Numbered from the stretch's first letter, positions 1 to 64,000 are shown. The stretch: DNA of 64,000 nucleotides from a virus (IMGVR_UViG_3300032236_001583:3926-67925), one strand, 5' to 3'. Notes: generated by a model not told the origin, from the sequence alone. Numbers and translations: made by a program.

Positions 1-917
1 ACTTGTAAATCACCTGAGAATTTACCCCAAATTCTACCTAAACCTTCTTTGGAATATGCGATTAGATATTTTCTAACCCAGTTCTGAGAAGGTTTATTTA
101 ATTTATCCCAAGTTAATTCTTCTGTCATTACATCGGAAGGTAATTTGATAATATCTTTGTTGTCATTCAAGCAACTATCTCTATCCATAGTATCATAGTA
201 CCAATACCATACTTGATAGTTGTTACTTTGTAAGTTAGAGAAATCGTATTTACCACCAGGTACATTGTAAAGGTGTACTAATTTCTTTCCTTCTGGACCA
301 GCAGTAATTCTATATGTAACATCTCCACCAATTAAACGGTTTTTGATATTTCTATCACCCATTCTTAATAATAAGTCAAATGCAGGAAGCATGAAATATG
401 ATCCTGATGAACCCACCTGAGCAAATCCACCCACACCACCAAATCCAACACCGCCAAGACCACCAAATCCACCCAAGAATGGGTCAACGATAGAATCGGT
501 TAAGGTTGCACGTGTAAACCATAATAACTCGTTAATTTCACGACCAGCGGGAATTTCATATACTTGTTGATTAGAATTTAATGTAAAAAAGTCCTTTTTA
601 AGCTCCCAATCACCACCAGCTTGTAAACCAACAATCTTAGAATACGCATACGTATACTGAGTTTCGTAATCTAAACTTCTAGTTGTAAACGCTCTACTTA
701 ATGATTGTGTGTCAACATCTAAACCAATTAAAGCTGACCATTGTGATTCGATTAACCAGTCATTGACATATTGTTCGTATTCAGATATTGACAATTCTAA
801 AAAAGTATCCATTTGCTCCTCTGTAAGTTCAATACCACGAACTGGCATACCTAAAAGGTGTAAAACCTGTGTAAACAGTTTATCTTTCTCCGCTTGTGAA
901 ATAATAGTACTTGACAT
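1..917 (-). CDS. Neck / head-tail adaptor protein (T4 gp13-like), runs off window start
   Basis: Not in the ORF track; translated by hand from ATG at 917: MSSTIISQAEKDKLFTQVLHLLGMPVRGIELTEEQMDTFLELSISEY...NWVRKYLIAYSKEGLGRIWGKFSGDLQ. This matches the gp13 pattern LG.P...VELT..Q and W.K.Y..A..KE..G....KF.G. A TATTTATA motif lies upstream on the minus strand (933-940). Confidence 0.8.
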   Translation of the reverse strand, partial: MSSTIISQAEKDKLFTQVLHLLGMPVRGIELTEEQMDTFLELSISEYEQYVNDWLIESQWSALIGLDVDTQSLSRAFTTRSLDYETQYTYAYSKIVGLQAGGDWELKKDFFTLNSNQQVYEIPAGREINELLWFTRATLTDSIVDPFLGGFGGLGGVGFGGVGGFAQVGSSGSYFMLPAFDLLLRMGDRNIKNRLIGGDVTYRITAGPEGKKLVHLYNVPGGKYDFSNLQSNNYQVWYWYYDTMDRDSCLNDNKDIIKLPSDVMTEELTWDKLNKPSQNWVRKYLIAYSKEGLGRIWGKFSGDLQ

Positions 918-955
918 AATTTGCTTTATTCATATAAATACTTTATATTTAAGAT

Positions 956-1150
956 ATGAATGATACTTTGATCGAACTATTGCAAATTTGCAGTTCCAAA
1001 AATTTTGAGTTCCATTTCAAGATGTCAGATGAAAAATTGAATATTTTCAACTTGGATTATGAGAACAAAATAATGAATGTAACTATAGGAGACCTAGAAA
1101 GTCCGGATTTACCCACTGTAATTGAGGATATTATTAGTCAATTAAAGTAA
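956..1150 (+). CDS. Small hypothetical protein
   Basis: 64-aa ORF filling the gap between two minus-strand genes, preceded by TTGCTT-N17-TATATT (921-949). Confidence 0.55.
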   Translation: MNDTLIELLQICSSKNFEFHFKMSDEKLNIFNLDYENKIMNVTIGDLESPDLPTVIEDIISQLK

Positions 1151-2893
1151 TTCTTTCAATAGGTCTTTACTGAATGATTCTGAATAATCTCCGTCGCCCA
1201 TAACCTGGTCAATCACATTTTTCTTCTTTTGCAAGATATTGTAAATTATCTTTTCAATAGTATTCTCAAAAATCGGGTAATAAACTAATACGCTATTTTT
1301 CTGACCATATCTATATGCACGATCTTCGCCTTGAGAATGGTCAGCAGGTACAAATGATAAGTCATTCATAATAACGACTTCGGCAGCTGTTAATGTTATA
1401 CCAACACCAGCGGCTTTAATGTTACCAATAAAAACTTTAATTTTATCTTCATTTTGGAATCTATCAACAGATTCTTGTCTTCTGTCTTTTGACATTCTAC
1501 CATCTAATACAACTGAATTTTTTTTGTATTTCTCATGAATCATATCTAATGACATCGTAAAGTTAGTTAAAACAATTACTTTTTTACCCTGTTCTATACA
1601 CCTATCAATTAACTCACATGTATATGGAATTTTTTCATAGGCAATTAATTGTCTAATTTTCATTAAACGATTCAAAGTAACTGTTAATGTTTCTTCTTCT
1701 TTTTTGTCATTACTTATGCGAGTAAAATCATCTAATTCTTCTTCATACATTTTAGAATTTAACTCAATAAAAATAGGAGTTACAATTTTTTCTGGTAAAT
1801 CTAGAATGTCTGTTTTCATTCGTCTAAGAACAATGTTTTTAGTCCTTTCTCTTAATTCATCTAAATTACTTGCACCACTTGTATTCCATACTTTCCTATT
1901 ACCAACCTTAAATTGAAATCCTTTACAATAACGTCTAACATATGTTTGCCAATTAAGTGTTAAAGGTGATTCAACAATTTTCAATAAGTTGAAATAATTT
2001 ATTGGTCTAGATGTCATAGGTGTTCCAGTTAATAACCATACTTTAGGTATCTGTTCTAAAACATCATTTAATAATCTAGTTCTTTGTGCTGTATTGTTAG
2101 AAATATAGTGAGCTTCATCAACAATAGCCAACTCAAATCCAGCATTAACTAATAATTTGTAATCGTCACTATCTTCACTTTTATCAGTTGAATGATAATT
2201 TTTAATAATATCATAATTGATAATGTAAAAATCAAATGTTGATCCCCATTTACGGCCTTCAACAATTAAAACTTTACGATCTGAGTAGTTTTTAATTTCT
2301 CTTTCCCAGTTTATTTTTAGAGATGCTGGGCATACAATTAAAACCTTTTTGGCTTTGCTTTCTAATGCTGCAATTACAGCTGATGTTGTTTTACCTAACC
2401 CCATGTCATCAGCTAAAATAAATTTGTCATTTGCTAATAGTTTTTCAATTGCAATTTTTTGATGATCCATAGGTGGTCTAGTAGAGTATACAGAATAATC
2501 AATTTCTCTATTTAATTTCTTTTCTGGTTGAACTACAGCTGCTTTAGGTAACCACATAGCATGTAATGGTTCTGTATCGATAATTTTACCCCATATGTGA
2601 AATGCTTTGTCACTTTCACATAATAATTTTTCACACCATATTTTTTCTGGTGCAATTGGTAATAATTTTTCTTCTTGTATTTTTTCACCAAATGTGCTAA
2701 CAATTTCAATATATTTTCTAGCAACCTTAGGGTTGATATCTTTATATTTTATAACATATTCAGCTTGTGGTCTAGTTAACTTGAAATTTTTAATATCCCT
2801 AAACTTTCTCTTGTATTCCAATAATTGATTATTTGAGCCTTCATAAGACTCTAATATCTCTTTTGCTACTATTTCTGGTATTTTGGTTTCCAT
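1142..2893 (-). CDS. SNF2-family (SMARCAL1/HARP-like) ATP-dependent helicase
   Basis: Motifs LADDMGLGKT, VCPASLKINW, IVDEAH, LTGTP, AAGVGITLT, QGEDRAYRYGQ. The start is probably METKIP at 2893 rather than 2920 because a promoter-like motif lies at 2905-2933. Confidence 0.92.
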   Translation of the reverse strand: METKIPEIVAKEILESYEGSNNQLLEYKRKFRDIKNFKLTRPQAEYVIKYKDINPKVARKYIEIVSTFGEKIQEEKLLPIAPEKIWCEKLLCESDKAFHIWGKIIDTEPLHAMWLPKAAVVQPEKKLNREIDYSVYSTRPPMDHQKIAIEKLLANDKFILADDMGLGKTTSAVIAALESKAKKVLIVCPASLKINWEREIKNYSDRKVLIVEGRKWGSTFDFYIINYDIIKNYHSTDKSEDSDDYKLLVNAGFELAIVDEAHYISNNTAQRTRLLNDVLEQIPKVWLLTGTPMTSRPINYFNLLKIVESPLTLNWQTYVRRYCKGFQFKVGNRKVWNTSGASNLDELRERTKNIVLRRMKTDILDLPEKIVTPIFIELNSKMYEEELDDFTRISNDKKEEETLTVTLNRLMKIRQLIAYEKIPYTCELIDRCIEQGKKVIVLTNFTMSLDMIHEKYKKNSVVLDGRMSKDRRQESVDRFQNEDKIKVFIGNIKAAGVGITLTAAEVVIMNDLSFVPADHSQGEDRAYRYGQKNSVLVYYPIFENTIEKIIYNILQKKKNVIDQVMGDGDYSESFSKDLLKELL

Positions 2894-2904
2894 ATTCTTA
2901 TAAT

Positions 2905-2933
2905 AATATAAGTAATTCATTTATAAGATTAAA
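2905..2933 (-). promoter_or_regulatory. sigma70-like promoter TTTAAT-N17-TATATT for the helicase gene
   Basis: Read directly on the minus strand; same architecture as sites at 921, 8333 and 57639. Confidence 0.5.
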
Positions 2934-2946
2934 CTATTTATTGAGT

Positions 2947-3459
2947 ATGGATAATAAATTACCAATTAGGCGTCTTTCTAAATTTTTTGGTCAAGATGAT
3001 TTTGACCTTAATATCCAAATGGGGGAAGAATATCTTCATGGGGATTTAGGGATGAAATTAGTTTTATATCGAGTAGATAGAAATAAAACTGATATTGACG
3101 ACGTGTATGCTGAGGTGGGTACAGATGATATTAAGTATTTTCCACCAGTTGAGTTTTATGGTTTAGTTAAAATAGAAGCACCTAAAAACAGTTCATATAA
3201 AAGCGGGTTATTACACTATAATGAACCAGGTAATCTTAATGTTTCAGTTTACACTAAGCATTTGGCGGAATTGAACATTGATATAATATATGGTGATTAT
3301 ATTGGTTATCCAGAATCAGAAACAAGGGTTAGATTTTACACAGTAGTTAATGACGGTAAGGTAATTTCTGATAATAAACACAACATGTTTGGTTATAAGC
3401 CTTTTTACAGGAGTATAATCTGTTCACCAGCACAAGACGTAACATTTAGAGGAGTATAA
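2947..3459 (+). CDS. Neck / head-closure protein (T4 gp14-like)
   Basis: Lies between the gp13-like and tail-terminator-like genes; predicted beta-rich with D.VY.E...KY.PP.E and GDYI.Y patterns. Start reassigned to ATG 2947, 12 nt after the start of TATTTATT. Confidence 0.6.
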   Translation: MDNKLPIRRLSKFFGQDDFDLNIQMGEEYLHGDLGMKLVLYRVDRNKTDIDDVYAEVGTDDIKYFPPVEFYGLVKIEAPKNSSYKSGLLHYNEPGNLNVSVYTKHLAELNIDIIYGDYIGYPESETRVRFYTVVNDGKVISDNKHNMFGYKPFYRSIICSPAQDVTFRGV

Positions 3460-3460
3460 T

Positions 3461-4720
3461 ATGGGAATACCTAAAAAAAGAAAAACTAATATCCAGATTT
3501 ACAAAGGAACTGAACTGACTCAGAGAAGACAGGAGTTATTGGATATGGTTACAAAATCAGATACAAATTTACCAGATTCAATATTGCACGATGATTTGGA
3601 TAAGGGATTCTTGGATTATATTGTAAAGAATTTTAGAATTACGTCAGATGGTAAAGAAATACCGGTAATTGAAAAGATACTAACAATCCAAAGATGGGGT
3701 GAATTTACTAATAACTGGACTTTTTCAGATCAGGATAGTAATATGTCACTTCCATTTATCGCTATAATTAGAAAACCTGAAGTTCAATTTGGTTCACATC
3801 CAGGGGCACAAAGAACGATACCAGATAGAGCACAGCTTTATTATGCATCAGTACCAACTTGGAACGGTACACAAATGGGTGCAGATATCTATACTATACC
3901 TCAGCCTATCCCAATTGATATTAACTTTACGGTTACTATTGTATGTACGAAGTTTAGAGACTTAAACAAATTCAATAGAAAGGTTATGGAACATTTTGCT
4001 TCCAGACAAGATTATGCTATTATTAAAGGTCATTATATTCCATTAATTTTAGATACAATAGACGACTCAAGCCCTATTGATACAATTGAAGGTAGAAGAT
4101 TTTACATCCAAAATTATAACTTTACTATGATGGGTTATTTGATGGATAGTGAGGAATTTGAGGTTAAACCAGCTATTAGTAGATTATTCACTGTTTATGA
4201 ATTCTTGAAAGGTGATAAAAAAATAACTAAGAAGTTTGTTAATAAAAATGTTAATGTAACTGTAGCAACTTTTGTTGCCGATGGTACTCAAACAGTTTTT
4301 AGTGTTGGTGAAAGTATTGGTACTTTGTTTAATGTGTCAGTAAATGGTATTATTCAGATTATTGATCAGAACTATATTCATATCCCATACACATCTAAAA
4401 TTGAATTCATACAAACGCCAGGTGAGCCAACATTCCCATTACAAGGTGATGTAATTAGAATCACATATTATAAAGGAAGAAATAGTGTAATATTGGATAA
4501 TACTGGTAAGTTATTAATGGACGCAAACGAGATATTCACATATACAGGTGGGCCAGCGGTTTTTACAACTCAAAGTGCAATCAATAGCATTGTAAGTTTG
4601 GATGTGAACGGTCTTGTTGAAGATGAGGGAAGAGGTTATCATATAACTGGTAATCAAGAAATTACATTATTAGGTACCCCAGTTCCGGGTTCTAAAATTG
4701 GTGTGACTTACTTATATTAA
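3461..4720 (+). CDS. Tail terminator / sheath stabiliser (gp15-like) with two C-terminal beta-sandwich repeats
   Basis: LPFIAIIR and PQPIPIDINFTVTI patterns typical of tail-completion proteins; lies just upstream of the sheath gene; two internal repeats F...G....F...V.VNG......Y.....I.F/L...P..G..I.ITY. Confidence 0.6.
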   Translation: MGIPKKRKTNIQIYKGTELTQRRQELLDMVTKSDTNLPDSILHDDLDKGFLDYIVKNFRITSDGKEIPVIEKILTIQRWGEFTNNWTFSDQDSNMSLPFIAIIRKPEVQFGSHPGAQRTIPDRAQLYYASVPTWNGTQMGADIYTIPQPIPIDINFTVTIVCTKFRDLNKFNRKVMEHFASRQDYAIIKGHYIPLILDTIDDSSPIDTIEGRRFYIQNYNFTMMGYLMDSEEFEVKPAISRLFTVYEFLKGDKKITKKFVNKNVNVTVATFVADGTQTVFSVGESIGTLFNVSVNGIIQIIDQNYIHIPYTSKIEFIQTPGEPTFPLQGDVIRITYYKGRNSVILDNTGKLLMDANEIFTYTGGPAVFTTQSAINSIVSLDVNGLVEDEGRGYHITGNQEITLLGTPVPGSKIGVTYLY

Positions 4721-4884
4721 TCATCTCCGTAGATATCTTTTTTTGTTTTACAGAATTCGTCTATCCATTTTTCAAGGACTTTATACATTTTCATCCCATT
4801 CTTATCACAATAATTTTTTAGTGAATCGTGATGTTTTTTACTGATTTTAACGTTTTTCTTGTCCTTTTCTTCATTAGTTGTCAT
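4717..4884 (-). CDS. Ribbon-helix-helix-like small DNA-binding protein
   Basis: MTTNEEKDKKNVKISKKHHDSLKNYCDKNGMKMYKVLEKWIDEFC shows a strand-helix-G-helix pattern of the CopG/Arc type; start at ATG 4884. Confidence 0.6.
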   Translation of the reverse strand: MTTNEEKDKKNVKISKKHHDSLKNYCDKNGMKMYKVLEKWIDEFCKTKKDIYGDD

Positions 4885-4954
4885 ATAAAGATACTTTAAG
4901 ATAAATAAGGATCTTTTTTGGTAAAAGTCCCGAAATCTTTGCCACAATCAAAGA

Positions 4955-4962
4955 TATTTATA
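4955..4962 (+). promoter_or_regulatory. Late-promoter-like motif TATTTATA upstream of tail sheath
   Basis: The same octamer precedes most structural genes (7736, 9253, 11325, 22378, 31030, 33369, 40879, 50427, 51411, 52038, 56070; minus strand 933-940). Confidence 0.7.
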
Positions 4963-4998
4963 GAAATAAAATAAAAATATTTAACCAAACATTTATCA

Positions 4999-7461
4999 AT
5001 GGCAAGTAACAACAGAGTTTTCGTATCTCCAGGGGTTTATACTTCAGAGGTCGATTTAACGTTCGTAGCGCAAAGTGTAGGTGTAACTACGCTTGGTTTA
5101 GCAGGTGAGACACTAAAAGGTCCTGCATTCGAACCAGTTTTAATTTCAAGCTTTGACCAGTTTAAGACATATTTTGGAACAACATCACCAGAGAAATTTG
5201 GTAATGGTTATCCAAAGTATGAATTACCTTATGTGGCAAAGTCTTATTTACAAGAATCAAATCAATTATTCGTAACTAGAGTTTTAGGATTAACAGGGTA
5301 TAACGCAGGGAAATCTTGGGGTATTGTTACTTCAAGTACAAATCCTGATTATGATGGAATTGCTGTAGCTGTAATTAGATCAAGAGGTCATTATAGCGGA
5401 CAAACATTAGTTTTTGAGGTAACAGCTAATACAGGTGTTACATTTTCAGATGTTAGTGGTGTAACAACAAATCCATTAGCTTTATTTAATATTCATGTTA
5501 AAAATGCAACAGGTTCAACTTTTGATTTCCAAGCATCTTTAGACCAATCAAATACGCAATATATTACAAATGTATTGGGTGTTAGCAATACTGACAAGGA
5601 CAAAGGTTCAGTACCAGTATATGTTCATGAAGTATATCCAAACCTAGTTTTAGATTTATTTTCACATGGTTTAATTCAAGGTTTAAGTTTAACATCAGCA
5701 GTAAATGCTGAGGCAGATAACTTCTTGAAAGAATACGACACACCAATGTCACCAACTATCGTTTCTGAAGTTCGAGGTGGTAATGTTGACGATTTATTTG
5801 ATATTATTACAGTTTCTGATGGTGATGCAGCAAACCAATTAATTAAAGTTACCTTTATGAATATTAATATTGATACTGGTGAATTTGATATTTTAGTTCG
5901 TGATTTCAATGATACGGATGACAATATGGTTGTATTAGAGAAATTCAGTAGATGTTCTATGAATCCAGATGTTGCGGGTTATGTGGCAGCTAAAATTGGT
6001 ACATCAGATGGTGAATACGCATTAAATTCTAGTTATATCATGTTAAACATGGCTGATAATGCGCCAGTAAATGCATTCCCAGCAGGATTTAAAGGATTCC
6101 CAATAAACAATAATTTTGGTGGAAAAACAGCTGGTGGTGTATTATACAAAACAAGTTACTTAAATTCAGGTGATATTGCTTATACTGGATCAACTGGTAC
6201 TCCAGTAATATCAAATGGTGATAGATACAAAAAAGTAAGTTTAGGTTTATCAAGCCAATATTCATATAGCTTTGACGCTGATTTATTCAAGTTTAAGGGT
6301 AAAAATGTTGTAGGTGCAACTAAAGGTTTCCATTTATCAACAAATGCTGATACTGACATATTTGATGTTACACCATATGATTTAGAGGGTCAAACTGAAA
6401 CATCAGATGGCCAAAACAAATTGAAAGATCAAAACTATCGTAAATTTACTTTAGCAGTAGCTGGTGGATTTGATGGTTGGGATATCTACAGAAGTGGTAG
6501 AACTAATTCTGATCAATTTATCTTTGGTAAATCAACATACATAACTGGTAGTACAACACATGGTGGTGTATTCAGTACAACTGTTGGTAATTCAGATTAC
6601 TATGCTTATTTACAAGCAATTGAAACATATCAAAACCCAGAAGCGGTTGATATTAACGTATTTGCAACTCCAGGTATTGATTGGTATAACCACAATTCTT
6701 TAACTACTCAAGCAATTGATATTATTGAAAATGATAGAGCTGATTCAATTTACATCATGAACTCTCCAGGTCCAGTAGATTTTTCAGGAACAACAGCAGC
6801 AACAGAAATTGCTGATCAATTGGATACTTTAGGTTATGATAGTAACTATTCAGCTACATATTGGCCTTGGATTCAGGTTAGAGATACTGACAATGCAACA
6901 CAAATCTATCTTCCACCAACAGGTGAAGTAGTTAGAAATATTGCTTTAACAGACAATGTTTCTTATCCTTGGTTTGCAGTTGCGGGTTATAGTAGAGGTA
7001 TTGTTAATTCAATTAAAGCAGCTAAAAAGCTTACTCTTGACGAAAGAGATGAATTATACAAATATAGAATTAACCCAATTGCTACATTCTCAGATACTGG
7101 TACCATTATTTGGGGTAACAAAACTTTACAAGTTAGAGAATCAGCTTTGGATAGAATTAACGTAAGAAGATTATTGTTAAGAGCTAGAAAATTAATTTCA
7201 GCTGTAGCTGTTAGATTATTATTCGAACAAAATGATGATCAAGTAAGACAAGAATTCTTAAGATTAGTTAATCCTATATTAGATTCAATTAAAAAAGAAA
7301 GAGGTTTATATGACTTCCGTGTAAGTGTATCAAATGCACCTGAAGATATAGATGCAAACACACTTAGAGGTAAAATTTATGTAAAACCTACTAGATCATT
7401 AGAATTTATTGATTTAGAATTCGTAATAACTCCAACAGGAGCATCATTCGAAAATATATAA
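4999..7461 (+). CDS. Contractile tail sheath protein
   Basis: N-terminal FVSPGVYTSEVD...GPAFEP; C-terminal YWPW, PWFAVAGYSRG, INPI, IWGNKTLQ, LDRINVRRL, LLFEQND, KPTRSLEFI. Confidence 0.97.
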   Translation: MASNNRVFVSPGVYTSEVDLTFVAQSVGVTTLGLAGETLKGPAFEPVLISSFDQFKTYFGTTSPEKFGNGYPKYELPYVAKSYLQESNQLFVTRVLGLTGYNAGKSWGIVTSSTNPDYDGIAVAVIRSRGHYSGQTLVFEVTANTGVTFSDVSGVTTNPLALFNIHVKNATGSTFDFQASLDQSNTQYITNVLGVSNTDKDKGSVPVYVHEVYPNLVLDLFSHGLIQGLSLTSAVNAEADNFLKEYDTPMSPTIVSEVRGGNVDDLFDIITVSDGDAANQLIKVTFMNINIDTGEFDILVRDFNDTDDNMVVLEKFSRCSMNPDVAGYVAAKIGTSDGEYALNSSYIMLNMADNAPVNAFPAGFKGFPINNNFGGKTAGGVLYKTSYLNSGDIAYTGSTGTPVISNGDRYKKVSLGLSSQYSYSFDADLFKFKGKNVVGATKGFHLSTNADTDIFDVTPYDLEGQTETSDGQNKLKDQNYRKFTLAVAGGFDGWDIYRSGRTNSDQFIFGKSTYITGSTTHGGVFSTTVGNSDYYAYLQAIETYQNPEAVDINVFATPGIDWYNHNSLTTQAIDIIENDRADSIYIMNSPGPVDFSGTTAATEIADQLDTLGYDSNYSATYWPWIQVRDTDNATQIYLPPTGEVVRNIALTDNVSYPWFAVAGYSRGIVNSIKAAKKLTLDERDELYKYRINPIATFSDTGTIIWGNKTLQVRESALDRINVRRLLLRARKLISAVAVRLLFEQNDDQVRQEFLRLVNPILDSIKKERGLYDFRVSVSNAPEDIDANTLRGKIYVKPTRSLEFIDLEFVITPTGASFENI

Positions 7462-7468
7462 TAAACAG

Positions 7469-7493
7469 AAAGGGGTCGAAAGACCCCTTTTTT
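7469..7493 (+). terminator. Rho-independent terminator, possibly bidirectional
   Basis: AAAGGGGTC-GAAA-GACCCCTTT followed by a T run directly after the sheath stop codon. Confidence 0.9.
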
Positions 7494-7502
7494 ATTGGAC
7501 AT

Positions 7503-7518
7503 AGTTCCATGTAGAACA
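7503..7518. promoter_or_regulatory. parS-like imperfect palindrome AGTTCCATGTAGAACA
   Basis: 13/16 match to the parS palindrome TGTTCCACGTGGAACA; intergenic, at the edge of a very AT-rich tract. Confidence 0.4.
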
Positions 7519-7519
7519 T

Positions 7520-7700
7520 CTTATAAAACTTATAAATTTATTACTATTATACTATTTCTATTATTATTCTATATCTATATTAGTAGTTTTTAGTATTTAT
7601 TTATTATTCTTTATTTATATTTTAATTATTATTGATCAGTTTATATTATTATTAATTTGTACATTCAAAAAATACGAAATTTTTTTGACAAAATCAAGTA
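7520..7700. other. AT-rich, T-skewed non-coding tract with a leftward promoter-like site; candidate replication origin
   Basis: Longest intergenic region in the window, almost all A/T; minus-strand TTGATT(7697-7692)-N17-TATTTT(7674-7669) points into it. Confidence 0.4.
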
Positions 7701-7778
7701 CTTCCAATAAAAAAAAATATTTTCCAATACTGATATATTTATAAGAAGTAAAATAACTAAAAACTTAACAAATACAAA

Positions 7779-8267
7779 ATGGCAGATTTACTAATGAAAA
7801 TGCCGGTTCCTTTTGAACCAAAAAGACAAAACCGATTTATCTTAAGATTCCCTTCTTCAATGGGTATAAACGAATGGTATGTGGCTTCAACTGCTAGACC
7901 TTCTGCTAAAATTAATTCAGTAGCAATTCCTTTCTTGAATACTTCAACATATGTGGCTGGTAGATTCGAATGGCAGGAAATGAGAGTTACTTTTAGAGAT
8001 CCAATCGGTCCTTCAGCTTCTCAAGCTTTAATGGAATGGTTCCGTTTACATGCTGAATCAGTAACAGGTCGTATGGGATACGCTGCAGGTTATAAAAAAG
8101 ATATCGAATTAGATATGCTAGACCCAACAGGTGTTGTTGTTGAAAAATGGAGCATTGTTGGTGCATTTTTAACAGATCTTAACTTCAATGAATTAGATTA
8201 TTCAAGAGATGATATCGCAACTATCACATGTTCTTTGAGAATGGATAGATGTATCCAAATATACTAA
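7779..8267 (+). CDS. Tail tube protein (T4 gp19-like)
   Basis: Follows the sheath gene; EPKRQNRF, YVAGRFEWQEMRVTFRDPI, LMEWFR, GYKKDIELDMLDPTGVVVEKW, LDYS motifs. Confidence 0.93.
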   Translation: MADLLMKMPVPFEPKRQNRFILRFPSSMGINEWYVASTARPSAKINSVAIPFLNTSTYVAGRFEWQEMRVTFRDPIGPSASQALMEWFRLHAESVTGRMGYAAGYKKDIELDMLDPTGVVVEKWSIVGAFLTDLNFNELDYSRDDIATITCSLRMDRCIQIY

Positions 8268-8289
8268 TATTATATTTTTTTCATATACG

Positions 8290-8321
8290 AACCGATGTTT
8301 AGAAATAGACATCGGTTTTTT
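8290..8321 (+). terminator. Rho-independent terminator
   Basis: AACCGATGTTT-AGAAAT-AGACATCGGTT followed by a T run after the tube gene. Confidence 0.88.
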
Positions 8322-8332
8322 CTTTTTAAATC

Positions 8333-8361
8333 TTTACTTTATTGTAGTTATAGTGTAAACT
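8333..8361 (+). promoter_or_regulatory. sigma70-like promoter TTTACT-N17-TAAACT ending 6 nt before ATG 8368
   Basis: Near-identical layout to the site at 57639-57667; both end in TTATATTATG. Confidence 0.5.
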
Positions 8362-8367
8362 TATATT

Positions 8368-9117
8368 ATGGAAAATTACATGGTCAACCCAACAATAGCT
8401 TATGATGTAGTAGAATTACCAAGTAGAGGAATATACTATGACAATAAGAAGAAATCGGTAAAAGTATCTTACTTAACTGCTTCAGATGAGAACATATTAT
8501 CATCACCAAATTTATTACAAACAAATACAGTAATTGAAGAATTACTTAAAAGAAAGGTTTTAGATAAAGACTTCAATGTTGATGAATTGGTTGAAGAAGA
8601 TAGACAAGCGGTTTTAATTTTCTTAAGGAATACTGCATTTGGTTCAACATACAAAATTACAGCAACTGACCCTAAAACTGATTTACCATTTGAGTTTGAA
8701 TATGATTTAACAAACTTGAAAACTAAAGATTTTACATTAATTGAAGATGTTAATGGTGAATATTCATATAGAATGCCAAAGTCTCAGGTGGATGTTACCT
8801 TCAAGTTTTTGACTAAAAAACAAGAAGATGAGTTAAAGAAAATAGAAACAAGTTGGAATGGTATTGGTGTTGCGCCAATTAAAACAAAAGAGCTTGAATT
8901 TATGATTAGAACTGTTCAAGGTAATAAAGACCCACTTAATATTAAAAATTTTGTGGAAAACTTACCTATTACAGATTCTCAAAACTTTAGAAAATACGTT
9001 TCAGACAATAAACCAGGAATTGATCTAACAGCAAATGTAACAACCCCATCAGGAGAAGATATCCAATTAGTAATAGGATTTGGGGTAGAATTTTTTCGCC
9101 CTTTCTACTCAATATAG
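8368..9117 (+). CDS. Baseplate hub / tail assembly chaperone (T4 gp26-like)
   Basis: VELPSRG.YY, V.YLTA.DE.IL, L...DR.A.LIFLR..AFG..Y, LPKS...V.FKFLT, C-terminal FGVEFFRP; lies between tube and tape measure genes. Confidence 0.75.
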   Translation: MENYMVNPTIAYDVVELPSRGIYYDNKKKSVKVSYLTASDENILSSPNLLQTNTVIEELLKRKVLDKDFNVDELVEEDRQAVLIFLRNTAFGSTYKITATDPKTDLPFEFEYDLTNLKTKDFTLIEDVNGEYSYRMPKSQVDVTFKFLTKKQEDELKKIETSWNGIGVAPIKTKELEFMIRTVQGNKDPLNIKNFVENLPITDSQNFRKYVSDNKPGIDLTANVTTPSGEDIQLVIGFGVEFFRPFYSI

Positions 9118-9250
9118 GAAAGCACAATTAGACGAAATTTTATTTTTAGTAAAACGAGGATTTTCATATAATGATATTCTTTCTATGCCAGTTTACATTA
9201 GAAGATATTATGTTGATTATTTAATTGAATTAGAAAATAATTCTAACTAA
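9089..9250 (+). CDS. gp51-like / chaperone C-terminal extension, probably reached by a +1 frameshift from 8368..9117
   Basis: Open frame between TAG(9086-88) and TAA(9248-50): FFALSTQYRKAQLDEILFLVKRGFSYNDILSMPVYIRRYYVDYLIELENNSN, resembling the gp51/GT-type motif S..DI..MP...R..Y...L. No ATG until codon 33. Confidence 0.7.
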   Translation, partial: NFFALSTQYRKAQLDEILFLVKRGFSYNDILSMPVYIRRYYVDYLIELENNSN

Positions 9251-9264
9251 TCTATTTATATCAT

Positions 9265-11289
9265 ATGGCAAATATTGATTTTGAAACAATTGGTAAAAAT
9301 GCAAAAGCTGATAAACTTGATGAGGCGCAAGCGATAAGTAGAGCTAAAATAGCTAATAGTGGTAAAGATTTGAGTTTATCTGAAATGAATTCTTTTACAA
9401 AAGGTTATATCGGTAAAGGTCTCAAAGATACCACAGGTAATTCTGCGACTGGTGCAGCAAAAAGTATTGGCGGTGGTTTATTGGATTTAGCTAAAGATAG
9501 TAACGCACCTGGTGCTCCTGAATTTGTTGGTTTAGATTCTTATGCTAAAGGTATTACAGGTATTATTAAAGCGGTTAAAACTGGGGACGGTGTTTCAGGA
9601 ATATGGAATGTAATAAAAGGTGTTGCAAATCAAGGTATTGAGTTTCTTAATGAAGAAAAGAATATAAGAAACAAGATTAATGCTGAAATGGGTGTTACCG
9701 GTAAATTAGGTAACGATGTTAGAGATTCAATAATGTTATCTGCACCAGCAGCTTATAAATTAGGATTTGGTGTTAGTCAAGTAACAGAAGAATTTACAAA
9801 ATTAAACGAGACATCAGGTAGGTTTAATTTCATGTCAAAAGAGATTGCTGAAGAATCATTTAAGACTGCTAAAATGATGAATATCTCATTAGCAGATATG
9901 GGTACAACTTATGGTAATTTCGAAAGAATTGGTATGGGTTTTAAAGATACCACAGTTTCACTTAATGAAGCATTTACTAAATCATTAAGAATGGGTTTAA
10001 GTGGTACTCAAACAACAAAAGATGTTAGAGAGAATTTAGGTAAACTTAATGAATATGGTTTCAAGAATGGTGTTCAGGGGTTAGCGGAAATGTCTAGAAT
10101 TGCTAAAATTTTTAGAGCAGATATGAGTGATGCGTTTACTTTAGCAGACAAAGTTATGGACCCAGAAGGTGCAATTGGATTAACAGCTAATTTACAAGCT
10201 TTAGGTGGTGCAATTGGTGAATTTAATGACCCATTCAAGTTAATGTATGATGCAACTAATAATGTTGAAGGATTACAAAAAGCGATAATTGGTGCCGCTA
10301 AAGATTTAGCGACATACAATAAAGAACAAGGTAGATTTGAGGTTACTGGTGCTAATATAAGAAGAGCACAAGAAATGTATAAGATAACTGGTATCTCAGT
10401 TAAAGAATTGACAACGATAGCAATTGCAGGACAAGAAAAAGTTCTTGGTTTACAACAACTTGCAATGTCTTCAATGACAAATATCAAAAAAGAGGATAAA
10501 GATTTCTTATTGAATCTAGCACATATGGAACATGGTGAAATGGTTATCAGTATTCCAGATTCATTAAGAGATAAGTTTGGTAAAATAGCTGAAGATGGTA
10601 CAATTCCAATTAGAAAGCTAACAAATGAAACTAAACTTCAATTGGAAAGATATCAGGATGAATTTAAGAAAATGAATCCGGAAGATATTGCTAGAGGTCA
10701 ATTTACTGCTTTACAAAATATATCTCATGATGTGGCATCAATTACTGCATATGTTAGATCACAAATGGTAAGAAGCGGTGGTGCGGCATTAAAAAATTTA
10801 CCATTAGAAGAAGGATTCCAATACGCTGCTGGTCAGTTAAATTTACAAACATCCAAACTATTAGAAGGAGTTCACAATGGTCTTAAAATGAGCAATGCTG
10901 TTGGTGAAATGACTAAAAAAGCTTTAGATTTTTTAACTGGAGGTAACGTTAGTAAAGCAACAGCATGGATGAAAAAAGCGGAAGATAAATTCTTAGATGA
11001 AGAAAGAGCTAGAGAAAAGAAAAAACAAGCAAAAATATTAGGTCCAACAACTGACACAGATAATGATAGATCGTTAACTGAAGAGGTTATGAATGGGTCT
11101 AGCGTTGATGATAGAGGAACTGCTATGAATACACCATCAGAAAGAACAATTAATGTTAACCAAACAGTTTCATTTAGAGCTTCTGATAGTATTGGTGCTG
11201 AATACGCTAGATTAATGGATAAAAACCATTTACTAAAACAATCATTTACAAATCAAGAGAGTAAAGACTCATATTTGTACGCTGGTTAA
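9265..11289 (+). CDS. Tape measure protein
   Basis: Ala/Gly/Lys-rich, helical 674-aa protein directly after the chaperone; PEGAI...ANLQALGG, DPFKLMY pattern. Confidence 0.75.
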   Translation: MANIDFETIGKNAKADKLDEAQAISRAKIANSGKDLSLSEMNSFTKGYIGKGLKDTTGNSATGAAKSIGGGLLDLAKDSNAPGAPEFVGLDSYAKGITGIIKAVKTGDGVSGIWNVIKGVANQGIEFLNEEKNIRNKINAEMGVTGKLGNDVRDSIMLSAPAAYKLGFGVSQVTEEFTKLNETSGRFNFMSKEIAEESFKTAKMMNISLADMGTTYGNFERIGMGFKDTTVSLNEAFTKSLRMGLSGTQTTKDVRENLGKLNEYGFKNGVQGLAEMSRIAKIFRADMSDAFTLADKVMDPEGAIGLTANLQALGGAIGEFNDPFKLMYDATNNVEGLQKAIIGAAKDLATYNKEQGRFEVTGANIRRAQEMYKITGISVKELTTIAIAGQEKVLGLQQLAMSSMTNIKKEDKDFLLNLAHMEHGEMVISIPDSLRDKFGKIAEDGTIPIRKLTNETKLQLERYQDEFKKMNPEDIARGQFTALQNISHDVASITAYVRSQMVRSGGAALKNLPLEEGFQYAAGQLNLQTSKLLEGVHNGLKMSNAVGEMTKKALDFLTGGNVSKATAWMKKAEDKFLDEERAREKKKQAKILGPTTDTDNDRSLTEEVMNGSSVDDRGTAMNTPSERTINVNQTVSFRASDSIGAEYARLMDKNHLLKQSFTNQESKDSYLYAG

Positions 11290-11347
11290 TTTAATTAAAA
11301 AACACATCAAAATTTTAATTAATCTATTTATAATATAAAAAGGAATA

Positions 11348-14300
11348 ATGCCAAGTTATTTAGATTTTGATTCAACCAAAAAGTTTAGGGACTATATTTT
11401 AGGTAAGACATTACAACAACCTAATGGTCCACAAACATTTACAAGCAACACTTATGGAATTCAGAGTCTAAGTGAGTTTTCTGACAAGAGTTTAGGTAAT
11501 GTTGATACTAATAGAACAACAGATTTATCTGTTCCTCAAACAAGTAACATATATAAACCTGAAGAATATTTCATTAAAGAAAACTTAGAAAACTTACCAA
11601 GAAGAGCAAATTTGGATTTATATCCATATTTTGTATCTGGTGATTACACCCTTTTGAGTATTGTTAACGCAAACAATTTTGATACTGAATCAGAATTATT
11701 TAAGTTTGCTGCTAAGTTTATAAAAAATGACCCTAATGGTCCAGTATATTCTAGAATTGCACAAAATGTTGAAAAAAATACATTAGGTAAAGATAGATTA
11801 TTGGATGCGTTAAATGGTAATACGAATACTGCGATAAATATATTAACAGGTAAGGAGCCATTAATTGAATCAAACTATTCAATTACGGTTGATAACACAT
11901 TAAGTGTTCCTGGTTTAATAACTGACTTTTTATCTTTAACAACTGGAATTGAATATCCAGTTTCGATTATTCCTGGAGATGTTTTAACAAATCCATTAAA
12001 TGTTGATAATAACCCAAGACCAATACCGTCAAGTGAAGGTGGTAAATTATGGCAAGATGTAACAGGTGCATTAGGTTCATTAATTGGTATACAAAGAAGA
12101 CCAACAAATACTAGAAAACCTTCAGACATACTTGTTGAGTACATGGGTCAAGGTCAAAGAAATAGATTATTTGATTTATTATCATATTCCAAATATGCCC
12201 CAAACTATACAACAACAGCAAGATCACAAAACACATCTAAGTTGTTTACATTTGCTGATAATGTTGCACAGGGTGGTAAATCTTTATTAGGTATTGAAGC
12301 ACCAGCTGGTGTTGCATATATTGGTGACGATAGAGGTAACGATGTTTATCATGCAATGAACGATTTTTATGATCGTCCTGTTAGAAGTAGTTATTATCTT
12401 TCTTTCATGTTTGATGAAACTGCTGCGGTTTTATTTCATGATAAAACTAAAAACAAACCAATAAGTGATGGTGGTCCGCTATCAGGTGAACTAACTTGGG
12501 TTAGCACTAACATGATAAATAAAATTGGTGAGAAAAATACATATGCACCAAATGAGTTATCAAAGTTACAGGATTCATTATCAACAAAATACGGTTTTAG
12601 ACAAGATTCAATTTTAGGTCATACACAAGAAATATTAAATTCAATGCCATCAAATGGTGGTGAAGCAAGATCTCACGTTGCAAATGTGATAGATCAAACA
12701 AGTAGAATGTTTATTGATGGCGGTGTTAAGATATCAAGAGGTAATGCTGTAAAGTATGTTAGCAAATATAGTGGAACAGAATTAGGTGTTGAATACGGTA
12801 GAGTTTGGACTAAAGATAGAAGTTACTATAGTTTAGGTGATACAATGCCATTAAACGATGATGAGGTTAATTCTAAGACATATACAAAAACAAACAAACC
12901 ATATAGAAGAGGTAACATTAGACAATATAATGCTAGTGTTTTAGATAATACTTGGAATATTAATATGTATCCAGTATCAAATGGTAATAAAACATTTGAT
13001 GGATCAACAAACATTGTTGAAAGAAATCCAGGTCAAGGTGATTTCTATGCTAAAAAGTATATGTTATCAATAGAGAATTTAGCTTGGAAAACATCAAATA
13101 GATCTGGTTATACAGTAAACGATTTACCAGCTTGTGAAAGAGGGCCTAACGGTGGCCGTATAATGTGGTTCCCGCCATATGACTTGAAAGTTAACGAAAC
13201 TAACTCAGCTCAATGGGAAGATAACAAATTTATAGGTAGACCAGAACCAATATACACATATTCATATACACAAAGAAGTGCGACAGTATCATTTAAGGTT
13301 GTTGTCGATCACCCTAGTATATTGAATTTATTAGTTAGAGATCACTTCAAGAATATGACGGATGAGGAAGCTGATAACTACATCAATGCATATTTTGCAG
13401 GAATAAAAGATATTGATTTTTATTCATTAATACAAACATATGCTACTTTAGATAAAAACGATTTAGACTTAATCACTGCTTATCTTAATTCAGGTGTTAC
13501 AACAAAAGAGATTACAACTAATTTATATACATCAACACCAGTAGTTACAGAAAATAAATCAAATACATCTGGACCTACTGCAAATGCTACTGGCGGTAAT
13601 TTTAGTTTATATTTTGATAATGCAATACCATTAGCTGGTTCTAATGAATTTGATACAACTTTATTATTTTCCGATGCTGCAACAACTTATATATCAAACA
13701 TAAGTAATGTAATAAGTAACATGACGCAATATGTTAATGATGCTGTAACAAATAATACACCAGATAAAGCAATATTATTAAATAATAGTGCATCAACTGA
13801 TACAACACAAATCATATCTAATGTTACAAAAACATTAAATGGTTTTAGTACTACTAAAACGGCATATGATAGTAAAATTTCAGAAATTAAAGATGCGTTA
13901 AATTCTAATAATGTAAAAGATATTAAAATTGACATACAATCATCAGCATCATCGTTAGGTAAAACTTATGCAAACTACACATTATCAATCAGAAGAACAT
14001 TTTCTGTATTGAAAGATATGCTTAAAAAATTATCTAAAAATAATGATTTCACTTATACAATACCACAAGATTTAATTAAAGCTTTCAAGTCTAATTGGAC
14101 TAATAAAGCAAATTTCAATACTCCGTTAGTTAGAACAATTAAGGTGTCTGATTTAGGATATCAAAATCCAGATCCTAACATTAATCCAACTATTACATTT
14201 TCATTATCATCTGTGGGTGAATTAGGTACATCAATACCAAACTCTCCTAGCTGTACAAAAGAATATACTACTAATAATTTACAAATATACGGACCGAGTT

Positions 14301-16180
14301 CAATATATTGTCGTTATAGTCGTGCAGATATTACATATAACTTAATAGAAAACACATCAACAAATAACCCAATTAATAGTACTAGCTCTATTATAAATGT
14401 TAAACCTGTTACTAAAACGATACAAACTGGTAATTTACCAAAACCATCAATTGATGTAATGAAAAGGATAATAATGAAAACATTATCTGAATGTCATTAT
14501 TTCCAAAAAATGGAAGAAACAACACCAGTTGTGTTCAAGTCATTGAAAGAAAAATTGAAATTCTTCCACCCAGGTTTCCATTCAACAACACCAGAAGGAT
14601 TAAACTCACGTTTAACTTTCTTATTACAATGTGTTAGACCAGGTGATACTATGCCAATCAAAGGTATAAATGAAGCATCTGATTTACCAGCTAGAAATAC
14701 AACATTCGGCCCACCGCCAATTTGTGTATTAAGAATTGGTGATTTTTACAATAGTAAAGTTGTTATTAGAGATATTAATATAAACTATGATGAGTCTCCG
14801 TGGGATCTAAATCCAGAAGGAATTGGCATACAACCAATGATTGCAAATGTAACTTTACAACTTTCATTGATTGGTGGACAGGGATTAGAAACTCCAGTTA
14901 ATAAATTACAAAATGCTCTTTCATCTAACTTCTTTGCTAATACTGAAATGTATGATGAAAGATCAGAATCATCACTTGTTAATAGTTTACTTGGTGGTAA
15001 AAACGCAAATGACTTTACTAAAGAATTTTTAGAAAAGATACAAAAAACACCATTTAATAAATTACCTAATTATGTTAAAACACCGGCTAAACCAACTGAA
15101 GGTGTTACAATTGGTAAAAAAGTAACTATCGATGGCGTAGATGGTTTAGATTACACATACTTGGTTGATAGAACATACACATATTTTACCGATTACTACG
15201 CAACATTTGTTAATGCAACAAATATGCTGTATCAAAAATATGGTAAAATAATAAGTACGTTATATCTAGATCCAACATATAGAAAAATAAACAGCTATAG
15301 TGTGTATACTAGTACAACACCAGTAAGCCTTACATTTGTTGGCGAATTAGACCCAACATCTAATTTTACATATGAAGATGCAATAATAGCATTTAAAGCT
15401 GCTATTGAAACTTCAATTAGAACTAATAAACCATCAGCTATTTTTGGATATACAAATTTATTAGGAAACACAACATCTTACGCTGATAATTTAATGATTG
15501 AAACAATGGTTAAATTGGTTAATGATAAAATTGACACAATTAATCAAACAGTAAAAAAAGTATTAGAACCTTTAATTTCAGGTAGAAATAAGATCATTGA
15601 TACATTAGATAGATTAAACTATATAACACACAATTACTTATACGATACTAATTCGGGTACCGCGCAGGATGGTGCTATCATTAGTTTAGAGAAAAAACAA
15701 TATACACAATATTTGATAAGTGGATTTACTAAAGCTGATTTTGTTGCGGAGTATATTGAACCAATAAATTACTTTAAAAATAACGCTCTATTCCCGCTTA
15801 ATTTATTTGACAATTCAGTTGACTTTACTAATCCAGTTATAAATTTAGCGACATTAAATAAAATTTTACCTTACTTAGTTTTAGACATTGATGAAAAAAC
15901 AATGTTTGCTGATTTTGATAATCAAAAAGTTGTAGATGTGGATTTTCAGTCACAAATGAAAGTATTTTATAATGACTATAAATTGTATGCACAGATGCAA
16001 CCAAATTTAGGTTGGGGGTCTGAATATAAAGCACCACAACACACATCAGAAGTTAAACTTCAGTATGGTATATTAGATATGGTACCTCTTACAGATACAA
16101 ACGTACAGACAGAATTACAACAAGTTTTATCAGCTAAAAACACATTAGGAACAACATTAAATTTATATAACCACAGTTAA
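11348..16180 (+). CDS. Large baseplate/tube-initiator protein (contractile-injection-system tube domain) with an OmpA-like insertion
   Basis: WFPPYDLKVNE...W....FIGRPEPIYTY..T.RS..VSF and FGPPPICVLRIGD...VI..INI.Y...PWD...QPMIANVTL are tube-initiator-type motifs; LYFDN...SASS....NYTLSIRR..SV is OmpA-like. Confidence 0.6.
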   Translation: MPSYLDFDSTKKFRDYILGKTLQQPNGPQTFTSNTYGIQSLSEFSDKSLGNVDTNRTTDLSVPQTSNIYKPEEYFIKENLENLPRRANLDLYPYFVSGDYTLLSIVNANNFDTESELFKFAAKFIKNDPNGPVYSRIAQNVEKNTLGKDRLLDALNGNTNTAINILTGKEPLIESNYSITVDNTLSVPGLITDFLSLTTGIEYPVSIIPGDVLTNPLNVDNNPRPIPSSEGGKLWQDVTGALGSLIGIQRRPTNTRKPSDILVEYMGQGQRNRLFDLLSYSKYAPNYTTTARSQNTSKLFTFADNVAQGGKSLLGIEAPAGVAYIGDDRGNDVYHAMNDFYDRPVRSSYYLSFMFDETAAVLFHDKTKNKPISDGGPLSGELTWVSTNMINKIGEKNTYAPNELSKLQDSLSTKYGFRQDSILGHTQEILNSMPSNGGEARSHVANVIDQTSRMFIDGGVKISRGNAVKYVSKYSGTELGVEYGRVWTKDRSYYSLGDTMPLNDDEVNSKTYTKTNKPYRRGNIRQYNASVLDNTWNINMYPVSNGNKTFDGSTNIVERNPGQGDFYAKKYMLSIENLAWKTSNRSGYTVNDLPACERGPNGGRIMWFPPYDLKVNETNSAQWEDNKFIGRPEPIYTYSYTQRSATVSFKVVVDHPSILNLLVRDHFKNMTDEEADNYINAYFAGIKDIDFYSLIQTYATLDKNDLDLITAYLNSGVTTKEITTNLYTSTPVVTENKSNTSGPTANATGGNFSLYFDNAIPLAGSNEFDTTLLFSDAATTYISNISNVISNMTQYVNDAVTNNTPDKAILLNNSASTDTTQIISNVTKTLNGFSTTKTAYDSKISEIKDALNSNNVKDIKIDIQSSASSLGKTYANYTLSIRRTFSVLKDMLKKLSKNNDFTYTIPQDLIKAFKSNWTNKANFNTPLVRTIKVSDLGYQNPDPNINPTITFSLSSVGELGTSIPNSPSCTKEYTTNNLQIYGPSSIYCRYSRADITYNLIENTSTNNPINSTSSIINVKPVTKTIQTGNLPKPSIDVMKRIIMKTLSECHYFQKMEETTPVVFKSLKEKLKFFHPGFHSTTPEGLNSRLTFLLQCVRPGDTMPIKGINEASDLPARNTTFGPPPICVLRIGDFYNSKVVIRDININYDESPWDLNPEGIGIQPMIANVTLQLSLIGGQGLETPVNKLQNALSSNFFANTEMYDERSESSLVNSLLGGKNANDFTKEFLEKIQKTPFNKLPNYVKTPAKPTEGVTIGKKVTIDGVDGLDYTYLVDRTYTYFTDYYATFVNATNMLYQKYGKIISTLYLDPTYRKINSYSVYTSTTPVSLTFVGELDPTSNFTYEDAIIAFKAAIETSIRTNKPSAIFGYTNLLGNTTSYADNLMIETMVKLVNDKIDTINQTVKKVLEPLISGRNKIIDTLDRLNYITHNYLYDTNSGTAQDGAIISLEKKQYTQYLISGFTKADFVAEYIEPINYFKNNALFPLNLFDNSVDFTNPVINLATLNKILPYLVLDIDEKTMFADFDNQKVVDVDFQSQMKVFYNDYKLYAQMQPNLGWGSEYKAPQHTSEVKLQYGILDMVPLTDTNVQTELQQVLSAKNTLGTTLNLYNHS

Positions 16181-16182
16181 AA

Positions 16183-16509
16183 ATGGCGAATCAATATTAC
16201 GATAGATATGAAGAGTTTGTTAGTGATGGTAGTTTTAGAATAGTACCAGGTATTGAAATACCAATTAAATCTACAGACAGATATATTCAATATGTAAAAT
16301 CAAAACATAGAATGGACGTATTATCTCAGGAATATTACGGAAGTCCATTATTTGGATGGTTAATTTTACAAGCTAATCCTTTATTAGGTAGTATTGAATT
16401 TGAAATCCCTGATAATTCATATTTAAGAATACCATTTCCATTACTAACGTCTTTACAAGACTATAAAAATGGTGTAGATTTATATTCAACATATTATGGG
16501 GAACAATGA
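16183..16509 (+). CDS. Baseplate wedge LysM-like protein (gp53/tail X-like)
   Basis: R.D.LSQEYYGSP.FGWLILQANP......IP....LRIP motif. Confidence 0.8.
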   Translation: MANQYYDRYEEFVSDGSFRIVPGIEIPIKSTDRYIQYVKSKHRMDVLSQEYYGSPLFGWLILQANPLLGSIEFEIPDNSYLRIPFPLLTSLQDYKNGVDLYSTYYGEQ

Positions 16510-19500
16510 TATTAACAAAACGGAAAATATATTAGTTAAAGTAGATGACAATAATTTAGTATATATCGATCCGAATAGTGTTCTAAACGGGAACAAAGTG
16601 GAAATGAGAGATGTACCAGCAGAAAACCTGATGGTATATGTTAATTTAGAAGCTGACATTGTACCTAGAACAACTCTTTCACAATCAAATCAACAAGACG
16701 CAACAAAAAAGGTATTGATAGCTGAAACTCAGATGTCAAATAATTCAATGAATTTCATGAAGAATGGGAAAGGTGGTGATTTTGACACTGCATGGACTGA
16801 TGCTTTTTTAGTGAACAATCAATATAAAGACAAGTCTGGAAATGACAGCGGCGTTTTTTACAATACAGATTCTACAGCTCAAAGTTTTGGTATAGATAGT
16901 ATAACAATGAGTGTTAAAGGTTATGCTATTCCACAAGTAACAATTAACTTTACTGATGTTAGAGGTAAAACATTATTTGATTCGCCAAAAAATTCGCCAT
17001 ATAAAATATTATTCCATTTACCTTGGCCGATATTTTATTTGACAGTAAAAGGATATTATGGTAAAGCAATCAAGTATAGATTACATTTAGTTAAATTTAC
17101 AACTAAGTATAATGAAAATAATGGTAATTTTGATATTACATGTACGTTTGTTGGTTCAACATATGCATTTTTAGCTGATATACCAATTGCGGGTGTTATG
17201 AATGCACCATATATGTTTGGTAATGAAATAACAACAGATAATGTAAAAGGCGTAATTACTAAAACAGTAAGAACATCAAAATCATCCAAAGGTTACATAT
17301 ACCTTAAATCTGTTTATGATGAATATAAAAGAAAAGGTTATATTGATCAAAATTTTCCAGTTAAAACATTAAGAGAGGTTGTTATTCTAGCTAAGAATTT
17401 AGATGCGACATTAGAAAGAGAAATATTGAAAGGTGATCTAAGACCAAAAATTTTCAACGGATTAAATGAATTTGGTAATAATTTAACAACATTTAACGAA
17501 GCGTTGAATGGTTGGCAAAATGATTATTTATCTAGCACATATATTAAAAATGCTAAAAGAGGTAATGACATTTATTATAAATTGAAAGAATCTGAACAAA
17601 ACAAAGACATACATTTATTTGGTAAGGATCAATTTTCTTTAGAACAACAATTAGCAACTAATATTGAAAGATTGAACAAATCACAAGTTTTAGTGCAAAC
17701 ATTAAGTGATGTGACATTTGATTCGGGTAAATTTAAGAAAGAAATATTTTCATATCTTAATTCATTTGGTTCCGTAAATCAATATGTGGATAATATTGAC
17801 GGAGTTTACTACGTTAACATTAATGGAATTAGAAATAAGTTACAAAAGATACAAAAAGAGTATGACATTCAATATGACAAGTTTCAGAGTAAGATACAAG
17901 ACTTAATGAATGCCATAATAAAAAACAAATCTAATGGATTTGGATTTGAGCCAACAATTAAAAACATATTTGCGGTAATCTGTGCAAATGCAGATGTTTA
18001 CATAAAGTTATTGAAAGACGTACATACAAAAGCGTTTAGCGTTGGTAAAGAAAGAAAAGAAATTATCAATAAAGGTGGTTTCAGTGATGAAACCCCAAAT
18101 GACGAAAATATATACCCTTGGCCACAGATTAAAATTTTAACCAAAAAGGGGTCACAAAGAGAACTTGTTTATCCTGGTATTAAAAGCTTAAGATCTAAAT
18201 TACAATCAGATAATGCAAGGTTATGGCCAGAAGTTGAGTTTATTGAAGAATACGAAAAAGTGGCTTCTAAAAAAGTAGATAATTTAGCGGATAAGGAAGC
18301 TGGTGCAGATAATGTTAAGTTCACAATTGAGGGAAATAGTGAAAGTAAAAATTCTATTCCAATTTCAACTTTATTGAATATTGGAACAACATCGCCATAT
18401 TATGATAAATCAATGACAAATGTTTTGTATGAGATTTATGAAAGAGGTAATGCTGTTTCATTCTATGATTATTTTGCAAATGACATTTTGGTTGAAATGG
18501 CACAAATTGAATTTGAAAACCTTAAAAATAATTTATCTGAAGATGAAACAATTATTAGCACATTATCTAGTATAACTGGTTTTACAACACAATATAGTGG
18601 ATCTGTTGTGGATCAGACTTTAGAGTCAATGATGATTTACAATTCACCTAGAGATAGATATCCATATTATTTAGATAATATTGACACAACTGATTATATT
18701 AAACAAACTGTTAATAAACCATTTGTAATATCACAAAATGTTGATCCTTTAGAAATACAAGATAAATCATCAAATTATAAAATCTTAAATTCTAGAGTAA
18801 CTAATTATACAACGCCATTATATCGAGATTATATCTATCCGTTCAATTCTGATAAATACTTATCATATCTTGGTCCACAGTATTTCAACAAAAATGGTAA
18901 CACTAAAACATATAAAGTTAACAATTCTGATAATATGTTATTTGGTGTTTTCAAGCTTGATACAAGTGAGAATAGATTTATAACAAGCGCTAAAAATAGT
19001 AGTGCATGGTTTAAGTCAACACAGATATTTGATGGGGTTAATAATTTACAATATGGAAGTGAAAATAGTAATATATTAAACACACCATATTTCCATAATC
19101 AATTATTATACGATTTTAGTAATAATCAATCTAATGGTAGATATGCAGGATCTGCTTATTTGTTATTAAATTCAATTCCATTCCGTGATTTACAAGACAG
19201 AATTAATTTAGGTTCCGACATAAGAATGTCACATTTATTTAAGGAATTGGGTGCAACACATTATGTGCCATATCATTTATTATTAAAATGGGGATCAATA
19301 TATCACAGATATAAAAAGTTTATTAAAGATGGTGTTGACATATTGGGTGGTGTGGTTGATAATAGTAACACAACAATATTACCAGATTATCAAACAATGT
19401 TTGTTGGTTCTGAAACAGATTCTAATAAAACAAATGTTTATATTTCTGGATATGAATTTAACTATTACTCAGGAATAACAACCGTCGGTGTTTATCCATT

Positions 19501-22357
19501 CTATGAAGCGTTATATCATCAAGTAATAAATGGTTATGCCCATTTTGATGTTAACGATTCATCAACCTACGAAAACAATAGATTAAATAATTTAATATAT
19601 TCAACACAGAAAGATAAATTTGGTGACGGTACAAAATACTACACATCATTTGTTGATAACTCCATGTATAATGGTAATGTTGATCAGTATTATACAATTT
19701 TACCATCATACACAACAAGTGTTGATACTGGATTATATTCAGACATAAACATATTGGAACAAACTGGTTTTGGTATTATAACCAATAGCTCGGTTATAGA
19801 AAGTCCATTAAGTGATATCAAATTTCCAGCATACGATGAATATTTTGTAGCTGATAACCAAAACGAAACACCTATTGATGGTACCTATCAAATTAACGGT
19901 AACTATAATTTATATGGTCAGTATAGAAAAGTAATCGATTTGATAGGAACATTTAGTCCAGATATATTAGATTATTTTGAGAGATTATTTTTAAGTTTTG
20001 CATCCGAAAGAGAAAACGTTGAAATACCTCAAAAGACGTTCCCAGATTATATTGAAACTAAAAATGATGAAACAAGCACACAAATTGTAAGTTATCAAAA
20101 TTTCCAAGAGTTATTGAAAGACATTGTAACTGTTAAAAAACTAGACAATGATCCAGTTGGTGATTTTAATGGAATTTACAATAAGATTATTACAAGACAA
20201 GCAAGTAATTTACAAGATATAAGTTTCCTAATAATGTCATATAATAATTTAATTAAGCTTACATTAGGTAACCCTAAAGAACACGATCTTAATTTATTTA
20301 CAAATTTTGTAAAAGGTGTTGGGTTTTTAAATAAGACATATGGTGAATACGATGAAACTCAATTTGACGAGAAATTTATTAAATTATACTGTGGTGAAGA
20401 TGTTGATGGTTATTACAAGAGATTCTTTACACAAATGAACATTGGGTATGATGAAGATAGTGTTATGTTGTTTAGACCATTAATTTATATGTACGCTGGT
20501 TATGTTAAAGCAATAACAAATAGTCTAGATATAGTTAAAGGTTATGGTGATAGTTATGAAGATTTTTCAACATATGTTACGAACAAGATATTATCAGAAT
20601 ATAGTATGAGAAGATCTGTTTATTTTTCAACATTGACAAATAAACTACAATCATTGAAATACACTAAAAATGATAAGAAGATAACATTAACTGATGGTTA
20701 TAATGATGCAGTATTGAAATACCAAGCATATGATTATTTCAAGACATTTAATGATAAGTGGACCGCAGGTAATTCAATTGGGCAGAGAAGTTTAATTGAA
20801 GAATTTATATTTTTAGATAAAGCAAATAGAGATATTGGTAACTCAGCATACATTAGCTTAAACAAATTAGTATCATTCGAGGATTCTGCCGAGGATAAAT
20901 TAAGTTTATATTCAGCACTATCGAAATTACTAAACGGTACTGACTTCGATTTAAGAGGTATGCCAGCTTATGTTAATTTCTACGGTGTAGATTATAATAA
21001 AGGTGGTAGAATTAGATCTTCTAAAAAAGTTGCCAAAGATATATTTGGAACATTTTTAGAAGTTGATTATCAAGAATCGACACCTAAAATTCTTATACAA
21101 TATGTTGGTACAACATCTAAACACCCATCAGATATGCCAACAAAAGAAGAGTACCTATTCAAGGATGATGGTTTTGATATTAGTGATCCTAATAATAATC
21201 CATTAAGGGTTACTATACCAGATTTTTACAACCCTAATCAATTAAACCAATCAAACAGAGTTGTTGGTTTTGAGGTTAATGTTGGTGATCAGAATCAAAG
21301 TATGTTTAAGGGTGTGACTTTAGATCAAGAGAGTCTTAAAAATACATCTGAGTTTTTCCATGTATTGGAAGGATTATCACGTTCTGAGACTGGTGCTGCA
21401 ACATATGCTGTTGACACACAATTATTTGATTTATATAGATTGAGATCATACACATGCGATGTTACAAGTATGGGTAATGTTATGATTCAACCAACAATGT
21501 ATTTCTATCTAAAAAACATACCAATGTTTAGAGGTACATATTGGATTACAGATGTAACACATGAGATAAGACCAAATAACATTGTAACAAAATTCAAGGG
21601 TGTTAGAATGAACAAAGCAGCATTACCAGATCCACAAGATTCATTCATATCATCATATAGAATTTACTTTGAAACTATATTAAGTAAAGCTATTGCTAAG
21701 CAAGCTGCAACAACTCCAGCTGCTACCACTGAAAAATCGGTATCAACAAAATCTAAATCAGCAACAGTTGATATGGGAACTAAAGATAAACCAATACAAG
21801 GGGAATCAGCAGTTAGTGATATCGGAATAGATAATTTCTTTGGTGTGCCATATAATGGTTATAATGGTGAAAAATATATACAAAAAATATTATATAAAGG
21901 AAAAACTTATTATAAAGCACCAGCTGTACTTATGGGTGGTAATACCTATGCGTTATCAGATAACATTGAGATGTCATTATATAACAAGTACAATGACATA
22001 ACAATATCTGGAGGTGCAAAAGCAGGAAAAATTCTTTGGGGTGATATTAAAAATAGTTCATCTAAATTGAAGTTTTATTCAGCTAGGTTTATACCTACAG
22101 ATGGTAATGTGGTTCAGAACATCTATAATAACCTTAGAGATGCTAAGACAACATTCATTAATCCTAATAAAAATGATTTAACTGAAGTTATTGAACCAGT
22201 GGTGTATGGAATATATCCAAACGTAACGCCTTCTGGAGTTAACGGAGCAATTAATGTTGGTCCAGCAAATCTTAAATATGGTATTGGATTGTCATCATAT
22301 CTAATGAAAAAACTAAAGTTAAGTGAAGGTGATATCGTATATTTTAGTTTAGAGTAG
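16496..22357 (+). CDS. Giant baseplate hub protein (gp27/GpD/VgrG-like)
   Basis: N-terminal FGIDSI....PQVTINFTDVRG and C-terminal SYTCDVTSMGNVMIQP..YFYL.NIPMF.G.YWIT.V.H.I......T.F.G.R, the hub C-terminal signature; follows the LysM wedge gene. Confidence 0.7.
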   Translation: MGNNDINKTENILVKVDDNNLVYIDPNSVLNGNKVEMRDVPAENLMVYVNLEADIVPRTTLSQSNQQDATKKVLIAETQMSNNSMNFMKNGKGGDFDTAWTDAFLVNNQYKDKSGNDSGVFYNTDSTAQSFGIDSITMSVKGYAIPQVTINFTDVRGKTLFDSPKNSPYKILFHLPWPIFYLTVKGYYGKAIKYRLHLVKFTTKYNENNGNFDITCTFVGSTYAFLADIPIAGVMNAPYMFGNEITTDNVKGVITKTVRTSKSSKGYIYLKSVYDEYKRKGYIDQNFPVKTLREVVILAKNLDATLEREILKGDLRPKIFNGLNEFGNNLTTFNEALNGWQNDYLSSTYIKNAKRGNDIYYKLKESEQNKDIHLFGKDQFSLEQQLATNIERLNKSQVLVQTLSDVTFDSGKFKKEIFSYLNSFGSVNQYVDNIDGVYYVNINGIRNKLQKIQKEYDIQYDKFQSKIQDLMNAIIKNKSNGFGFEPTIKNIFAVICANADVYIKLLKDVHTKAFSVGKERKEIINKGGFSDETPNDENIYPWPQIKILTKKGSQRELVYPGIKSLRSKLQSDNARLWPEVEFIEEYEKVASKKVDNLADKEAGADNVKFTIEGNSESKNSIPISTLLNIGTTSPYYDKSMTNVLYEIYERGNAVSFYDYFANDILVEMAQIEFENLKNNLSEDETIISTLSSITGFTTQYSGSVVDQTLESMMIYNSPRDRYPYYLDNIDTTDYIKQTVNKPFVISQNVDPLEIQDKSSNYKILNSRVTNYTTPLYRDYIYPFNSDKYLSYLGPQYFNKNGNTKTYKVNNSDNMLFGVFKLDTSENRFITSAKNSSAWFKSTQIFDGVNNLQYGSENSNILNTPYFHNQLLYDFSNNQSNGRYAGSAYLLLNSIPFRDLQDRINLGSDIRMSHLFKELGATHYVPYHLLLKWGSIYHRYKKFIKDGVDILGGVVDNSNTTILPDYQTMFVGSETDSNKTNVYISGYEFNYYSGITTVGVYPFYEALYHQVINGYAHFDVNDSSTYENNRLNNLIYSTQKDKFGDGTKYYTSFVDNSMYNGNVDQYYTILPSYTTSVDTGLYSDINILEQTGFGIITNSSVIESPLSDIKFPAYDEYFVADNQNETPIDGTYQINGNYNLYGQYRKVIDLIGTFSPDILDYFERLFLSFASERENVEIPQKTFPDYIETKNDETSTQIVSYQNFQELLKDIVTVKKLDNDPVGDFNGIYNKIITRQASNLQDISFLIMSYNNLIKLTLGNPKEHDLNLFTNFVKGVGFLNKTYGEYDETQFDEKFIKLYCGEDVDGYYKRFFTQMNIGYDEDSVMLFRPLIYMYAGYVKAITNSLDIVKGYGDSYEDFSTYVTNKILSEYSMRRSVYFSTLTNKLQSLKYTKNDKKITLTDGYNDAVLKYQAYDYFKTFNDKWTAGNSIGQRSLIEEFIFLDKANRDIGNSAYISLNKLVSFEDSAEDKLSLYSALSKLLNGTDFDLRGMPAYVNFYGVDYNKGGRIRSSKKVAKDIFGTFLEVDYQESTPKILIQYVGTTSKHPSDMPTKEEYLFKDDGFDISDPNNNPLRVTIPDFYNPNQLNQSNRVVGFEVNVGDQNQSMFKGVTLDQESLKNTSEFFHVLEGLSRSETGAATYAVDTQLFDLYRLRSYTCDVTSMGNVMIQPTMYFYLKNIPMFRGTYWITDVTHEIRPNNIVTKFKGVRMNKAALPDPQDSFISSYRIYFETILSKAIAKQAATTPAATTEKSVSTKSKSATVDMGTKDKPIQGESAVSDIGIDNFFGVPYNGYNGEKYIQKILYKGKTYYKAPAVLMGGNTYALSDNIEMSLYNKYNDITISGGAKAGKILWGDIKNSSSKLKFYSARFIPTDGNVVQNIYNNLRDAKTTFINPNKNDLTEVIEPVVYGIYPNVTPSGVNGAINVGPANLKYGIGLSSYLMKKLKLSEGDIVYFSLE

Positions 22358-22398
22358 TAATAATAGCATATTTAAGATATTTATATAAAAAACCAAAT

Positions 22399-22602
22399 AT
22401 GGAAAATAATAAGTTAAAGAACAGCATTGATCAGTTTTTAAGCCCAAAACAGGTGAAAAGAACGTCACAGGATGGTATGGAAAGAGAAGAATGTGATTTG
22501 GTAACTGGTGAATGTTATACTATCAGAGAAAAAGATGGTATTGTAGAAAGAATTAATAAAAAATATATTACCAACGACGGTAGACAATTATTACAAGATT
22601 AA
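22399..22602 (+). CDS. Hypothetical late protein
   Basis: 67-aa ORF preceded by TATTTATA (22378); contains a CDLVTGEC motif. Confidence 0.65.
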   Translation: MENNKLKNSIDQFLSPKQVKRTSQDGMEREECDLVTGECYTIREKDGIVERINKKYITNDGRQLLQD

Positions 22603-22603
22603 T

Positions 22604-23296
22604 ATGTTAGAAAAAAAATTATTAGAGGAAGTTAAAAGATTTAACGAAATCAACAAGTACGGTAAAAAATTGATTAGCGAACAAGCTGCACCAGATGCTG
22701 CTATTCCTGATGCACCAACACCTGACGCCCCAGCTCCAGATGCTCCGGCACCTGATGCTCCTATTGCCGATGCTGGCGCTCCTGCTCCTGACGCAGCCCC
22801 TACACCTGATGCTGGTGCACCTGCTCCAGATGCTACAACTCCAGACGCTGCTGCTGCACCTGCAGATTCAACAGAACAAATTGATGTTACAGATTTAGTT
22901 GATTTAACAAAATCAATTAAAAATGATTTAGATAAACATAAGAATGATCAAGATGCTGCTGTATCTAAAATGGATGATTTATTTAGTAAATTAAACGATT
23001 TAGAACAAAAGTTATCATCTATGGATAATATAGTAGCTAAGATCGATGAATTAGGTCAAGAAGTTAAACAAATGAAGCCAGAAACTCCACAAGAAAAGTT
23101 GGAAATGCGTTCATTAGATTCTTACCCATTTAATCAAAAACCAAATGATTTCTTTTCACAAAAACAAGCTGAAATGAAACAATCTGGTAAAAATGAATAT
23201 GTTTTAACTAAAGATGAAGTAACAAATTATCCACAAGATATAAAGAATACATTTAACCCAAACGAGGAGGAAGAAGTAGATGAATATAAGTTCTAA
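22604..23296 (+). CDS. Coiled-coil protein with Pro-Asp-Ala repeat; possible head-internal or scaffold protein
   Basis: N-terminal LLEEVKRF......KLISEQ, PDAPAPDA repeats, then a heptad coiled coil. Confidence 0.6.
   Translation: MLEKKLLEEVKRFNEINKYGKKLISEQAAPDAAIPDAPTPDAPAPDAPAPDAPIADAGAPAPDAAPTPDAGAPAPDATTPDAAAAPADSTEQIDVTDLVDLTKSIKNDLDKHKNDQDAAVSKMDDLFSKLNDLEQKLSSMDNIVAKIDELGQEVKQMKPETPQEKLEMRSLDSYPFNQKPNDFFSQKQAEMKQSGKNEYVLTKDEVTNYPQDIKNTFNPNEEEEVDEYKF
22687..22867 (+). repeat. In-frame PDA(P/A) tandem repeat
   Basis: About 12 imperfect CCW-GAY-GCN units, forming a locally GC-rich patch. Confidence 0.85.
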
Positions 23297-23651
23297 TATT
23301 AATTTCTTTTTAGGTCTTCAATCACAACTTAAAGTTATGCATTGGCAGACTAAAGGATATGCAAAACATAAAGCTTTGGATAGCACATTAGATGAACTAT
23401 ATGATTTAGTTGATTCTTTTGTTGAAGAAGCGATGGGAAAATACGGTAGATTTAAACTAGAAGAGGAAACTAAAATAATCAGATTAGCTAATTTATCCGA
23501 AATAGATATAAATGCTATGATTGATACTGTTTGTGACGCTTTAGATCAATTTACAGATCAATTTGACCAGAAAGATACTAACCTATTGAATATAAGAGAT
23601 GAGATGTTAGGTTTATTTAGGAAGCTGAAATACCTATTAAGCTTAAAATAA
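23280..23651 (+). CDS. Dps/ferritin-like four-helix bundle protein (DUF5856-like)
   Basis: Q....HWQT.G.A.H.ALD....EL...VD.FVE..MG ferroxidase-type motif. Confidence 0.8.
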   Translation: MNISSNINFFLGLQSQLKVMHWQTKGYAKHKALDSTLDELYDLVDSFVEEAMGKYGRFKLEEETKIIRLANLSEIDINAMIDTVCDALDQFTDQFDQKDTNLLNIRDEMLGLFRKLKYLLSLK

Positions 23652-23661
23652 AAAAAAGTTT

Positions 23662-23690
23662 AACCCAGATTTTTAAGTCTGGGTTTTTTT
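23662..23690 (+). terminator. Rho-independent terminator
   Basis: AACCCAGAT-TTTTAA-GTCTGGGTT followed by a T run. Confidence 0.88.
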
Positions 23691-23735
23691 ATGTATATTT
23701 TATTATAATCTTATTATTAATTAAAAATCAATTTT

Positions 23736-24578
23736 ATGAGTGTTTTTGATTCAGTTCTTGCTCAGTATGAGAAGAACAAAAATGCCGCAAGCGGTAACAA
23801 CAACAAAATGTCTTCAGAAGACAGATTGAAAAAGTATTTCACCACAGTATTACCTAATGGTTCTAAAGGTGAAGAAAGACGAATTCGTATTTTACCTACA
23901 AAAGATGGTTCTTCACCATTTGTTGAGGTTTGGTTCCACGAAATTCAAGTGGACGGTAAATGGGTAAAATTATATGACCCAGCACAAGAAGGAAAAAGAT
24001 CACCATTAAATGAAGTTAGAGAAGGGTTAATGATGATGGGTGATGAACAAAGTAAAGAATTGGCTCGTAACTTCCGCTCTCGTAAATTCTATATCGTTAA
24101 AGTTATCGATAGAGATCACGAACAAGACGGACCAAAGTTCTGGAGATTTAAGCACAATGCTAAAGGGGATGGTGTTATTGACAAAATCTTCCCAATCTTC
24201 CGTAACAAAGGAGATATTACAGATCCAGTTAAAGGTCGTGATTTAATCTTGACTTTAACATTAACAAAAGCAGGTACAGGTAAAGAGTACACAGTCGTTA
24301 ACTCAATCTTAAACGAAGATCCAGGACCGTTGCATGAAAATGCTGAAACGGCACAAACTTGGATCGACGACGCGACGACTTGGTCAGATGTTTATTCTAA
24401 GAAAGGTGAAGACTACTTAGAATTAGTTGCTAAAGGTGAAGTTCCAAAATGGGATGACAATCTTAAGAAATTCGTTTCTTTAACATCAAGTGAAGAAACA
24501 ATCGCTGCACCCAAGTCTTCTGCTCCAGTAGCAGATCCACAAGAAGATGCAGATGTGGACGACGATTTACCATTCTAA
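23736..24578 (+). CDS. ssb: Single-stranded DNA-binding protein (T4 gp32-like)
   Basis: RIRILP..DGSSPF.E.WFH, DITDP..GRDL.L, acidic C-terminal tail ending DVDDDLPF; upstream of RecA. Confidence 0.85.
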   Translation: MSVFDSVLAQYEKNKNAASGNNNKMSSEDRLKKYFTTVLPNGSKGEERRIRILPTKDGSSPFVEVWFHEIQVDGKWVKLYDPAQEGKRSPLNEVREGLMMMGDEQSKELARNFRSRKFYIVKVIDRDHEQDGPKFWRFKHNAKGDGVIDKIFPIFRNKGDITDPVKGRDLILTLTLTKAGTGKEYTVVNSILNEDPGPLHENAETAQTWIDDATTWSDVYSKKGEDYLELVAKGEVPKWDDNLKKFVSLTSSEETIAAPKSSAPVADPQEDADVDDDLPF

Positions 24579-24585
24579 TTATGGA

Positions 24586-24618
24586 GGGGTGGAGATAACG
24601 TCAGAAGCCCCATTTTTT
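24586..24618 (+). terminator. Irregular hairpin plus U tract between ssb and recA (weak terminator or regulatory RNA)
   Basis: GGGGT-GGA-GAT-AAC-GTC-AGAA-GCCCC-ATTTTTT. Confidence 0.45.
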
Positions 24619-24629
24619 AAAACAATTTT

Positions 24630-25601
24630 ATGGCAATAAAAAAAACAGATTTCTCAGCAATTAAGAAAAAGTTTTCTAAAGAAGCTGAATACAAACCAGA
24701 CCGTTTCTTCGATTTAGGCGACGCCTTTTTAGAAGCAACAGGTTTACCAGGACCAGCAATAGGTCACATTAATATGTTATTAGGACATAGTGATACTGGT
24801 AAAACAACAGCGTTGGTTAAAACAGCCGTTGATGCTCAGAAGAAAGGTATTGTACCTGTTTTCATCATTACAGAGCAAAAATGGGGCTGGGAACACGCAG
24901 AATTGATGGGTTTTGATAGAGAAGGTGACTACTTATTTAATAGTGATTTTGAGTATATCGAGCAAATTACTGATTATATCAATGAATTGTTAGATGCTCA
25001 AGAAAAAGGAGACATCCCTCATGATTTATTATTTCTTTGGGATTCAGTAGGTTCAGTACCATGTAAAATGACTTTTGATGGTAAGGGTGGTAAACAACAC
25101 AATGCATCAGTATTAGCTGATAAAATTGGAATGGGTATCAACCAAAGAATCTCTGGTTCAAGAAGAAGTGATAAACCTTACACTAACACATTAGTTATTG
25201 TAAACCAACCATGGGTAGAATTACCTGACAATCCTTTCGGTCAACCAAAAATTAAAGCTAAAGGTGGTGAAGCAATTTGGTTAAACTCATCATTAGTGTT
25301 TTTATTTGGTAACCAAAAAGGTGCTGGTACTACAAAAATCTCAATCACAAAAGATAAGAGAAAAATTAGAATCGCAACACGTACCAAAATTTCTATCAGC
25401 AAGAACCATATTAATGGTGGTGGATATGAAGATGGTCGTATCTTGGTAACTCCGCAAGGATTTATGCATGGTAAAGATGATACTGAAGAAAAGAAAAGCA
25501 TTGAGGAATATAAGAAAACTCACGGCGATTATATCAGTAAGCAATTAGGCGTTAATGTTACAGACGCTGACGATTTAGATGTTGTAACAGAAGAAGAGTA
25601 A
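24630..25601 (+). CDS. recA: RecA/UvsX-like recombinase
   Basis: Walker A GHSDTGKTT, Walker B FLWDSVGS, VIVNQ and KAKGGEAIW motifs. Confidence 0.9.
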   Translation: MAIKKTDFSAIKKKFSKEAEYKPDRFFDLGDAFLEATGLPGPAIGHINMLLGHSDTGKTTALVKTAVDAQKKGIVPVFIITEQKWGWEHAELMGFDREGDYLFNSDFEYIEQITDYINELLDAQEKGDIPHDLLFLWDSVGSVPCKMTFDGKGGKQHNASVLADKIGMGINQRISGSRRSDKPYTNTLVIVNQPWVELPDNPFGQPKIKAKGGEAIWLNSSLVFLFGNQKGAGTTKISITKDKRKIRIATRTKISISKNHINGGGYEDGRILVTPQGFMHGKDDTEEKKSIEEYKKTHGDYISKQLGVNVTDADDLDVVTEEE

Positions 25602-25618
25602 TCTATTAATTTTATTTA

Positions 25619-26644
25619 ATGTCGGTTTTATTAGTTGATGGTGATAATTTATTAACAATTGGGTTTTATGGTGCTAAGAATGTTTTTTACAAGGGAACAC
25701 ATATCGGTGGAATATACCACTTCTTAAACACATTACGCAGATCCTTTGAGACATATCAATTAGATAAAATCGTAGTATTTTGGGACGGTGAAAATGGTTC
25801 CCAAGAACGCAAAAAACTTTACGTTCACTACAAAGAAAACAGAAAGCAACGTATTCGCTCTGAGGAAGAGTTAAATAGCTACAGCTATCAAAGACAAAGA
25901 ATCAAACAATATCTAGAAGAGTTGTTTGTTCGTCAGGGCGAATATGAATTCTGTGAAACAGATGATAGCATAGCCTATTACACACAAAATTCCAAAGAAA
26001 ATATTGTAATTTTTTCATCCGATGGTGATTTAACACAATTGGTTTCCAATAATGTTAAAATATATAATCCATCGCATCACAAATTATATAAACCAAATGA
26101 TAAGTTTGTCTATGACAAAGAAGAGATTCTAATTGAGAATATCAAATTGGTTAAAATGTTTTGTGGTGATAGCTCTGACAATATTGCAGGTATTAAAGGA
26201 ATGGGTGTTAAAAGAATGACAGCTTTGTTTCCAGAATTGAAAACTGAAAAGTTAACTGTAGGCCAGATTGTTGAAAAAACCAATAAGTTGTTTGAGCAGG
26301 ATAAACACAACAAAACCTTAGCTAATCTTCTTACTGGTGTAACCAAATATGGTGTCTTTGGAAATGAGTTTTTTGACATTAATAATAAGATAGTTAATCT
26401 AGACACCCCATTTTTAACAGAAGAAGCTAAAAACTCAATAAAAGATCTAATAAGTGAAAATTTAGATCCTGAGGGAAGAAGCTACAAGAACACAATGAAA
26501 ATGATGATGGATGACGGATTATTTAACGTCTTACCAAAATCAGACGATGCTTGGATCAGATTTTTAGATCCATTCTTAAGGTTAGCAAGAAAAGAAAAAA
26601 ATATAATAAAAACAAGAACAATTAAAATTAAAAACTATGAGTAG
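25619..26644 (+). CDS. 5'-3' exonuclease / flap endonuclease (PolI N-terminal, T4 RNase H-like)
   Basis: LLVDGDNL, VFWDG, YKENR, ETDDSIA, SSDGDLTQL, GDSSDNIAGIKGMG helix-hairpin motif. Confidence 0.93.
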   Translation: MSVLLVDGDNLLTIGFYGAKNVFYKGTHIGGIYHFLNTLRRSFETYQLDKIVVFWDGENGSQERKKLYVHYKENRKQRIRSEEELNSYSYQRQRIKQYLEELFVRQGEYEFCETDDSIAYYTQNSKENIVIFSSDGDLTQLVSNNVKIYNPSHHKLYKPNDKFVYDKEEILIENIKLVKMFCGDSSDNIAGIKGMGVKRMTALFPELKTEKLTVGQIVEKTNKLFEQDKHNKTLANLLTGVTKYGVFGNEFFDINNKIVNLDTPFLTEEAKNSIKDLISENLDPEGRSYKNTMKMMMDDGLFNVLPKSDDAWIRFLDPFLRLARKEKNIIKTRTIKIKNYE

Positions 26645-27086
26645 AGATCAATTTGACATTACCAAATTTGAATTTTTATTAACTTTAGAAGGTAATATTA
26701 TTTGCCAAAGATACTTCAACGTTAAAGATCACGTTGACCAATCAAGAAGATCATTAGATCTTCACTATTATGTAAAAAATATTTGTGAAGAAATTTCGGA
26801 AGATTTGAAAATAAAAAGTTCCAATTATCTATGCGAAAATCAGAATTTTATTCTCAATTCAGAGAATGTGGAAGAAGGTGCAGAAGAGAAAAAAGAACAT
26901 TTTTTATTGGAAATTAAGTTAGGTGAAGATGTATTTATTTCTAGAATATTTCCAGCGTACTACTACCACCCAAAGGTTAGATATACCGTTGATATTCGTC
27001 CGAAATTGAAGAGCATTTTGTCAGAATTAACTGACATTTTATCTTCAACAGAATTGGAGACATCGTACTTACAGTATGAGTTATAA
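26637..27086 (+). CDS. Hypothetical protein in replication operon
   Basis: 149-aa ORF overlapping the upstream stop; codon usage like its neighbours. Confidence 0.7.
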   Translation: MSRDQFDITKFEFLLTLEGNIICQRYFNVKDHVDQSRRSLDLHYYVKNICEEISEDLKIKSSNYLCENQNFILNSENVEEGAEEKKEHFLLEIKLGEDVFISRIFPAYYYHPKVRYTVDIRPKLKSILSELTDILSSTELETSYLQYEL

Positions 27087-27114
27087 TTTTTAATTTTATA
27101 TATTAACAAACATT

Positions 27115-28488
27115 ATGGAAGAAAGGAATTTTGGTTATTTAGGATTTTCATTTCAACAGTCTTTAATCAAAGCGATTGTTGAAGATAAGAAATATGGTGA
27201 GACAATCATCGATGTAATTGACAGCAAATATTTTGACAATACGTCATTCAAGTATATCATGGAGAACTTGAAAGAATTGTACAAGAACTACAACAAAATT
27301 CCCGATTACAATACTGTAGCGCAGAAAATTATGGCGGAAGGTGTTAATAAAGATAATGCTAGAAAGCATATTGACACTTTAGAAGCAATACAAAAAAACG
27401 AACAAGATATTGAATATGTAAAAGATACGGCCTTGAACTTCTGTAAACAACAAAACTTGAAAAAGGAGTTGAAGGTTGTATCAAACATAATTGAAAATGG
27501 TGAGTTTGAGTCATATAGTAAGATTGAACAAATAATCCAAAAAGCGATGCAAGTTGGTATCAGTAATGATGAAGCGGTGTCAGTGTTTCACGACATTGAC
27601 GGTGCTTTAGAGGCTGATTACAGAACTCCAATTGCAACTGGTATTATTGGGATTGATAACTTGTTGAAAGGCGGTTTAGGTATTGGTGAATTGGGTGTTG
27701 TATTGGCGCCAACAGGTACTGGTAAAACAACATTATTAACTAAGTTTGCTAACACAGCATACAATCAAGGTCATAATGTTGTGCAAATATTTTTCGAGGA
27801 TAATCCTGGAAATATTAAAAGAAAGCACTACACAATTTGGAGTGAAATTGCACCAGATGATCAACCAGAATTTGCTGAAATAGTTAAGGAAAAAGTAACA
27901 GAAGCACAATCAAGATCTAAAGGTAGTATTAAGTTATTGAAATTACCTAGTGATAATATCACAGTATCAGAAATTAAATCTAAAATTAGAAAGTTCAATT
28001 CAGAAGGACCTAAAGTAGATTTATTATTGATTGACTATGTTGACTGTATTTCACCAGAAAGAAGCACCTTTGGGGAAGAATGGAAAGGTGAAGGTTCAAT
28101 TATGAGACAAATTGAAGCGATGACATCTGAATTTGAGATGGCTATATGGACAGCAACACAAGGTAATCGTGAATCAATTTCATCTGAAGTTGTAACTGGT
28201 GACCAAATGGGTGGCTCAATCAAAAAAGCGCAAATCGCGCACGTTATTTTATCTATTGGTAAAACATTAGAACAAAAGGAACATAATTTAGCAACATTAA
28301 CTCTGCTTAAATCTCGTATTGGTAAGGATGGTGTCGTATTCTCAAATTGTAAATTCGACAATCAATATTTGAAGATTGATACTGAAACACAAAGTACATT
28401 GTTAGGTCACGAAGAACAAAAGACACAAAACAATGCGACGAAAGCAAGAGAGGCGTTTCTTAAACGTCAGGAAATGTTGAATAGATAA
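27115..28488 (+). CDS. dnaB: Replicative DnaB-like helicase (gp41-like)
   Basis: TG...IDNLLKGG...GEL.V.LAPTGTGKT, LLIDYVD, IWTATQGNR, LKSRIG motifs. Confidence 0.92.
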   Translation: MEERNFGYLGFSFQQSLIKAIVEDKKYGETIIDVIDSKYFDNTSFKYIMENLKELYKNYNKIPDYNTVAQKIMAEGVNKDNARKHIDTLEAIQKNEQDIEYVKDTALNFCKQQNLKKELKVVSNIIENGEFESYSKIEQIIQKAMQVGISNDEAVSVFHDIDGALEADYRTPIATGIIGIDNLLKGGLGIGELGVVLAPTGTGKTTLLTKFANTAYNQGHNVVQIFFEDNPGNIKRKHYTIWSEIAPDDQPEFAEIVKEKVTEAQSRSKGSIKLLKLPSDNITVSEIKSKIRKFNSEGPKVDLLLIDYVDCISPERSTFGEEWKGEGSIMRQIEAMTSEFEMAIWTATQGNRESISSEVVTGDQMGGSIKKAQIAHVILSIGKTLEQKEHNLATLTLLKSRIGKDGVVFSNCKFDNQYLKIDTETQSTLLGHEEQKTQNNATKAREAFLKRQEMLNR

Positions 28489-28520
28489 TAATAAAATAAA
28501 ACATAAATTAGGAACAACAA

Positions 28521-30782
28521 ATGCAGAAAGGTAAAAAGTTTCTGAGTGATCTGAAATTGCATTCAGATTACTTCAAGTGGATTGAAAATGAAAGTAGGTA
28601 CGAGACATGGTCCGATGCCTGCGAGAACATAATTGACGGACATAGAAAAAAATATGTGAACTACGCAGATGCGATAGAACCATATTTACAAAGTGCTGTT
28701 GAAAGTATGAAAGATCAAGCTGTATTGGCTTCGCAAAGAAATTTGCAATACAGACATGAACAAATTATGAAGCATAATACGAGAATGTTTAACTGTACAT
28801 CAGGACACATTGCACGTAATAGAGTGTTTCAAGAAATTTTTTATCTTGCTTTATCTGGATGTGGATTTGGTGGGGGTTTATTAATTCCATTTGTTAATAA
28901 CTTAAGTAAATTAGAAAAACGTACAAAGGGTACTAAAACATTCTACATTGAAGATTCAATTGAAGGATGGGCAGATTCATTAGGCGTTTTATTATCATCT
29001 TATTTTGTTGACGATCAACCATTCCCAGAATATGCTGGATATGAAATTAAATTTGACTATTCGTATATCAGAGAAAAAGGTGCGTTTATTAGTGGTGGAT
29101 TTAAGGCTCCTGGTCCAGACGGATTGAAACAATCATTAGAAAAGATTGAAACATTAATTGAAAAATGGATAACAACTGAAGGAAATAAAATCAGACCAAT
29201 TTTAGCATTTGACATTATTTGTCATTCAGCTGATGCGGTTTTATCTGGCGGTGTTAGACGTTCGGCATTGAACATGATCGTTGATCCAAATGACGATGAA
29301 ATGATTCACGCTAAAACAGGTAACTGGAGAATGGAAAACCCACAAAGAGGTAGAAGTAACAACTCCGTTATTTTATTAAGAAGTGAAGTTAAAAAAGAAC
29401 AATTTGATTACTTAGTTAAATTAAACGATGGTGCCAACGATATTGGATTTGTATTTGCAAATAGTTGGTTTGACATGTTCAACCCATGTTTTGAGATCTT
29501 GAAAATTCCAGTATTAGATACAATTGATTTTGGTAAAATCAAATATGACGAAGTAGAACAATATGTAAAAGATAATAAAGGTAAATTTGGTATTCAAGGT
29601 TGTAACTTAACTGAGATTAATGCTGAAAAAGCAACAACTAAAGAAAAATTCTTGAAAGCATGTAAAGATGCGTCTATCTTAGGTACATTACAAGCTGGAT
29701 ATACTGATTTCCCTTATTTAGGCCCAGTTAGTAAAGCTATATTTGAGAGAGAAGCTTTATTAGGTGTTAGTATTACAGGTTGGATGAATAACCCTAAATT
29801 ATTCAATGCTGAATTATTAGAAGAAGGTGCTCAAATGGTAAAAGACACAAATAAAGAAGTTGCTGCTGTTATTGGTATTAACCAAGCTGCTAGAACTACT
29901 TGTGTTAAACCATCAGGTAATGCATCAGTTGTATTAGGAACTGCATCAGGTATTCACCCAGAGCATTCTGAAAAATACTTTCGTATTATGCAATTGAATA
30001 AAGAAAGTAACACAGCAAAATGGTTAGTTGAAAATATGCCATTCTTATTAGAAGAAAGTGTATGGAGTTCAACAAATTCTGATTATGTTGTATTTGTTCC
30101 AGTTGAAAATCCTAAAAACGGTTTATTCAAGAAAGATATGAAAGGTATCAAGCATCTTGAATTGATTAAATTAGTTCAACAACATTGGGTAAATGCTGGT
30201 ACTAATCCTGAGTTATGTGCTTACATGCCAGTTAATCATAACACATCTTGTACTGTTATTATTGATGATAAAGATGCTATCGTAGAATACATCTGGGAAC
30301 AAAGAGATTTCTTCACAGCAGTATCATTCTTAGGTGACTACGGTGATAAAGATTTCAACCAAGCACCATTTACATCAGTATTAAATTTAGAAGAAATCGT
30401 ATCTTCTTATGGTAAAGGTTCAGTATTGGCGTCTGGTTTGATTATCGATGGTTTACACTACTTTAATCAGAACTTATGGTTAGCAACTGATACTTTATTA
30501 GACGATTCAATTCCTGTTACTGGAACTAGAGAGCAAGTATTATTAAAGAAATATTGGATTTCTAGAGCTAAGAAATTCGCTAAGAATTACTTTAAGGGTG
30601 ACATGAAGAAAATGGTTTATTGCTTAAAGGATGTGCATTTATTCTATAAGTGGGAAACTATTACACGTCAATTCAAGGAAGTTGATTTTGGTTCTATCTT
30701 AAGCGCCCCAGAATATAAAGACATAAGTAACTATGCAGCTCAAGCTTGTAGCGGTGCAGCATGTGATGTAACATCAATATAA
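28521..30782 (+). CDS. nrdJ: Class II (adenosylcobalamin-dependent) ribonucleotide reductase
   Basis: FNC, GGVRRSA, NPCFE, GCNLTEIN, TCVKPSGNAS, C-terminal CSGAAC redox pair; no nrdB beta subunit nearby. Confidence 0.88.
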   Translation: MQKGKKFLSDLKLHSDYFKWIENESRYETWSDACENIIDGHRKKYVNYADAIEPYLQSAVESMKDQAVLASQRNLQYRHEQIMKHNTRMFNCTSGHIARNRVFQEIFYLALSGCGFGGGLLIPFVNNLSKLEKRTKGTKTFYIEDSIEGWADSLGVLLSSYFVDDQPFPEYAGYEIKFDYSYIREKGAFISGGFKAPGPDGLKQSLEKIETLIEKWITTEGNKIRPILAFDIICHSADAVLSGGVRRSALNMIVDPNDDEMIHAKTGNWRMENPQRGRSNNSVILLRSEVKKEQFDYLVKLNDGANDIGFVFANSWFDMFNPCFEILKIPVLDTIDFGKIKYDEVEQYVKDNKGKFGIQGCNLTEINAEKATTKEKFLKACKDASILGTLQAGYTDFPYLGPVSKAIFEREALLGVSITGWMNNPKLFNAELLEEGAQMVKDTNKEVAAVIGINQAARTTCVKPSGNASVVLGTASGIHPEHSEKYFRIMQLNKESNTAKWLVENMPFLLEESVWSSTNSDYVVFVPVENPKNGLFKKDMKGIKHLELIKLVQQHWVNAGTNPELCAYMPVNHNTSCTVIIDDKDAIVEYIWEQRDFFTAVSFLGDYGDKDFNQAPFTSVLNLEEIVSSYGKGSVLASGLIIDGLHYFNQNLWLATDTLLDDSIPVTGTREQVLLKKYWISRAKKFAKNYFKGDMKKMVYCLKDVHLFYKWETITRQFKEVDFGSILSAPEYKDISNYAAQACSGAACDVTSI

Positions 30783-30847
30783 TGGGAGACAATTTAGTAC
30801 AGAATATAATTAACGGAATCTATGGTTCAATAAAAGTAAACAGATGA
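30782..30847 (+). CDS. Possible 21-aa translational-coupling peptide
   Basis: TAATG overlap with the nrdJ stop and ATGA overlap with the next ORF; MGDNLVQNIINGIYGSIKVNR. Confidence 0.35.
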   Translation: MGDNLVQNIINGIYGSIKVNR

Positions 30848-31011
30848 TAGAAGGGGTTGATTATTATATAGACGAGGAGTCAGGACTTATGGTTCTGACT
30901 TCTCTTTTTTTATTGAAAAGAGGGTATTGTTGTTCTAATGGGTGTAAAAGCTGTCCATATGACCCGCCACGTGAAATAAAAGGAAATACTAAAGTAAAAG
31001 AAGATACATAA
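30844..31011 (+). CDS. Small Cys-rich protein (DUF5522-like)
   Basis: Not in the ORF track; MIEGVDYYIDEESGLMVLTSLFLLKRGYCCSNGCKSCPYDPP... matches the DYY...G..V.T....L.RG.CC..GC..CPY pattern. Confidence 0.8.
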   Translation: MIEGVDYYIDEESGLMVLTSLFLLKRGYCCSNGCKSCPYDPPREIKGNTKVKEDT

Positions 31012-31041
31012 CCATTTTACTTATTTTTATATTTATATCAT

Positions 31042-31494
31042 ATGGCAGTAACATATGGTATAGATTTCCCGTTTAGGGATAGTTCAGAAGGTAAGTTTTT
31101 ACAAATGACGAGTAGTCCTGAAAAGGAGATTCGCGCAGACCTTATTCATTTGTTGTTAACAAAGAAAGGAAGTAGATATTTTTTACCTGACTTTGGAACA
31201 AGATTATATCAATATATCTTTGAGCCAAATGATGCAAACACTTTTGCTTTAATTGAAGGTGAAATTAGAGACGCAGTTTCCAAATACATTCCAAATTTAA
31301 CAATAACAACAATAGAAGTTATTTCAGCTGAAGATGATCCAAATCAAGCTTATTCTATTGCTGAAAATGAAGATAATAGACTTTTCAGAGTTTCTGACAT
31401 GTCAAACAAACCATATACAGCTGTGGTTAAAATAAGTTACACAGTTAACGCAGGTGCATTTAGCACATCTGATTTTATTATACTAAACATCTAA
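31042..31494 (+). CDS. Baseplate wedge protein (gp25/GpW-like)
   Basis: GI.FPF, I..DL..LLLT.KGSR...PDFGT.L...IFEP, I..AV.KY.P signature. Confidence 0.92.
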   Translation: MAVTYGIDFPFRDSSEGKFLQMTSSPEKEIRADLIHLLLTKKGSRYFLPDFGTRLYQYIFEPNDANTFALIEGEIRDAVSKYIPNLTITTIEVISAEDDPNQAYSIAENEDNRLFRVSDMSNKPYTAVVKISYTVNAGAFSTSDFIILNI

Positions 31495-31495
31495 T

Positions 31496-33328
31496 ATGAG
31501 CAAGAAAATATCATACGCAGTAAGGGATTTTGCTAGTTTAAGAAGTGAATTAATCACACTTACATCACAATACTATCCTGATTTAATAAACAATACAAAT
31601 GACGCATCAATATTTTCAGTATTGTTGGATATGAATGCTGCTGTTGCCGATAACTTGCATTTTCATATTGACAGAGTTTGGCAAGAAACAATGTTAGATT
31701 TTGCACAGCAAAGACAATCTTTATATCACATTGCAAAAACATATGGTATTAAAATCCCAGGTAATAAACCATCAGTAGCGCTATGTGATTTTTCAATTGT
31801 TGTTCCAGTAAGAGGTGATAAGGAAGATGAAAGATATCTTGGTTTATTAAAATCAGGTGCTCAAATATCAGGTGGCGGACAACAATTTGAGACAATGGAT
31901 GATATTGATTTCTCAGACCCATTTAATAGTGCAGGACAACCAAATAGACTTAAGATACCTAATTTCAACGCTAATAATGATTTACAATCATACACAATAA
32001 CTAAAAGAGAAGCTGTTGTAAATGGTGTTACAAGAGTATATAGAAGAGCTATTACAGATTTAGACCAAAGACCTTTCTTGAAAATTTATTTACCAGATCA
32101 AAATATATTAGGTGTAACATCGGTTATACATAAAGAAGGGACAACATTTGGCGCAAACCCAACATCTGCAGAATTTTCTTCATCAACAAACAAATGGTAT
32201 GAAGTTAAATCAATGATTCAAGATAAAGTTTTTGTTCCAGATCCAACTGGCGTATCAGATAGTCATAATTTTAGAGCTGGAACATATATTACAGTTGATA
32301 ATAAATTTGTAACTGAACATACACCAAATGATTATTTTTCATTAACATTTGGTTCAGGTAATGTAAATCCATTAGATAATTTGGATAATTACATGAATGG
32401 CGCAATGAAAGTAAATTTAGCAACTTTCTTAAATAACACATCATTAGGTGCTATTCCTAAAGCTGGAACAACCTTATTTGTAAAGTATAGAATTGGTGGT
32501 GGTAAAGACTCAAATTTAGGTGTAAATGTTATTAATAGTGTTGACAACGTTGAATTTGATGTTAATGGACCTAGAGATGATTATAACCAACAAGTTATTA
32601 ATTCATTACAAGTTACAAATGTTACCCCTGCAGTTGGTGGTGCAGATCAACCAACAATAGAAGAATTAAGAAATATGATTTCTTATAATTTCTCAGCACA
32701 AGACAGAGCAGTTACATTAAATGATTATAGATCTCTTATTGAGACAATGCCTGCACAATATGGCGCGCCAGCTAAGGTTAGTGTATTAGAAGAAGATAAT
32801 AAAATTAAAATTAAATTATTATCTTATGACACAAATGGTAATTTAACTGACACTGTGTCAAATACATTGAAAAATAATATTTTAGAATATCTTTCTGATT
32901 ACAGAATGATTAATGACTATATTGATATTATATCTGGTGAAGTTATTGATTTATCATTAGACATTAGTGTTACAATAGACAAAAATGAAAATCCAACAGA
33001 TGTAATGAGATCAATTATAAGTGGTGCAACAACATATTTTGATACCTCAAGTAGAAAAATGGGTGACCCATTATTTGTTGGTGATTTCCAAAGAATGGTT
33101 GGTCAGATAAATGGTGTTGTGAATGTAACAGAAATTAAAGTTTACAACCAAATTGGTGGACAATACTCATCATCTGAGGTTGCGCAGAACTATGTTGATC
33201 CTGTTACAATGGAAATACAACAAATTGATTCAACAATATTCATGTTGAAAAATCAAATTTATCAAGTTAGATTCCCAAGTAGTGATATCCGTGTAAGATT
33301 CAAGACATTAACAACGACTACATACTAA
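31496..33328 (+). CDS. Baseplate wedge protein (gp6 / baseplate J-like)
   Basis: RDF..LR..L, L.F.ID....E..LD.A, A...G.K, YRIGGG..SN, AVGGAD....EELR, AQ.RAVT..DY motifs. Confidence 0.92.
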   Translation: MSKKISYAVRDFASLRSELITLTSQYYPDLINNTNDASIFSVLLDMNAAVADNLHFHIDRVWQETMLDFAQQRQSLYHIAKTYGIKIPGNKPSVALCDFSIVVPVRGDKEDERYLGLLKSGAQISGGGQQFETMDDIDFSDPFNSAGQPNRLKIPNFNANNDLQSYTITKREAVVNGVTRVYRRAITDLDQRPFLKIYLPDQNILGVTSVIHKEGTTFGANPTSAEFSSSTNKWYEVKSMIQDKVFVPDPTGVSDSHNFRAGTYITVDNKFVTEHTPNDYFSLTFGSGNVNPLDNLDNYMNGAMKVNLATFLNNTSLGAIPKAGTTLFVKYRIGGGKDSNLGVNVINSVDNVEFDVNGPRDDYNQQVINSLQVTNVTPAVGGADQPTIEELRNMISYNFSAQDRAVTLNDYRSLIETMPAQYGAPAKVSVLEEDNKIKIKLLSYDTNGNLTDTVSNTLKNNILEYLSDYRMINDYIDIISGEVIDLSLDISVTIDKNENPTDVMRSIISGATTYFDTSSRKMGDPLFVGDFQRMVGQINGVVNVTEIKVYNQIGGQYSSSEVAQNYVDPVTMEIQQIDSTIFMLKNQIYQVRFPSSDIRVRFKTLTTTTY

Positions 33329-33380
33329 AAAGATTTTTAGTTATAATAGTAGAAAATTGGGTTTTTTCTATTTATAGTTA

Positions 33381-36300
33381 ATGGCACAGCAACACAGAAT
33401 TCGTAGAATTAATACAGAAGTTGGTAAAGACAAAAAGGTAACTGTTGAACTTAACCAGGACTTTGATTTAATGGAGATTTTATCCCTTAAATTTAGTCAA
33501 GTTCAAGCGTATACATCATTTTGTTCTGACTATGGTGTTGTATGTGGTAGAATATCCGTAAATAACGGTTTAGGTATACCAAATGCAAGAGTTTCCATAT
33601 TTGTACCATTAAAGGATAAGCACGTAGATGACCCCGTTATTTCGGCTTTATATCCTTATACACAGGTAACAGATAAAGATCAAAACAATTATCGTTACAA
33701 TTTACTTCCAGCTAGACAACAACATGGTGGTCATACACCAACTGGTACATTTCCAGATCAATTAGATATATTAAATAATGAGGCTATTTTAGAGGTTTAT
33801 GAAAATTATTATTCATTTACTGTTAAAACAAATAGCTCAGGTGACTTTATGATTTGGGGTGTTCCATTAGGTACTCAAACATTACATGTCGACGCTGATT
33901 TATCAGATATTGGTTGTTTTTCACTTAGACCTTATGATTTTATAAGACAAGGTAAGGGTGTAGATAGTTTCAAGAACAAATACACATTTAAGGCATCTGA
34001 AGATTTAAGTTCACTACCACAAATTGTATCGTTTGATAAAACCATTGAAGTTTATCCATTTTGGGGAAATGAAGATTTTTGTGAAATAGGAATTAGTAGA
34101 GCAGATTTTGATTTATCTGAAAAAGGGGTTAAAATACAACCAAAAGCATTTTTATTAGGTGGTGTTTTCACTGATGTAGAAAAAAATTCAGTTAATAAAA
34201 ATTGTACACCACGTCAAAAAATGGGACGTAAATGTGATATGAAAACTAAATCTGCAAAGATTGAAGCTTTACGTTACACACCACAAAAAGATACAAATAA
34301 TCGACCAATAATTGAAGAAGTTGATTTACATGAAGATGTTCCGGATGACGGTTCATTTGTTTTTCCTTTAGATATGAACATGGATTATCTTTTCACTAAT
34401 GAATTTGGTGAAAATGAAATTACAAATGATCCGAATAAAGGAGTCCCAACCTCAGCCTGTTATAGATTGAGGTTTAATATGAACGATAATGGATTGGATA
34501 GAGTAAGAGCTAATGCTGATTATTTGATTCCAAATATTAGAGAATATAATAATGATGGTGTAATTGATGATAGTTCTTATTATTTTGGTACTGAATGGAG
34601 TGGATACCCACAGAATGCTATAAGTTTAATGACCAATTTTAATAATAGTGAAGCTAGTTATGGTTATTATCCACAAGATTATTTTTATAGGTTCAATTAT
34701 AATAAAGTTTATACAGTTTCATCATTTCATAGTCATTTTATAGGTTCTAATGCCATTGGTACGGTAGGATTTGCAAATATTAATGAAGCACACCCTGCGG
34801 AAGAAGAAGATTGTGGTGATAAATTAACACCACCTACAAACTTTGGTAAAAAAAATTATACATTTACATTATTGATTGCAGATTTTTTATTGGCATTAGA
34901 TTTCGTTATTAAATTTTTAACATTACAATTTTTAAATTTTGTTGTTTTAATTTTGAATACGGTTATAGAAGTTCTGATAAGTGTGACCTCTGGAGGTCGA
35001 GGTTTGAGAGATAATTTGGATGAGTTTCAAATAAATAATACAACAAAATTAAGTTTAATTAATTATCCAGAATGTATCGAATGTTCAAGTGAAACTTCTA
35101 CTGTTGGCGGAGGAACAAACACTAATCAATTTTATACTGAGAGTGGATGTTCACTTTATGATTTATTATATGATGAAACTTTAGCTACAGGTTATTTTAT
35201 AACTGATAATACAAATACTAATCAATACACTGGTTGTAATACCTCAGACCATGGTTATGGTGGAGATATAGGGCCTTCTCGTTGGGTTCCGGCAAATATA
35301 GGGAGAAGATATGTACCTACCTTGGAAGGTCTTACTAATTATAATTTGATTTCAACAGCCATCTATGCGGATGGTACGCATAGATCTGCCGATCCTGTAA
35401 ATAAACAAAGCGGGGGAAATGCGAGTGATTTCGGTCCATTATCTACAGGAGTACGAGATATTGGTTGTCATGGTTGGGGTTACCAAGGTGGTCCTGTTAC
35501 TCCAAGTGGAAGAAGTGAATTTAGAAATGGTGTTTTTTATATAATACCTGGTACACAAACACCAGCTAAATTAACTGGTGTTTTATTTGAATGGTATAGA
35601 AGAAAACGTGTTGGTACTTTATTTTGTGGTGGAATTGTAAATTATGGATTCGTTGATAATTGGTTATCAGGTTCATTATATTTTCCACAATTAAAAATTA
35701 AAAAATTATCACGTGCAGTACAGGCAGGTGTCGATGGAATCGCTCATTATTGTAGAAATATTGCGCATCTTGTTATTGGTCAAGGTAAATTATATTATAG
35801 ATCAGCGTCATTTGACGGAACAAATTTCAATCCGAATAATCTAAATAGACCAACTACATTTGTTGATTTAGGTCCAAGAGACGAATTCATAAAAGAAATT
35901 TGTGTAGACCCAACACTAGATCCAAACTGTTCAGTTGCACGTTCTATTGGTCAAACTTCATATCACGATTTGGGTGAATTATTAGGTATGGCAATAAATT
36001 ATAGAATGGATATTGCAGGTGCAAATGGTAATATTGATATGTTTTTCCAAAATTCATCATTCTTCACGAATGAAGTGTTAGACGGAGACATTTTACAATT
36101 ACTTTCTATTAATAATGAAACAGGTATTGAAGGATTCGATTTAGAAAATCCAAAATATATTGGTTACCAATTCAATCATTTAGATCCAAAATTGAATCAA
36201 AATTTTTTCAAGGTTAATGGCGATTATGGTCCATTACCTGTAACGTTAGAATTAAATGAAGATGGATATAGAATCAGAACTTGTTTAAATGAAGGAACAC

Positions 36301-36983
36301 ATTATGATTTCAATACACCACCTAATTTAGTTGAAGGTAGATTAACAGAATCTTCACAACCAGTACCATTTTATCTTTGGGATAAAAAGGGTGAAGGATT
36401 TGGTAATTCAGGTTCCAATAAAAATAATCAAGGCTGGGATTATAGTACTGTTGAATTACAACCTTTACAAGGTATGACATATGGTTATAACATAAGTGGA
36501 ACTCCAAATAACGATAGTGATCAATATGCATTATTACCAATTACAAATACCAATAGTGGATTTACATTAGCTAATCTAAATTTAACAGATCAAGTTGAGT
36601 TTGAGACAATTTCTAATATTGATAAAACTTCTGATAGTAATTTTGAGTATCCTGGCTACACATATTTGTATGTTACTGGCGGTACAGTAAATGGTGTTAC
36701 TGGATTAATTAGTCCTAATGATAGTACACCATCAGGTGTTTTATATATTAGAGTTGGACCAAATAGTTATAATACAAGTAATGTTGTTAATGGTTGGCAA
36801 ACAATACAATGGAATAGTAATTTCGATATTATACTACCAGCGAGATATGATTACTATAATGGTAGTAAACAAATTCTTTCAACACCATTCCAATTTTATT
36901 TTGGACTGATAGCCGGCAAAACCGGGCTTGATAAATTTATTGACCTATTTGGTCCGAAGGGAGCGTTCCCACCAGTTGAATAA
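33381..36983 (+). CDS. Large virion structural protein with N-terminal carboxypeptidase-regulatory-like domain and internal hydrophobic segment
   Basis: GVVCGRI....G.GIPNARVSIF...TN.SGDFMI.GVP.G...L..D pattern; TATTTATA upstream; located in the baseplate cluster. Confidence 0.65.
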   Translation: MAQQHRIRRINTEVGKDKKVTVELNQDFDLMEILSLKFSQVQAYTSFCSDYGVVCGRISVNNGLGIPNARVSIFVPLKDKHVDDPVISALYPYTQVTDKDQNNYRYNLLPARQQHGGHTPTGTFPDQLDILNNEAILEVYENYYSFTVKTNSSGDFMIWGVPLGTQTLHVDADLSDIGCFSLRPYDFIRQGKGVDSFKNKYTFKASEDLSSLPQIVSFDKTIEVYPFWGNEDFCEIGISRADFDLSEKGVKIQPKAFLLGGVFTDVEKNSVNKNCTPRQKMGRKCDMKTKSAKIEALRYTPQKDTNNRPIIEEVDLHEDVPDDGSFVFPLDMNMDYLFTNEFGENEITNDPNKGVPTSACYRLRFNMNDNGLDRVRANADYLIPNIREYNNDGVIDDSSYYFGTEWSGYPQNAISLMTNFNNSEASYGYYPQDYFYRFNYNKVYTVSSFHSHFIGSNAIGTVGFANINEAHPAEEEDCGDKLTPPTNFGKKNYTFTLLIADFLLALDFVIKFLTLQFLNFVVLILNTVIEVLISVTSGGRGLRDNLDEFQINNTTKLSLINYPECIECSSETSTVGGGTNTNQFYTESGCSLYDLLYDETLATGYFITDNTNTNQYTGCNTSDHGYGGDIGPSRWVPANIGRRYVPTLEGLTNYNLISTAIYADGTHRSADPVNKQSGGNASDFGPLSTGVRDIGCHGWGYQGGPVTPSGRSEFRNGVFYIIPGTQTPAKLTGVLFEWYRRKRVGTLFCGGIVNYGFVDNWLSGSLYFPQLKIKKLSRAVQAGVDGIAHYCRNIAHLVIGQGKLYYRSASFDGTNFNPNNLNRPTTFVDLGPRDEFIKEICVDPTLDPNCSVARSIGQTSYHDLGELLGMAINYRMDIAGANGNIDMFFQNSSFFTNEVLDGDILQLLSINNETGIEGFDLENPKYIGYQFNHLDPKLNQNFFKVNGDYGPLPVTLELNEDGYRIRTCLNEGTHYDFNTPPNLVEGRLTESSQPVPFYLWDKKGEGFGNSGSNKNNQGWDYSTVELQPLQGMTYGYNISGTPNNDSDQYALLPITNTNSGFTLANLNLTDQVEFETISNIDKTSDSNFEYPGYTYLYVTGGTVNGVTGLISPNDSTPSGVLYIRVGPNSYNTSNVVNGWQTIQWNSNFDIILPARYDYYNGSKQILSTPFQFYFGLIAGKTGLDKFIDLFGPKGAFPPVE

Positions 36984-38737
36984 TGGAAGAGAATAAATCG
37001 ATAATATTACCAAGTAAAGAATACGCTAATGCAATATCTAAAGATCTTGATGTTAAATTAGAATTAGAATCTAGTCAAAATTTAATGCGTCTTGGTGATC
37101 GAGATATTGTATTAAATCTAAATGATTTATTTGGTTCTGAAAGAACACAAAGTATTGATTATAAAATATTTGGTAAACTAAAAATGATTTTTAGAAACAT
37201 GTACACTGGTGGTACATCTTTTAGTTATTTAGAGGAAAAATTATTTTTAATAGGTGATGGTAGTACAGGTTTTTTTGAGGGTTATCTTCCATATGATGAA
37301 TTTGCTTTTTTAAGAAGAGATGTTGTTAGACAAATTACAAGTTTTACAAATGTTAACGGTGTTTATACTGGAACAACTGTAACAACAGGTGATACTAGAT
37401 ATCAAACTGTTACACCTATTGAAGCTCCTTACCATAACTGGAATTTATATTTGACATATGCATATAGTGGTGACACTAATTACCCTATGACATACACATT
37501 AAGTGGCGGAACATATCAAAGCTTTGTAGCTTCTGATGGTATACCATTTAGAATATCTTTTACTGGTACAACATATTTGGAATTAACATCACCAGTTGAA
37601 CATGGTATGAATGCAGGTGAGTATGTATTTTTTTCAGGTATAACGACACCATTTTACATTAATTCTGTTGGTAACGAAATTTACAACTCAGAAAAATATG
37701 TTATTAATTTAGCATTAGCACAAATACCATCTGGGACGACATTTAATACTATTATGATTGGTAAAAGATGTTTAGACCTAAAAAATATTACAGGAAGTAC
37801 ATCACAATATTATGTTCACAGATTGAAGACATTAACTAGTGTTGATGATTATATTATGGATAATGTTGGATTTGAGACACCAGTATTTGTTGATGAAAAG
37901 AAAATCTTATTCCAAAATGCTGTGGGTACAAATGATGTGGTTGTTGAAAGAAATAGAATGGAATCTGTTTTATTTGATTTCAAGAAACCATTACAATTAA
38001 CTGGTTTTACCAATAATCTTGGATATACACCAACAGAAGTTTTTGTTAGTGTAATTTTTAGAAATGGTGCTGGTTATTTTGATTATCCACCAAAAGTTGG
38101 ATTTAAGTTTAATTTCCATGATAATTGGATTGATAATATTTTTACTGGTTCAACAGAAACAACATTATCAGGTACTACGTATACATTATCTGGAATAACA
38201 TTTACAAGTGGTAATACATTGCCAGTTGGTACAGAAGGATTAGTTGGTTCATTTATAGAATATAATCCACGAGAAATGAATGAAAGAATTGTGAGCGATG
38301 CATATCATAAAATCACAAATCCATTACCAATTTTCAATTACGGTCAAAATGGTAATGTTGATGGTTTTTCTGGTGCAACAAACTCAAATAGATTTGGATT
38401 ATATTATCAACCATATCATAAGGTAATGTTAAAACAATTATCACCATATGTTGAAAACTCTAAAACAGACAATCCACTTAATACTGATGTTGTAATTAAT
38501 ATGCCTGATAATGCAACTTTTGATCCAACTGAAAATGTATGGAGATGGAGAGATGTTTATGATGATGGTTATATCGACCCTGATGGTAATGGTACTAATT
38601 TTCCATTTATGAATGGTAATCATTATGTAAGATCAGATATTAACTTTTATTTAAGAAACGAAAGATATTATACAAATAAAAAAGATGGTGTTAGTGATTT
38701 CAATGCTAATGCTAAAAATAACCCAAGTGATTGTTAA
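36983..38737 (+). CDS. Virion structural protein of the baseplate region, rich in [ST]GxT
   Basis: 584-aa ORF coupled by TAATG within the late operon. Confidence 0.65.
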   Translation: MEENKSIILPSKEYANAISKDLDVKLELESSQNLMRLGDRDIVLNLNDLFGSERTQSIDYKIFGKLKMIFRNMYTGGTSFSYLEEKLFLIGDGSTGFFEGYLPYDEFAFLRRDVVRQITSFTNVNGVYTGTTVTTGDTRYQTVTPIEAPYHNWNLYLTYAYSGDTNYPMTYTLSGGTYQSFVASDGIPFRISFTGTTYLELTSPVEHGMNAGEYVFFSGITTPFYINSVGNEIYNSEKYVINLALAQIPSGTTFNTIMIGKRCLDLKNITGSTSQYYVHRLKTLTSVDDYIMDNVGFETPVFVDEKKILFQNAVGTNDVVVERNRMESVLFDFKKPLQLTGFTNNLGYTPTEVFVSVIFRNGAGYFDYPPKVGFKFNFHDNWIDNIFTGSTETTLSGTTYTLSGITFTSGNTLPVGTEGLVGSFIEYNPREMNERIVSDAYHKITNPLPIFNYGQNGNVDGFSGATNSNRFGLYYQPYHKVMLKQLSPYVENSKTDNPLNTDVVINMPDNATFDPTENVWRWRDVYDDGYIDPDGNGTNFPFMNGNHYVRSDINFYLRNERYYTNKKDGVSDFNANAKNNPSDC

Positions 38738-40849
38738 ATGATAGTAAGAAGACAAACAACAGATCAAAATTTAATCATTAATACGGAACTTGATTTCCAA
38801 ACTGACTTGGGTTGGGAAGATAATTTAATGCAATTCGAGGAAGAAATTCTAAATGAGATTATCAACCCAATTGAAAATTATGAAACAATTAGATATATAC
38901 ATTCGCCATATACGTTGAATGGTATATCACAAACAGATATTTGGTTTTATTTTTATTTTGCTTCTGGCGGAACATATAATCAAAGCTATGAATCAGTTAG
39001 TATATCAAATCAAGATAACGAACATTTATTACCACAATCAGTAAAAAGTTTTTTTAGATTAGAATTCTATAAAACACCAGGAATTGTAACAAATAATGTT
39101 TTAACATGTGAACCACCAACAAGACAAAATAGAAGATTGGTATTTGCTAAAAATTTATCATTACCAAATGGTGAAAAAGTATTTGATTCAGTTCTTAATG
39201 GACATTTACATATTCCAATATTCACAGGATCAAACTATAGAAATAAAGAAAACATGTATATGTTTTGGTTTGAGGATGAATCTGTTTTAACTGAAACTAA
39301 TTTAAGTGGTAGTACAACTGGGAATACATTCTTTATGACAGCTAAATTCTATGATGCTGAAAATGGTAATATATTAGATTTTACAAATGATTGTTTTGAT
39401 ACTAGTCATACAGTTAATGAACCAAAAGATATGTATTATCAAGTTGATATTGATAAAGTAAATCACACATATACAATATCATATTATGATGGAGTTGTTG
39501 AATGCGAACGTGTTGGTACATCACAATTACCAATTAGATTTTTTGAAAAAGGTGGAGCAACATGCCCACCATCATTACCATATCATATTTGTAGTGATGT
39601 TACCCCAACACCAACATTAACTCCAACTCAAACAGTTACCCCAACTGTCACTCCAACAAATACACCAACACCTACCCCAACACAAACATCAGGTGGTGGT
39701 TCAGGTGGTGGTTCAGGTGGTGGTTCAGGTGGATCGGGAGGTACATATTACTGGTATGAATTAACTAGTTGTAATGATGGAATAACAAAAATAGTTGGTA
39801 GAAGTTCACAGTCAATTGATCAGTCACCTATTGTGTATAAAATAAATCAATATGATTGTTACAATCTTACTGGTGACGAAGTTGAAACATCATCTTTTTA
39901 TGATTTAGATCAATATGATTCAACTAATACTTGTTCAGATACGTATTGTATAGCACCAACACATTATACTGTTTGGCGAGATTGTTTAAATAATTATTGG
40001 TATTATCAAGGTGATTATAGTTCTAGAACAACAGGTATTTCATCTGAAATAAATGTTGATAATAATTGTTTATTTTATGTTGATTACTCAACGTCAACAT
40101 ATGGTGGTACTCAATTATCAACGCCACCGATAGCTGGTGATTGCATGTGCTCAACGCCACAAATGTTTAGTGACACAGTACATATTAAAAACAGCTCATC
40201 TGATTTTAGTTGTGGTAACTGTGCGGATGTTGCTTCGTTTATTGCAAATGGAAATGCTGAAACATTCTGTTCTTGTACAACATTTACTGGTTCTGGATTC
40301 TCAGGATTGGCAAATGGAACTTACGTTATGTCAAATATTGCATCAAATGCGTATTTCTCAATAACAGTTACATCGGGTTCTGTTACAATAAATGGTTCTT
40401 GTGTTGAACCAATACCATCACCAACATATTATGAATATAGTTTAGGTTCTGGTAGCACAATCGCATTAGCATGCCCTGCTTCAAGAACCATAAGATATTC
40501 AGGTGCTAATTTGTTGGGTTTATATGATAAATTATATACAACAAGTGATTTAAATCCTAGTAATGAAGTTGCAACTGGAGTTTACAGCGATGGTATTTCA
40601 GCGTACACGTACAATCATGGAACTGGTATAGCTGACTGGTCAGGTTGTAATTTAGATTGTGAATCGTGGAATATTGTTAATAACGATATGAAATATCAAA
40701 TACCTATTACTGTTACTTACACTGATTGTAGTAACCAAATACAAACAATTAATTTACCATATGGTGATATGAATATTTGCATAAAAGCTGGTACAACTAT
40801 TTCAGGACCGTCAAGTAGTAGCTTTAATAATTCATATTGTTCTTCATAA
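38738..40849 (+). CDS. Virion protein with Thr-Pro linker, Gly-Ser linker and Cys-rich C-terminal domains
   Basis: Globular N-terminal region, TPTPT tract (39600-39690), SGGG repeat, and many paired Cys. Confidence 0.7.
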   Translation: MIVRRQTTDQNLIINTELDFQTDLGWEDNLMQFEEEILNEIINPIENYETIRYIHSPYTLNGISQTDIWFYFYFASGGTYNQSYESVSISNQDNEHLLPQSVKSFFRLEFYKTPGIVTNNVLTCEPPTRQNRRLVFAKNLSLPNGEKVFDSVLNGHLHIPIFTGSNYRNKENMYMFWFEDESVLTETNLSGSTTGNTFFMTAKFYDAENGNILDFTNDCFDTSHTVNEPKDMYYQVDIDKVNHTYTISYYDGVVECERVGTSQLPIRFFEKGGATCPPSLPYHICSDVTPTPTLTPTQTVTPTVTPTNTPTPTPTQTSGGGSGGGSGGGSGGSGGTYYWYELTSCNDGITKIVGRSSQSIDQSPIVYKINQYDCYNLTGDEVETSSFYDLDQYDSTNTCSDTYCIAPTHYTVWRDCLNNYWYYQGDYSSRTTGISSEINVDNNCLFYVDYSTSTYGGTQLSTPPIAGDCMCSTPQMFSDTVHIKNSSSDFSCGNCADVASFIANGNAETFCSCTTFTGSGFSGLANGTYVMSNIASNAYFSITVTSGSVTINGSCVEPIPSPTYYEYSLGSGSTIALACPASRTIRYSGANLLGLYDKLYTTSDLNPSNEVATGVYSDGISAYTYNHGTGIADWSGCNLDCESWNIVNNDMKYQIPITVTYTDCSNQIQTINLPYGDMNICIKAGTTISGPSSSSFNNSYCSS

Positions 40850-40890
40850 CAATTAATATAATAAAAAGAAAAAGAAGTTATTTATAATAG

Positions 40891-43800
40891 GTGAAAAGGA
40901 CAAAATATACCATAAGAAGAGATACTATCGTCACAGGTTCGTTAATCGATACCACAACACATTCGTGGTTAGATGGTGATGGTAATATAGTACCTTGGGT
41001 ATCTGGTTCCGTAGATATGTCACCTGCAACTGGTAGTGTTTTATATAATGTAAACACTTCAGGTAGTTTAGTTGAAGGATATTACAAATATAATGGTAAT
41101 ATTTGGTCACATGTTTCATCCAGCGTTGATTTATATCAAGACATTAATTTACCTATTTTATTAACTGCAACTGCAGATGAGTCAGGTCCAATGGTTGACT
41201 TTGATGGTGATATACAACACAACTACATTACCGCAAATTTCATGTATGAAATTAATGGTACAACTGTCACAGTATTTAATACCACAACTCATCAAGTTCA
41301 AGATGTAATTAATGCAAATCCATCATTATTGAATGATGTTGTGTTTACAATTAATTGGGGCGATGGTACAACAGATACGATTGGTAGATATGGTACCGCA
41401 ACACATACATATAGTGAGATAGTTAATCAAAGGGTTTCAATAACAATGAATTCACCATACATTGCAAATACTGTTGATAAAGTAATTGCAATTGAAGGAT
41501 TCTCTACGCCAACTCCAACTCCAACTATAACACCTACACCAGCAGCAACATCGGAACCAACTCCAACACCAACAAACACATCAACACCAACAGTAACACC
41601 AACTGTTACACCAACAAATACAAACACACCTACACATACTGCTACACCAACTGTAACACCAACAAATACGCCAACATCAACAGCTACTGTTACACCAACG
41701 GCAACTGTAACCCCAACAAACACGGCTACAGTAACACCGACAAACACAAATACACCAACAAATACACCAACTGTTACACCAACAAATACCGCAACACAAA
41801 CTGTAACACCAACCAATACAGTCACACCAACAACAACACCTACACCAACTATCCAATGTTATTTTGGTATAGATGTATCTGTATTGGCACCAACTCCGAC
41901 ACCAACTACAACTGTAACACCAACAGCGACTGTAACACCAAGTATAACACCAACAAATACCAATACACCAACTGTAACACCAACTCAAACACCTACGCCA
42001 ACTATTCTTTGTTACTTTGGAATTAATGTAAGTGTTCTTGCACCTTCACCGACTCCAACAACAACAACAACACCAACAAACACCGCAACGCCAACTGTAA
42101 CACCAACAAATACGAATACACCAACTGTAACGGCTACGAATACTGCGACACCAACAGTTACACCAACTCAAACACCAACACCAACTATCCAATGTTATTT
42201 TGGTGTAGATGTATCGGTATTGGCTCCAACACCAACTGCAACTCCAACAATGACTGTTACACAAACACCTACAATGACAGTCACACCAACGAATACTGCT
42301 ACACCAACAAATACTGCCACACCTACAATGACTGTAACACCAACAAATACGGTTACACCAACAACAACAGTTACGCCAACTAATACTGTAACTCCGACAA
42401 TGACTGTTACACCAACAGCAACAAATACTCCAACACCAACAATATTGTGTTATTTTGGTATCAATGTGTCAGTATTAGCACCAAGTCCAACACCAACTAA
42501 CACGCCAACACCGACGAATACTGCTACACCAACAAATACAGCAACACCAACGAATACTGTAACAGCAACACCAACAAATACGGTTACACCAACTAATACT
42601 GTAACTCCAACACCTACAGTTACACCAACAGTAACTGTTACACCTACGAATACTGCGACAGCAACGAGTACACCGACTCCAACACCAACAGTTTCTTCTG
42701 GTTATTGTGGTGATTGTACTTCATATGATATTGTTATAACATCGCAAGATTTGGCTGCAAGTCAAGATGGTAAAGTTTATGTTTATTATTACCCTTGTGG
42801 AACATATACAGGTGATATGGATTATTTAATATTTGCTAACCCAGGAACATATAACAATTATATATGTGCACAAAATTGTGCTAGCCAATCACCATATATT
42901 TGTGTGACAACAAATGAAGGATGTAATATTGCAAGTGGAGGATCAACATTACTTCCTTTAAGCGGTAACTGCGCAATTTCATATAATGCAGCGACAACAG
43001 TTACATGTAGTGATTCAACAGATTACACATTCACAATAGAAAGACCAGGATATACACATATTAATACTAAGTTTGATTTAGGTCAAACATATGGTAATGT
43101 TCAGGTAATAATAAGTGGTTTATCATATAATTCATATAATGAAATATTTGTTGGTAACTACGCAGAAAAAATAGGTAACACATACACATCAAATGCGGGT
43201 AATATTACAATAAATGGCTCAAATGGTATCGTAGGTTTCTATAGTTCAGACGGTAAAACAACTGTAGACGTTGTTGTATATTCAACAGGCACAAACGGTA
43301 TTTTCATACCATATGATATAAATGTAACTGTTGGTTGTCCTACTACTTTAGATTGTGGTACCAATTTACCAGTACAAACATATGTGACAGGAACTCAAAT
43401 TAATATAACCGATACTGGATATATTAAGTATGATACTGAATCTAGTACAATTTACAGATTTGTTTCTTCAACTGGAATGCATAGAATAGATGATTGTTTC
43501 ATATATGAATCATTAGAACCAGGTGTTCCTTATACTGATACCGCAGCATTCACAATACTATACAGTGGTAATACATGTAACACTGGAACTGATGATTGTC
43601 TAGAAATTACATTTGTTTCTAATAATACTTCAGATGTTAGAGTTGGATGGACAAGCTGTGTTGGTTCTTGGAGAACTAGAATATTAACACCTGGTGAAAT
43701 ATTTACAACTTGTGGTATTAAAAATAGTGGATATGTGGTTGATAGTTCAGATAATGTTTCAATTTCACAAGGAGCAGGTTGTAGTGGTACAATAACACCA

Positions 43801-44085
43801 GCAGATATATATTACAATGACGCAAACGCTGAATATCATTTAAATGCGTGGTTTACAAATGTTAAAGATAATAACAACATTTGTCTTGGTTACCCAATCA
43901 GCTTCTACTATGTACCAGGATTAAATTTATTTGATCCACCAAGATACATATTCCAGGATGCTAATGGTACAACACCATTCCCATACAATTACGTTGCAAT
44001 CTCATCATTTGGATTTGTATATGGATATGAATATAATAAAACAACTGGTGAAGTTGGATTACAAACATACACATGTTTAAATTAA
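40891..44085 (+). CDS. Fibre/adhesin-like protein: PKD-like domain, about 400-aa (Thr-X)n stalk, Cys-rich head
   Basis: INWGDGT....THTY PKD motif; GTG start supported by TATTTATA at -12; four CYFG(I/V)(N/D)VSVLAP motifs. Confidence 0.8.
41505..42690 (+). repeat. Thr-X dipeptide (mucin-like) coding repeat with 4 conserved 14-aa motifs
   Basis: ACN-NNN hexamer periodicity; motifs start at 41851, 42004, 42187 and 42442. Confidence 0.92.
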
Positions 44086-44092
44086 TTGAAAA

Positions 44093-44380
44093 ATGAGTAC
44101 ACCCATATTAATACCGCAAACAAGTCAAAATTTTGGTAAAGTAAATAAAATTATTTGGTTCAATGTTTCAGATGTTGATGGTACTTTTAGTCTCAATTTG
44201 CACATTACACCAAGCCAAGTTGCCAACACCACAATTTCAATATTTAATCAAGGAAATAAAATTGAGGTTTTCAATAGAACATACATAAAGTCCTCAAATA
44301 ATGATATTATTAATGAGACAGTAAAAATTAGACACACCCCTGGTCTAGATTCAAATATATATGGGATAAAAACCATTTAA
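44093..44380 (+). CDS. Small beta-rich hypothetical protein (possible fibre accessory or chaperone)
   Basis: 95-aa ORF between the two stalk-protein genes. Confidence 0.6.
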   Translation: MSTPILIPQTSQNFGKVNKIIWFNVSDVDGTFSLNLHITPSQVANTTISIFNQGNKIEVFNRTYIKSSNNDIINETVKIRHTPGLDSNIYGIKTI

Positions 44381-44395
44381 AAGTAATTATAGTTA

Positions 44396-47300
44396 ATGAG
44401 TAGTTCGTTTGACATTAGTTGTACAGTTCAAGGCGCAGCGCCAGACAATTTAGCCCATGAATGTGGTCTTACTAAGACGCTTTCGTGGACAGGTAACGGC
44501 ACTCATTCCGGATTATCATTTTATTTAATTCACACCCAATTAAACAATCTTACACCAAGGTACGTTTTTAAAAACCCAAAGTCTTCTAAATTAATTAAAT
44601 TTATATTTTCATCCAATTCATCTGTTAACGCAAAAGTAAGGGTAAAATATAATATTGATGGTGTTTTAACCGTTAGGGATGAATATGACCTTTCAGCATT
44701 AACAACAAATGTTGCAAAATACCATGAGTTATTAATTGATAATGACATTAAGTCTAATGCATTTATAATTTTAGATGTAATAACTAGTGACAATAATGCA
44801 GGTACAATTAGTGTAAATTTAGATTGCGATCCTCAAATTGTGTCAGCAAATTTCTGTTATGGATACACAAATTCATCACAGTATTGTTCGGAATGTCCAC
44901 AAACAATTACATTATATAGAGAAAAAAGTTCTAATAGTAATATAAGTGGTTTAATAAATGTAAACGTTGACAATTTTTCACCATATAGTGATGGTCCATG
45001 GTATAATGATGCTGATCTTCAAGTTGAGGCGGACGATACTATTTTTTATACATACAAAGTTAGTGATAACAATAAAAGAAGCTATTATTCGTATAGTAAA
45101 ACAACACACAAATTTAATTTAGAAGGTAGCTGTTTAGGTGGTAAGTATACATGCGGAAGTGACACTATTTCACAAACAAACTTAGTTTCTGATTATACAC
45201 AAACAAATCCATATTTACCAAATACTCCAAACGTAAAATTAAACGGATTAATATATTCTATTAAAGAATTTATTTTTGAGTTACCAACTAAAAATAGAAT
45301 TGTTCCAATTACAGTAACAACATCTGGAACTAAAAGAGATTTTGCATATATTATTACTGACGCAGTTAATGGTGATAGAGTTGGTAATGTTAGTTATGGT
45401 AATAGTTATAACGATCCATATTATAATGCTTGTACTGAGCTGAATTTATTTAGAAATCAAACACAACAATATTTCACAACAAATAGTGGTTACATAAGAG
45501 TTAGAATTGCGATCGGACAAAATAAAGGATTTAATGGTTCAGCTGTAACATGTTCTGTTAATGTTGGTTGTGGTCAGGAAATATATGGTTATGAAATGGG
45601 TGTTCATCCATATTCACCATATGATGCAAAAAATAACCCAAGAGTTGTGACCACATTATGGTCTACAACACCAATAGCATCATGGTCGGGATCAACATTA
45701 AGTAGTACTAATCCAAATGATAATCCATATGTCACAAATGGTACATATGTATTCAATGATGGAATATTAACTAATAGAGCTTTACCTTGGTATTATGCGA
45801 CATATAATACGTCAATTAATCAAAACATATATCAAATAGGTAACGCTGTTAATAGATCATATGGTATTAAAATAGACAAACAACTTACAAAACATGGAAT
45901 TTTTGGTAGCACAAATGTGAGTGATATTATTAGTGGACCAAAAGACTGGACAAATGTTGTTCATAATGTACCATATGTTCCAGCATGTATTGAACCAGCA
46001 ATTGTTGGCGTTGGTGTTGTAAATAAAATTTTAACAAGTGCTGATATTAAAAAACCATCAGCATATTCGTACCTATTAGGTATGGGTACAATAGGAGCAC
46101 CACCACCATTCCAAATTTCAGCAAATGATGGATTTTTCACGTTTTACAATTTCAATGATTCAACAAATACACCAATAACTGGTTTTGAGCATTTAGCGGA
46201 TAAAATGGGTATTGCATATGGTAGAGCAACAAATAACCCAACATACATTAAAGCAATACAAGACGGTCTTGGTAGAAGTATTGCGTTAGGCGGATCAGCT
46301 GCTGCCACATTTACATTAGTTTCAATTTGGGGAACGGAAGTTGCAAATGATTTTGCTTGGTTAGTTGCGACTATATCATTTTGGGCTATCGCAGTTGTTG
46401 CGCTTGTAGCAACTATTTGGGCTATATTTTCAACATCATCTAGAACTTTAATACAAAATTGTAAACAATTTTATAAAAAATATACTGGTGAAAATTCACC
46501 GTACATGGCAACGGGAGTTACAATATATGACGATGTTAATTTGTCAAAATATACAGCAGACAGAAATTATTGTGATGGTGCATATTATTATACGGTACCT
46601 TCTAATACAACTGATGGTAAAATTACTAATAAGCAATTAGCATATAAAACAATTAACAATGTTAAAACGTATACGTTAAACATCTTTAATTCAACAGATG
46701 GATCACAAGAATATATTACTGATTTTTCCAAACTATTCTTTTTAGCATATGTTGCCGGTTACCCTGAAAAATACACAACACAACCAACTGAATATACTAA
46801 TGATTCAACATCAGTAACAATATTACAAAGTAGTACTATAACAGGTGAATTAAATAATCCAGTTCCAATTACATATCAAATACCTGCTGGTACATTTACA
46901 TCAACAGATTCTGTAAATGATGCCAATGCTGAAGCATTAAAGTATTTAATAACTTTAACTGGGTCTACTTACGATAATGTTTTTTCAACAGAACCAAAAC
47001 CTGGTATTGAAACTGTAAATTTAATTTTTACACATGAAATTAAAGTTGAAAACGAACCAAATCTATTTTTAACATATTATAACAATAATGATACAAATGG
47101 TATAACTATTGGTAAAAAAATCTATTATGATATAAATGGTGATAGTTCAGTTTTAGATGGCTATTATTCCGAAATTATTGGCGGATCATATAGAAAATTT
47201 TATAAAACATCTGGTGGTACTGTAGTTGATATTATAATATGGCAAAATAGTTCTGACACAACTGCAACTGGTTCTTTAGGTACATACAGTGTAAGTACAA

Positions 47301-50300
47301 GTAATCAAGATTACACAAGTGTATGGTATATAACTGATTACAATTTGAGTGATATTGGTTTAAGTTTATATAATAATTTAGATAATTTAATAAATGATTG
47401 GAATACATCAACATTTTACAGTAATAGTAAAATAAGAAGAGGTTTTATACAAACTAGAGAAACTGCAGAAACTTTATATCTTTATGATAGTAATGAAAAT
47501 TTAGATTCATATACTGAAGGTATTGAAAATATTTATCGAGAAATTTATCCATTTGATTCATTACCTTTTACATATCATAAAGCACATACGTTAACAATTG
47601 TACCATACGAAGTTTGTGATCTAGATTTAGTTCAAAATGGTATTAATTTCAATATATACGATGCTAACGGTAATCCATCACCATCATTTGTTGGCGTAAC
47701 ATTTAGCGTAGACGTTTATACTTATAATACTTTTTTATCAACGTACACAATAACAATAGGTCCACACGATAATTCATATTTTTTAGAATTAGATATTCCA
47801 TATACTGGGCATACAGTTACTGATGTTAATAACTTTACGTATATATCACCAAACCCATATAACAAAACAACATTTACTAATGGTACGTTAGTACAAAATA
47901 ATGGTGTTTCACCTTGTGATTTTTACATTAACACAAATTATATTGTGGATTCATTTGGATATGTTCAATATGATAGTTTTGATGTCGATACTCACAATGT
48001 AACAACTATAATTAATAATTTAACTGAAGGTATATATAGCATTTCTACACCAATTGTTTATGGCTCATTAATGCCAGTAATTGACACTAACACATATTAT
48101 CCAGCAGCAAATATTAGAATTATTGAAACTGGAGATTGTTATGTTGAGGTTTCATTAACACCAACACCAACTCAAACAAATACTGCGACTCCAACAGTAA
48201 CACCTACTAACACACCAACACAAACTGTTACGCCAACTAATACTAACACTCCAACACCAACAAATACACCAACACCAACAATATTGTGTTATTTTGGTAT
48301 TAATGTGTCTGTATTAGCTCCAAGCCCAACACCGACAATGACTGTCACACCAACAGCAACTGTTACACCAAGTATAACACCAACAAATACTATTACACCT
48401 ACAATAACACCAACAAATACACCAACACCAACAATATTGTGTTATTTTGGTATTAACGTATCGGTATTAGCACCAACCCCAACACCAACTATTACGTCAA
48501 CACCAACAATGACGATGACTCCAACAAATACGTCAACACCAACTAACACACCAACAATAACAGCAACCCCAACATCAACTGTTACTCCAACCCCAACACA
48601 TACACCAACACCAACAATATTATGTTATTTTGGTATTAACGTATCGGTATTGGCCCCAAGCCCAACTCCAACAAATACAATAACACCAACACCAACACAT
48701 ACGCCAACTAACACACCGACAAACACGTTTACACCAACCATTACACCAACACATACGCCAACATCAACACAAACACAAACACCAACCAACACACCGACAA
48801 ACACGTCAACACCAACACATACACCAACACCAACACCATCATTACCGGCGTTAAGTGTTTCAGTTTCAAGTTCGTCAATACAATCTTGTTTCAATGTCAA
48901 TGATGCTTCATTTACATTAAGTGCGAGTGGTGGTAATGGTGCACCATATGAATATTCTATAGATGCTACTAACTGGCAAGCAAGTGCAACATTTAGTTCT
49001 TTAGCTGGAACATCATATACGGGTTATGTTAGAAATAATAATAGAACAGGAACAATAGCTTCAGTATCTGTTGGTAGTTTAAGTAGAAGTGCACCAAGCG
49101 TAAGCATATTCAAATCTAGTTATAATGGTTACAATATTTCATGTAACGGCGGTACAGACTCAATTGTAGTATCTGGATTTACAGGCGGACAGGGTGCACC
49201 ATATTCAGTTAAATTAAATTCTGGTGGAACGTATCAAACAACAACTACATCTAGAACATACAGTGGTTTAGCGGCTGGAACATATAATGTTTATGTTAAA
49301 GATTCTGTTGGTTGTGAAAATATAATATCAGTAACATTAACACAACCATCGGCTGTTAGTGCGTCTATTTCAAGTAGTACACAACCAACATGTTATAATG
49401 GATCTAATGGTTCGGTTACTGCAACAGCTTCAGGTGGTGTTGGTGGATATACATATTCATTAAATGGCGGATCATACCAAGCAAGTGCCACATTTAGTAG
49501 TTTACCAAATGGTTCATATTATATAACAGCTAAAGATGCTAATGGTTGTACCGCAACATCATCAACAACGACATTTGCAGTTACTGCTCCTAATGCAACA
49601 ATTACACCACAAAGTGTTAGCTGTAACGGTGGATCTGATGGTGCAATAGTAGTTATAGGAGGTTCAGGTGGTTCAGGATCTGGATATAGTGTATCTATTG
49701 ATGGATCAAGTTATTATACGATATCTGCAACTCAACAAAAAACATTTGGTTCATTAAATGTTGCAGGTAATCCATATACAATTTATGTTCGAGACGGATC
49801 TAATTGTATACAAGCATACAGTGTAAATGTGACGCAACCAGCTGTAAATACTGCATCAATATCAATTGTTAGTTATGATACCGGTACTAGCAATGGTCAG
49901 TTAAATTTAACATCAACCGGCGGTACATGGCCTAAAACTTATAGATTATATAAAGATTCAACAACACCATATAATGACTTTACAGCTAGTAGTTTAGTTG
50001 CAACATTTACAGGTGTAACATCAAGTTCACCAACAGTTACCGCAACTGGTTTATCATATGGTTATTATTGGTTAACATTAACAGATGCAAATGGTTGTGT
50101 GGCACAAAGTGCAACAGAAACTGCATTATTAAATTACACATATGTTGGTAATTATAGATCTGCAGCTACAGTAGCTTGTGGAGATACAACATCCCCATTA
50201 TATAATGTTTATTTAAGTAATTTTGATTATTCAACATATACGTCTAATGCTAATTCATTAACATCTGGTATGACAATATACTCAACAAACTCAGGTGGTT

Positions 50301-50395
50301 TATGGAGTGGTGGAGCACAATTATATGATCCAAATAGTGGTAGCGTATTTAAAGTATCAAGTACTGGTCTACTTAGCTCATATCAAAACTGTTAA
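44396..50395 (+). CDS. Giant adhesin-like virion protein: hydrophobic hairpin, DUF5977-like motif, (Thr-X)n stalk, SprB-like repeats
   Basis: SC.GG..G.I.V...GG...YS..L.G.......F..L..G.Y.V.V.D..GC repeats (SprB-type); [17 protein letters not shown] motif; three [14 protein letters not shown] motifs. Confidence 0.8.
48158..48840 (+). repeat. Thr-X coding repeat with 3 conserved 14-aa motifs
   Basis: Motifs start at 48281, 48434 and 48617. Confidence 0.92.
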
Positions 50396-50450
50396 TCATC
50401 ATTGAAAAAATAATAAAATAAACATATATTTATAATTAAAGCAATAAAAA

Positions 50451-51344
50451 ATGGCAAGATCAATATATCTGAACTTTAATAATAGTACTCAGATTAAATC
50501 AGATAATACAAGTACCTTTACGGTAACGACTAATTATTATTCTGGTTCAACCAAAACATTGATAAATGGTGGCAATTCCGATTATTCTAATTGGGATAGT
50601 ACATCATATCAAATTTATTATGGCGGCGCCGGTAACGACAACAATATCACTTATAGTTTCGGTTTATATGACACATTTGCAAGTCAAGAACAATATACGG
50701 GTTTAACATATTCAACATTTAATGGCGCAAATTATGCTGTTAATGTAAATCCTGGTGCAGGATTAATTGAAATAGATGCTAGTGGTGAATGTCATACTAC
50801 AGCATTTGGTGAAGTTACATCGGTAACACCAGGTCAAGTAGCTGTTGTAAGTGGTGATACGGTATATAGTCAATATTCACCAAGTAACTACACTGGTTCT
50901 GGATTAAATTATACAGCATATACACACCAAGATTTAACACAAATATCAACAATAGATGCACAAGGTAATCCAATGCCACCAGCACTTGTTGTTAGATGTG
51001 TAAATACTAACTTTGATTCACATTCAGGTGATACCGTAACTTTAACAGTTCAATATACTGGAGTAACATATGTTTCTGGCGGAACATCAACAACAACCAC
51101 ATATACCGGTCAGTTCCCACCAGTAACATTTAATAGATCATTATCAAATGGTTACAATGGTACTGATGGACCATCATCAAATCCGTCATCACAAACTTTT
51201 ACTAAAATTTACGATTTCTTACCTGACCAAGTACCAACCATTGGTATTCATAGAGGACTTTGGACTTTCAATGTGTCAATAACAAGTAACAACACATATG
51301 CAAGTAACAAGTATGGTATGGCATTTATGATTAATAACGGATAG
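50451..51344 (+). CDS. Hypothetical Ser/Thr/Gly-rich virion protein
   Basis: Has its own TATTTATA motif (50427); beta-rich composition; 6 [ST]GxT motifs. Confidence 0.65.
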   Translation: MARSIYLNFNNSTQIKSDNTSTFTVTTNYYSGSTKTLINGGNSDYSNWDSTSYQIYYGGAGNDNNITYSFGLYDTFASQEQYTGLTYSTFNGANYAVNVNPGAGLIEIDASGECHTTAFGEVTSVTPGQVAVVSGDTVYSQYSPSNYTGSGLNYTAYTHQDLTQISTIDAQGNPMPPALVVRCVNTNFDSHSGDTVTLTVQYTGVTYVSGGTSTTTTYTGQFPPVTFNRSLSNGYNGTDGPSSNPSSQTFTKIYDFLPDQVPTIGIHRGLWTFNVSITSNNTYASNKYGMAFMINNG

Positions 51345-51433
51345 TAATATATCTAAAATCTTTATTTACACTTATAGATTTCTTATATTAAAGGTAAACC
51401 CTTATAAAGATATTTATAAGTGTAATTTTTTTT

Positions 51434-52033
51434 ATGATAGATTTAGGAACTGTAACTGGATTTGTATTACCAGGAACAACAAATACTACGCCATTTAATG
51501 ACCCATCATATATTGATTCTGGGTTATTTCCTAATGATATTAATACCCCTATTGACGAATTGGTTGACCAAATTTATTACCAACCAACCTCAAATTATAC
51601 TGGATTTACATTTTTAGGACTAGGAGCAAGTAGATTATCAGAAAAACAAAAATATGGTGGTGGTTTGATTGAAGAGTTACAAAGTGGGTCGTATACAGAT
51701 GGTCCATTATCTGGAATTAGCTGGACTGGATACACATTTGATGTGATTGGTGCCGATAATAGCATTACGCTTTATTATGAGGATCGTAGTGACGGAACAA
51801 CACAAATAACAGGTTCAACAGCAAATATTACACAAGAAACCGCAATCAATTTTATGTTAACAAGAAACGAACATTTTTTGGGCTTTGTTGAACAACCATC
51901 AGTTTATTCAGATGTGTTCATTGAAAGAGGTAAACAGGGGGTAATGGAAAAGAATTTAAGATTAGGCGAAATTGACAATTTAGGTGAATTATCAATATAT
52001 GGAAATGGATTTTTCAACGTCAAAACCTATTAA
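51434..52033 (+). CDS. Hypothetical virion protein
   Basis: TATTTATA at 51411; conserved-looking C-terminus SDVFIERGK...RLGEIDNLGEL..YG.GFF. Confidence 0.65.
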   Translation: MIDLGTVTGFVLPGTTNTTPFNDPSYIDSGLFPNDINTPIDELVDQIYYQPTSNYTGFTFLGLGASRLSEKQKYGGGLIEELQSGSYTDGPLSGISWTGYTFDVIGADNSITLYYEDRSDGTTQITGSTANITQETAINFMLTRNEHFLGFVEQPSVYSDVFIERGKQGVMEKNLRLGEIDNLGELSIYGNGFFNVKTY

Positions 52034-52058
52034 ATCATATTTATAATAAAAAGAAAAA

Positions 52059-52982
52059 ATGGCAGTAGGAGCATATGGTATAACAAGACCGGCAGACGTC
52101 TCACCAGCAGATGTAGAAATTTTCTATCATTATGTTTCTGGTAGAACTGCTGATATTGTACCAACATTTAAGAAATTGGACCCAGTTTCAGTTTTAACAC
52201 CGGTTTATCATACTGGTACAACAACCTCTGATACATCGGCAATAGGTGCTGAAGTTTTGGGTGGTTTATATAATTTGAAATTGGCATCAACAGATTTTAG
52301 TAATTTGGGAATATATACATTAATGCTGCGTCCAAAACAAATCAGAACTTCAATTACTGATTGTGGTGTATTAGCTTCAATGCCATCAGTTAGGGGTTTA
52401 GTTATTGATTTAGGTAATATTGCTGCGGAAGATAGAGCAAAATTCATTCCTCAAGGATTAGTTGGTTATAGAATTGAATATGTGAATACAGATGGGTCAA
52501 ACAAAAAAATGGCTAACTTTTACAGACTAGTAACATCGTCATTTTATTGTACCCCAGTTGTTAGTAATTTAAGCGACACAACAAATAAGTCAATTAGATA
52601 TCAATATAGTGATGCAACAACCAACTTTGTGTTTTTAACTTTAACGCCAAGTTCTGCACCATCATCAAGACCAAATGTGATTCCATATATTGGAGTTCCA
52701 GGACAAAAAATTATTTTATCAAACACATATTTCAATCCAACAACAATTGAAATTGAAATGGTTGAACATGATGCTACAACATTGTCATATGCACTTTATG
52801 GTAACCAATCTAAAGCGGTTGCTCCAGGTGTATACACAATTTATGATAGTAATAACAACATTTACAAGCAATACAACTTATACGAAATTAAAGATCAATA
52901 TAATGATACATTGTATGAGATTCGCGAACAAAAAACAATAATTGACGACACCTTGAATTTCACTAATATCACTAACGTATAA
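52059..52982 (+). CDS. Hypothetical virion (baseplate-region) protein
   Basis: TATTTATA at 52038; 307-aa ORF coupled to the next gene by TAATG. Confidence 0.65.
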   Translation: MAVGAYGITRPADVSPADVEIFYHYVSGRTADIVPTFKKLDPVSVLTPVYHTGTTTSDTSAIGAEVLGGLYNLKLASTDFSNLGIYTLMLRPKQIRTSITDCGVLASMPSVRGLVIDLGNIAAEDRAKFIPQGLVGYRIEYVNTDGSNKKMANFYRLVTSSFYCTPVVSNLSDTTNKSIRYQYSDATTNFVFLTLTPSSAPSSRPNVIPYIGVPGQKIILSNTYFNPTTIEIEMVEHDATTLSYALYGNQSKAVAPGVYTIYDSNNNIYKQYNLYEIKDQYNDTLYEIREQKTIIDDTLNFTNITNV

Positions 52983-55900
52983 TGGGGACAATAACTGGTA
53001 ATACTTCTAATGTAAGATATAAAATCCCTAGCAAAGCGGCTAGTGGAGCACAGACTTTTGCTGATAATTTAGTGGGGGTGCAAATTACTGATGGTACCAG
53101 TCAATTAACAAATACTAATTTTGCGTTAGATAAATTTTATCCAGAAAAGGATAGTAAGGATTTCAAGACATCACCATTCTCTAATTTTTTTGTTTTAGAC
53201 GATCTTAAAATTGAAACTTCTGCACCAACAACAACAAGTGGTACAAAACCAAAAGATGAAAAAATAAGATTTAAGGGTGGTATTGATGACGCAAGTAAAG
53301 CATTATTTGGTTCATTAGCTGCTAGAATATCAGTTTCTATTGGTAATATTATAACAGCATTCCCTGCCGGAATTTATTTGGATTCATCAACAGCTACTGC
53401 AACAACACCATATACGGCGAGCGGTATAACATATGATGAGATATTGAAAATCACAACATTATATGTTGAGACTAACATGTTTTACAATCCATTTGATATT
53501 GTTTATGTCGCACCTAACAGTAACACATTACCAGCAACATCAAACGCATTAAGAAATCTATTTTCAGCATATAAAAATTATGTAATTGATTTCAACGGAA
53601 GCACCTATAATGTTTTAACGTTTTCACAACCTGATGCTAATAATAATATAAAAATCACAGTTGAAGGAAAACCATTTACTGGTACAACAGAAACTGATAA
53701 TTTTATTATTAGACCAACTAATTCAATTGTCGAAGAGTTTTTCAACAATTTAGATGACTTAGAAAATTTATTATTAACTAGAGATTCTAATCCAAAATAT
53801 CAAGCTAGCTTTAAGGTTCCGACAGAAAGTTTGGATCAAAGTAAAATTGAAATATCAACATACACAGTTAACTGGCCAATATCAAAAGACGGATGGAATA
53901 TTGAAATTGTTGGTTTAAGTTTTGATCAGTACATTTATCAACTATCTAGTTTAGCAAATGAAATTGATGATTATAAATCTAATTTAATTGTTAGATTTTT
54001 AACAGCACCTCAATTATTTGAGTTTGATACTGATGATCAAAAAGCACAAGCAATATTCCAAATATACGGACAATCATTTGATAGTGTAAAAAAATATATT
54101 GACAATGTGGCATTTATGAGAAATGTTACATATGATGGTATTGACAACGTACCAGATGTTTTACTTAAAAATTTATCACAAACATTAGGATTAGATACAC
54201 ATAGTTTATTTGATGAAACATCATTAGACGATACATTATATACAAGACAAGATAACACATTTAGTGGTTTAACACAAGGTATGACTTTGGTTGAAGCTGA
54301 GTATGAATTTTACAGAAGATTACTTGTGAACTTAGCACATATATTTAAGTCAAAAGGTACTAGAAACGCATTAGATTTTCTTTTAAGATTTTTAGGTGCA
54401 CCAGAGCCATTAATTAAAATTGAGGAATTTGTTTATGATGTAACAAGTTTACCAGTTAATCAAAATGTTGAAGATGATATTCAAGATTTGATTAGCGGAA
54501 CAAAAACAGAATATGTTATTACTGGTACAACAATAGACCATTCTGATTACACATATTATTATGATGGTGTACCATTATCACATTCAAGTTATCCATATAC
54601 TGGTATCACATATCAAATGGCGACATTAACTGGGTCAACAAATCTTAATAGAGATGAATATCCAATTGATGAAAATGGATTCCCTAGAAAAATATTTAAT
54701 GCTACTGATGATATCTTTTTCCAAAAAGGTGCTGGTTGGTATGAATTAACAACTGAACATAGATCTCCAGATATTATTGACACACAAAAATCAATATTGA
54801 CAGGTAAAACAAAAACAATTATAACTAAACCAAAACCATTTACATATGGTGAGGATTACTTTAATTATTTAAGAAAATTACCAGGATTAAATTATGGATT
54901 TGGATTGAAGCCTAGAATTGATAATATTAAATCTAGTGTATTCACCGACGAAAATTCTGAAAAGTTAATTCTTAATAGAAAAAACGCAAACGTATTTTTA
55001 TCACCATCACAAGCGATAGAATATGATATTTGGAGAAAAAATACAACAGGTGATACACTTAATGATTATTATAGTAATATACTTGATAGTATTGTTTTAA
55101 ATTCTGCAACATCAAAATATGATAAATCATATAGTGGGTTAACAAGTTTTTACAATTCTTATTTGACAAATACTGGATATACACCATATGATTTTATTTC
55201 AGTGAATAATTTTGTTAATAAGTTAGGTCCATCTTGGGTTAGAATCATAGAACAATTTATTCCAGCAACAACATTATGGTTAGGTGGTAATTTGATTAGT
55301 AATACGGTTTTCAATAGATCAAAATATGCTTATAAAAATTTAAGATACGGTATACCAAACAATCATAGTTCAATTGTATCATATGACGATGATGAATTTA
55401 ACTGTTCTAATCCAATACCAGAAACACCATTACCAACACATACACCAACTCGTACTCCAACAGCAACGCCAACGCCAACTGTAACACCAAGTCATACAGC
55501 ATTACCAACACATACACCAACTACAACATCAACACCAGCAACGACTCCGAGTCACACACCAACGCATACACCAACACCAACAACAACACTTGTTACTTCA
55601 CCAACACCAACACAGACTCAAACACAAACGCCAACACCATCATCAACAACACCATCTGTTTCAGTATGTTATACTGTAACATCAGGTGTTATGCCAGTAA
55701 CCGGTGGTTCAGGTGCGCAGGCACAGGGTACAATAACAGTATCTAACGGTACTGTTAATATTTGGACAAAATATAATTCAGCTGGTAGTAGTTCAGGAAC
55801 AGCACAATGGAGTGGAACATTTAATAGTATTCCAGCCTCTGGAACATTTACTATAATGAATTTGGGTGAATCACAATACACAACTAGTGGTGGTAGTGGA

Positions 55901-56053
55901 GGTAACGGATATGTAACATTAACACCAGGAACATATGGATTTTCATTATTGAAAAGTGATAATGTTTCAAACAGTGCGGGAATAAGTAACATTGTATGGT
56001 CTGTTAGTACAAACACAAATCCAAATATGGCAACAAATGCTAGTACATGTTAA
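52982..56053 (+). CDS. Baseplate wedge protein (P2 gpI / gp7-like) with Thr-Pro linker and C-terminal domain
   Basis: VPD.LL..L...LG and YRRL..NL.HIFKSKGTR.AL..LL..LG, the gpI-type signature; TPT tract at about 55415-55655. Confidence 0.7.
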   Translation: MGTITGNTSNVRYKIPSKAASGAQTFADNLVGVQITDGTSQLTNTNFALDKFYPEKDSKDFKTSPFSNFFVLDDLKIETSAPTTTSGTKPKDEKIRFKGGIDDASKALFGSLAARISVSIGNIITAFPAGIYLDSSTATATTPYTASGITYDEILKITTLYVETNMFYNPFDIVYVAPNSNTLPATSNALRNLFSAYKNYVIDFNGSTYNVLTFSQPDANNNIKITVEGKPFTGTTETDNFIIRPTNSIVEEFFNNLDDLENLLLTRDSNPKYQASFKVPTESLDQSKIEISTYTVNWPISKDGWNIEIVGLSFDQYIYQLSSLANEIDDYKSNLIVRFLTAPQLFEFDTDDQKAQAIFQIYGQSFDSVKKYIDNVAFMRNVTYDGIDNVPDVLLKNLSQTLGLDTHSLFDETSLDDTLYTRQDNTFSGLTQGMTLVEAEYEFYRRLLVNLAHIFKSKGTRNALDFLLRFLGAPEPLIKIEEFVYDVTSLPVNQNVEDDIQDLISGTKTEYVITGTTIDHSDYTYYYDGVPLSHSSYPYTGITYQMATLTGSTNLNRDEYPIDENGFPRKIFNATDDIFFQKGAGWYELTTEHRSPDIIDTQKSILTGKTKTIITKPKPFTYGEDYFNYLRKLPGLNYGFGLKPRIDNIKSSVFTDENSEKLILNRKNANVFLSPSQAIEYDIWRKNTTGDTLNDYYSNILDSIVLNSATSKYDKSYSGLTSFYNSYLTNTGYTPYDFISVNNFVNKLGPSWVRIIEQFIPATTLWLGGNLISNTVFNRSKYAYKNLRYGIPNNHSSIVSYDDDEFNCSNPIPETPLPTHTPTRTPTATPTPTVTPSHTALPTHTPTTTSTPATTPSHTPTHTPTPTTTLVTSPTPTQTQTQTPTPSSTTPSVSVCYTVTSGVMPVTGGSGAQAQGTITVSNGTVNIWTKYNSAGSSSGTAQWSGTFNSIPASGTFTIMNLGESQYTTSGGSGGNGYVTLTPGTYGFSLLKSDNVSNSAGISNIVWSVSTNTNPNMATNASTC

Positions 56054-56081
56054 TAACAAATTAGAAAAATATTTATAATAT

Positions 56082-57635
56082 ATGAGCTTTTTAAATACAA
56101 CATATTCAGCAACAGTAGCGGCTAGATTAACACAGAAAGGTAGAAATGCAATAGCTGCTGGTAACTTTAATATTAGTTATTTCACAATAGGTGATTCTGA
56201 ATTTAATTATAGTGGACCAGCATCACAAAATGTGTTAACACCTTTTGATAAGGATGTTGATATCAAATATCCATTATGGTATACTAGCGGTACAACAATA
56301 TATGGCGTGCCTGTAGCATATCCAATAACATCGGTATGTAACAATGCGATATTATCATCTGATCCTGCTAGTACTGGTTGGACATCAAATGTTGTGTGGG
56401 AACAAAATCCAATTGGATATACTGGTTCAACAGGATATACCGGATTTGTAAATGCTGCTTATTTAGGGACAAAATCATATTTTGGTTATACCTCAACATC
56501 AGGTCAGACATATTATGCATCTACTGGTTCAACAACAGGTACAACTACTGGTACAACAATTACCGATACATTAGGTAATAAAGTTACTATTAAACCTGAA
56601 GAACAAAAAACTATCGCAATATTACATTATACAAAAAATAACACAGATCCTTGGGTTTTCTTTAAGTATGATGATTATATTGCAACTGATGCAAATGGAG
56701 TTAGTAATTTTAGTTTATCATTACCAAATTTAATGTATCATAGATCAACAGGTACAACTGCTGGTGCAACTTTTTACATGAGTACAGGTAACACTAAAAT
56801 GATGTCATCAAATTACAATGGTAACTACACTATTGAATATAAAGATTTGGTTGATGGTACTGGAAGTACTGCAAATACAGTTGGTAAAATATTTTTCAAT
56901 CAACAAAAAGTTGTGATTGATGATGAGGATATTGCAGCAGTTTTAGATCCAGCATCAAGTAGAACATATACATTAACGGCGCCATTTGTTAATACATTAG
57001 CAAGTAACAATAACCCAATTACAGGTTTAACAACTAGTAAAACATTATGGGTAACATATAAAGTTAGCGGAGGAACAACTAACGATGATTTACCATGTAA
57101 TTATTTTATGAAAGTTACAGGTTCATCTAATAATGAAGTAGTAACAGTTCAATTTAGTGGTAATAGTTTCAATTTTCTTAATAACGGATATAGTGCAACA
57201 AATTTTTATTTATTATTCCAATTAACAAATAACGGAGATAAACCATCTGCAACAGGTTGGAAATATTATGATGTAACTAGCGAATTAGGATCAATAAATA
57301 ATATTAAAACAGGACATACGTTTACATTAGATCAACTTAAATTTACTGGAGGAACGCAGTTTAATTCAACATTAAGTTCTTTCGGAAATACTGGTACAAC
57401 ATTTGGTACAATACAACTTATAAGATCTAGTGATATTGAAGAAATGGTATTTAATTTAAGTTTACCTGACACTACGTTCAAGTATTCACAAAATCCAACA
57501 GTTGGTAATTCAACACCAATGATTACCGAGGTTGCATTATTAGATGCTAATAAGAACACATTAGTAATGGGTAAATTGTCAGCTCCAATTTCTAGAACAG
57601 GCTCTCAAGTAATACAGGTAAAACTTGATTTTTAA
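56082..57635 (+). CDS. Baseplate / tail-collar-fibre-like protein
   Basis: N-terminal A.LT.KGR..IA.G...I..F..GD and C-terminal ITEV.L.D....L....KL..PI, the tail-collar signature. Confidence 0.65.
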   Translation: MSFLNTTYSATVAARLTQKGRNAIAAGNFNISYFTIGDSEFNYSGPASQNVLTPFDKDVDIKYPLWYTSGTTIYGVPVAYPITSVCNNAILSSDPASTGWTSNVVWEQNPIGYTGSTGYTGFVNAAYLGTKSYFGYTSTSGQTYYASTGSTTGTTTGTTITDTLGNKVTIKPEEQKTIAILHYTKNNTDPWVFFKYDDYIATDANGVSNFSLSLPNLMYHRSTGTTAGATFYMSTGNTKMMSSNYNGNYTIEYKDLVDGTGSTANTVGKIFFNQQKVVIDDEDIAAVLDPASSRTYTLTAPFVNTLASNNNPITGLTTSKTLWVTYKVSGGTTNDDLPCNYFMKVTGSSNNEVVTVQFSGNSFNFLNNGYSATNFYLLFQLTNNGDKPSATGWKYYDVTSELGSINNIKTGHTFTLDQLKFTGGTQFNSTLSSFGNTGTTFGTIQLIRSSDIEEMVFNLSLPDTTFKYSQNPTVGNSTPMITEVALLDANKNTLVMGKLSAPISRTGSQVIQVKLDF

Positions 57636-57638
57636 GGG

Positions 57639-57667
57639 TTTACATTTATTGTAATTTAATTTATAAT
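57639..57667 (+). promoter_or_regulatory. sigma70-like promoter TTTACA-N17-TATAAT
   Basis: Near-consensus -35/-10 ending 7 nt before the ruvC-like ATG. Confidence 0.65.
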
Positions 57668-57674
57668 TTATATT

Positions 57675-58286
57675 ATGAGTAATATAGATATTAAATTCAA
57701 GAATAAACCAAAGATCTTAGGCTTAGATATTAGCACAAAGACCATTGGGTTTGCATTATTTGATTTAACTGGTTCTAAGTTATTAGAATTAACACACTTT
57801 TCGCCAAAGATAAAACCACAACCAGAAGATAAGTTAGAAGAACTTATGAAAAAAGCCGATGCATTCAAGAAGCATTTGGAAGGTTATAGAGACATGGGAA
57901 TTGTTCGTGTTATTATTGAGGAACCATTATTAAATTCTAATAACGTTTATACCGTTGGTACATTATTAAGATACAATACAATGATATGTAAAAATATCTA
58001 TGATGTATTTGGTATTGTTCCGACATTTATTTCAACATATAACTCAAGAAAATTTGCATTCCCAGATTTAGTTGGACCTAACGATAAAGGTCGTAATGTT
58101 TTATTTGGTGGTTATCCAAAAGACATTGACAAAAAGCAAATTATTTGGGAGCATGTAAACGCTGTATGTCCTGATATCAATTGGTTATATGGAAAAACAG
58201 GTAACCTTAAAAAAGAGAATTTTGACATGGCTGATGCCGCATGTTGTGTGATCGGATATGTCAATATGAACAAATCAGAAAAATAG
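57675..58286 (+). CDS. ruvC: RuvC-like Holliday junction resolvase
   Basis: ILGLDISTKTIG, VIIEEP, DKK.I and FDMADA acidic RNase H-fold motifs. Confidence 0.82.
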   Translation: MSNIDIKFKNKPKILGLDISTKTIGFALFDLTGSKLLELTHFSPKIKPQPEDKLEELMKKADAFKKHLEGYRDMGIVRVIIEEPLLNSNNVYTVGTLLRYNTMICKNIYDVFGIVPTFISTYNSRKFAFPDLVGPNDKGRNVLFGGYPKDIDKKQIIWEHVNAVCPDINWLYGKTGNLKKENFDMADAACCVIGYVNMNKSEK

Positions 58287-58334
58287 GGCAAATGATATTT
58301 CCTTTTAGGAATAGTTAAGTTTATATTTATTAAT

Positions 58335-58410
58335 GTAGGACGGGACGAGAGTTAAAAGCCTCGTTTGGTTGGTAGGGAGTCGAGGTGGTGTTCGGCTCCC
58401 ATTTTTTTTT
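58335..58410 (+). ncRNA. Candidate small structured RNA (two hairpins, the second a terminator)
   Basis: GC-rich island in AT-rich DNA after TATTTAT (58324): GGACGAG/CTCGTTT stem, then GGGAGTCGAG-GTGGTG-TTCGGCTCCC followed by T9. Confidence 0.5.
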
Positions 58411-58439
58411 ATCACATTTTTTATATATATTAATATCTA

Positions 58440-59381
58440 ATGGAAGCACAAGAAATTGATTACTCAATCATTTTTGAGATTTTAGAGGATATTTTTGGTG
58501 ACTATAGGAATCACAATGACTATAGATGCCAGGTGTCATTTGATTGTCCAGTATGCTCCTATGACATTAAAGGTTTGGACCAAGGCGACGGTAAAGGTAA
58601 CTTAGAAGTTAACTACAAATATGGTGTATATAAGTGCTGGGTTTGTTCAGAAACAAATGGTACTCATGGATCTATATATAAGTTAATTAAAACATATGGT
58701 ACTCCCAAACAGTTGAAAAAGTACTTGTTGTTGAAACCTGAGGATGATGAAAATGCACCTAAAAGAACATATAAAAAGGTAAGATTACCAAAAGAATATA
58801 TAGCATTTAGTGATGCGCATCCAGCATTGAAAATGACACCAAACTTTAGGCAAGCATACAATTACATTAAGAGTCGAAATATAACCGACGAAATGTGTAA
58901 GAAGTATAGAATTGGCTTTTGTTTAACTGGTCCATATGAAAATAGAATTATTATCCCGTCATATGATGAAAATGATGAATTAACATATTTTATTGGACGT
59001 TCATATTTGTCAAAGACAAAAAGAAAATATATGAATCCAGAAGCACAAAAGGAGATCATAATTTTCAATGAATATTTAATTGATTGGGATAAGCCGATAT
59101 ACATTGTAGAAGGTGCGTTTGATAGTATTTTTATTGACAATGCGATCCCAATGTTAGGTAAATTTATGAGTGATCATTTATTTAATAAGTTATATGATAA
59201 GGCTAAAAAAATAATAATATGTTTAGACCCTGATGCTTGGGATGATCAAGAAAAGTTATATCACAAATTAAACATTGGAAAATTAATGGGTAAGGTTTGG
59301 AGTATAAAATTAGAAGGTGATAAAGATATTGCAGATTTACAAGGAAATATTAGTAACTATAAAGAAAAACAAATAGAATAA
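58440..59381 (+). CDS. dnaG: DNA primase (Zn-binding domain plus TOPRIM)
   Basis: FDCPVC...YKCWVC zinc ligands; YI..R.I, RIIIP, GR, KY.N, IVEGAFD and CLDPDA TOPRIM motifs. Confidence 0.9.
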   Translation: MEAQEIDYSIIFEILEDIFGDYRNHNDYRCQVSFDCPVCSYDIKGLDQGDGKGNLEVNYKYGVYKCWVCSETNGTHGSIYKLIKTYGTPKQLKKYLLLKPEDDENAPKRTYKKVRLPKEYIAFSDAHPALKMTPNFRQAYNYIKSRNITDEMCKKYRIGFCLTGPYENRIIIPSYDENDELTYFIGRSYLSKTKRKYMNPEAQKEIIIFNEYLIDWDKPIYIVEGAFDSIFIDNAIPMLGKFMSDHLFNKLYDKAKKIIICLDPDAWDDQEKLYHKLNIGKLMGKVWSIKLEGDKDIADLQGNISNYKEKQIE

Positions 59382-60250
59382 TGACAATTAAAAATTTAGA
59401 AGAGATTTCGTTAGAGATTAAAGAAATACTTGAAAAAAGAAGACAAGAATTAGAATTAACTTTCGTAGAAGAAAAACACATCTATTTCATGAAAGATAAT
59501 GATGGAATTGTAAAATCAAACTTTCCATCTGTATCAAAGATTATCAAAAAATTCCATAAGGCATTTGATGCCGAAGGTATGGCATTGAAAATGTCTAAAG
59601 GCGATCCTGATGCTGCTAGATTGTTGCAAGAACAGTGGAAGAAAGCAGGTAGTGATTCAACTAATATGGGTAGTAGGGTTCACTTTGAGTTAGAGAGTGA
59701 GTTAATTGGTAGATATAACAACTACAAAGAAGTTCGTCAACCAATTTATGAAATTGATAATGAACAACAACGCAAGAGTGATAATATGATTGCTGCTGGT
59801 AAAAACTTTTTAGATGTTATGCATGATAGAGGTGCAACATTATTAGATACTGAGATCGTTTTAGGTGATCCTAATTTACAATATACTGGTCAACCAGATA
59901 AAGTTTGGTTAATGGTTAATAAAAACAAGGATGATTTTGGATTTGTTATTACTGACTGGAAATCAAATCAACCAAAGAATTTTGAGATTAAGCATTATAC
60001 TGGTAAAATGTTTAGACCGTTTGATAATATCCCTGATAACGCATTAGGTCACTATTATTTACAGTTGCCATTATACGGTAGATTGTTAAATAAAATGTTA
60101 GAGGGAACAAAATACGCTAATAAAAGATTATTAGGATCTGTTGTGGTATTATTGAAAGATGATCAGACATATGAAGAATATAAAGTACCGCCAGAAGTTC
60201 AATATAACGTTTATAATTTAGATATATCAAAGTACATTTATAGAAGATGA
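59381..60250 (+). CDS. PD-(D/E)XK exonuclease (RecB/Cas4-like family)
   Basis: PSVS..I, G...H..LE, TE......YTGQPD, I.DWKS, Y.LQL..Y motifs. Confidence 0.85.
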   Translation: MTIKNLEEISLEIKEILEKRRQELELTFVEEKHIYFMKDNDGIVKSNFPSVSKIIKKFHKAFDAEGMALKMSKGDPDAARLLQEQWKKAGSDSTNMGSRVHFELESELIGRYNNYKEVRQPIYEIDNEQQRKSDNMIAAGKNFLDVMHDRGATLLDTEIVLGDPNLQYTGQPDKVWLMVNKNKDDFGFVITDWKSNQPKNFEIKHYTGKMFRPFDNIPDNALGHYYLQLPLYGRLLNKMLEGTKYANKRLLGSVVVLLKDDQTYEEYKVPPEVQYNVYNLDISKYIYRR

Positions 60251-61050
60251 TAAAAAAAATAATACATATTGCCGACTTACATATTAGGACTATTCAATTG
60301 CATGATTTGTATAAAACACAATTTAAAAAGTTATTAATAGATTTAACTATTGAATTAGGAGATACTAATTATGATGAAACCAGAATAGTAATTGCTGGAG
60401 ATATTGCACATCAAAAGATTAATATTTCTAACGAACAATTAATGTTAACAAGTTGGTTTATTAAATCATTAACAGAACTTGGTCAAGTAGTTATTATACC
60501 CGGTAATCATGATTTCTTAGAAAACAATACACAACGATTAGATAGTATTAGCCCTGTTGTCGATTTATTAGATAATAGCAATATTCGATACTATAAAGAT
60601 AGTGGTGAATATATGGATGACAATATCCAATGGATCGTATATTCCTTATATCAACATAATGCTCGTCCTGAGTTTACAAAAGACGAATCCAAATTAACAG
60701 TTGGTTTATTCCATGGTCCTATCCAAGGTATGTCAACTGATTTAGGATATGAGTTTGAGGATGCATATGACCAGTTAAACTTTGTTGATTTAGATTTATT
60801 GTTATGTGGTGATATACATAAGAGACAACAGTTTGTTTTACCTGGTGGAGGAAAAGCGGTTATGGTTGGGAGTTTAATACAACAAAATTTTGGTGAGACA
60901 GTTAAACATCATGGTTATGGTGTATATGATGTAGAAACAGATGAATATGCATTTCATGATTTACCAAATGAACAACCATTTCTTCATTTTACAATAAACG
61001 ACATTAAAGATATTGAAGATGAAACAGAAGCACACGTTAACGTTGGATAA
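60247..61050 (+). CDS. Metallophosphoesterase nuclease (SbcD/Mre11/gp47-like)
   Basis: HIADLH, AGDIAH, PGNHD, FHG, GDIHK, GSLIQQNFGE. Confidence 0.9.
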   Translation: MIKKIIHIADLHIRTIQLHDLYKTQFKKLLIDLTIELGDTNYDETRIVIAGDIAHQKINISNEQLMLTSWFIKSLTELGQVVIIPGNHDFLENNTQRLDSISPVVDLLDNSNIRYYKDSGEYMDDNIQWIVYSLYQHNARPEFTKDESKLTVGLFHGPIQGMSTDLGYEFEDAYDQLNFVDLDLLLCGDIHKRQQFVLPGGGKAVMVGSLIQQNFGETVKHHGYGVYDVETDEYAFHDLPNEQPFLHFTINDIKDIEDETEAHVNVG

Positions 61051-61522
61051 TGAGTTTATTGAATTTTGCGAATTGAATAACATTAAAGACGTCAACAAAA
61101 AAGCAAAAGAAGTTTTTGATCGTGGATTTACAATATTGAAATACGGGGAGTTACCAGGGTCAAACAAAGAGATTGTTGAAGTTGTAAAAGAAATAACTGT
61201 AGAAGTTCCTGTCGAAAAAATTGTTGAAGTTAAAGTACCATATGAAGTAGAAGTAATTAAGGAAATAATAAAAGAGGTTCCGGTTGAAATTGTAAAAGAA
61301 GGTGAAACAAAAACAATAATTAAAGAAATTATTAAGGAGGTTCCGGTTGAAAAAATAGTAGAGGTTACAAAAGAAGTTATAAATAATAAATTAGTAGAGG
61401 AATTAAAAAAAGAAAACGAAAGATTAAATAACGAGTTAAATCATATCACAGATACATTAGCAAAAGCAGCTAAAGCTAGGGTAATGAAAAACAGCGATTT
61501 AGGTTCTTTATACGATGAATAA
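61019..61522 (+). CDS. Hypothetical protein with (K/E)EVPVE(K)IV repeats and coiled coil
   Basis: Repeats VEVPVEKIVEV / IIKEVPVEIV / IIKEVPVEKIVEV; overlaps the upstream gene. Confidence 0.7.
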   Translation: MKQKHTLTLDNEFIEFCELNNIKDVNKKAKEVFDRGFTILKYGELPGSNKEIVEVVKEITVEVPVEKIVEVKVPYEVEVIKEIIKEVPVEIVKEGETKTIIKEIIKEVPVEKIVEVTKEVINNKLVEELKKENERLNNELNHITDTLAKAAKARVMKNSDLGSLYDE

Positions 61523-62609
61523 TATGAATATTTTAGAAATTTTACAGAACTGCATTATTAAACATTCAATTGTTGAAGATAATAATGGAAAAGAAATTGT
61601 TAACAGAAATCGAGGTTTGCGATATGTTGCAAATTACATGAATGTTAGTGTAGGTACAATAAAAAGATGGATCGAATTGAAAGACGTTCCTAGATATTAC
61701 GTTTTTGATCTTTACAATCTATTAGGTGTTGAAATTGATTATAAAAAATTCACAGCTAAAGATAAAGATCAATTCTTTACAAGTAAATCAACCGCTAAAC
61801 GTTGTTATGATCTTTTCAATGAAACGATCAAAGAGCTTGATGGTGATAATCTCGATCAGTATACCTATGTTGAACCATCAGTAGGTAATGGTAATTTTTA
61901 TGATTTATTCCCTGAAGATAGAAGAATTGGTATTGATATTGAAAGTGAAATGGAAGGTGCTGTTATATGTGATTACTTGAAATGGAAACCTGAAGATGAT
62001 AAAAAGTATTTGGTATTGGGTAACCCACCATTTGGGTTAAGATCTAATTTGGCATTAAGGTTTCTTAATCATTCTAATTATGCTGATTATGTTGGATTCA
62101 TCTTACCACAAATATTTGATAGTGAAGGTAAGGGATCTGCAAAGAACAGAGTATTAGGGTTAAATTTAATTAAAAGTGTACCAATCAGACCTGATTTTTA
62201 TTATCCAGACGGTAAAGAAGTTAAAGTTAATGTTATATTCCAAATATGGTCAAGACATCATAGTATTGAAGTTGAAAAACAAGAATGTAAAAGTTATATA
62301 AAAGTTTACTCATTATCTGATGGTGGAACAGTTGCAACAACTAGAAACAAGAATATGATTGGTAACTGTGATGTATACTTACCACAAACATGTTTTGGCC
62401 CTGAAAAGATGAAGATATATGATGACTTCGAGGAAGTACCAAAAAGATGTGGATATGGTATTGTGTTCTTGAAAGAGAAAGAAACGTTAACAAATTTATT
62501 CAACGAAACAGATTGGTCATTGGTTTCTTTCAAGTCAACTAATGGCGCATTTAATATACGAACTGACTTGATTAATAACGTTTTAATTAGAAAAAATTTA
62601 GTCGATTAA
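61515..62609 (+). CDS. N6-adenine DNA methyltransferase with N-terminal HTH
   Basis: DQFFT (motif X), VEPSVGNGNF (motif I), GNPPFG (motif IV); HTH-like LRYVANYMNVSVGTIKRW. Confidence 0.85.
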   Translation: MNNMNILEILQNCIIKHSIVEDNNGKEIVNRNRGLRYVANYMNVSVGTIKRWIELKDVPRYYVFDLYNLLGVEIDYKKFTAKDKDQFFTSKSTAKRCYDLFNETIKELDGDNLDQYTYVEPSVGNGNFYDLFPEDRRIGIDIESEMEGAVICDYLKWKPEDDKKYLVLGNPPFGLRSNLALRFLNHSNYADYVGFILPQIFDSEGKGSAKNRVLGLNLIKSVPIRPDFYYPDGKEVKVNVIFQIWSRHHSIEVEKQECKSYIKVYSLSDGGTVATTRNKNMIGNCDVYLPQTCFGPEKMKIYDDFEEVPKRCGYGIVFLKEKETLTNLFNETDWSLVSFKSTNGAFNIRTDLINNVLIRKNLVD

Positions 62610-62657
62610 TTTTTTTTTACAACATATATTTCTTATATTTTATAATAATAAAAATAT

Positions 62658-62972
62658 ATGTTTATGTTAATGTTGTTTTGGATTTTAGCTGCCTATGGCA
62701 TGTCTACTATCATTGTTTACGGGTCAATATTTGAGAAGTTAAGGGGGTTTGTAATTAAGCAATCAACTTTTTTTGGTACGTTAATAACGTGCATGATGTG
62801 TACTAGTTTTTGGGTTGGGGCTTTTATGTCATTATCATTGAAAGGTCTATCTAACCACTATTTAACTGCACCATGGTTTGTTTATTTATTTTTTGACGCA
62901 TGCTTTACATCTGGAGCAGTGTGGGCCTTAAATGGCATAATCGAGTTCTTCGAAGAGAATAGAATTAAGTAA
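62658..62972 (+). CDS. Small three-TM membrane protein (DUF1360-like)
   Basis: Three hydrophobic segments; IF..LR and L..C..C.SFWVG pattern. Confidence 0.7.
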   Translation: MFMLMLFWILAAYGMSTIIVYGSIFEKLRGFVIKQSTFFGTLITCMMCTSFWVGAFMSLSLKGLSNHYLTAPWFVYLFFDACFTSGAVWALNGIIEFFEENRIK

Positions 62973-62973
62973 G

Positions 62974-63735
62974 ATGAATTTTGCGTTAGAAAACAAAACG
63001 AAAAAAATTATTAAATTAGCAGTTCAGAAGATAACTGACACAGTTGATCACTATAAAGAAACAATCACAACGACAGCTAAAACGCATGAAATGCAAGAGC
63101 AAGGACAAGAGAATGCTGATAGTGTCGATATGCAAGTATGTGATATATTAGGTTCAACAGAAAACGATATGTCATTTTATTATGATGAAGTTAAGTATAT
63201 TGTAAAAATTGTTGGTAAGAACAAGAAGAGATCTTTCGGTGACATATATGCTGAAATATATGTGGTAGAAACAAACGAGCTTTTTTATAATTTCCCAATT
63301 AACACCAAAGTAACATTTGAGGATGACAATGGTAATCCTAACTTAGCGGCATTCAATAGAATATTGAAAAATTGCATTGAGGGATCGTTTCATTATTTTG
63401 TGTTTACTGTTGATTGTTCTTTGCGTAAGATAGACAATAACGGGCCTATTTCAGTATACTGTGTAAATGTGCCGTATATAATGAATTTAGAACCATTTAA
63501 GTATGTTAACTATAATGCTGGTCCTGGTCAGATGATGTTAAATAAAAAACAATTACATGAATTAAGGATGTCAACTGATGATAAAGTTTTATTTGATGCT
63601 GATATGAGCTTTAAGGACTTTGATAATGTTTTACATTTATATAACGAAAAAGTACAAGAACATATTGAATTGAGAATTCAACAATTTGAGGACAAGAAAA
63701 ATGTAATAACTGAGAGTAAAGATAAATTTTATTAA
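62974..63735 (+). CDS. Putative type II restriction endonuclease (PD-(D/E)XK-like)
   Basis: RSFGDI.......FPINTK....N.PNL is consistent with a PD..(D/E/N)xK core; TAATG-coupled to a downstream MTase. Confidence 0.45.
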   Translation: MNFALENKTKKIIKLAVQKITDTVDHYKETITTTAKTHEMQEQGQENADSVDMQVCDILGSTENDMSFYYDEVKYIVKIVGKNKKRSFGDIYAEIYVVETNELFYNFPINTKVTFEDDNGNPNLAAFNRILKNCIEGSFHYFVFTVDCSLRKIDNNGPISVYCVNVPYIMNLEPFKYVNYNAGPGQMMLNKKQLHELRMSTDDKVLFDADMSFKDFDNVLHLYNEKVQEHIELRIQQFEDKKNVITESKDKFY

Positions 63736-64000
63736 TGGCTAAAGCTAGAGCGAGAACACAAAAGGCTAAGGTTGAGAGAGAGCACAAACAACAGATGGGT
63801 CAGTTTATGACACCATCTGATTTGTCATTGTCCATAATTGAAAATAACGATTATACAATTGAAAGTAAGGTATTGGAACCATCATTTGGTGAAGGATCAT
63901 TTGTGTTGAATCAAATTGATTTATTTGCTAAGAATGTTTATAAAGATTCTTCTCCAGAAACAATTAAAGAGATATTAAGAACTAACATATATGGATGTGA
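63735..64000 (+). CDS. N6-adenine DNA methyltransferase (TaqI/Eco57I-like), runs off window end
   Basis: Not in the ORF track; MAKARART...QMGQFMTPSDL...KVLEPSFGEGSF...NIYGCE covers motifs X, I and II. Confidence 0.85.
   Translation, partial: MAKARARTQKAKVEREHKQQMGQFMTPSDLSLSIIENNDYTIESKVLEPSFGEGSFVLNQIDLFAKNVYKDSSPETIKEILRTNIYGC

Follow-up and report, generated by a model that had tools for sequence, protein, structure and literature searches.

The window analysed here is a stretch of 64,000 nt from an uncultured T4-like phage. Contractile-tail genes (sheath, tube, gp25 and a gp6-type wedge) are all present in it. The sheath matches phrog_23 in a PHROG profile search (E 2.9e-64), shows 31% identity to Microcystis phage Mel-JY01 and also matches T4-like cyanophages. 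Pfam matches of this kind are to gp19 tube, T4_baseplate, gp25 and gp32. A baseplate/fibre module opens at positions 31042–33328 on the plus strand with two genes, a gp25-like gene (31042–31494; Pfam GPW_gp25, E 1.2e-13) and a gp6-like baseplate wedge gene (31496–33328; PHROG baseplate wedge phrog_219, E 7.4e-24). Two large genes, termed gene 1 and gene 2, lie downstream of these in one co-oriented block, and the gene order is kept in relatives. By their place within the module, both are classed as tail-fibre-like. Neither gene 1 nor the N-terminus of gene 2 has a match in cultured phages.

Gene 1 (40891–44085, plus strand) starts with GTG and encodes 1064 aa, which comprise an N-terminal anchor domain, a stalk with four copies of a short motif, and an all-beta C-terminal domain. 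The N-terminal domain (aa 1–215, positions 40891–41535) is common to a family of stalked proteins, with 25 homologues at E ≤ 1e-3, and related loci have it at the same place, next to the 38738-type gene and downstream of it. Against PDB sequences it gives nothing better than E 0.077, and two upstream neighbours give no match in the same kind of search. The Thr-X/Thr-Pro stalk (aa 204–603, positions 41500–42699), recognised by its TP-rich segments, is encoded by DNA with hierarchical tandem repeats of 6–54 nt and a 153-nt period. The Cys-rich C-terminal domain (42691–44085) is predicted by AF2 from 11 sequences to consist mostly of strands, with a mean pLDDT of 63.2. A Foldseek search of PDB with this model gives no match at E ≤ 1e-3, the best being 8.3e-3. 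Gene 1 has no Pfam family; at aa 527–795 it matches phrog_15511 (E 4.3e-18), a family without annotated function.

Orthologues of the gene 1 C-terminal domain adjoin ORF95 in relatives. ORF95 (44093–44380, plus strand) is a small conserved gene that by synteny always lies between the gene with this domain and gene 2. It has no Pfam or PHROG family. Gene 2 (44396–50395, plus strand) encodes 1999 aa, with an N-terminal region of 1250 aa, a Thr-X stalk with three copies of the motif (aa 1252–1486, positions 48149–48853; TP-rich segments and tandem repeats) and C-terminal SprB-type adhesin repeats (48836–50395). The last belong to the SprB repeat family PF13573, which is matched in two stretches at E 6.1e-11 and with 42.2 bits, above the Pfam gathering cut-off of 28. 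The segment at aa 820–859 is not a member of DUF5977 (PF19404), as its 24.3 bits are below the gathering cut-off of 25. The match of gene 2 to phrog_15511 (E 9.9e-5, aa 1251–1296) is limited to the stalk, and the stalks of both genes are without a Pfam family. Orthologues of gene 2 are found at 36–71% N-terminal identity. Gene 1 has 23 Cys residues and gene 2 has 30, compared with one in the sheath.

Gene 1 has four copies of the 14-mer I[LQ]CYFG[IV][ND]VSVLAP and gene 2 has three, all exactly where the earlier note had placed them. The copies in gene 1 are at 41851–41892 (g1a), 42004–42045 (g1b), 42187–42228 (g1c) and 42442–42483 (g1d), i.e., at aa 321, 372, 433 and 518. Those in gene 2 are at 48281–48322 (g2a), 48434–48475 (g2b) and 48617–48658 (g2c), or aa 1296, 1347 and 1408; all seven are on the plus strand. 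Translated in all six frames, the window has one further CYFG, which lies on the minus strand near position 686 and is unrelated. The copies are spaced by 153, 183 and 255 nt in gene 1 and by 153 and 183 nt in gene 2, which leaves linkers of 37, 47 and 71 aa and of 37 and 47 aa, as had been reported. The fourth copy of gene 1, at a spacing of 85 aa, has no counterpart in gene 2.

The copies differ mostly at synonymous sites. Copies g1b and g1d differ at 14 of 42 nt, affecting 10 codons, and all the changes are synonymous. The codons of g1b are the most divergent of all; Ser is AGT there and TCN in the other copies. Copy g1d is 3–7 nt from the gene 2 copies. Over the 21 pairs of copies there are 2–10 synonymous and 0–3 non-synonymous codon differences. 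The pattern bears out the earlier conclusion that selection acts on the peptide and not on the DNA.

The 37-aa linkers of the two genes are homologous; 32 of 37 aa are identical (a value reached by none of 282 null windows), with 81% nt identity and 57% identity at third positions. Together with the flanking islands they form a paralogous block at 41824–42123 in gene 1 and 48254–48553 in gene 2 (both plus strand). This is not the recent duplication of high identity that the earlier note had named as a ground for refutation, since over 300 nt, aligned without gaps, the blocks are 75% identical. The 47-aa linkers, described in that note as differing in sequence at equal length, do so: 33 of 47 aa are shared, nt identity is 65% and third-position identity 34%. 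This similarity is no higher than among other Thr-X stretches of the same genes, where 33 identities are attained by 3 of 192 null windows.

A motif termed here the CxF island is widespread in Thr-Pro stalks of related uncultured phages, and the 14-mer is its local form. The island, always framed by T-P-T-P-T, is an amphipathic strand about 11 residues long in which one Cys is invariant. The searches together give 46 non-identical stalks with 2–22 copies each, at spacings of 20–172 aa. At least two copies are present in 42 ORFs from 76 related loci, and islands are found in 11 of the 25 homologues of the gene 1 N-terminal domain. A profile built from 21 copies matches 13 proteins at E ≤ 1e-3 among 1,835,955,588 searched; on reading, eight were judged real stalk proteins and five unrelated repeats. 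The motif pattern gives 0 matches in the genome_contigs collection. Searches of the literature gave no fibre of this build, in agreement with the earlier note. A survey of the stalks of the family without the Cys requirement yields 548 islands: 342 of the CxF class, 12 CxLGG, 21 with Cys in another context (including DFCxDI and LCDVI) and 173 without Cys, which are mostly mere Pro-poor Thr-X stretches. In the CxF class, positions +4, +6, +8 and +9 are hydrophobic and +1, +3, +5 and +7 polar. One face carries Cys, Phe, Val/Ile, Val/Leu and Val, and the opposite face is variable and polar.

Island spacing in the family has a sharp lower limit. Exactly 23 aa is found in 56 of 202 spacings and the minimum is 20 aa; a spacing of 23 aa equals the length of one 11-residue strand and a return segment of some 12 residues. 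In proteins with long linkers, 27 of 39 non-zero differences between adjacent spacings are multiples of 10 aa, and 30-nt periods are present in the window. Linkers lengthen from N- to C-terminus across the family. These graded linkers, quantised in steps of about 10 aa, are a concrete regularity. Different genes of one genome have the motif variant and the basic period in common, with island aa identities of 0.59–0.91 between genes within a genome and 0.24–0.65 between genomes; six genomes have two genes that share the genome's own variant. In P0005–P0007 the same type of stalk merely joins globular repeats of about 170 aa.

The spacing of 153 and 183 nt in both genes appears to be largely a matter of inheritance rather than a register code. 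A 37-aa linker is present twice in the gene 2 orthologues of L063, L012, L021 and P0032 and once in those of L019 and P0034. On this comparison, island, 37 aa and island is the standard stalk unit of gene 2 orthologues. The unit was probably copied between genes 1 and 2 by recombination in low-complexity stalk DNA. With linkers that change by about 10 aa at a time, a second equal length (47 aa) is unremarkable. In G001 and P0001 a gene 1 N-terminal domain, an island stalk and a gene 2-type C-terminus are joined in one gene. Inheritance alone leaves a gap, in that the 37-aa length is kept across orthologues at 36–71% N-terminal identity, and selection within the protein may be involved.

The earlier note had read the equal spacing as a means of clamping two proteins together. 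The equality is seen in both genes; the clamping is not supported by the gene content and spacings of relatives. That the islands of genes 1 and 2 pair in register through their equal 37- and 47-aa linkers, giving one hetero-fibre, is very improbable. The spacings of 51 and 61 aa in both genes, the peptide kept in both despite 3–14 synonymous nt differences, the six genomes with two genes of like variant, and the basic period that genes of one genome share are consistent with it, but the first unit is explained by paralogy and the fourth copy of gene 1 is unmatched in gene 2. The earlier note would have taken independent variation of the spacings in relatives as refutation, and this is largely what relatives show, with copy number and spacing varying by gene and by genome. 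The other five two-gene genomes differ between their genes in copy number and spacing pattern, e.g., 55/85/55 versus 99 aa in L031 and 23 (six times)/45/23 versus 23 (four times)/61/23 aa in L034. CxF islands are confined to the gene 2 orthologue in nine of ten distinct loci with such an orthologue; in the tenth, L050, the orthologue is without islands. The gene 1-type gene carries other Cys islands in L012 and L020, and in L019 the Thr-Pro stalk of the gene 1 orthologue runs for about 330 aa and is free of islands. The fused gene of G001 has 14 copies, and no match to the gene 2 N-terminus is present in that record (79,750 bases, 26% complete). Docking on a single partner common to the islands is a somewhat less remote explanation, though still an unlikely one; the partner might be a decoration protein, a chaperone of assembly or a further protein of the baseplate. 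The binding groove of such a partner would co-evolve with the motif variant of each genome, and this agrees with variants common to different genes and with a strongly conserved peptide whose outward face varies between genomes. However, ORF95, the obvious candidate and the one named in the earlier note, tracks gene 2 and not the islands. It is present in each of five records with a gene 2 orthologue, including L050 with its island-free orthologue, and is missing at E ≤ 0.1 from each of five motif-bearing records that lack a close gene 2 orthologue, one of which is 323,865 bases and 97% complete. No further candidate was identified, and with up to 22 sites per chain many copies of the partner would be needed.

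The Cys itself could be the point of the motif, with the strand there only to present it. Its role would be chemical: three chains might coordinate a metal through their Cys residues, the Cys might be modified, for instance to a thioether, or it might form a disulfide transiently during folding. One Cys is present in every hydrophobic class of island (342 CxF, 12 CxLGG and 21 others), a second class in P0001 has His, Cys and Glu together, and the distal proteins are unusually rich in Cys. Against this, the CxF class conserves Phe at +2 and the alternation of hydrophobic positions as well as it does Cys, although C and F are what define the class; P0003 and P0004 have Phe or Tyr where the CxLGG class otherwise has His; and no modifying enzyme is recognised among the window genes scanned. 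We give this explanation about the same low standing as a common partner. It is hardly credible that the islands are functionless relics spread by tandem duplication of stalk DNA. The hierarchical tandem repeats of that DNA and the wide variation in copy number and spacing would fit such an origin, but two copies differ by 10 synonymous and no non-synonymous codons, the island type is conserved across gene 2 orthologues of 36–71% identity, and a profile that matches only 13 proteins in 1.84 billion is not that of a generic Thr-Pro repeat product.

The reading we favour, and to which we give about an even chance, takes the islands for beta-strand rungs that associate with one another and so bundle an otherwise floppy stalk. 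The islands would be homotypic structural elements in the stalks of baseplate-distal fibre or adhesin proteins. Strands from the same chain, from other chains of one fibre oligomer, or from both would zip together, as a small beta-sheet or a core of solenoid type, and hold the Pro/Thr spacer in a bundle at separate nodes. Each island has one Cys, which would sit where it could lock the node once release had exposed it to oxidising water. As regards pairwise disulfides, the cytoplasm in which phages assemble is reducing and copy numbers are often odd, so that no simple scheme is evident.

The beta-strand role proposed in the earlier note is compatible with an AF2 model of L035, a distant relative with tight repeats (nine islands, 23-aa period), in which each island forms one 11-residue strand. 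The monomer model pairs strands within the chain only, and its pLDDT is 54–71 in the island region, with a whole-model mean of 39.6. The island region of this low-confidence model, the one structural support for the rungs, aligns to the beta-solenoids curli CsgA (8c50_A; Z 16.7, rmsd 9.0, 212 residues aligned) and 4dn7_B (Z 14.4, rmsd 3.6). Z values to solenoids overall are 11–16.7 at 2–12% sequence identity, and repeats often give values of up to about 13. Other observations run against rungs. The lengthening of linkers towards the C-terminus is not accounted for by this reading. The linkers in the window are 37–71 aa, so that stacking would cost much loop entropy, and the island-free stalk of the L019 gene 1 orthologue indicates that islands are dispensable for that stalk. 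Genome-specific variants common to several genes would likewise be predicted by a common partner or a hetero-assembly.

A fuller picture, which we put forward tentatively and consider rather doubtful as a whole, is that of an undescribed type of shaft. Cys-bearing strand rungs would be set on Pro/Thr spacers quantised at about 10 residues, short near the baseplate and long near the tip. The rungs would be specific to the genome and common to its fibre genes. Zipping and locking at defined nodes would hold chains together, perhaps even those of different proteins, in a shaft of graded stiffness. If islands zip chains, low-complexity spacer and one strand some 11 residues long would be enough to build long flexible receptor-binding fibres in modular fashion. 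As rungs, their copy number and spacing could tune the reach and stiffness of the fibre, and the low-complexity stalk would be a place where recombination readily exchanges anchor modules and receptor-binding modules, as the fused genes of G001 and P0001 show. Such a shaft would join the known types, which are coiled coils, triple beta-helices and beta-spirals, and would also aid the annotation of many large "hypothetical" proteins of uncultured T4-like phages, whose hosts are probably aquatic Bacteroidota.

Shafts built from repeats are known from viral fibres, e.g., the triple beta-spirals of adenovirus fibre and reovirus sigma1 and the repeats of T4 gp12, gp34 and gp37. The island stalks are like these in that a short strand motif recurs and keeps its hydrophobic positions. 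Neither the Pfam scan of the stalks nor the PDB sequence searches gave any similarity to such shafts. The repeats of those shafts are contiguous, whereas here single strands of 11–14 residues are separated by Thr-Pro spacers of 9–105 residues. A triple beta-spiral or other shaft of contiguous repeats of about 15–20 residues does not fit the islands of the window, which are 37, 47 and 71 aa apart. Cys or metal sites aid the folding of some phage fibres and spikes. The low-confidence L035 model stacks one predicted strand per 23-aa repeat, as do beta-solenoids such as curli CsgA and the parallel beta-helix tailspikes, and curli repeats are of similar length. Unlike in solenoids, the return segment is rich in Pro and Thr and is not a strand, and the 37–71 aa linkers of the window are far beyond a solenoid turn.

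Pro/Thr spacers interrupted by Cys elements occur in the hinges of IgG3 and IgA1 and in gel-forming mucins, where CysD domains lie between PTS regions. The likeness, an analogy only, is in the extended spacer with Cys elements at intervals, which in those proteins tie chains together. Mucin CysD has about 100 residues with many Cys and the hinges are of the CPxCP type, whereas the island has one Cys in a hydrophobic strand; those proteins are eukaryotic secreted glycoproteins, whereas the stalks belong to a phage protein made in the cytoplasm. Low-complexity (Thr-Pro)n linkers also join globular modules in bacterial glycoside hydrolases and surface proteins, and to our knowledge these do not contain conserved Cys-strand islands. 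The C-terminus of gene 2 resembles the SprB repeat adhesins of Bacteroidota. It has relatives of 26–40% identity in 19 bacterial loci, all 19 with Bacteroidota record titles, and the phage host is probably in that group. These 19 loci have no CxF island in a Thr-Pro context. Because the islands are absent there and from the genome_contigs collection, the island stalk is taken to be the phage's own.

The 14-residue island I[LQ]CYFG[IV][ND]VSVLAP starts at positions 41851, 42004, 42187 and 42442 in gene 1 (40891–44085, 1064 aa) and at 48281, 48434 and 48617 in gene 2 (44396–50395, 1999 aa). These starts agree with the earlier note, as do the coordinates of both genes and of the small ORF95 between them (44093–44380) in an ORF listing. 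The linkers between successive islands are 37, 47 and 71 aa in gene 1 (island spacings 51, 61 and 85 aa), and 37 and 47 aa in gene 2. The conserved unit is in fact approximately 24 aa, TPTPT-island-[ST]PT. Variation between island copies is mainly synonymous, as had been noted, e.g., the copies at 42004 and 42442 differ at 14 of 42 nt and in 10 codons, Ser being AGT in 42004, with no amino-acid change. Constraint falls on the island peptide, which bears out the selection on protein that the note had proposed. A role of the repeat at the DNA or RNA level was rejected because the copies vary synonymously. An O-glycosylation motif of the Bacteroidota type and an N-X-S sequon were considered as readings of the island and dropped, since many copies have Asp for Asn and no glycosyltransferase was recognised.

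The window, bases 3926–67925, runs to the end of a virus record of 67,925 bases. The record is that of a T4-like phage with a contractile tail. The sheath matches phrog_23 (E 2.9e-64, PHROG profile match in the window) and is 31% identical to that of Microcystis phage Mel-JY01; a gp19 tube, a T4 baseplate protein, gp32, gp25 and a gp6-type wedge are also present in the window. Genes 1 and 2 lie within a co-oriented block downstream of gp25 and gp6, and this position, together with their architecture, suggests baseplate-distal fibre or adhesin proteins. Cultured phage records gave no match to gene 1 or the gene 2 N-terminus by tblastn, or to positions 30000–50000 by megablast. The C-terminus of gene 2 contains SprB repeats (Pfam, E 6.1e-11, over the cut-off), and the 19 bacterial loci with relatives of this C-terminus all have Bacteroidota titles; the host is therefore likely to belong to the Bacteroidota.

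Thr-Pro-rich segments are confined to four module genes, i.e., those starting at 38738 and 52982 and genes 1 and 2. There are 24 Cys residues in the 38738 protein, 23 in gene 1 and 30 in gene 2, versus one in the sheath. The upstream protein (38738–40849, 703 aa) has a short Thr-Pro stalk at aa 286–321 followed by a Gly-Ser run, SGGGSGGGSGGGSGGSGG; its N-domain is kept in relatives and the C-termini are variable. The protein at 52982–56053 (1023 aa) has a Thr-Pro-rich segment at aa 810–893 without islands, and it matched no Pfam or PHROG family. Two very large ORFs, 11348–16180 and 16496–22357 (1610 and 1953 aa), are located between the tail and replication genes and matched no Pfam family. 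In gene 2, aa ~652–683 (46349–46445) are strongly hydrophobic and transmembrane-like, with Kyte-Doolittle 19-mer means up to 2.45; the stretch is inside a region that aligns to the orthologues P0032 and P0034 and is odd in a fibre protein. In gene 1, aa ~130–215 (41290–41535), at the end of the N-domain, match part of the Deinococcus PKD-domain proteins P0008 and P0025, which cover 32–37% of the N-domain query. This segment is probably a PKD/Ig-like module beside the anchor. A PDB sequence search with the N-domains of gene 1 and the 38738 protein and with 36983–38737 gave nothing better than E 0.077, and a Foldseek search of the PDB with the gene 1 C-domain model gave nothing at E ≤ 1e-3.

The equal spacing in genes 1 and 2 had been read as an in-register assembly code between the two proteins. 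Co-variation was checked in ten related viral loci, one for each distinct sequence with a full-length gene-2 orthologue (L012, L013, L016, L019, L020, L021, L023, L050, L062 and L063; the duplicates L014, L015, L017, L018, L024–L026 and L052 and the truncated L022 were omitted). The gene-2 orthologue has 2–5 CxF islands, i.e., Cys-containing islands of this general form, in nine of the ten loci and none in L050. Genes with a gene-1 N- or C-domain in these ten loci have no CxF island in Thr-Pro context; the exceptions are copies of a different Cys island, two of them in a partial ORF of L012 and a single one in L020. With an N-domain plus C-domain (1072 aa), the protein of L019 shares the architecture of gene 1, but its stalk of approximately 330 aa is without an island. 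Two island-bearing genes occur together in five further genomes (L031, L034, which is the same sequence as L036, L035, L042 and L045). The two genes of each genome have the motif variant and basic period in common, but differ in copy number and in the placement of long linkers, e.g., spacings of 55/85/55 versus 99 in L031 and 23x6/45/23 versus 23x4/61/23 in L034. With CxF islands only in the gene-2 orthologue in nine of ten loci, and spacings that differ in the two-gene genomes, an assembly code is not supported.

All five records with a gene-2 orthologue, L050 among them, contain ORF95, whereas five further records that bear the motif, one of them 97% complete, gave no match to it at E ≤ 0.1. 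By this distribution ORF95 goes with gene 2 and the C-domain of gene 1 and not with the motif. It has 35–64% identity in relatives, where it is always located between the gene with the gene-1 C-domain and gene 2. No Pfam or PHROG family matched it; it might serve gene 2 as an assembly factor or adaptor.

The first island unit is paralogous between genes 1 and 2. The two 37-aa linkers are the same at 32 of 37 residues, a value reached by none of 282 null windows, and have 81% nt identity (57% at third positions); the 300-nt blocks 41824–42123 and 48254–48553 are 75% identical without gaps. As 13 of the 32 identical residues use different codons, the paralogy is old and not recent. A 37-aa linker of similar sequence is found in gene-2 orthologues, twice in L063, L012, L021 and P0032 and once in L019 and P0034; the linker in the L062 orthologue is 47 aa. 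The 37-aa linker is the standard unit of gene-2 orthologues, and the gene 1 block thus seems to have been copied from a stalk of the gene-2 type. Between the 47-aa linkers, 33 of 47 residues are alike, which 3 of 192 null windows also reach; their similarity does not exceed that of in-phase Thr-X stretches in general. Among proteins with long linkers, 27 of 39 non-zero differences between adjacent lengths are multiples of 10 aa, and overall 31 of 78 even differences are (binomial p 5e-5 versus 0.2, the rows being phylogenetically non-independent). The window stalk DNA also has 30-nt periods, and in view of this quantisation a second match at 37+10 is unremarkable. An origin of the 10-aa steps in strand length was dropped, because parallel stacking would predict steps of approximately 20 aa. 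Spacing within a protein may nevertheless be selected, since the 37-aa length is kept among orthologues with just 36–71% N-terminal identity. In most members of the family, linkers grow from N to C, with 64 steps up versus 25 down (binomial p 4e-5, rows non-independent); Kendall tau is positive in 23 and negative in 2 of the 30 proteins with at least four copies. No explanation was found for this lengthening towards the C-terminus or for the 10-aa steps.

The exact back-translated motif pattern was found in one other viral contig, G001, and gave no matches in genome_contigs or metagenome_contigs. In a single 2228-aa gene of G001 (locus L010, G001:C1:8000-27900; 3048–9731 of the reverse complement, minus strand), the N-domain of gene 1 (53% identity) is combined with a stalk that has 14 copies of [IV]QC[FY]FGI[DN]VSVLAP and with a gene-2-type SprB C-terminus (51–52%). 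The spacings are 41, 51, 51, 51, 65, 75, 75, 55, 95, 95, 99, 109 and 119 aa. Protein P0001 has the same fusion, and neither fused gene includes ORF95, the C-domain of gene 1 or the N-terminus of gene 2. Modules seem to be swapped by recombination at the low-complexity stalk.

A profile of 21 island copies (alignment A1) was run on 1,835,955,588 representative proteins and gave 13 matches at E ≤ 1e-3, eight of which were judged on reading to be true stalk proteins and five unrelated repeats. Related islands, e.g., I[QE]C[FY]FGIDVNVV, SIDCSFG[IV]D, NCDF[ND][VI]N and TINCSFGIS, are present in 11 of 25 gene-1 N-domain homologues, in a search limited to proteins of 585–1862 aa. Some of the homologues have a second island class, CELGG. 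In P0001, P0003 and P0004, P[IV]HCELGGxATYIPP or PL[FY]CELGGxA islands precede the CxF islands in one stalk, and the CELGG spacing in P0001 climbs through 22, 26, 36 and 46 aa. In P0005–P0007 and P0010 such stalks serve only as joints between globular repeats of approximately 170 aa. A scan of viral contigs for gene-2 orthologues gave 75 loci, and 42 of 2335 ORFs (76 loci) have at least two copies of a generalised C-x-F island. With identical stalks removed and the proteins and the window added, there are 46 stalks with 2–22 copies each; the spacing is 20–172 aa (median 41) and exactly 23 aa in 56 of 202 cases. When Cys is not required, there are 548 non-Thr-Pro islands: 342 CxF, 12 CxLGG, 21 other single-Cys and 173 Cys-free, the last mostly Pro-poor Thr-X stretches. 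Every hydrophobic island class has a single Cys, for which no explanation was found. In the CxF class, positions +4, +6, +8 and +9 are hydrophobic and +1, +3, +5 and +7 polar or acidic, the expected signature of one amphipathic beta-strand. Relatives with tight-repeat islands (L038, L043 and L054) have a strongly acidic exposed face, C-x-F-D-V-D-V-D-V, as do many relatives. If the strands stack, the acidic faces would form Asp ladders, which might require divalent cations.

An AF2 model of the L035 relative, with nine islands at a 23-aa period and a four-sequence alignment, has a mean pLDDT of 39.6; in the repeat region (pLDDT 54–71) each island is modelled as one 11-residue strand. This region aligns to curli CsgA (8c50_A; Z 16.7, rmsd 9.0, 212 aligned), to 4dn7_B (Z 14.4, rmsd 3.6) and to tailspike beta-helices (Z 11–12.5), although repeats often reach such Z values. 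The minimal spacing, 20–23 aa, would fit approximately 11 residues of strand and approximately 12 of an extended Pro/Thr return. These strands, seen in a weak monomer model of a distant relative, together with the solenoid alignments and the lower spacing bound, suggest that islands may act as homotypic rungs. In a given fibre, rungs of the same chain and/or of different chains would pair, paired rungs would bundle the spacer at nodes, and the one Cys per rung would be placed for locking. A complex prediction with three copies of a 30-aa island segment (A1 alignment) gave an ipSAE of 0.03 against a mark of 0.42, which speaks neither for nor against binding.

Island variants are genome-specific and common to different genes. 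Identity is 0.59–0.91 between genes of one genome versus 0.24–0.65 between genomes, with 3–6 synonymous codon differences per pair. This pattern fits repeat turnover with transfer of stalk modules. A partner common to the islands of different genes would also account for variants common to genes, and so would hetero-assembly of the gene products; both are kept as rival readings.

The stalk is covered by no Pfam family and matches phrog_15511, a family without known function. Gene 1 aa 300–560 matched only unnamed viral clusters in the ESM Atlas (0.81–0.87, under the reliability level of the tool), and a cluster look-up of seven homologues gave no informative names. No account of such phage stalks was found in those parts of the literature reached by a full-text search, and the island motif family and its regularities appear to be undescribed. 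Among known systems, repeat-built fibre shafts and beta-solenoids come closest; hinges of Pro/Thr type and the PTS regions of mucins, in which Cys elements are interspersed, are comparable by analogy only.
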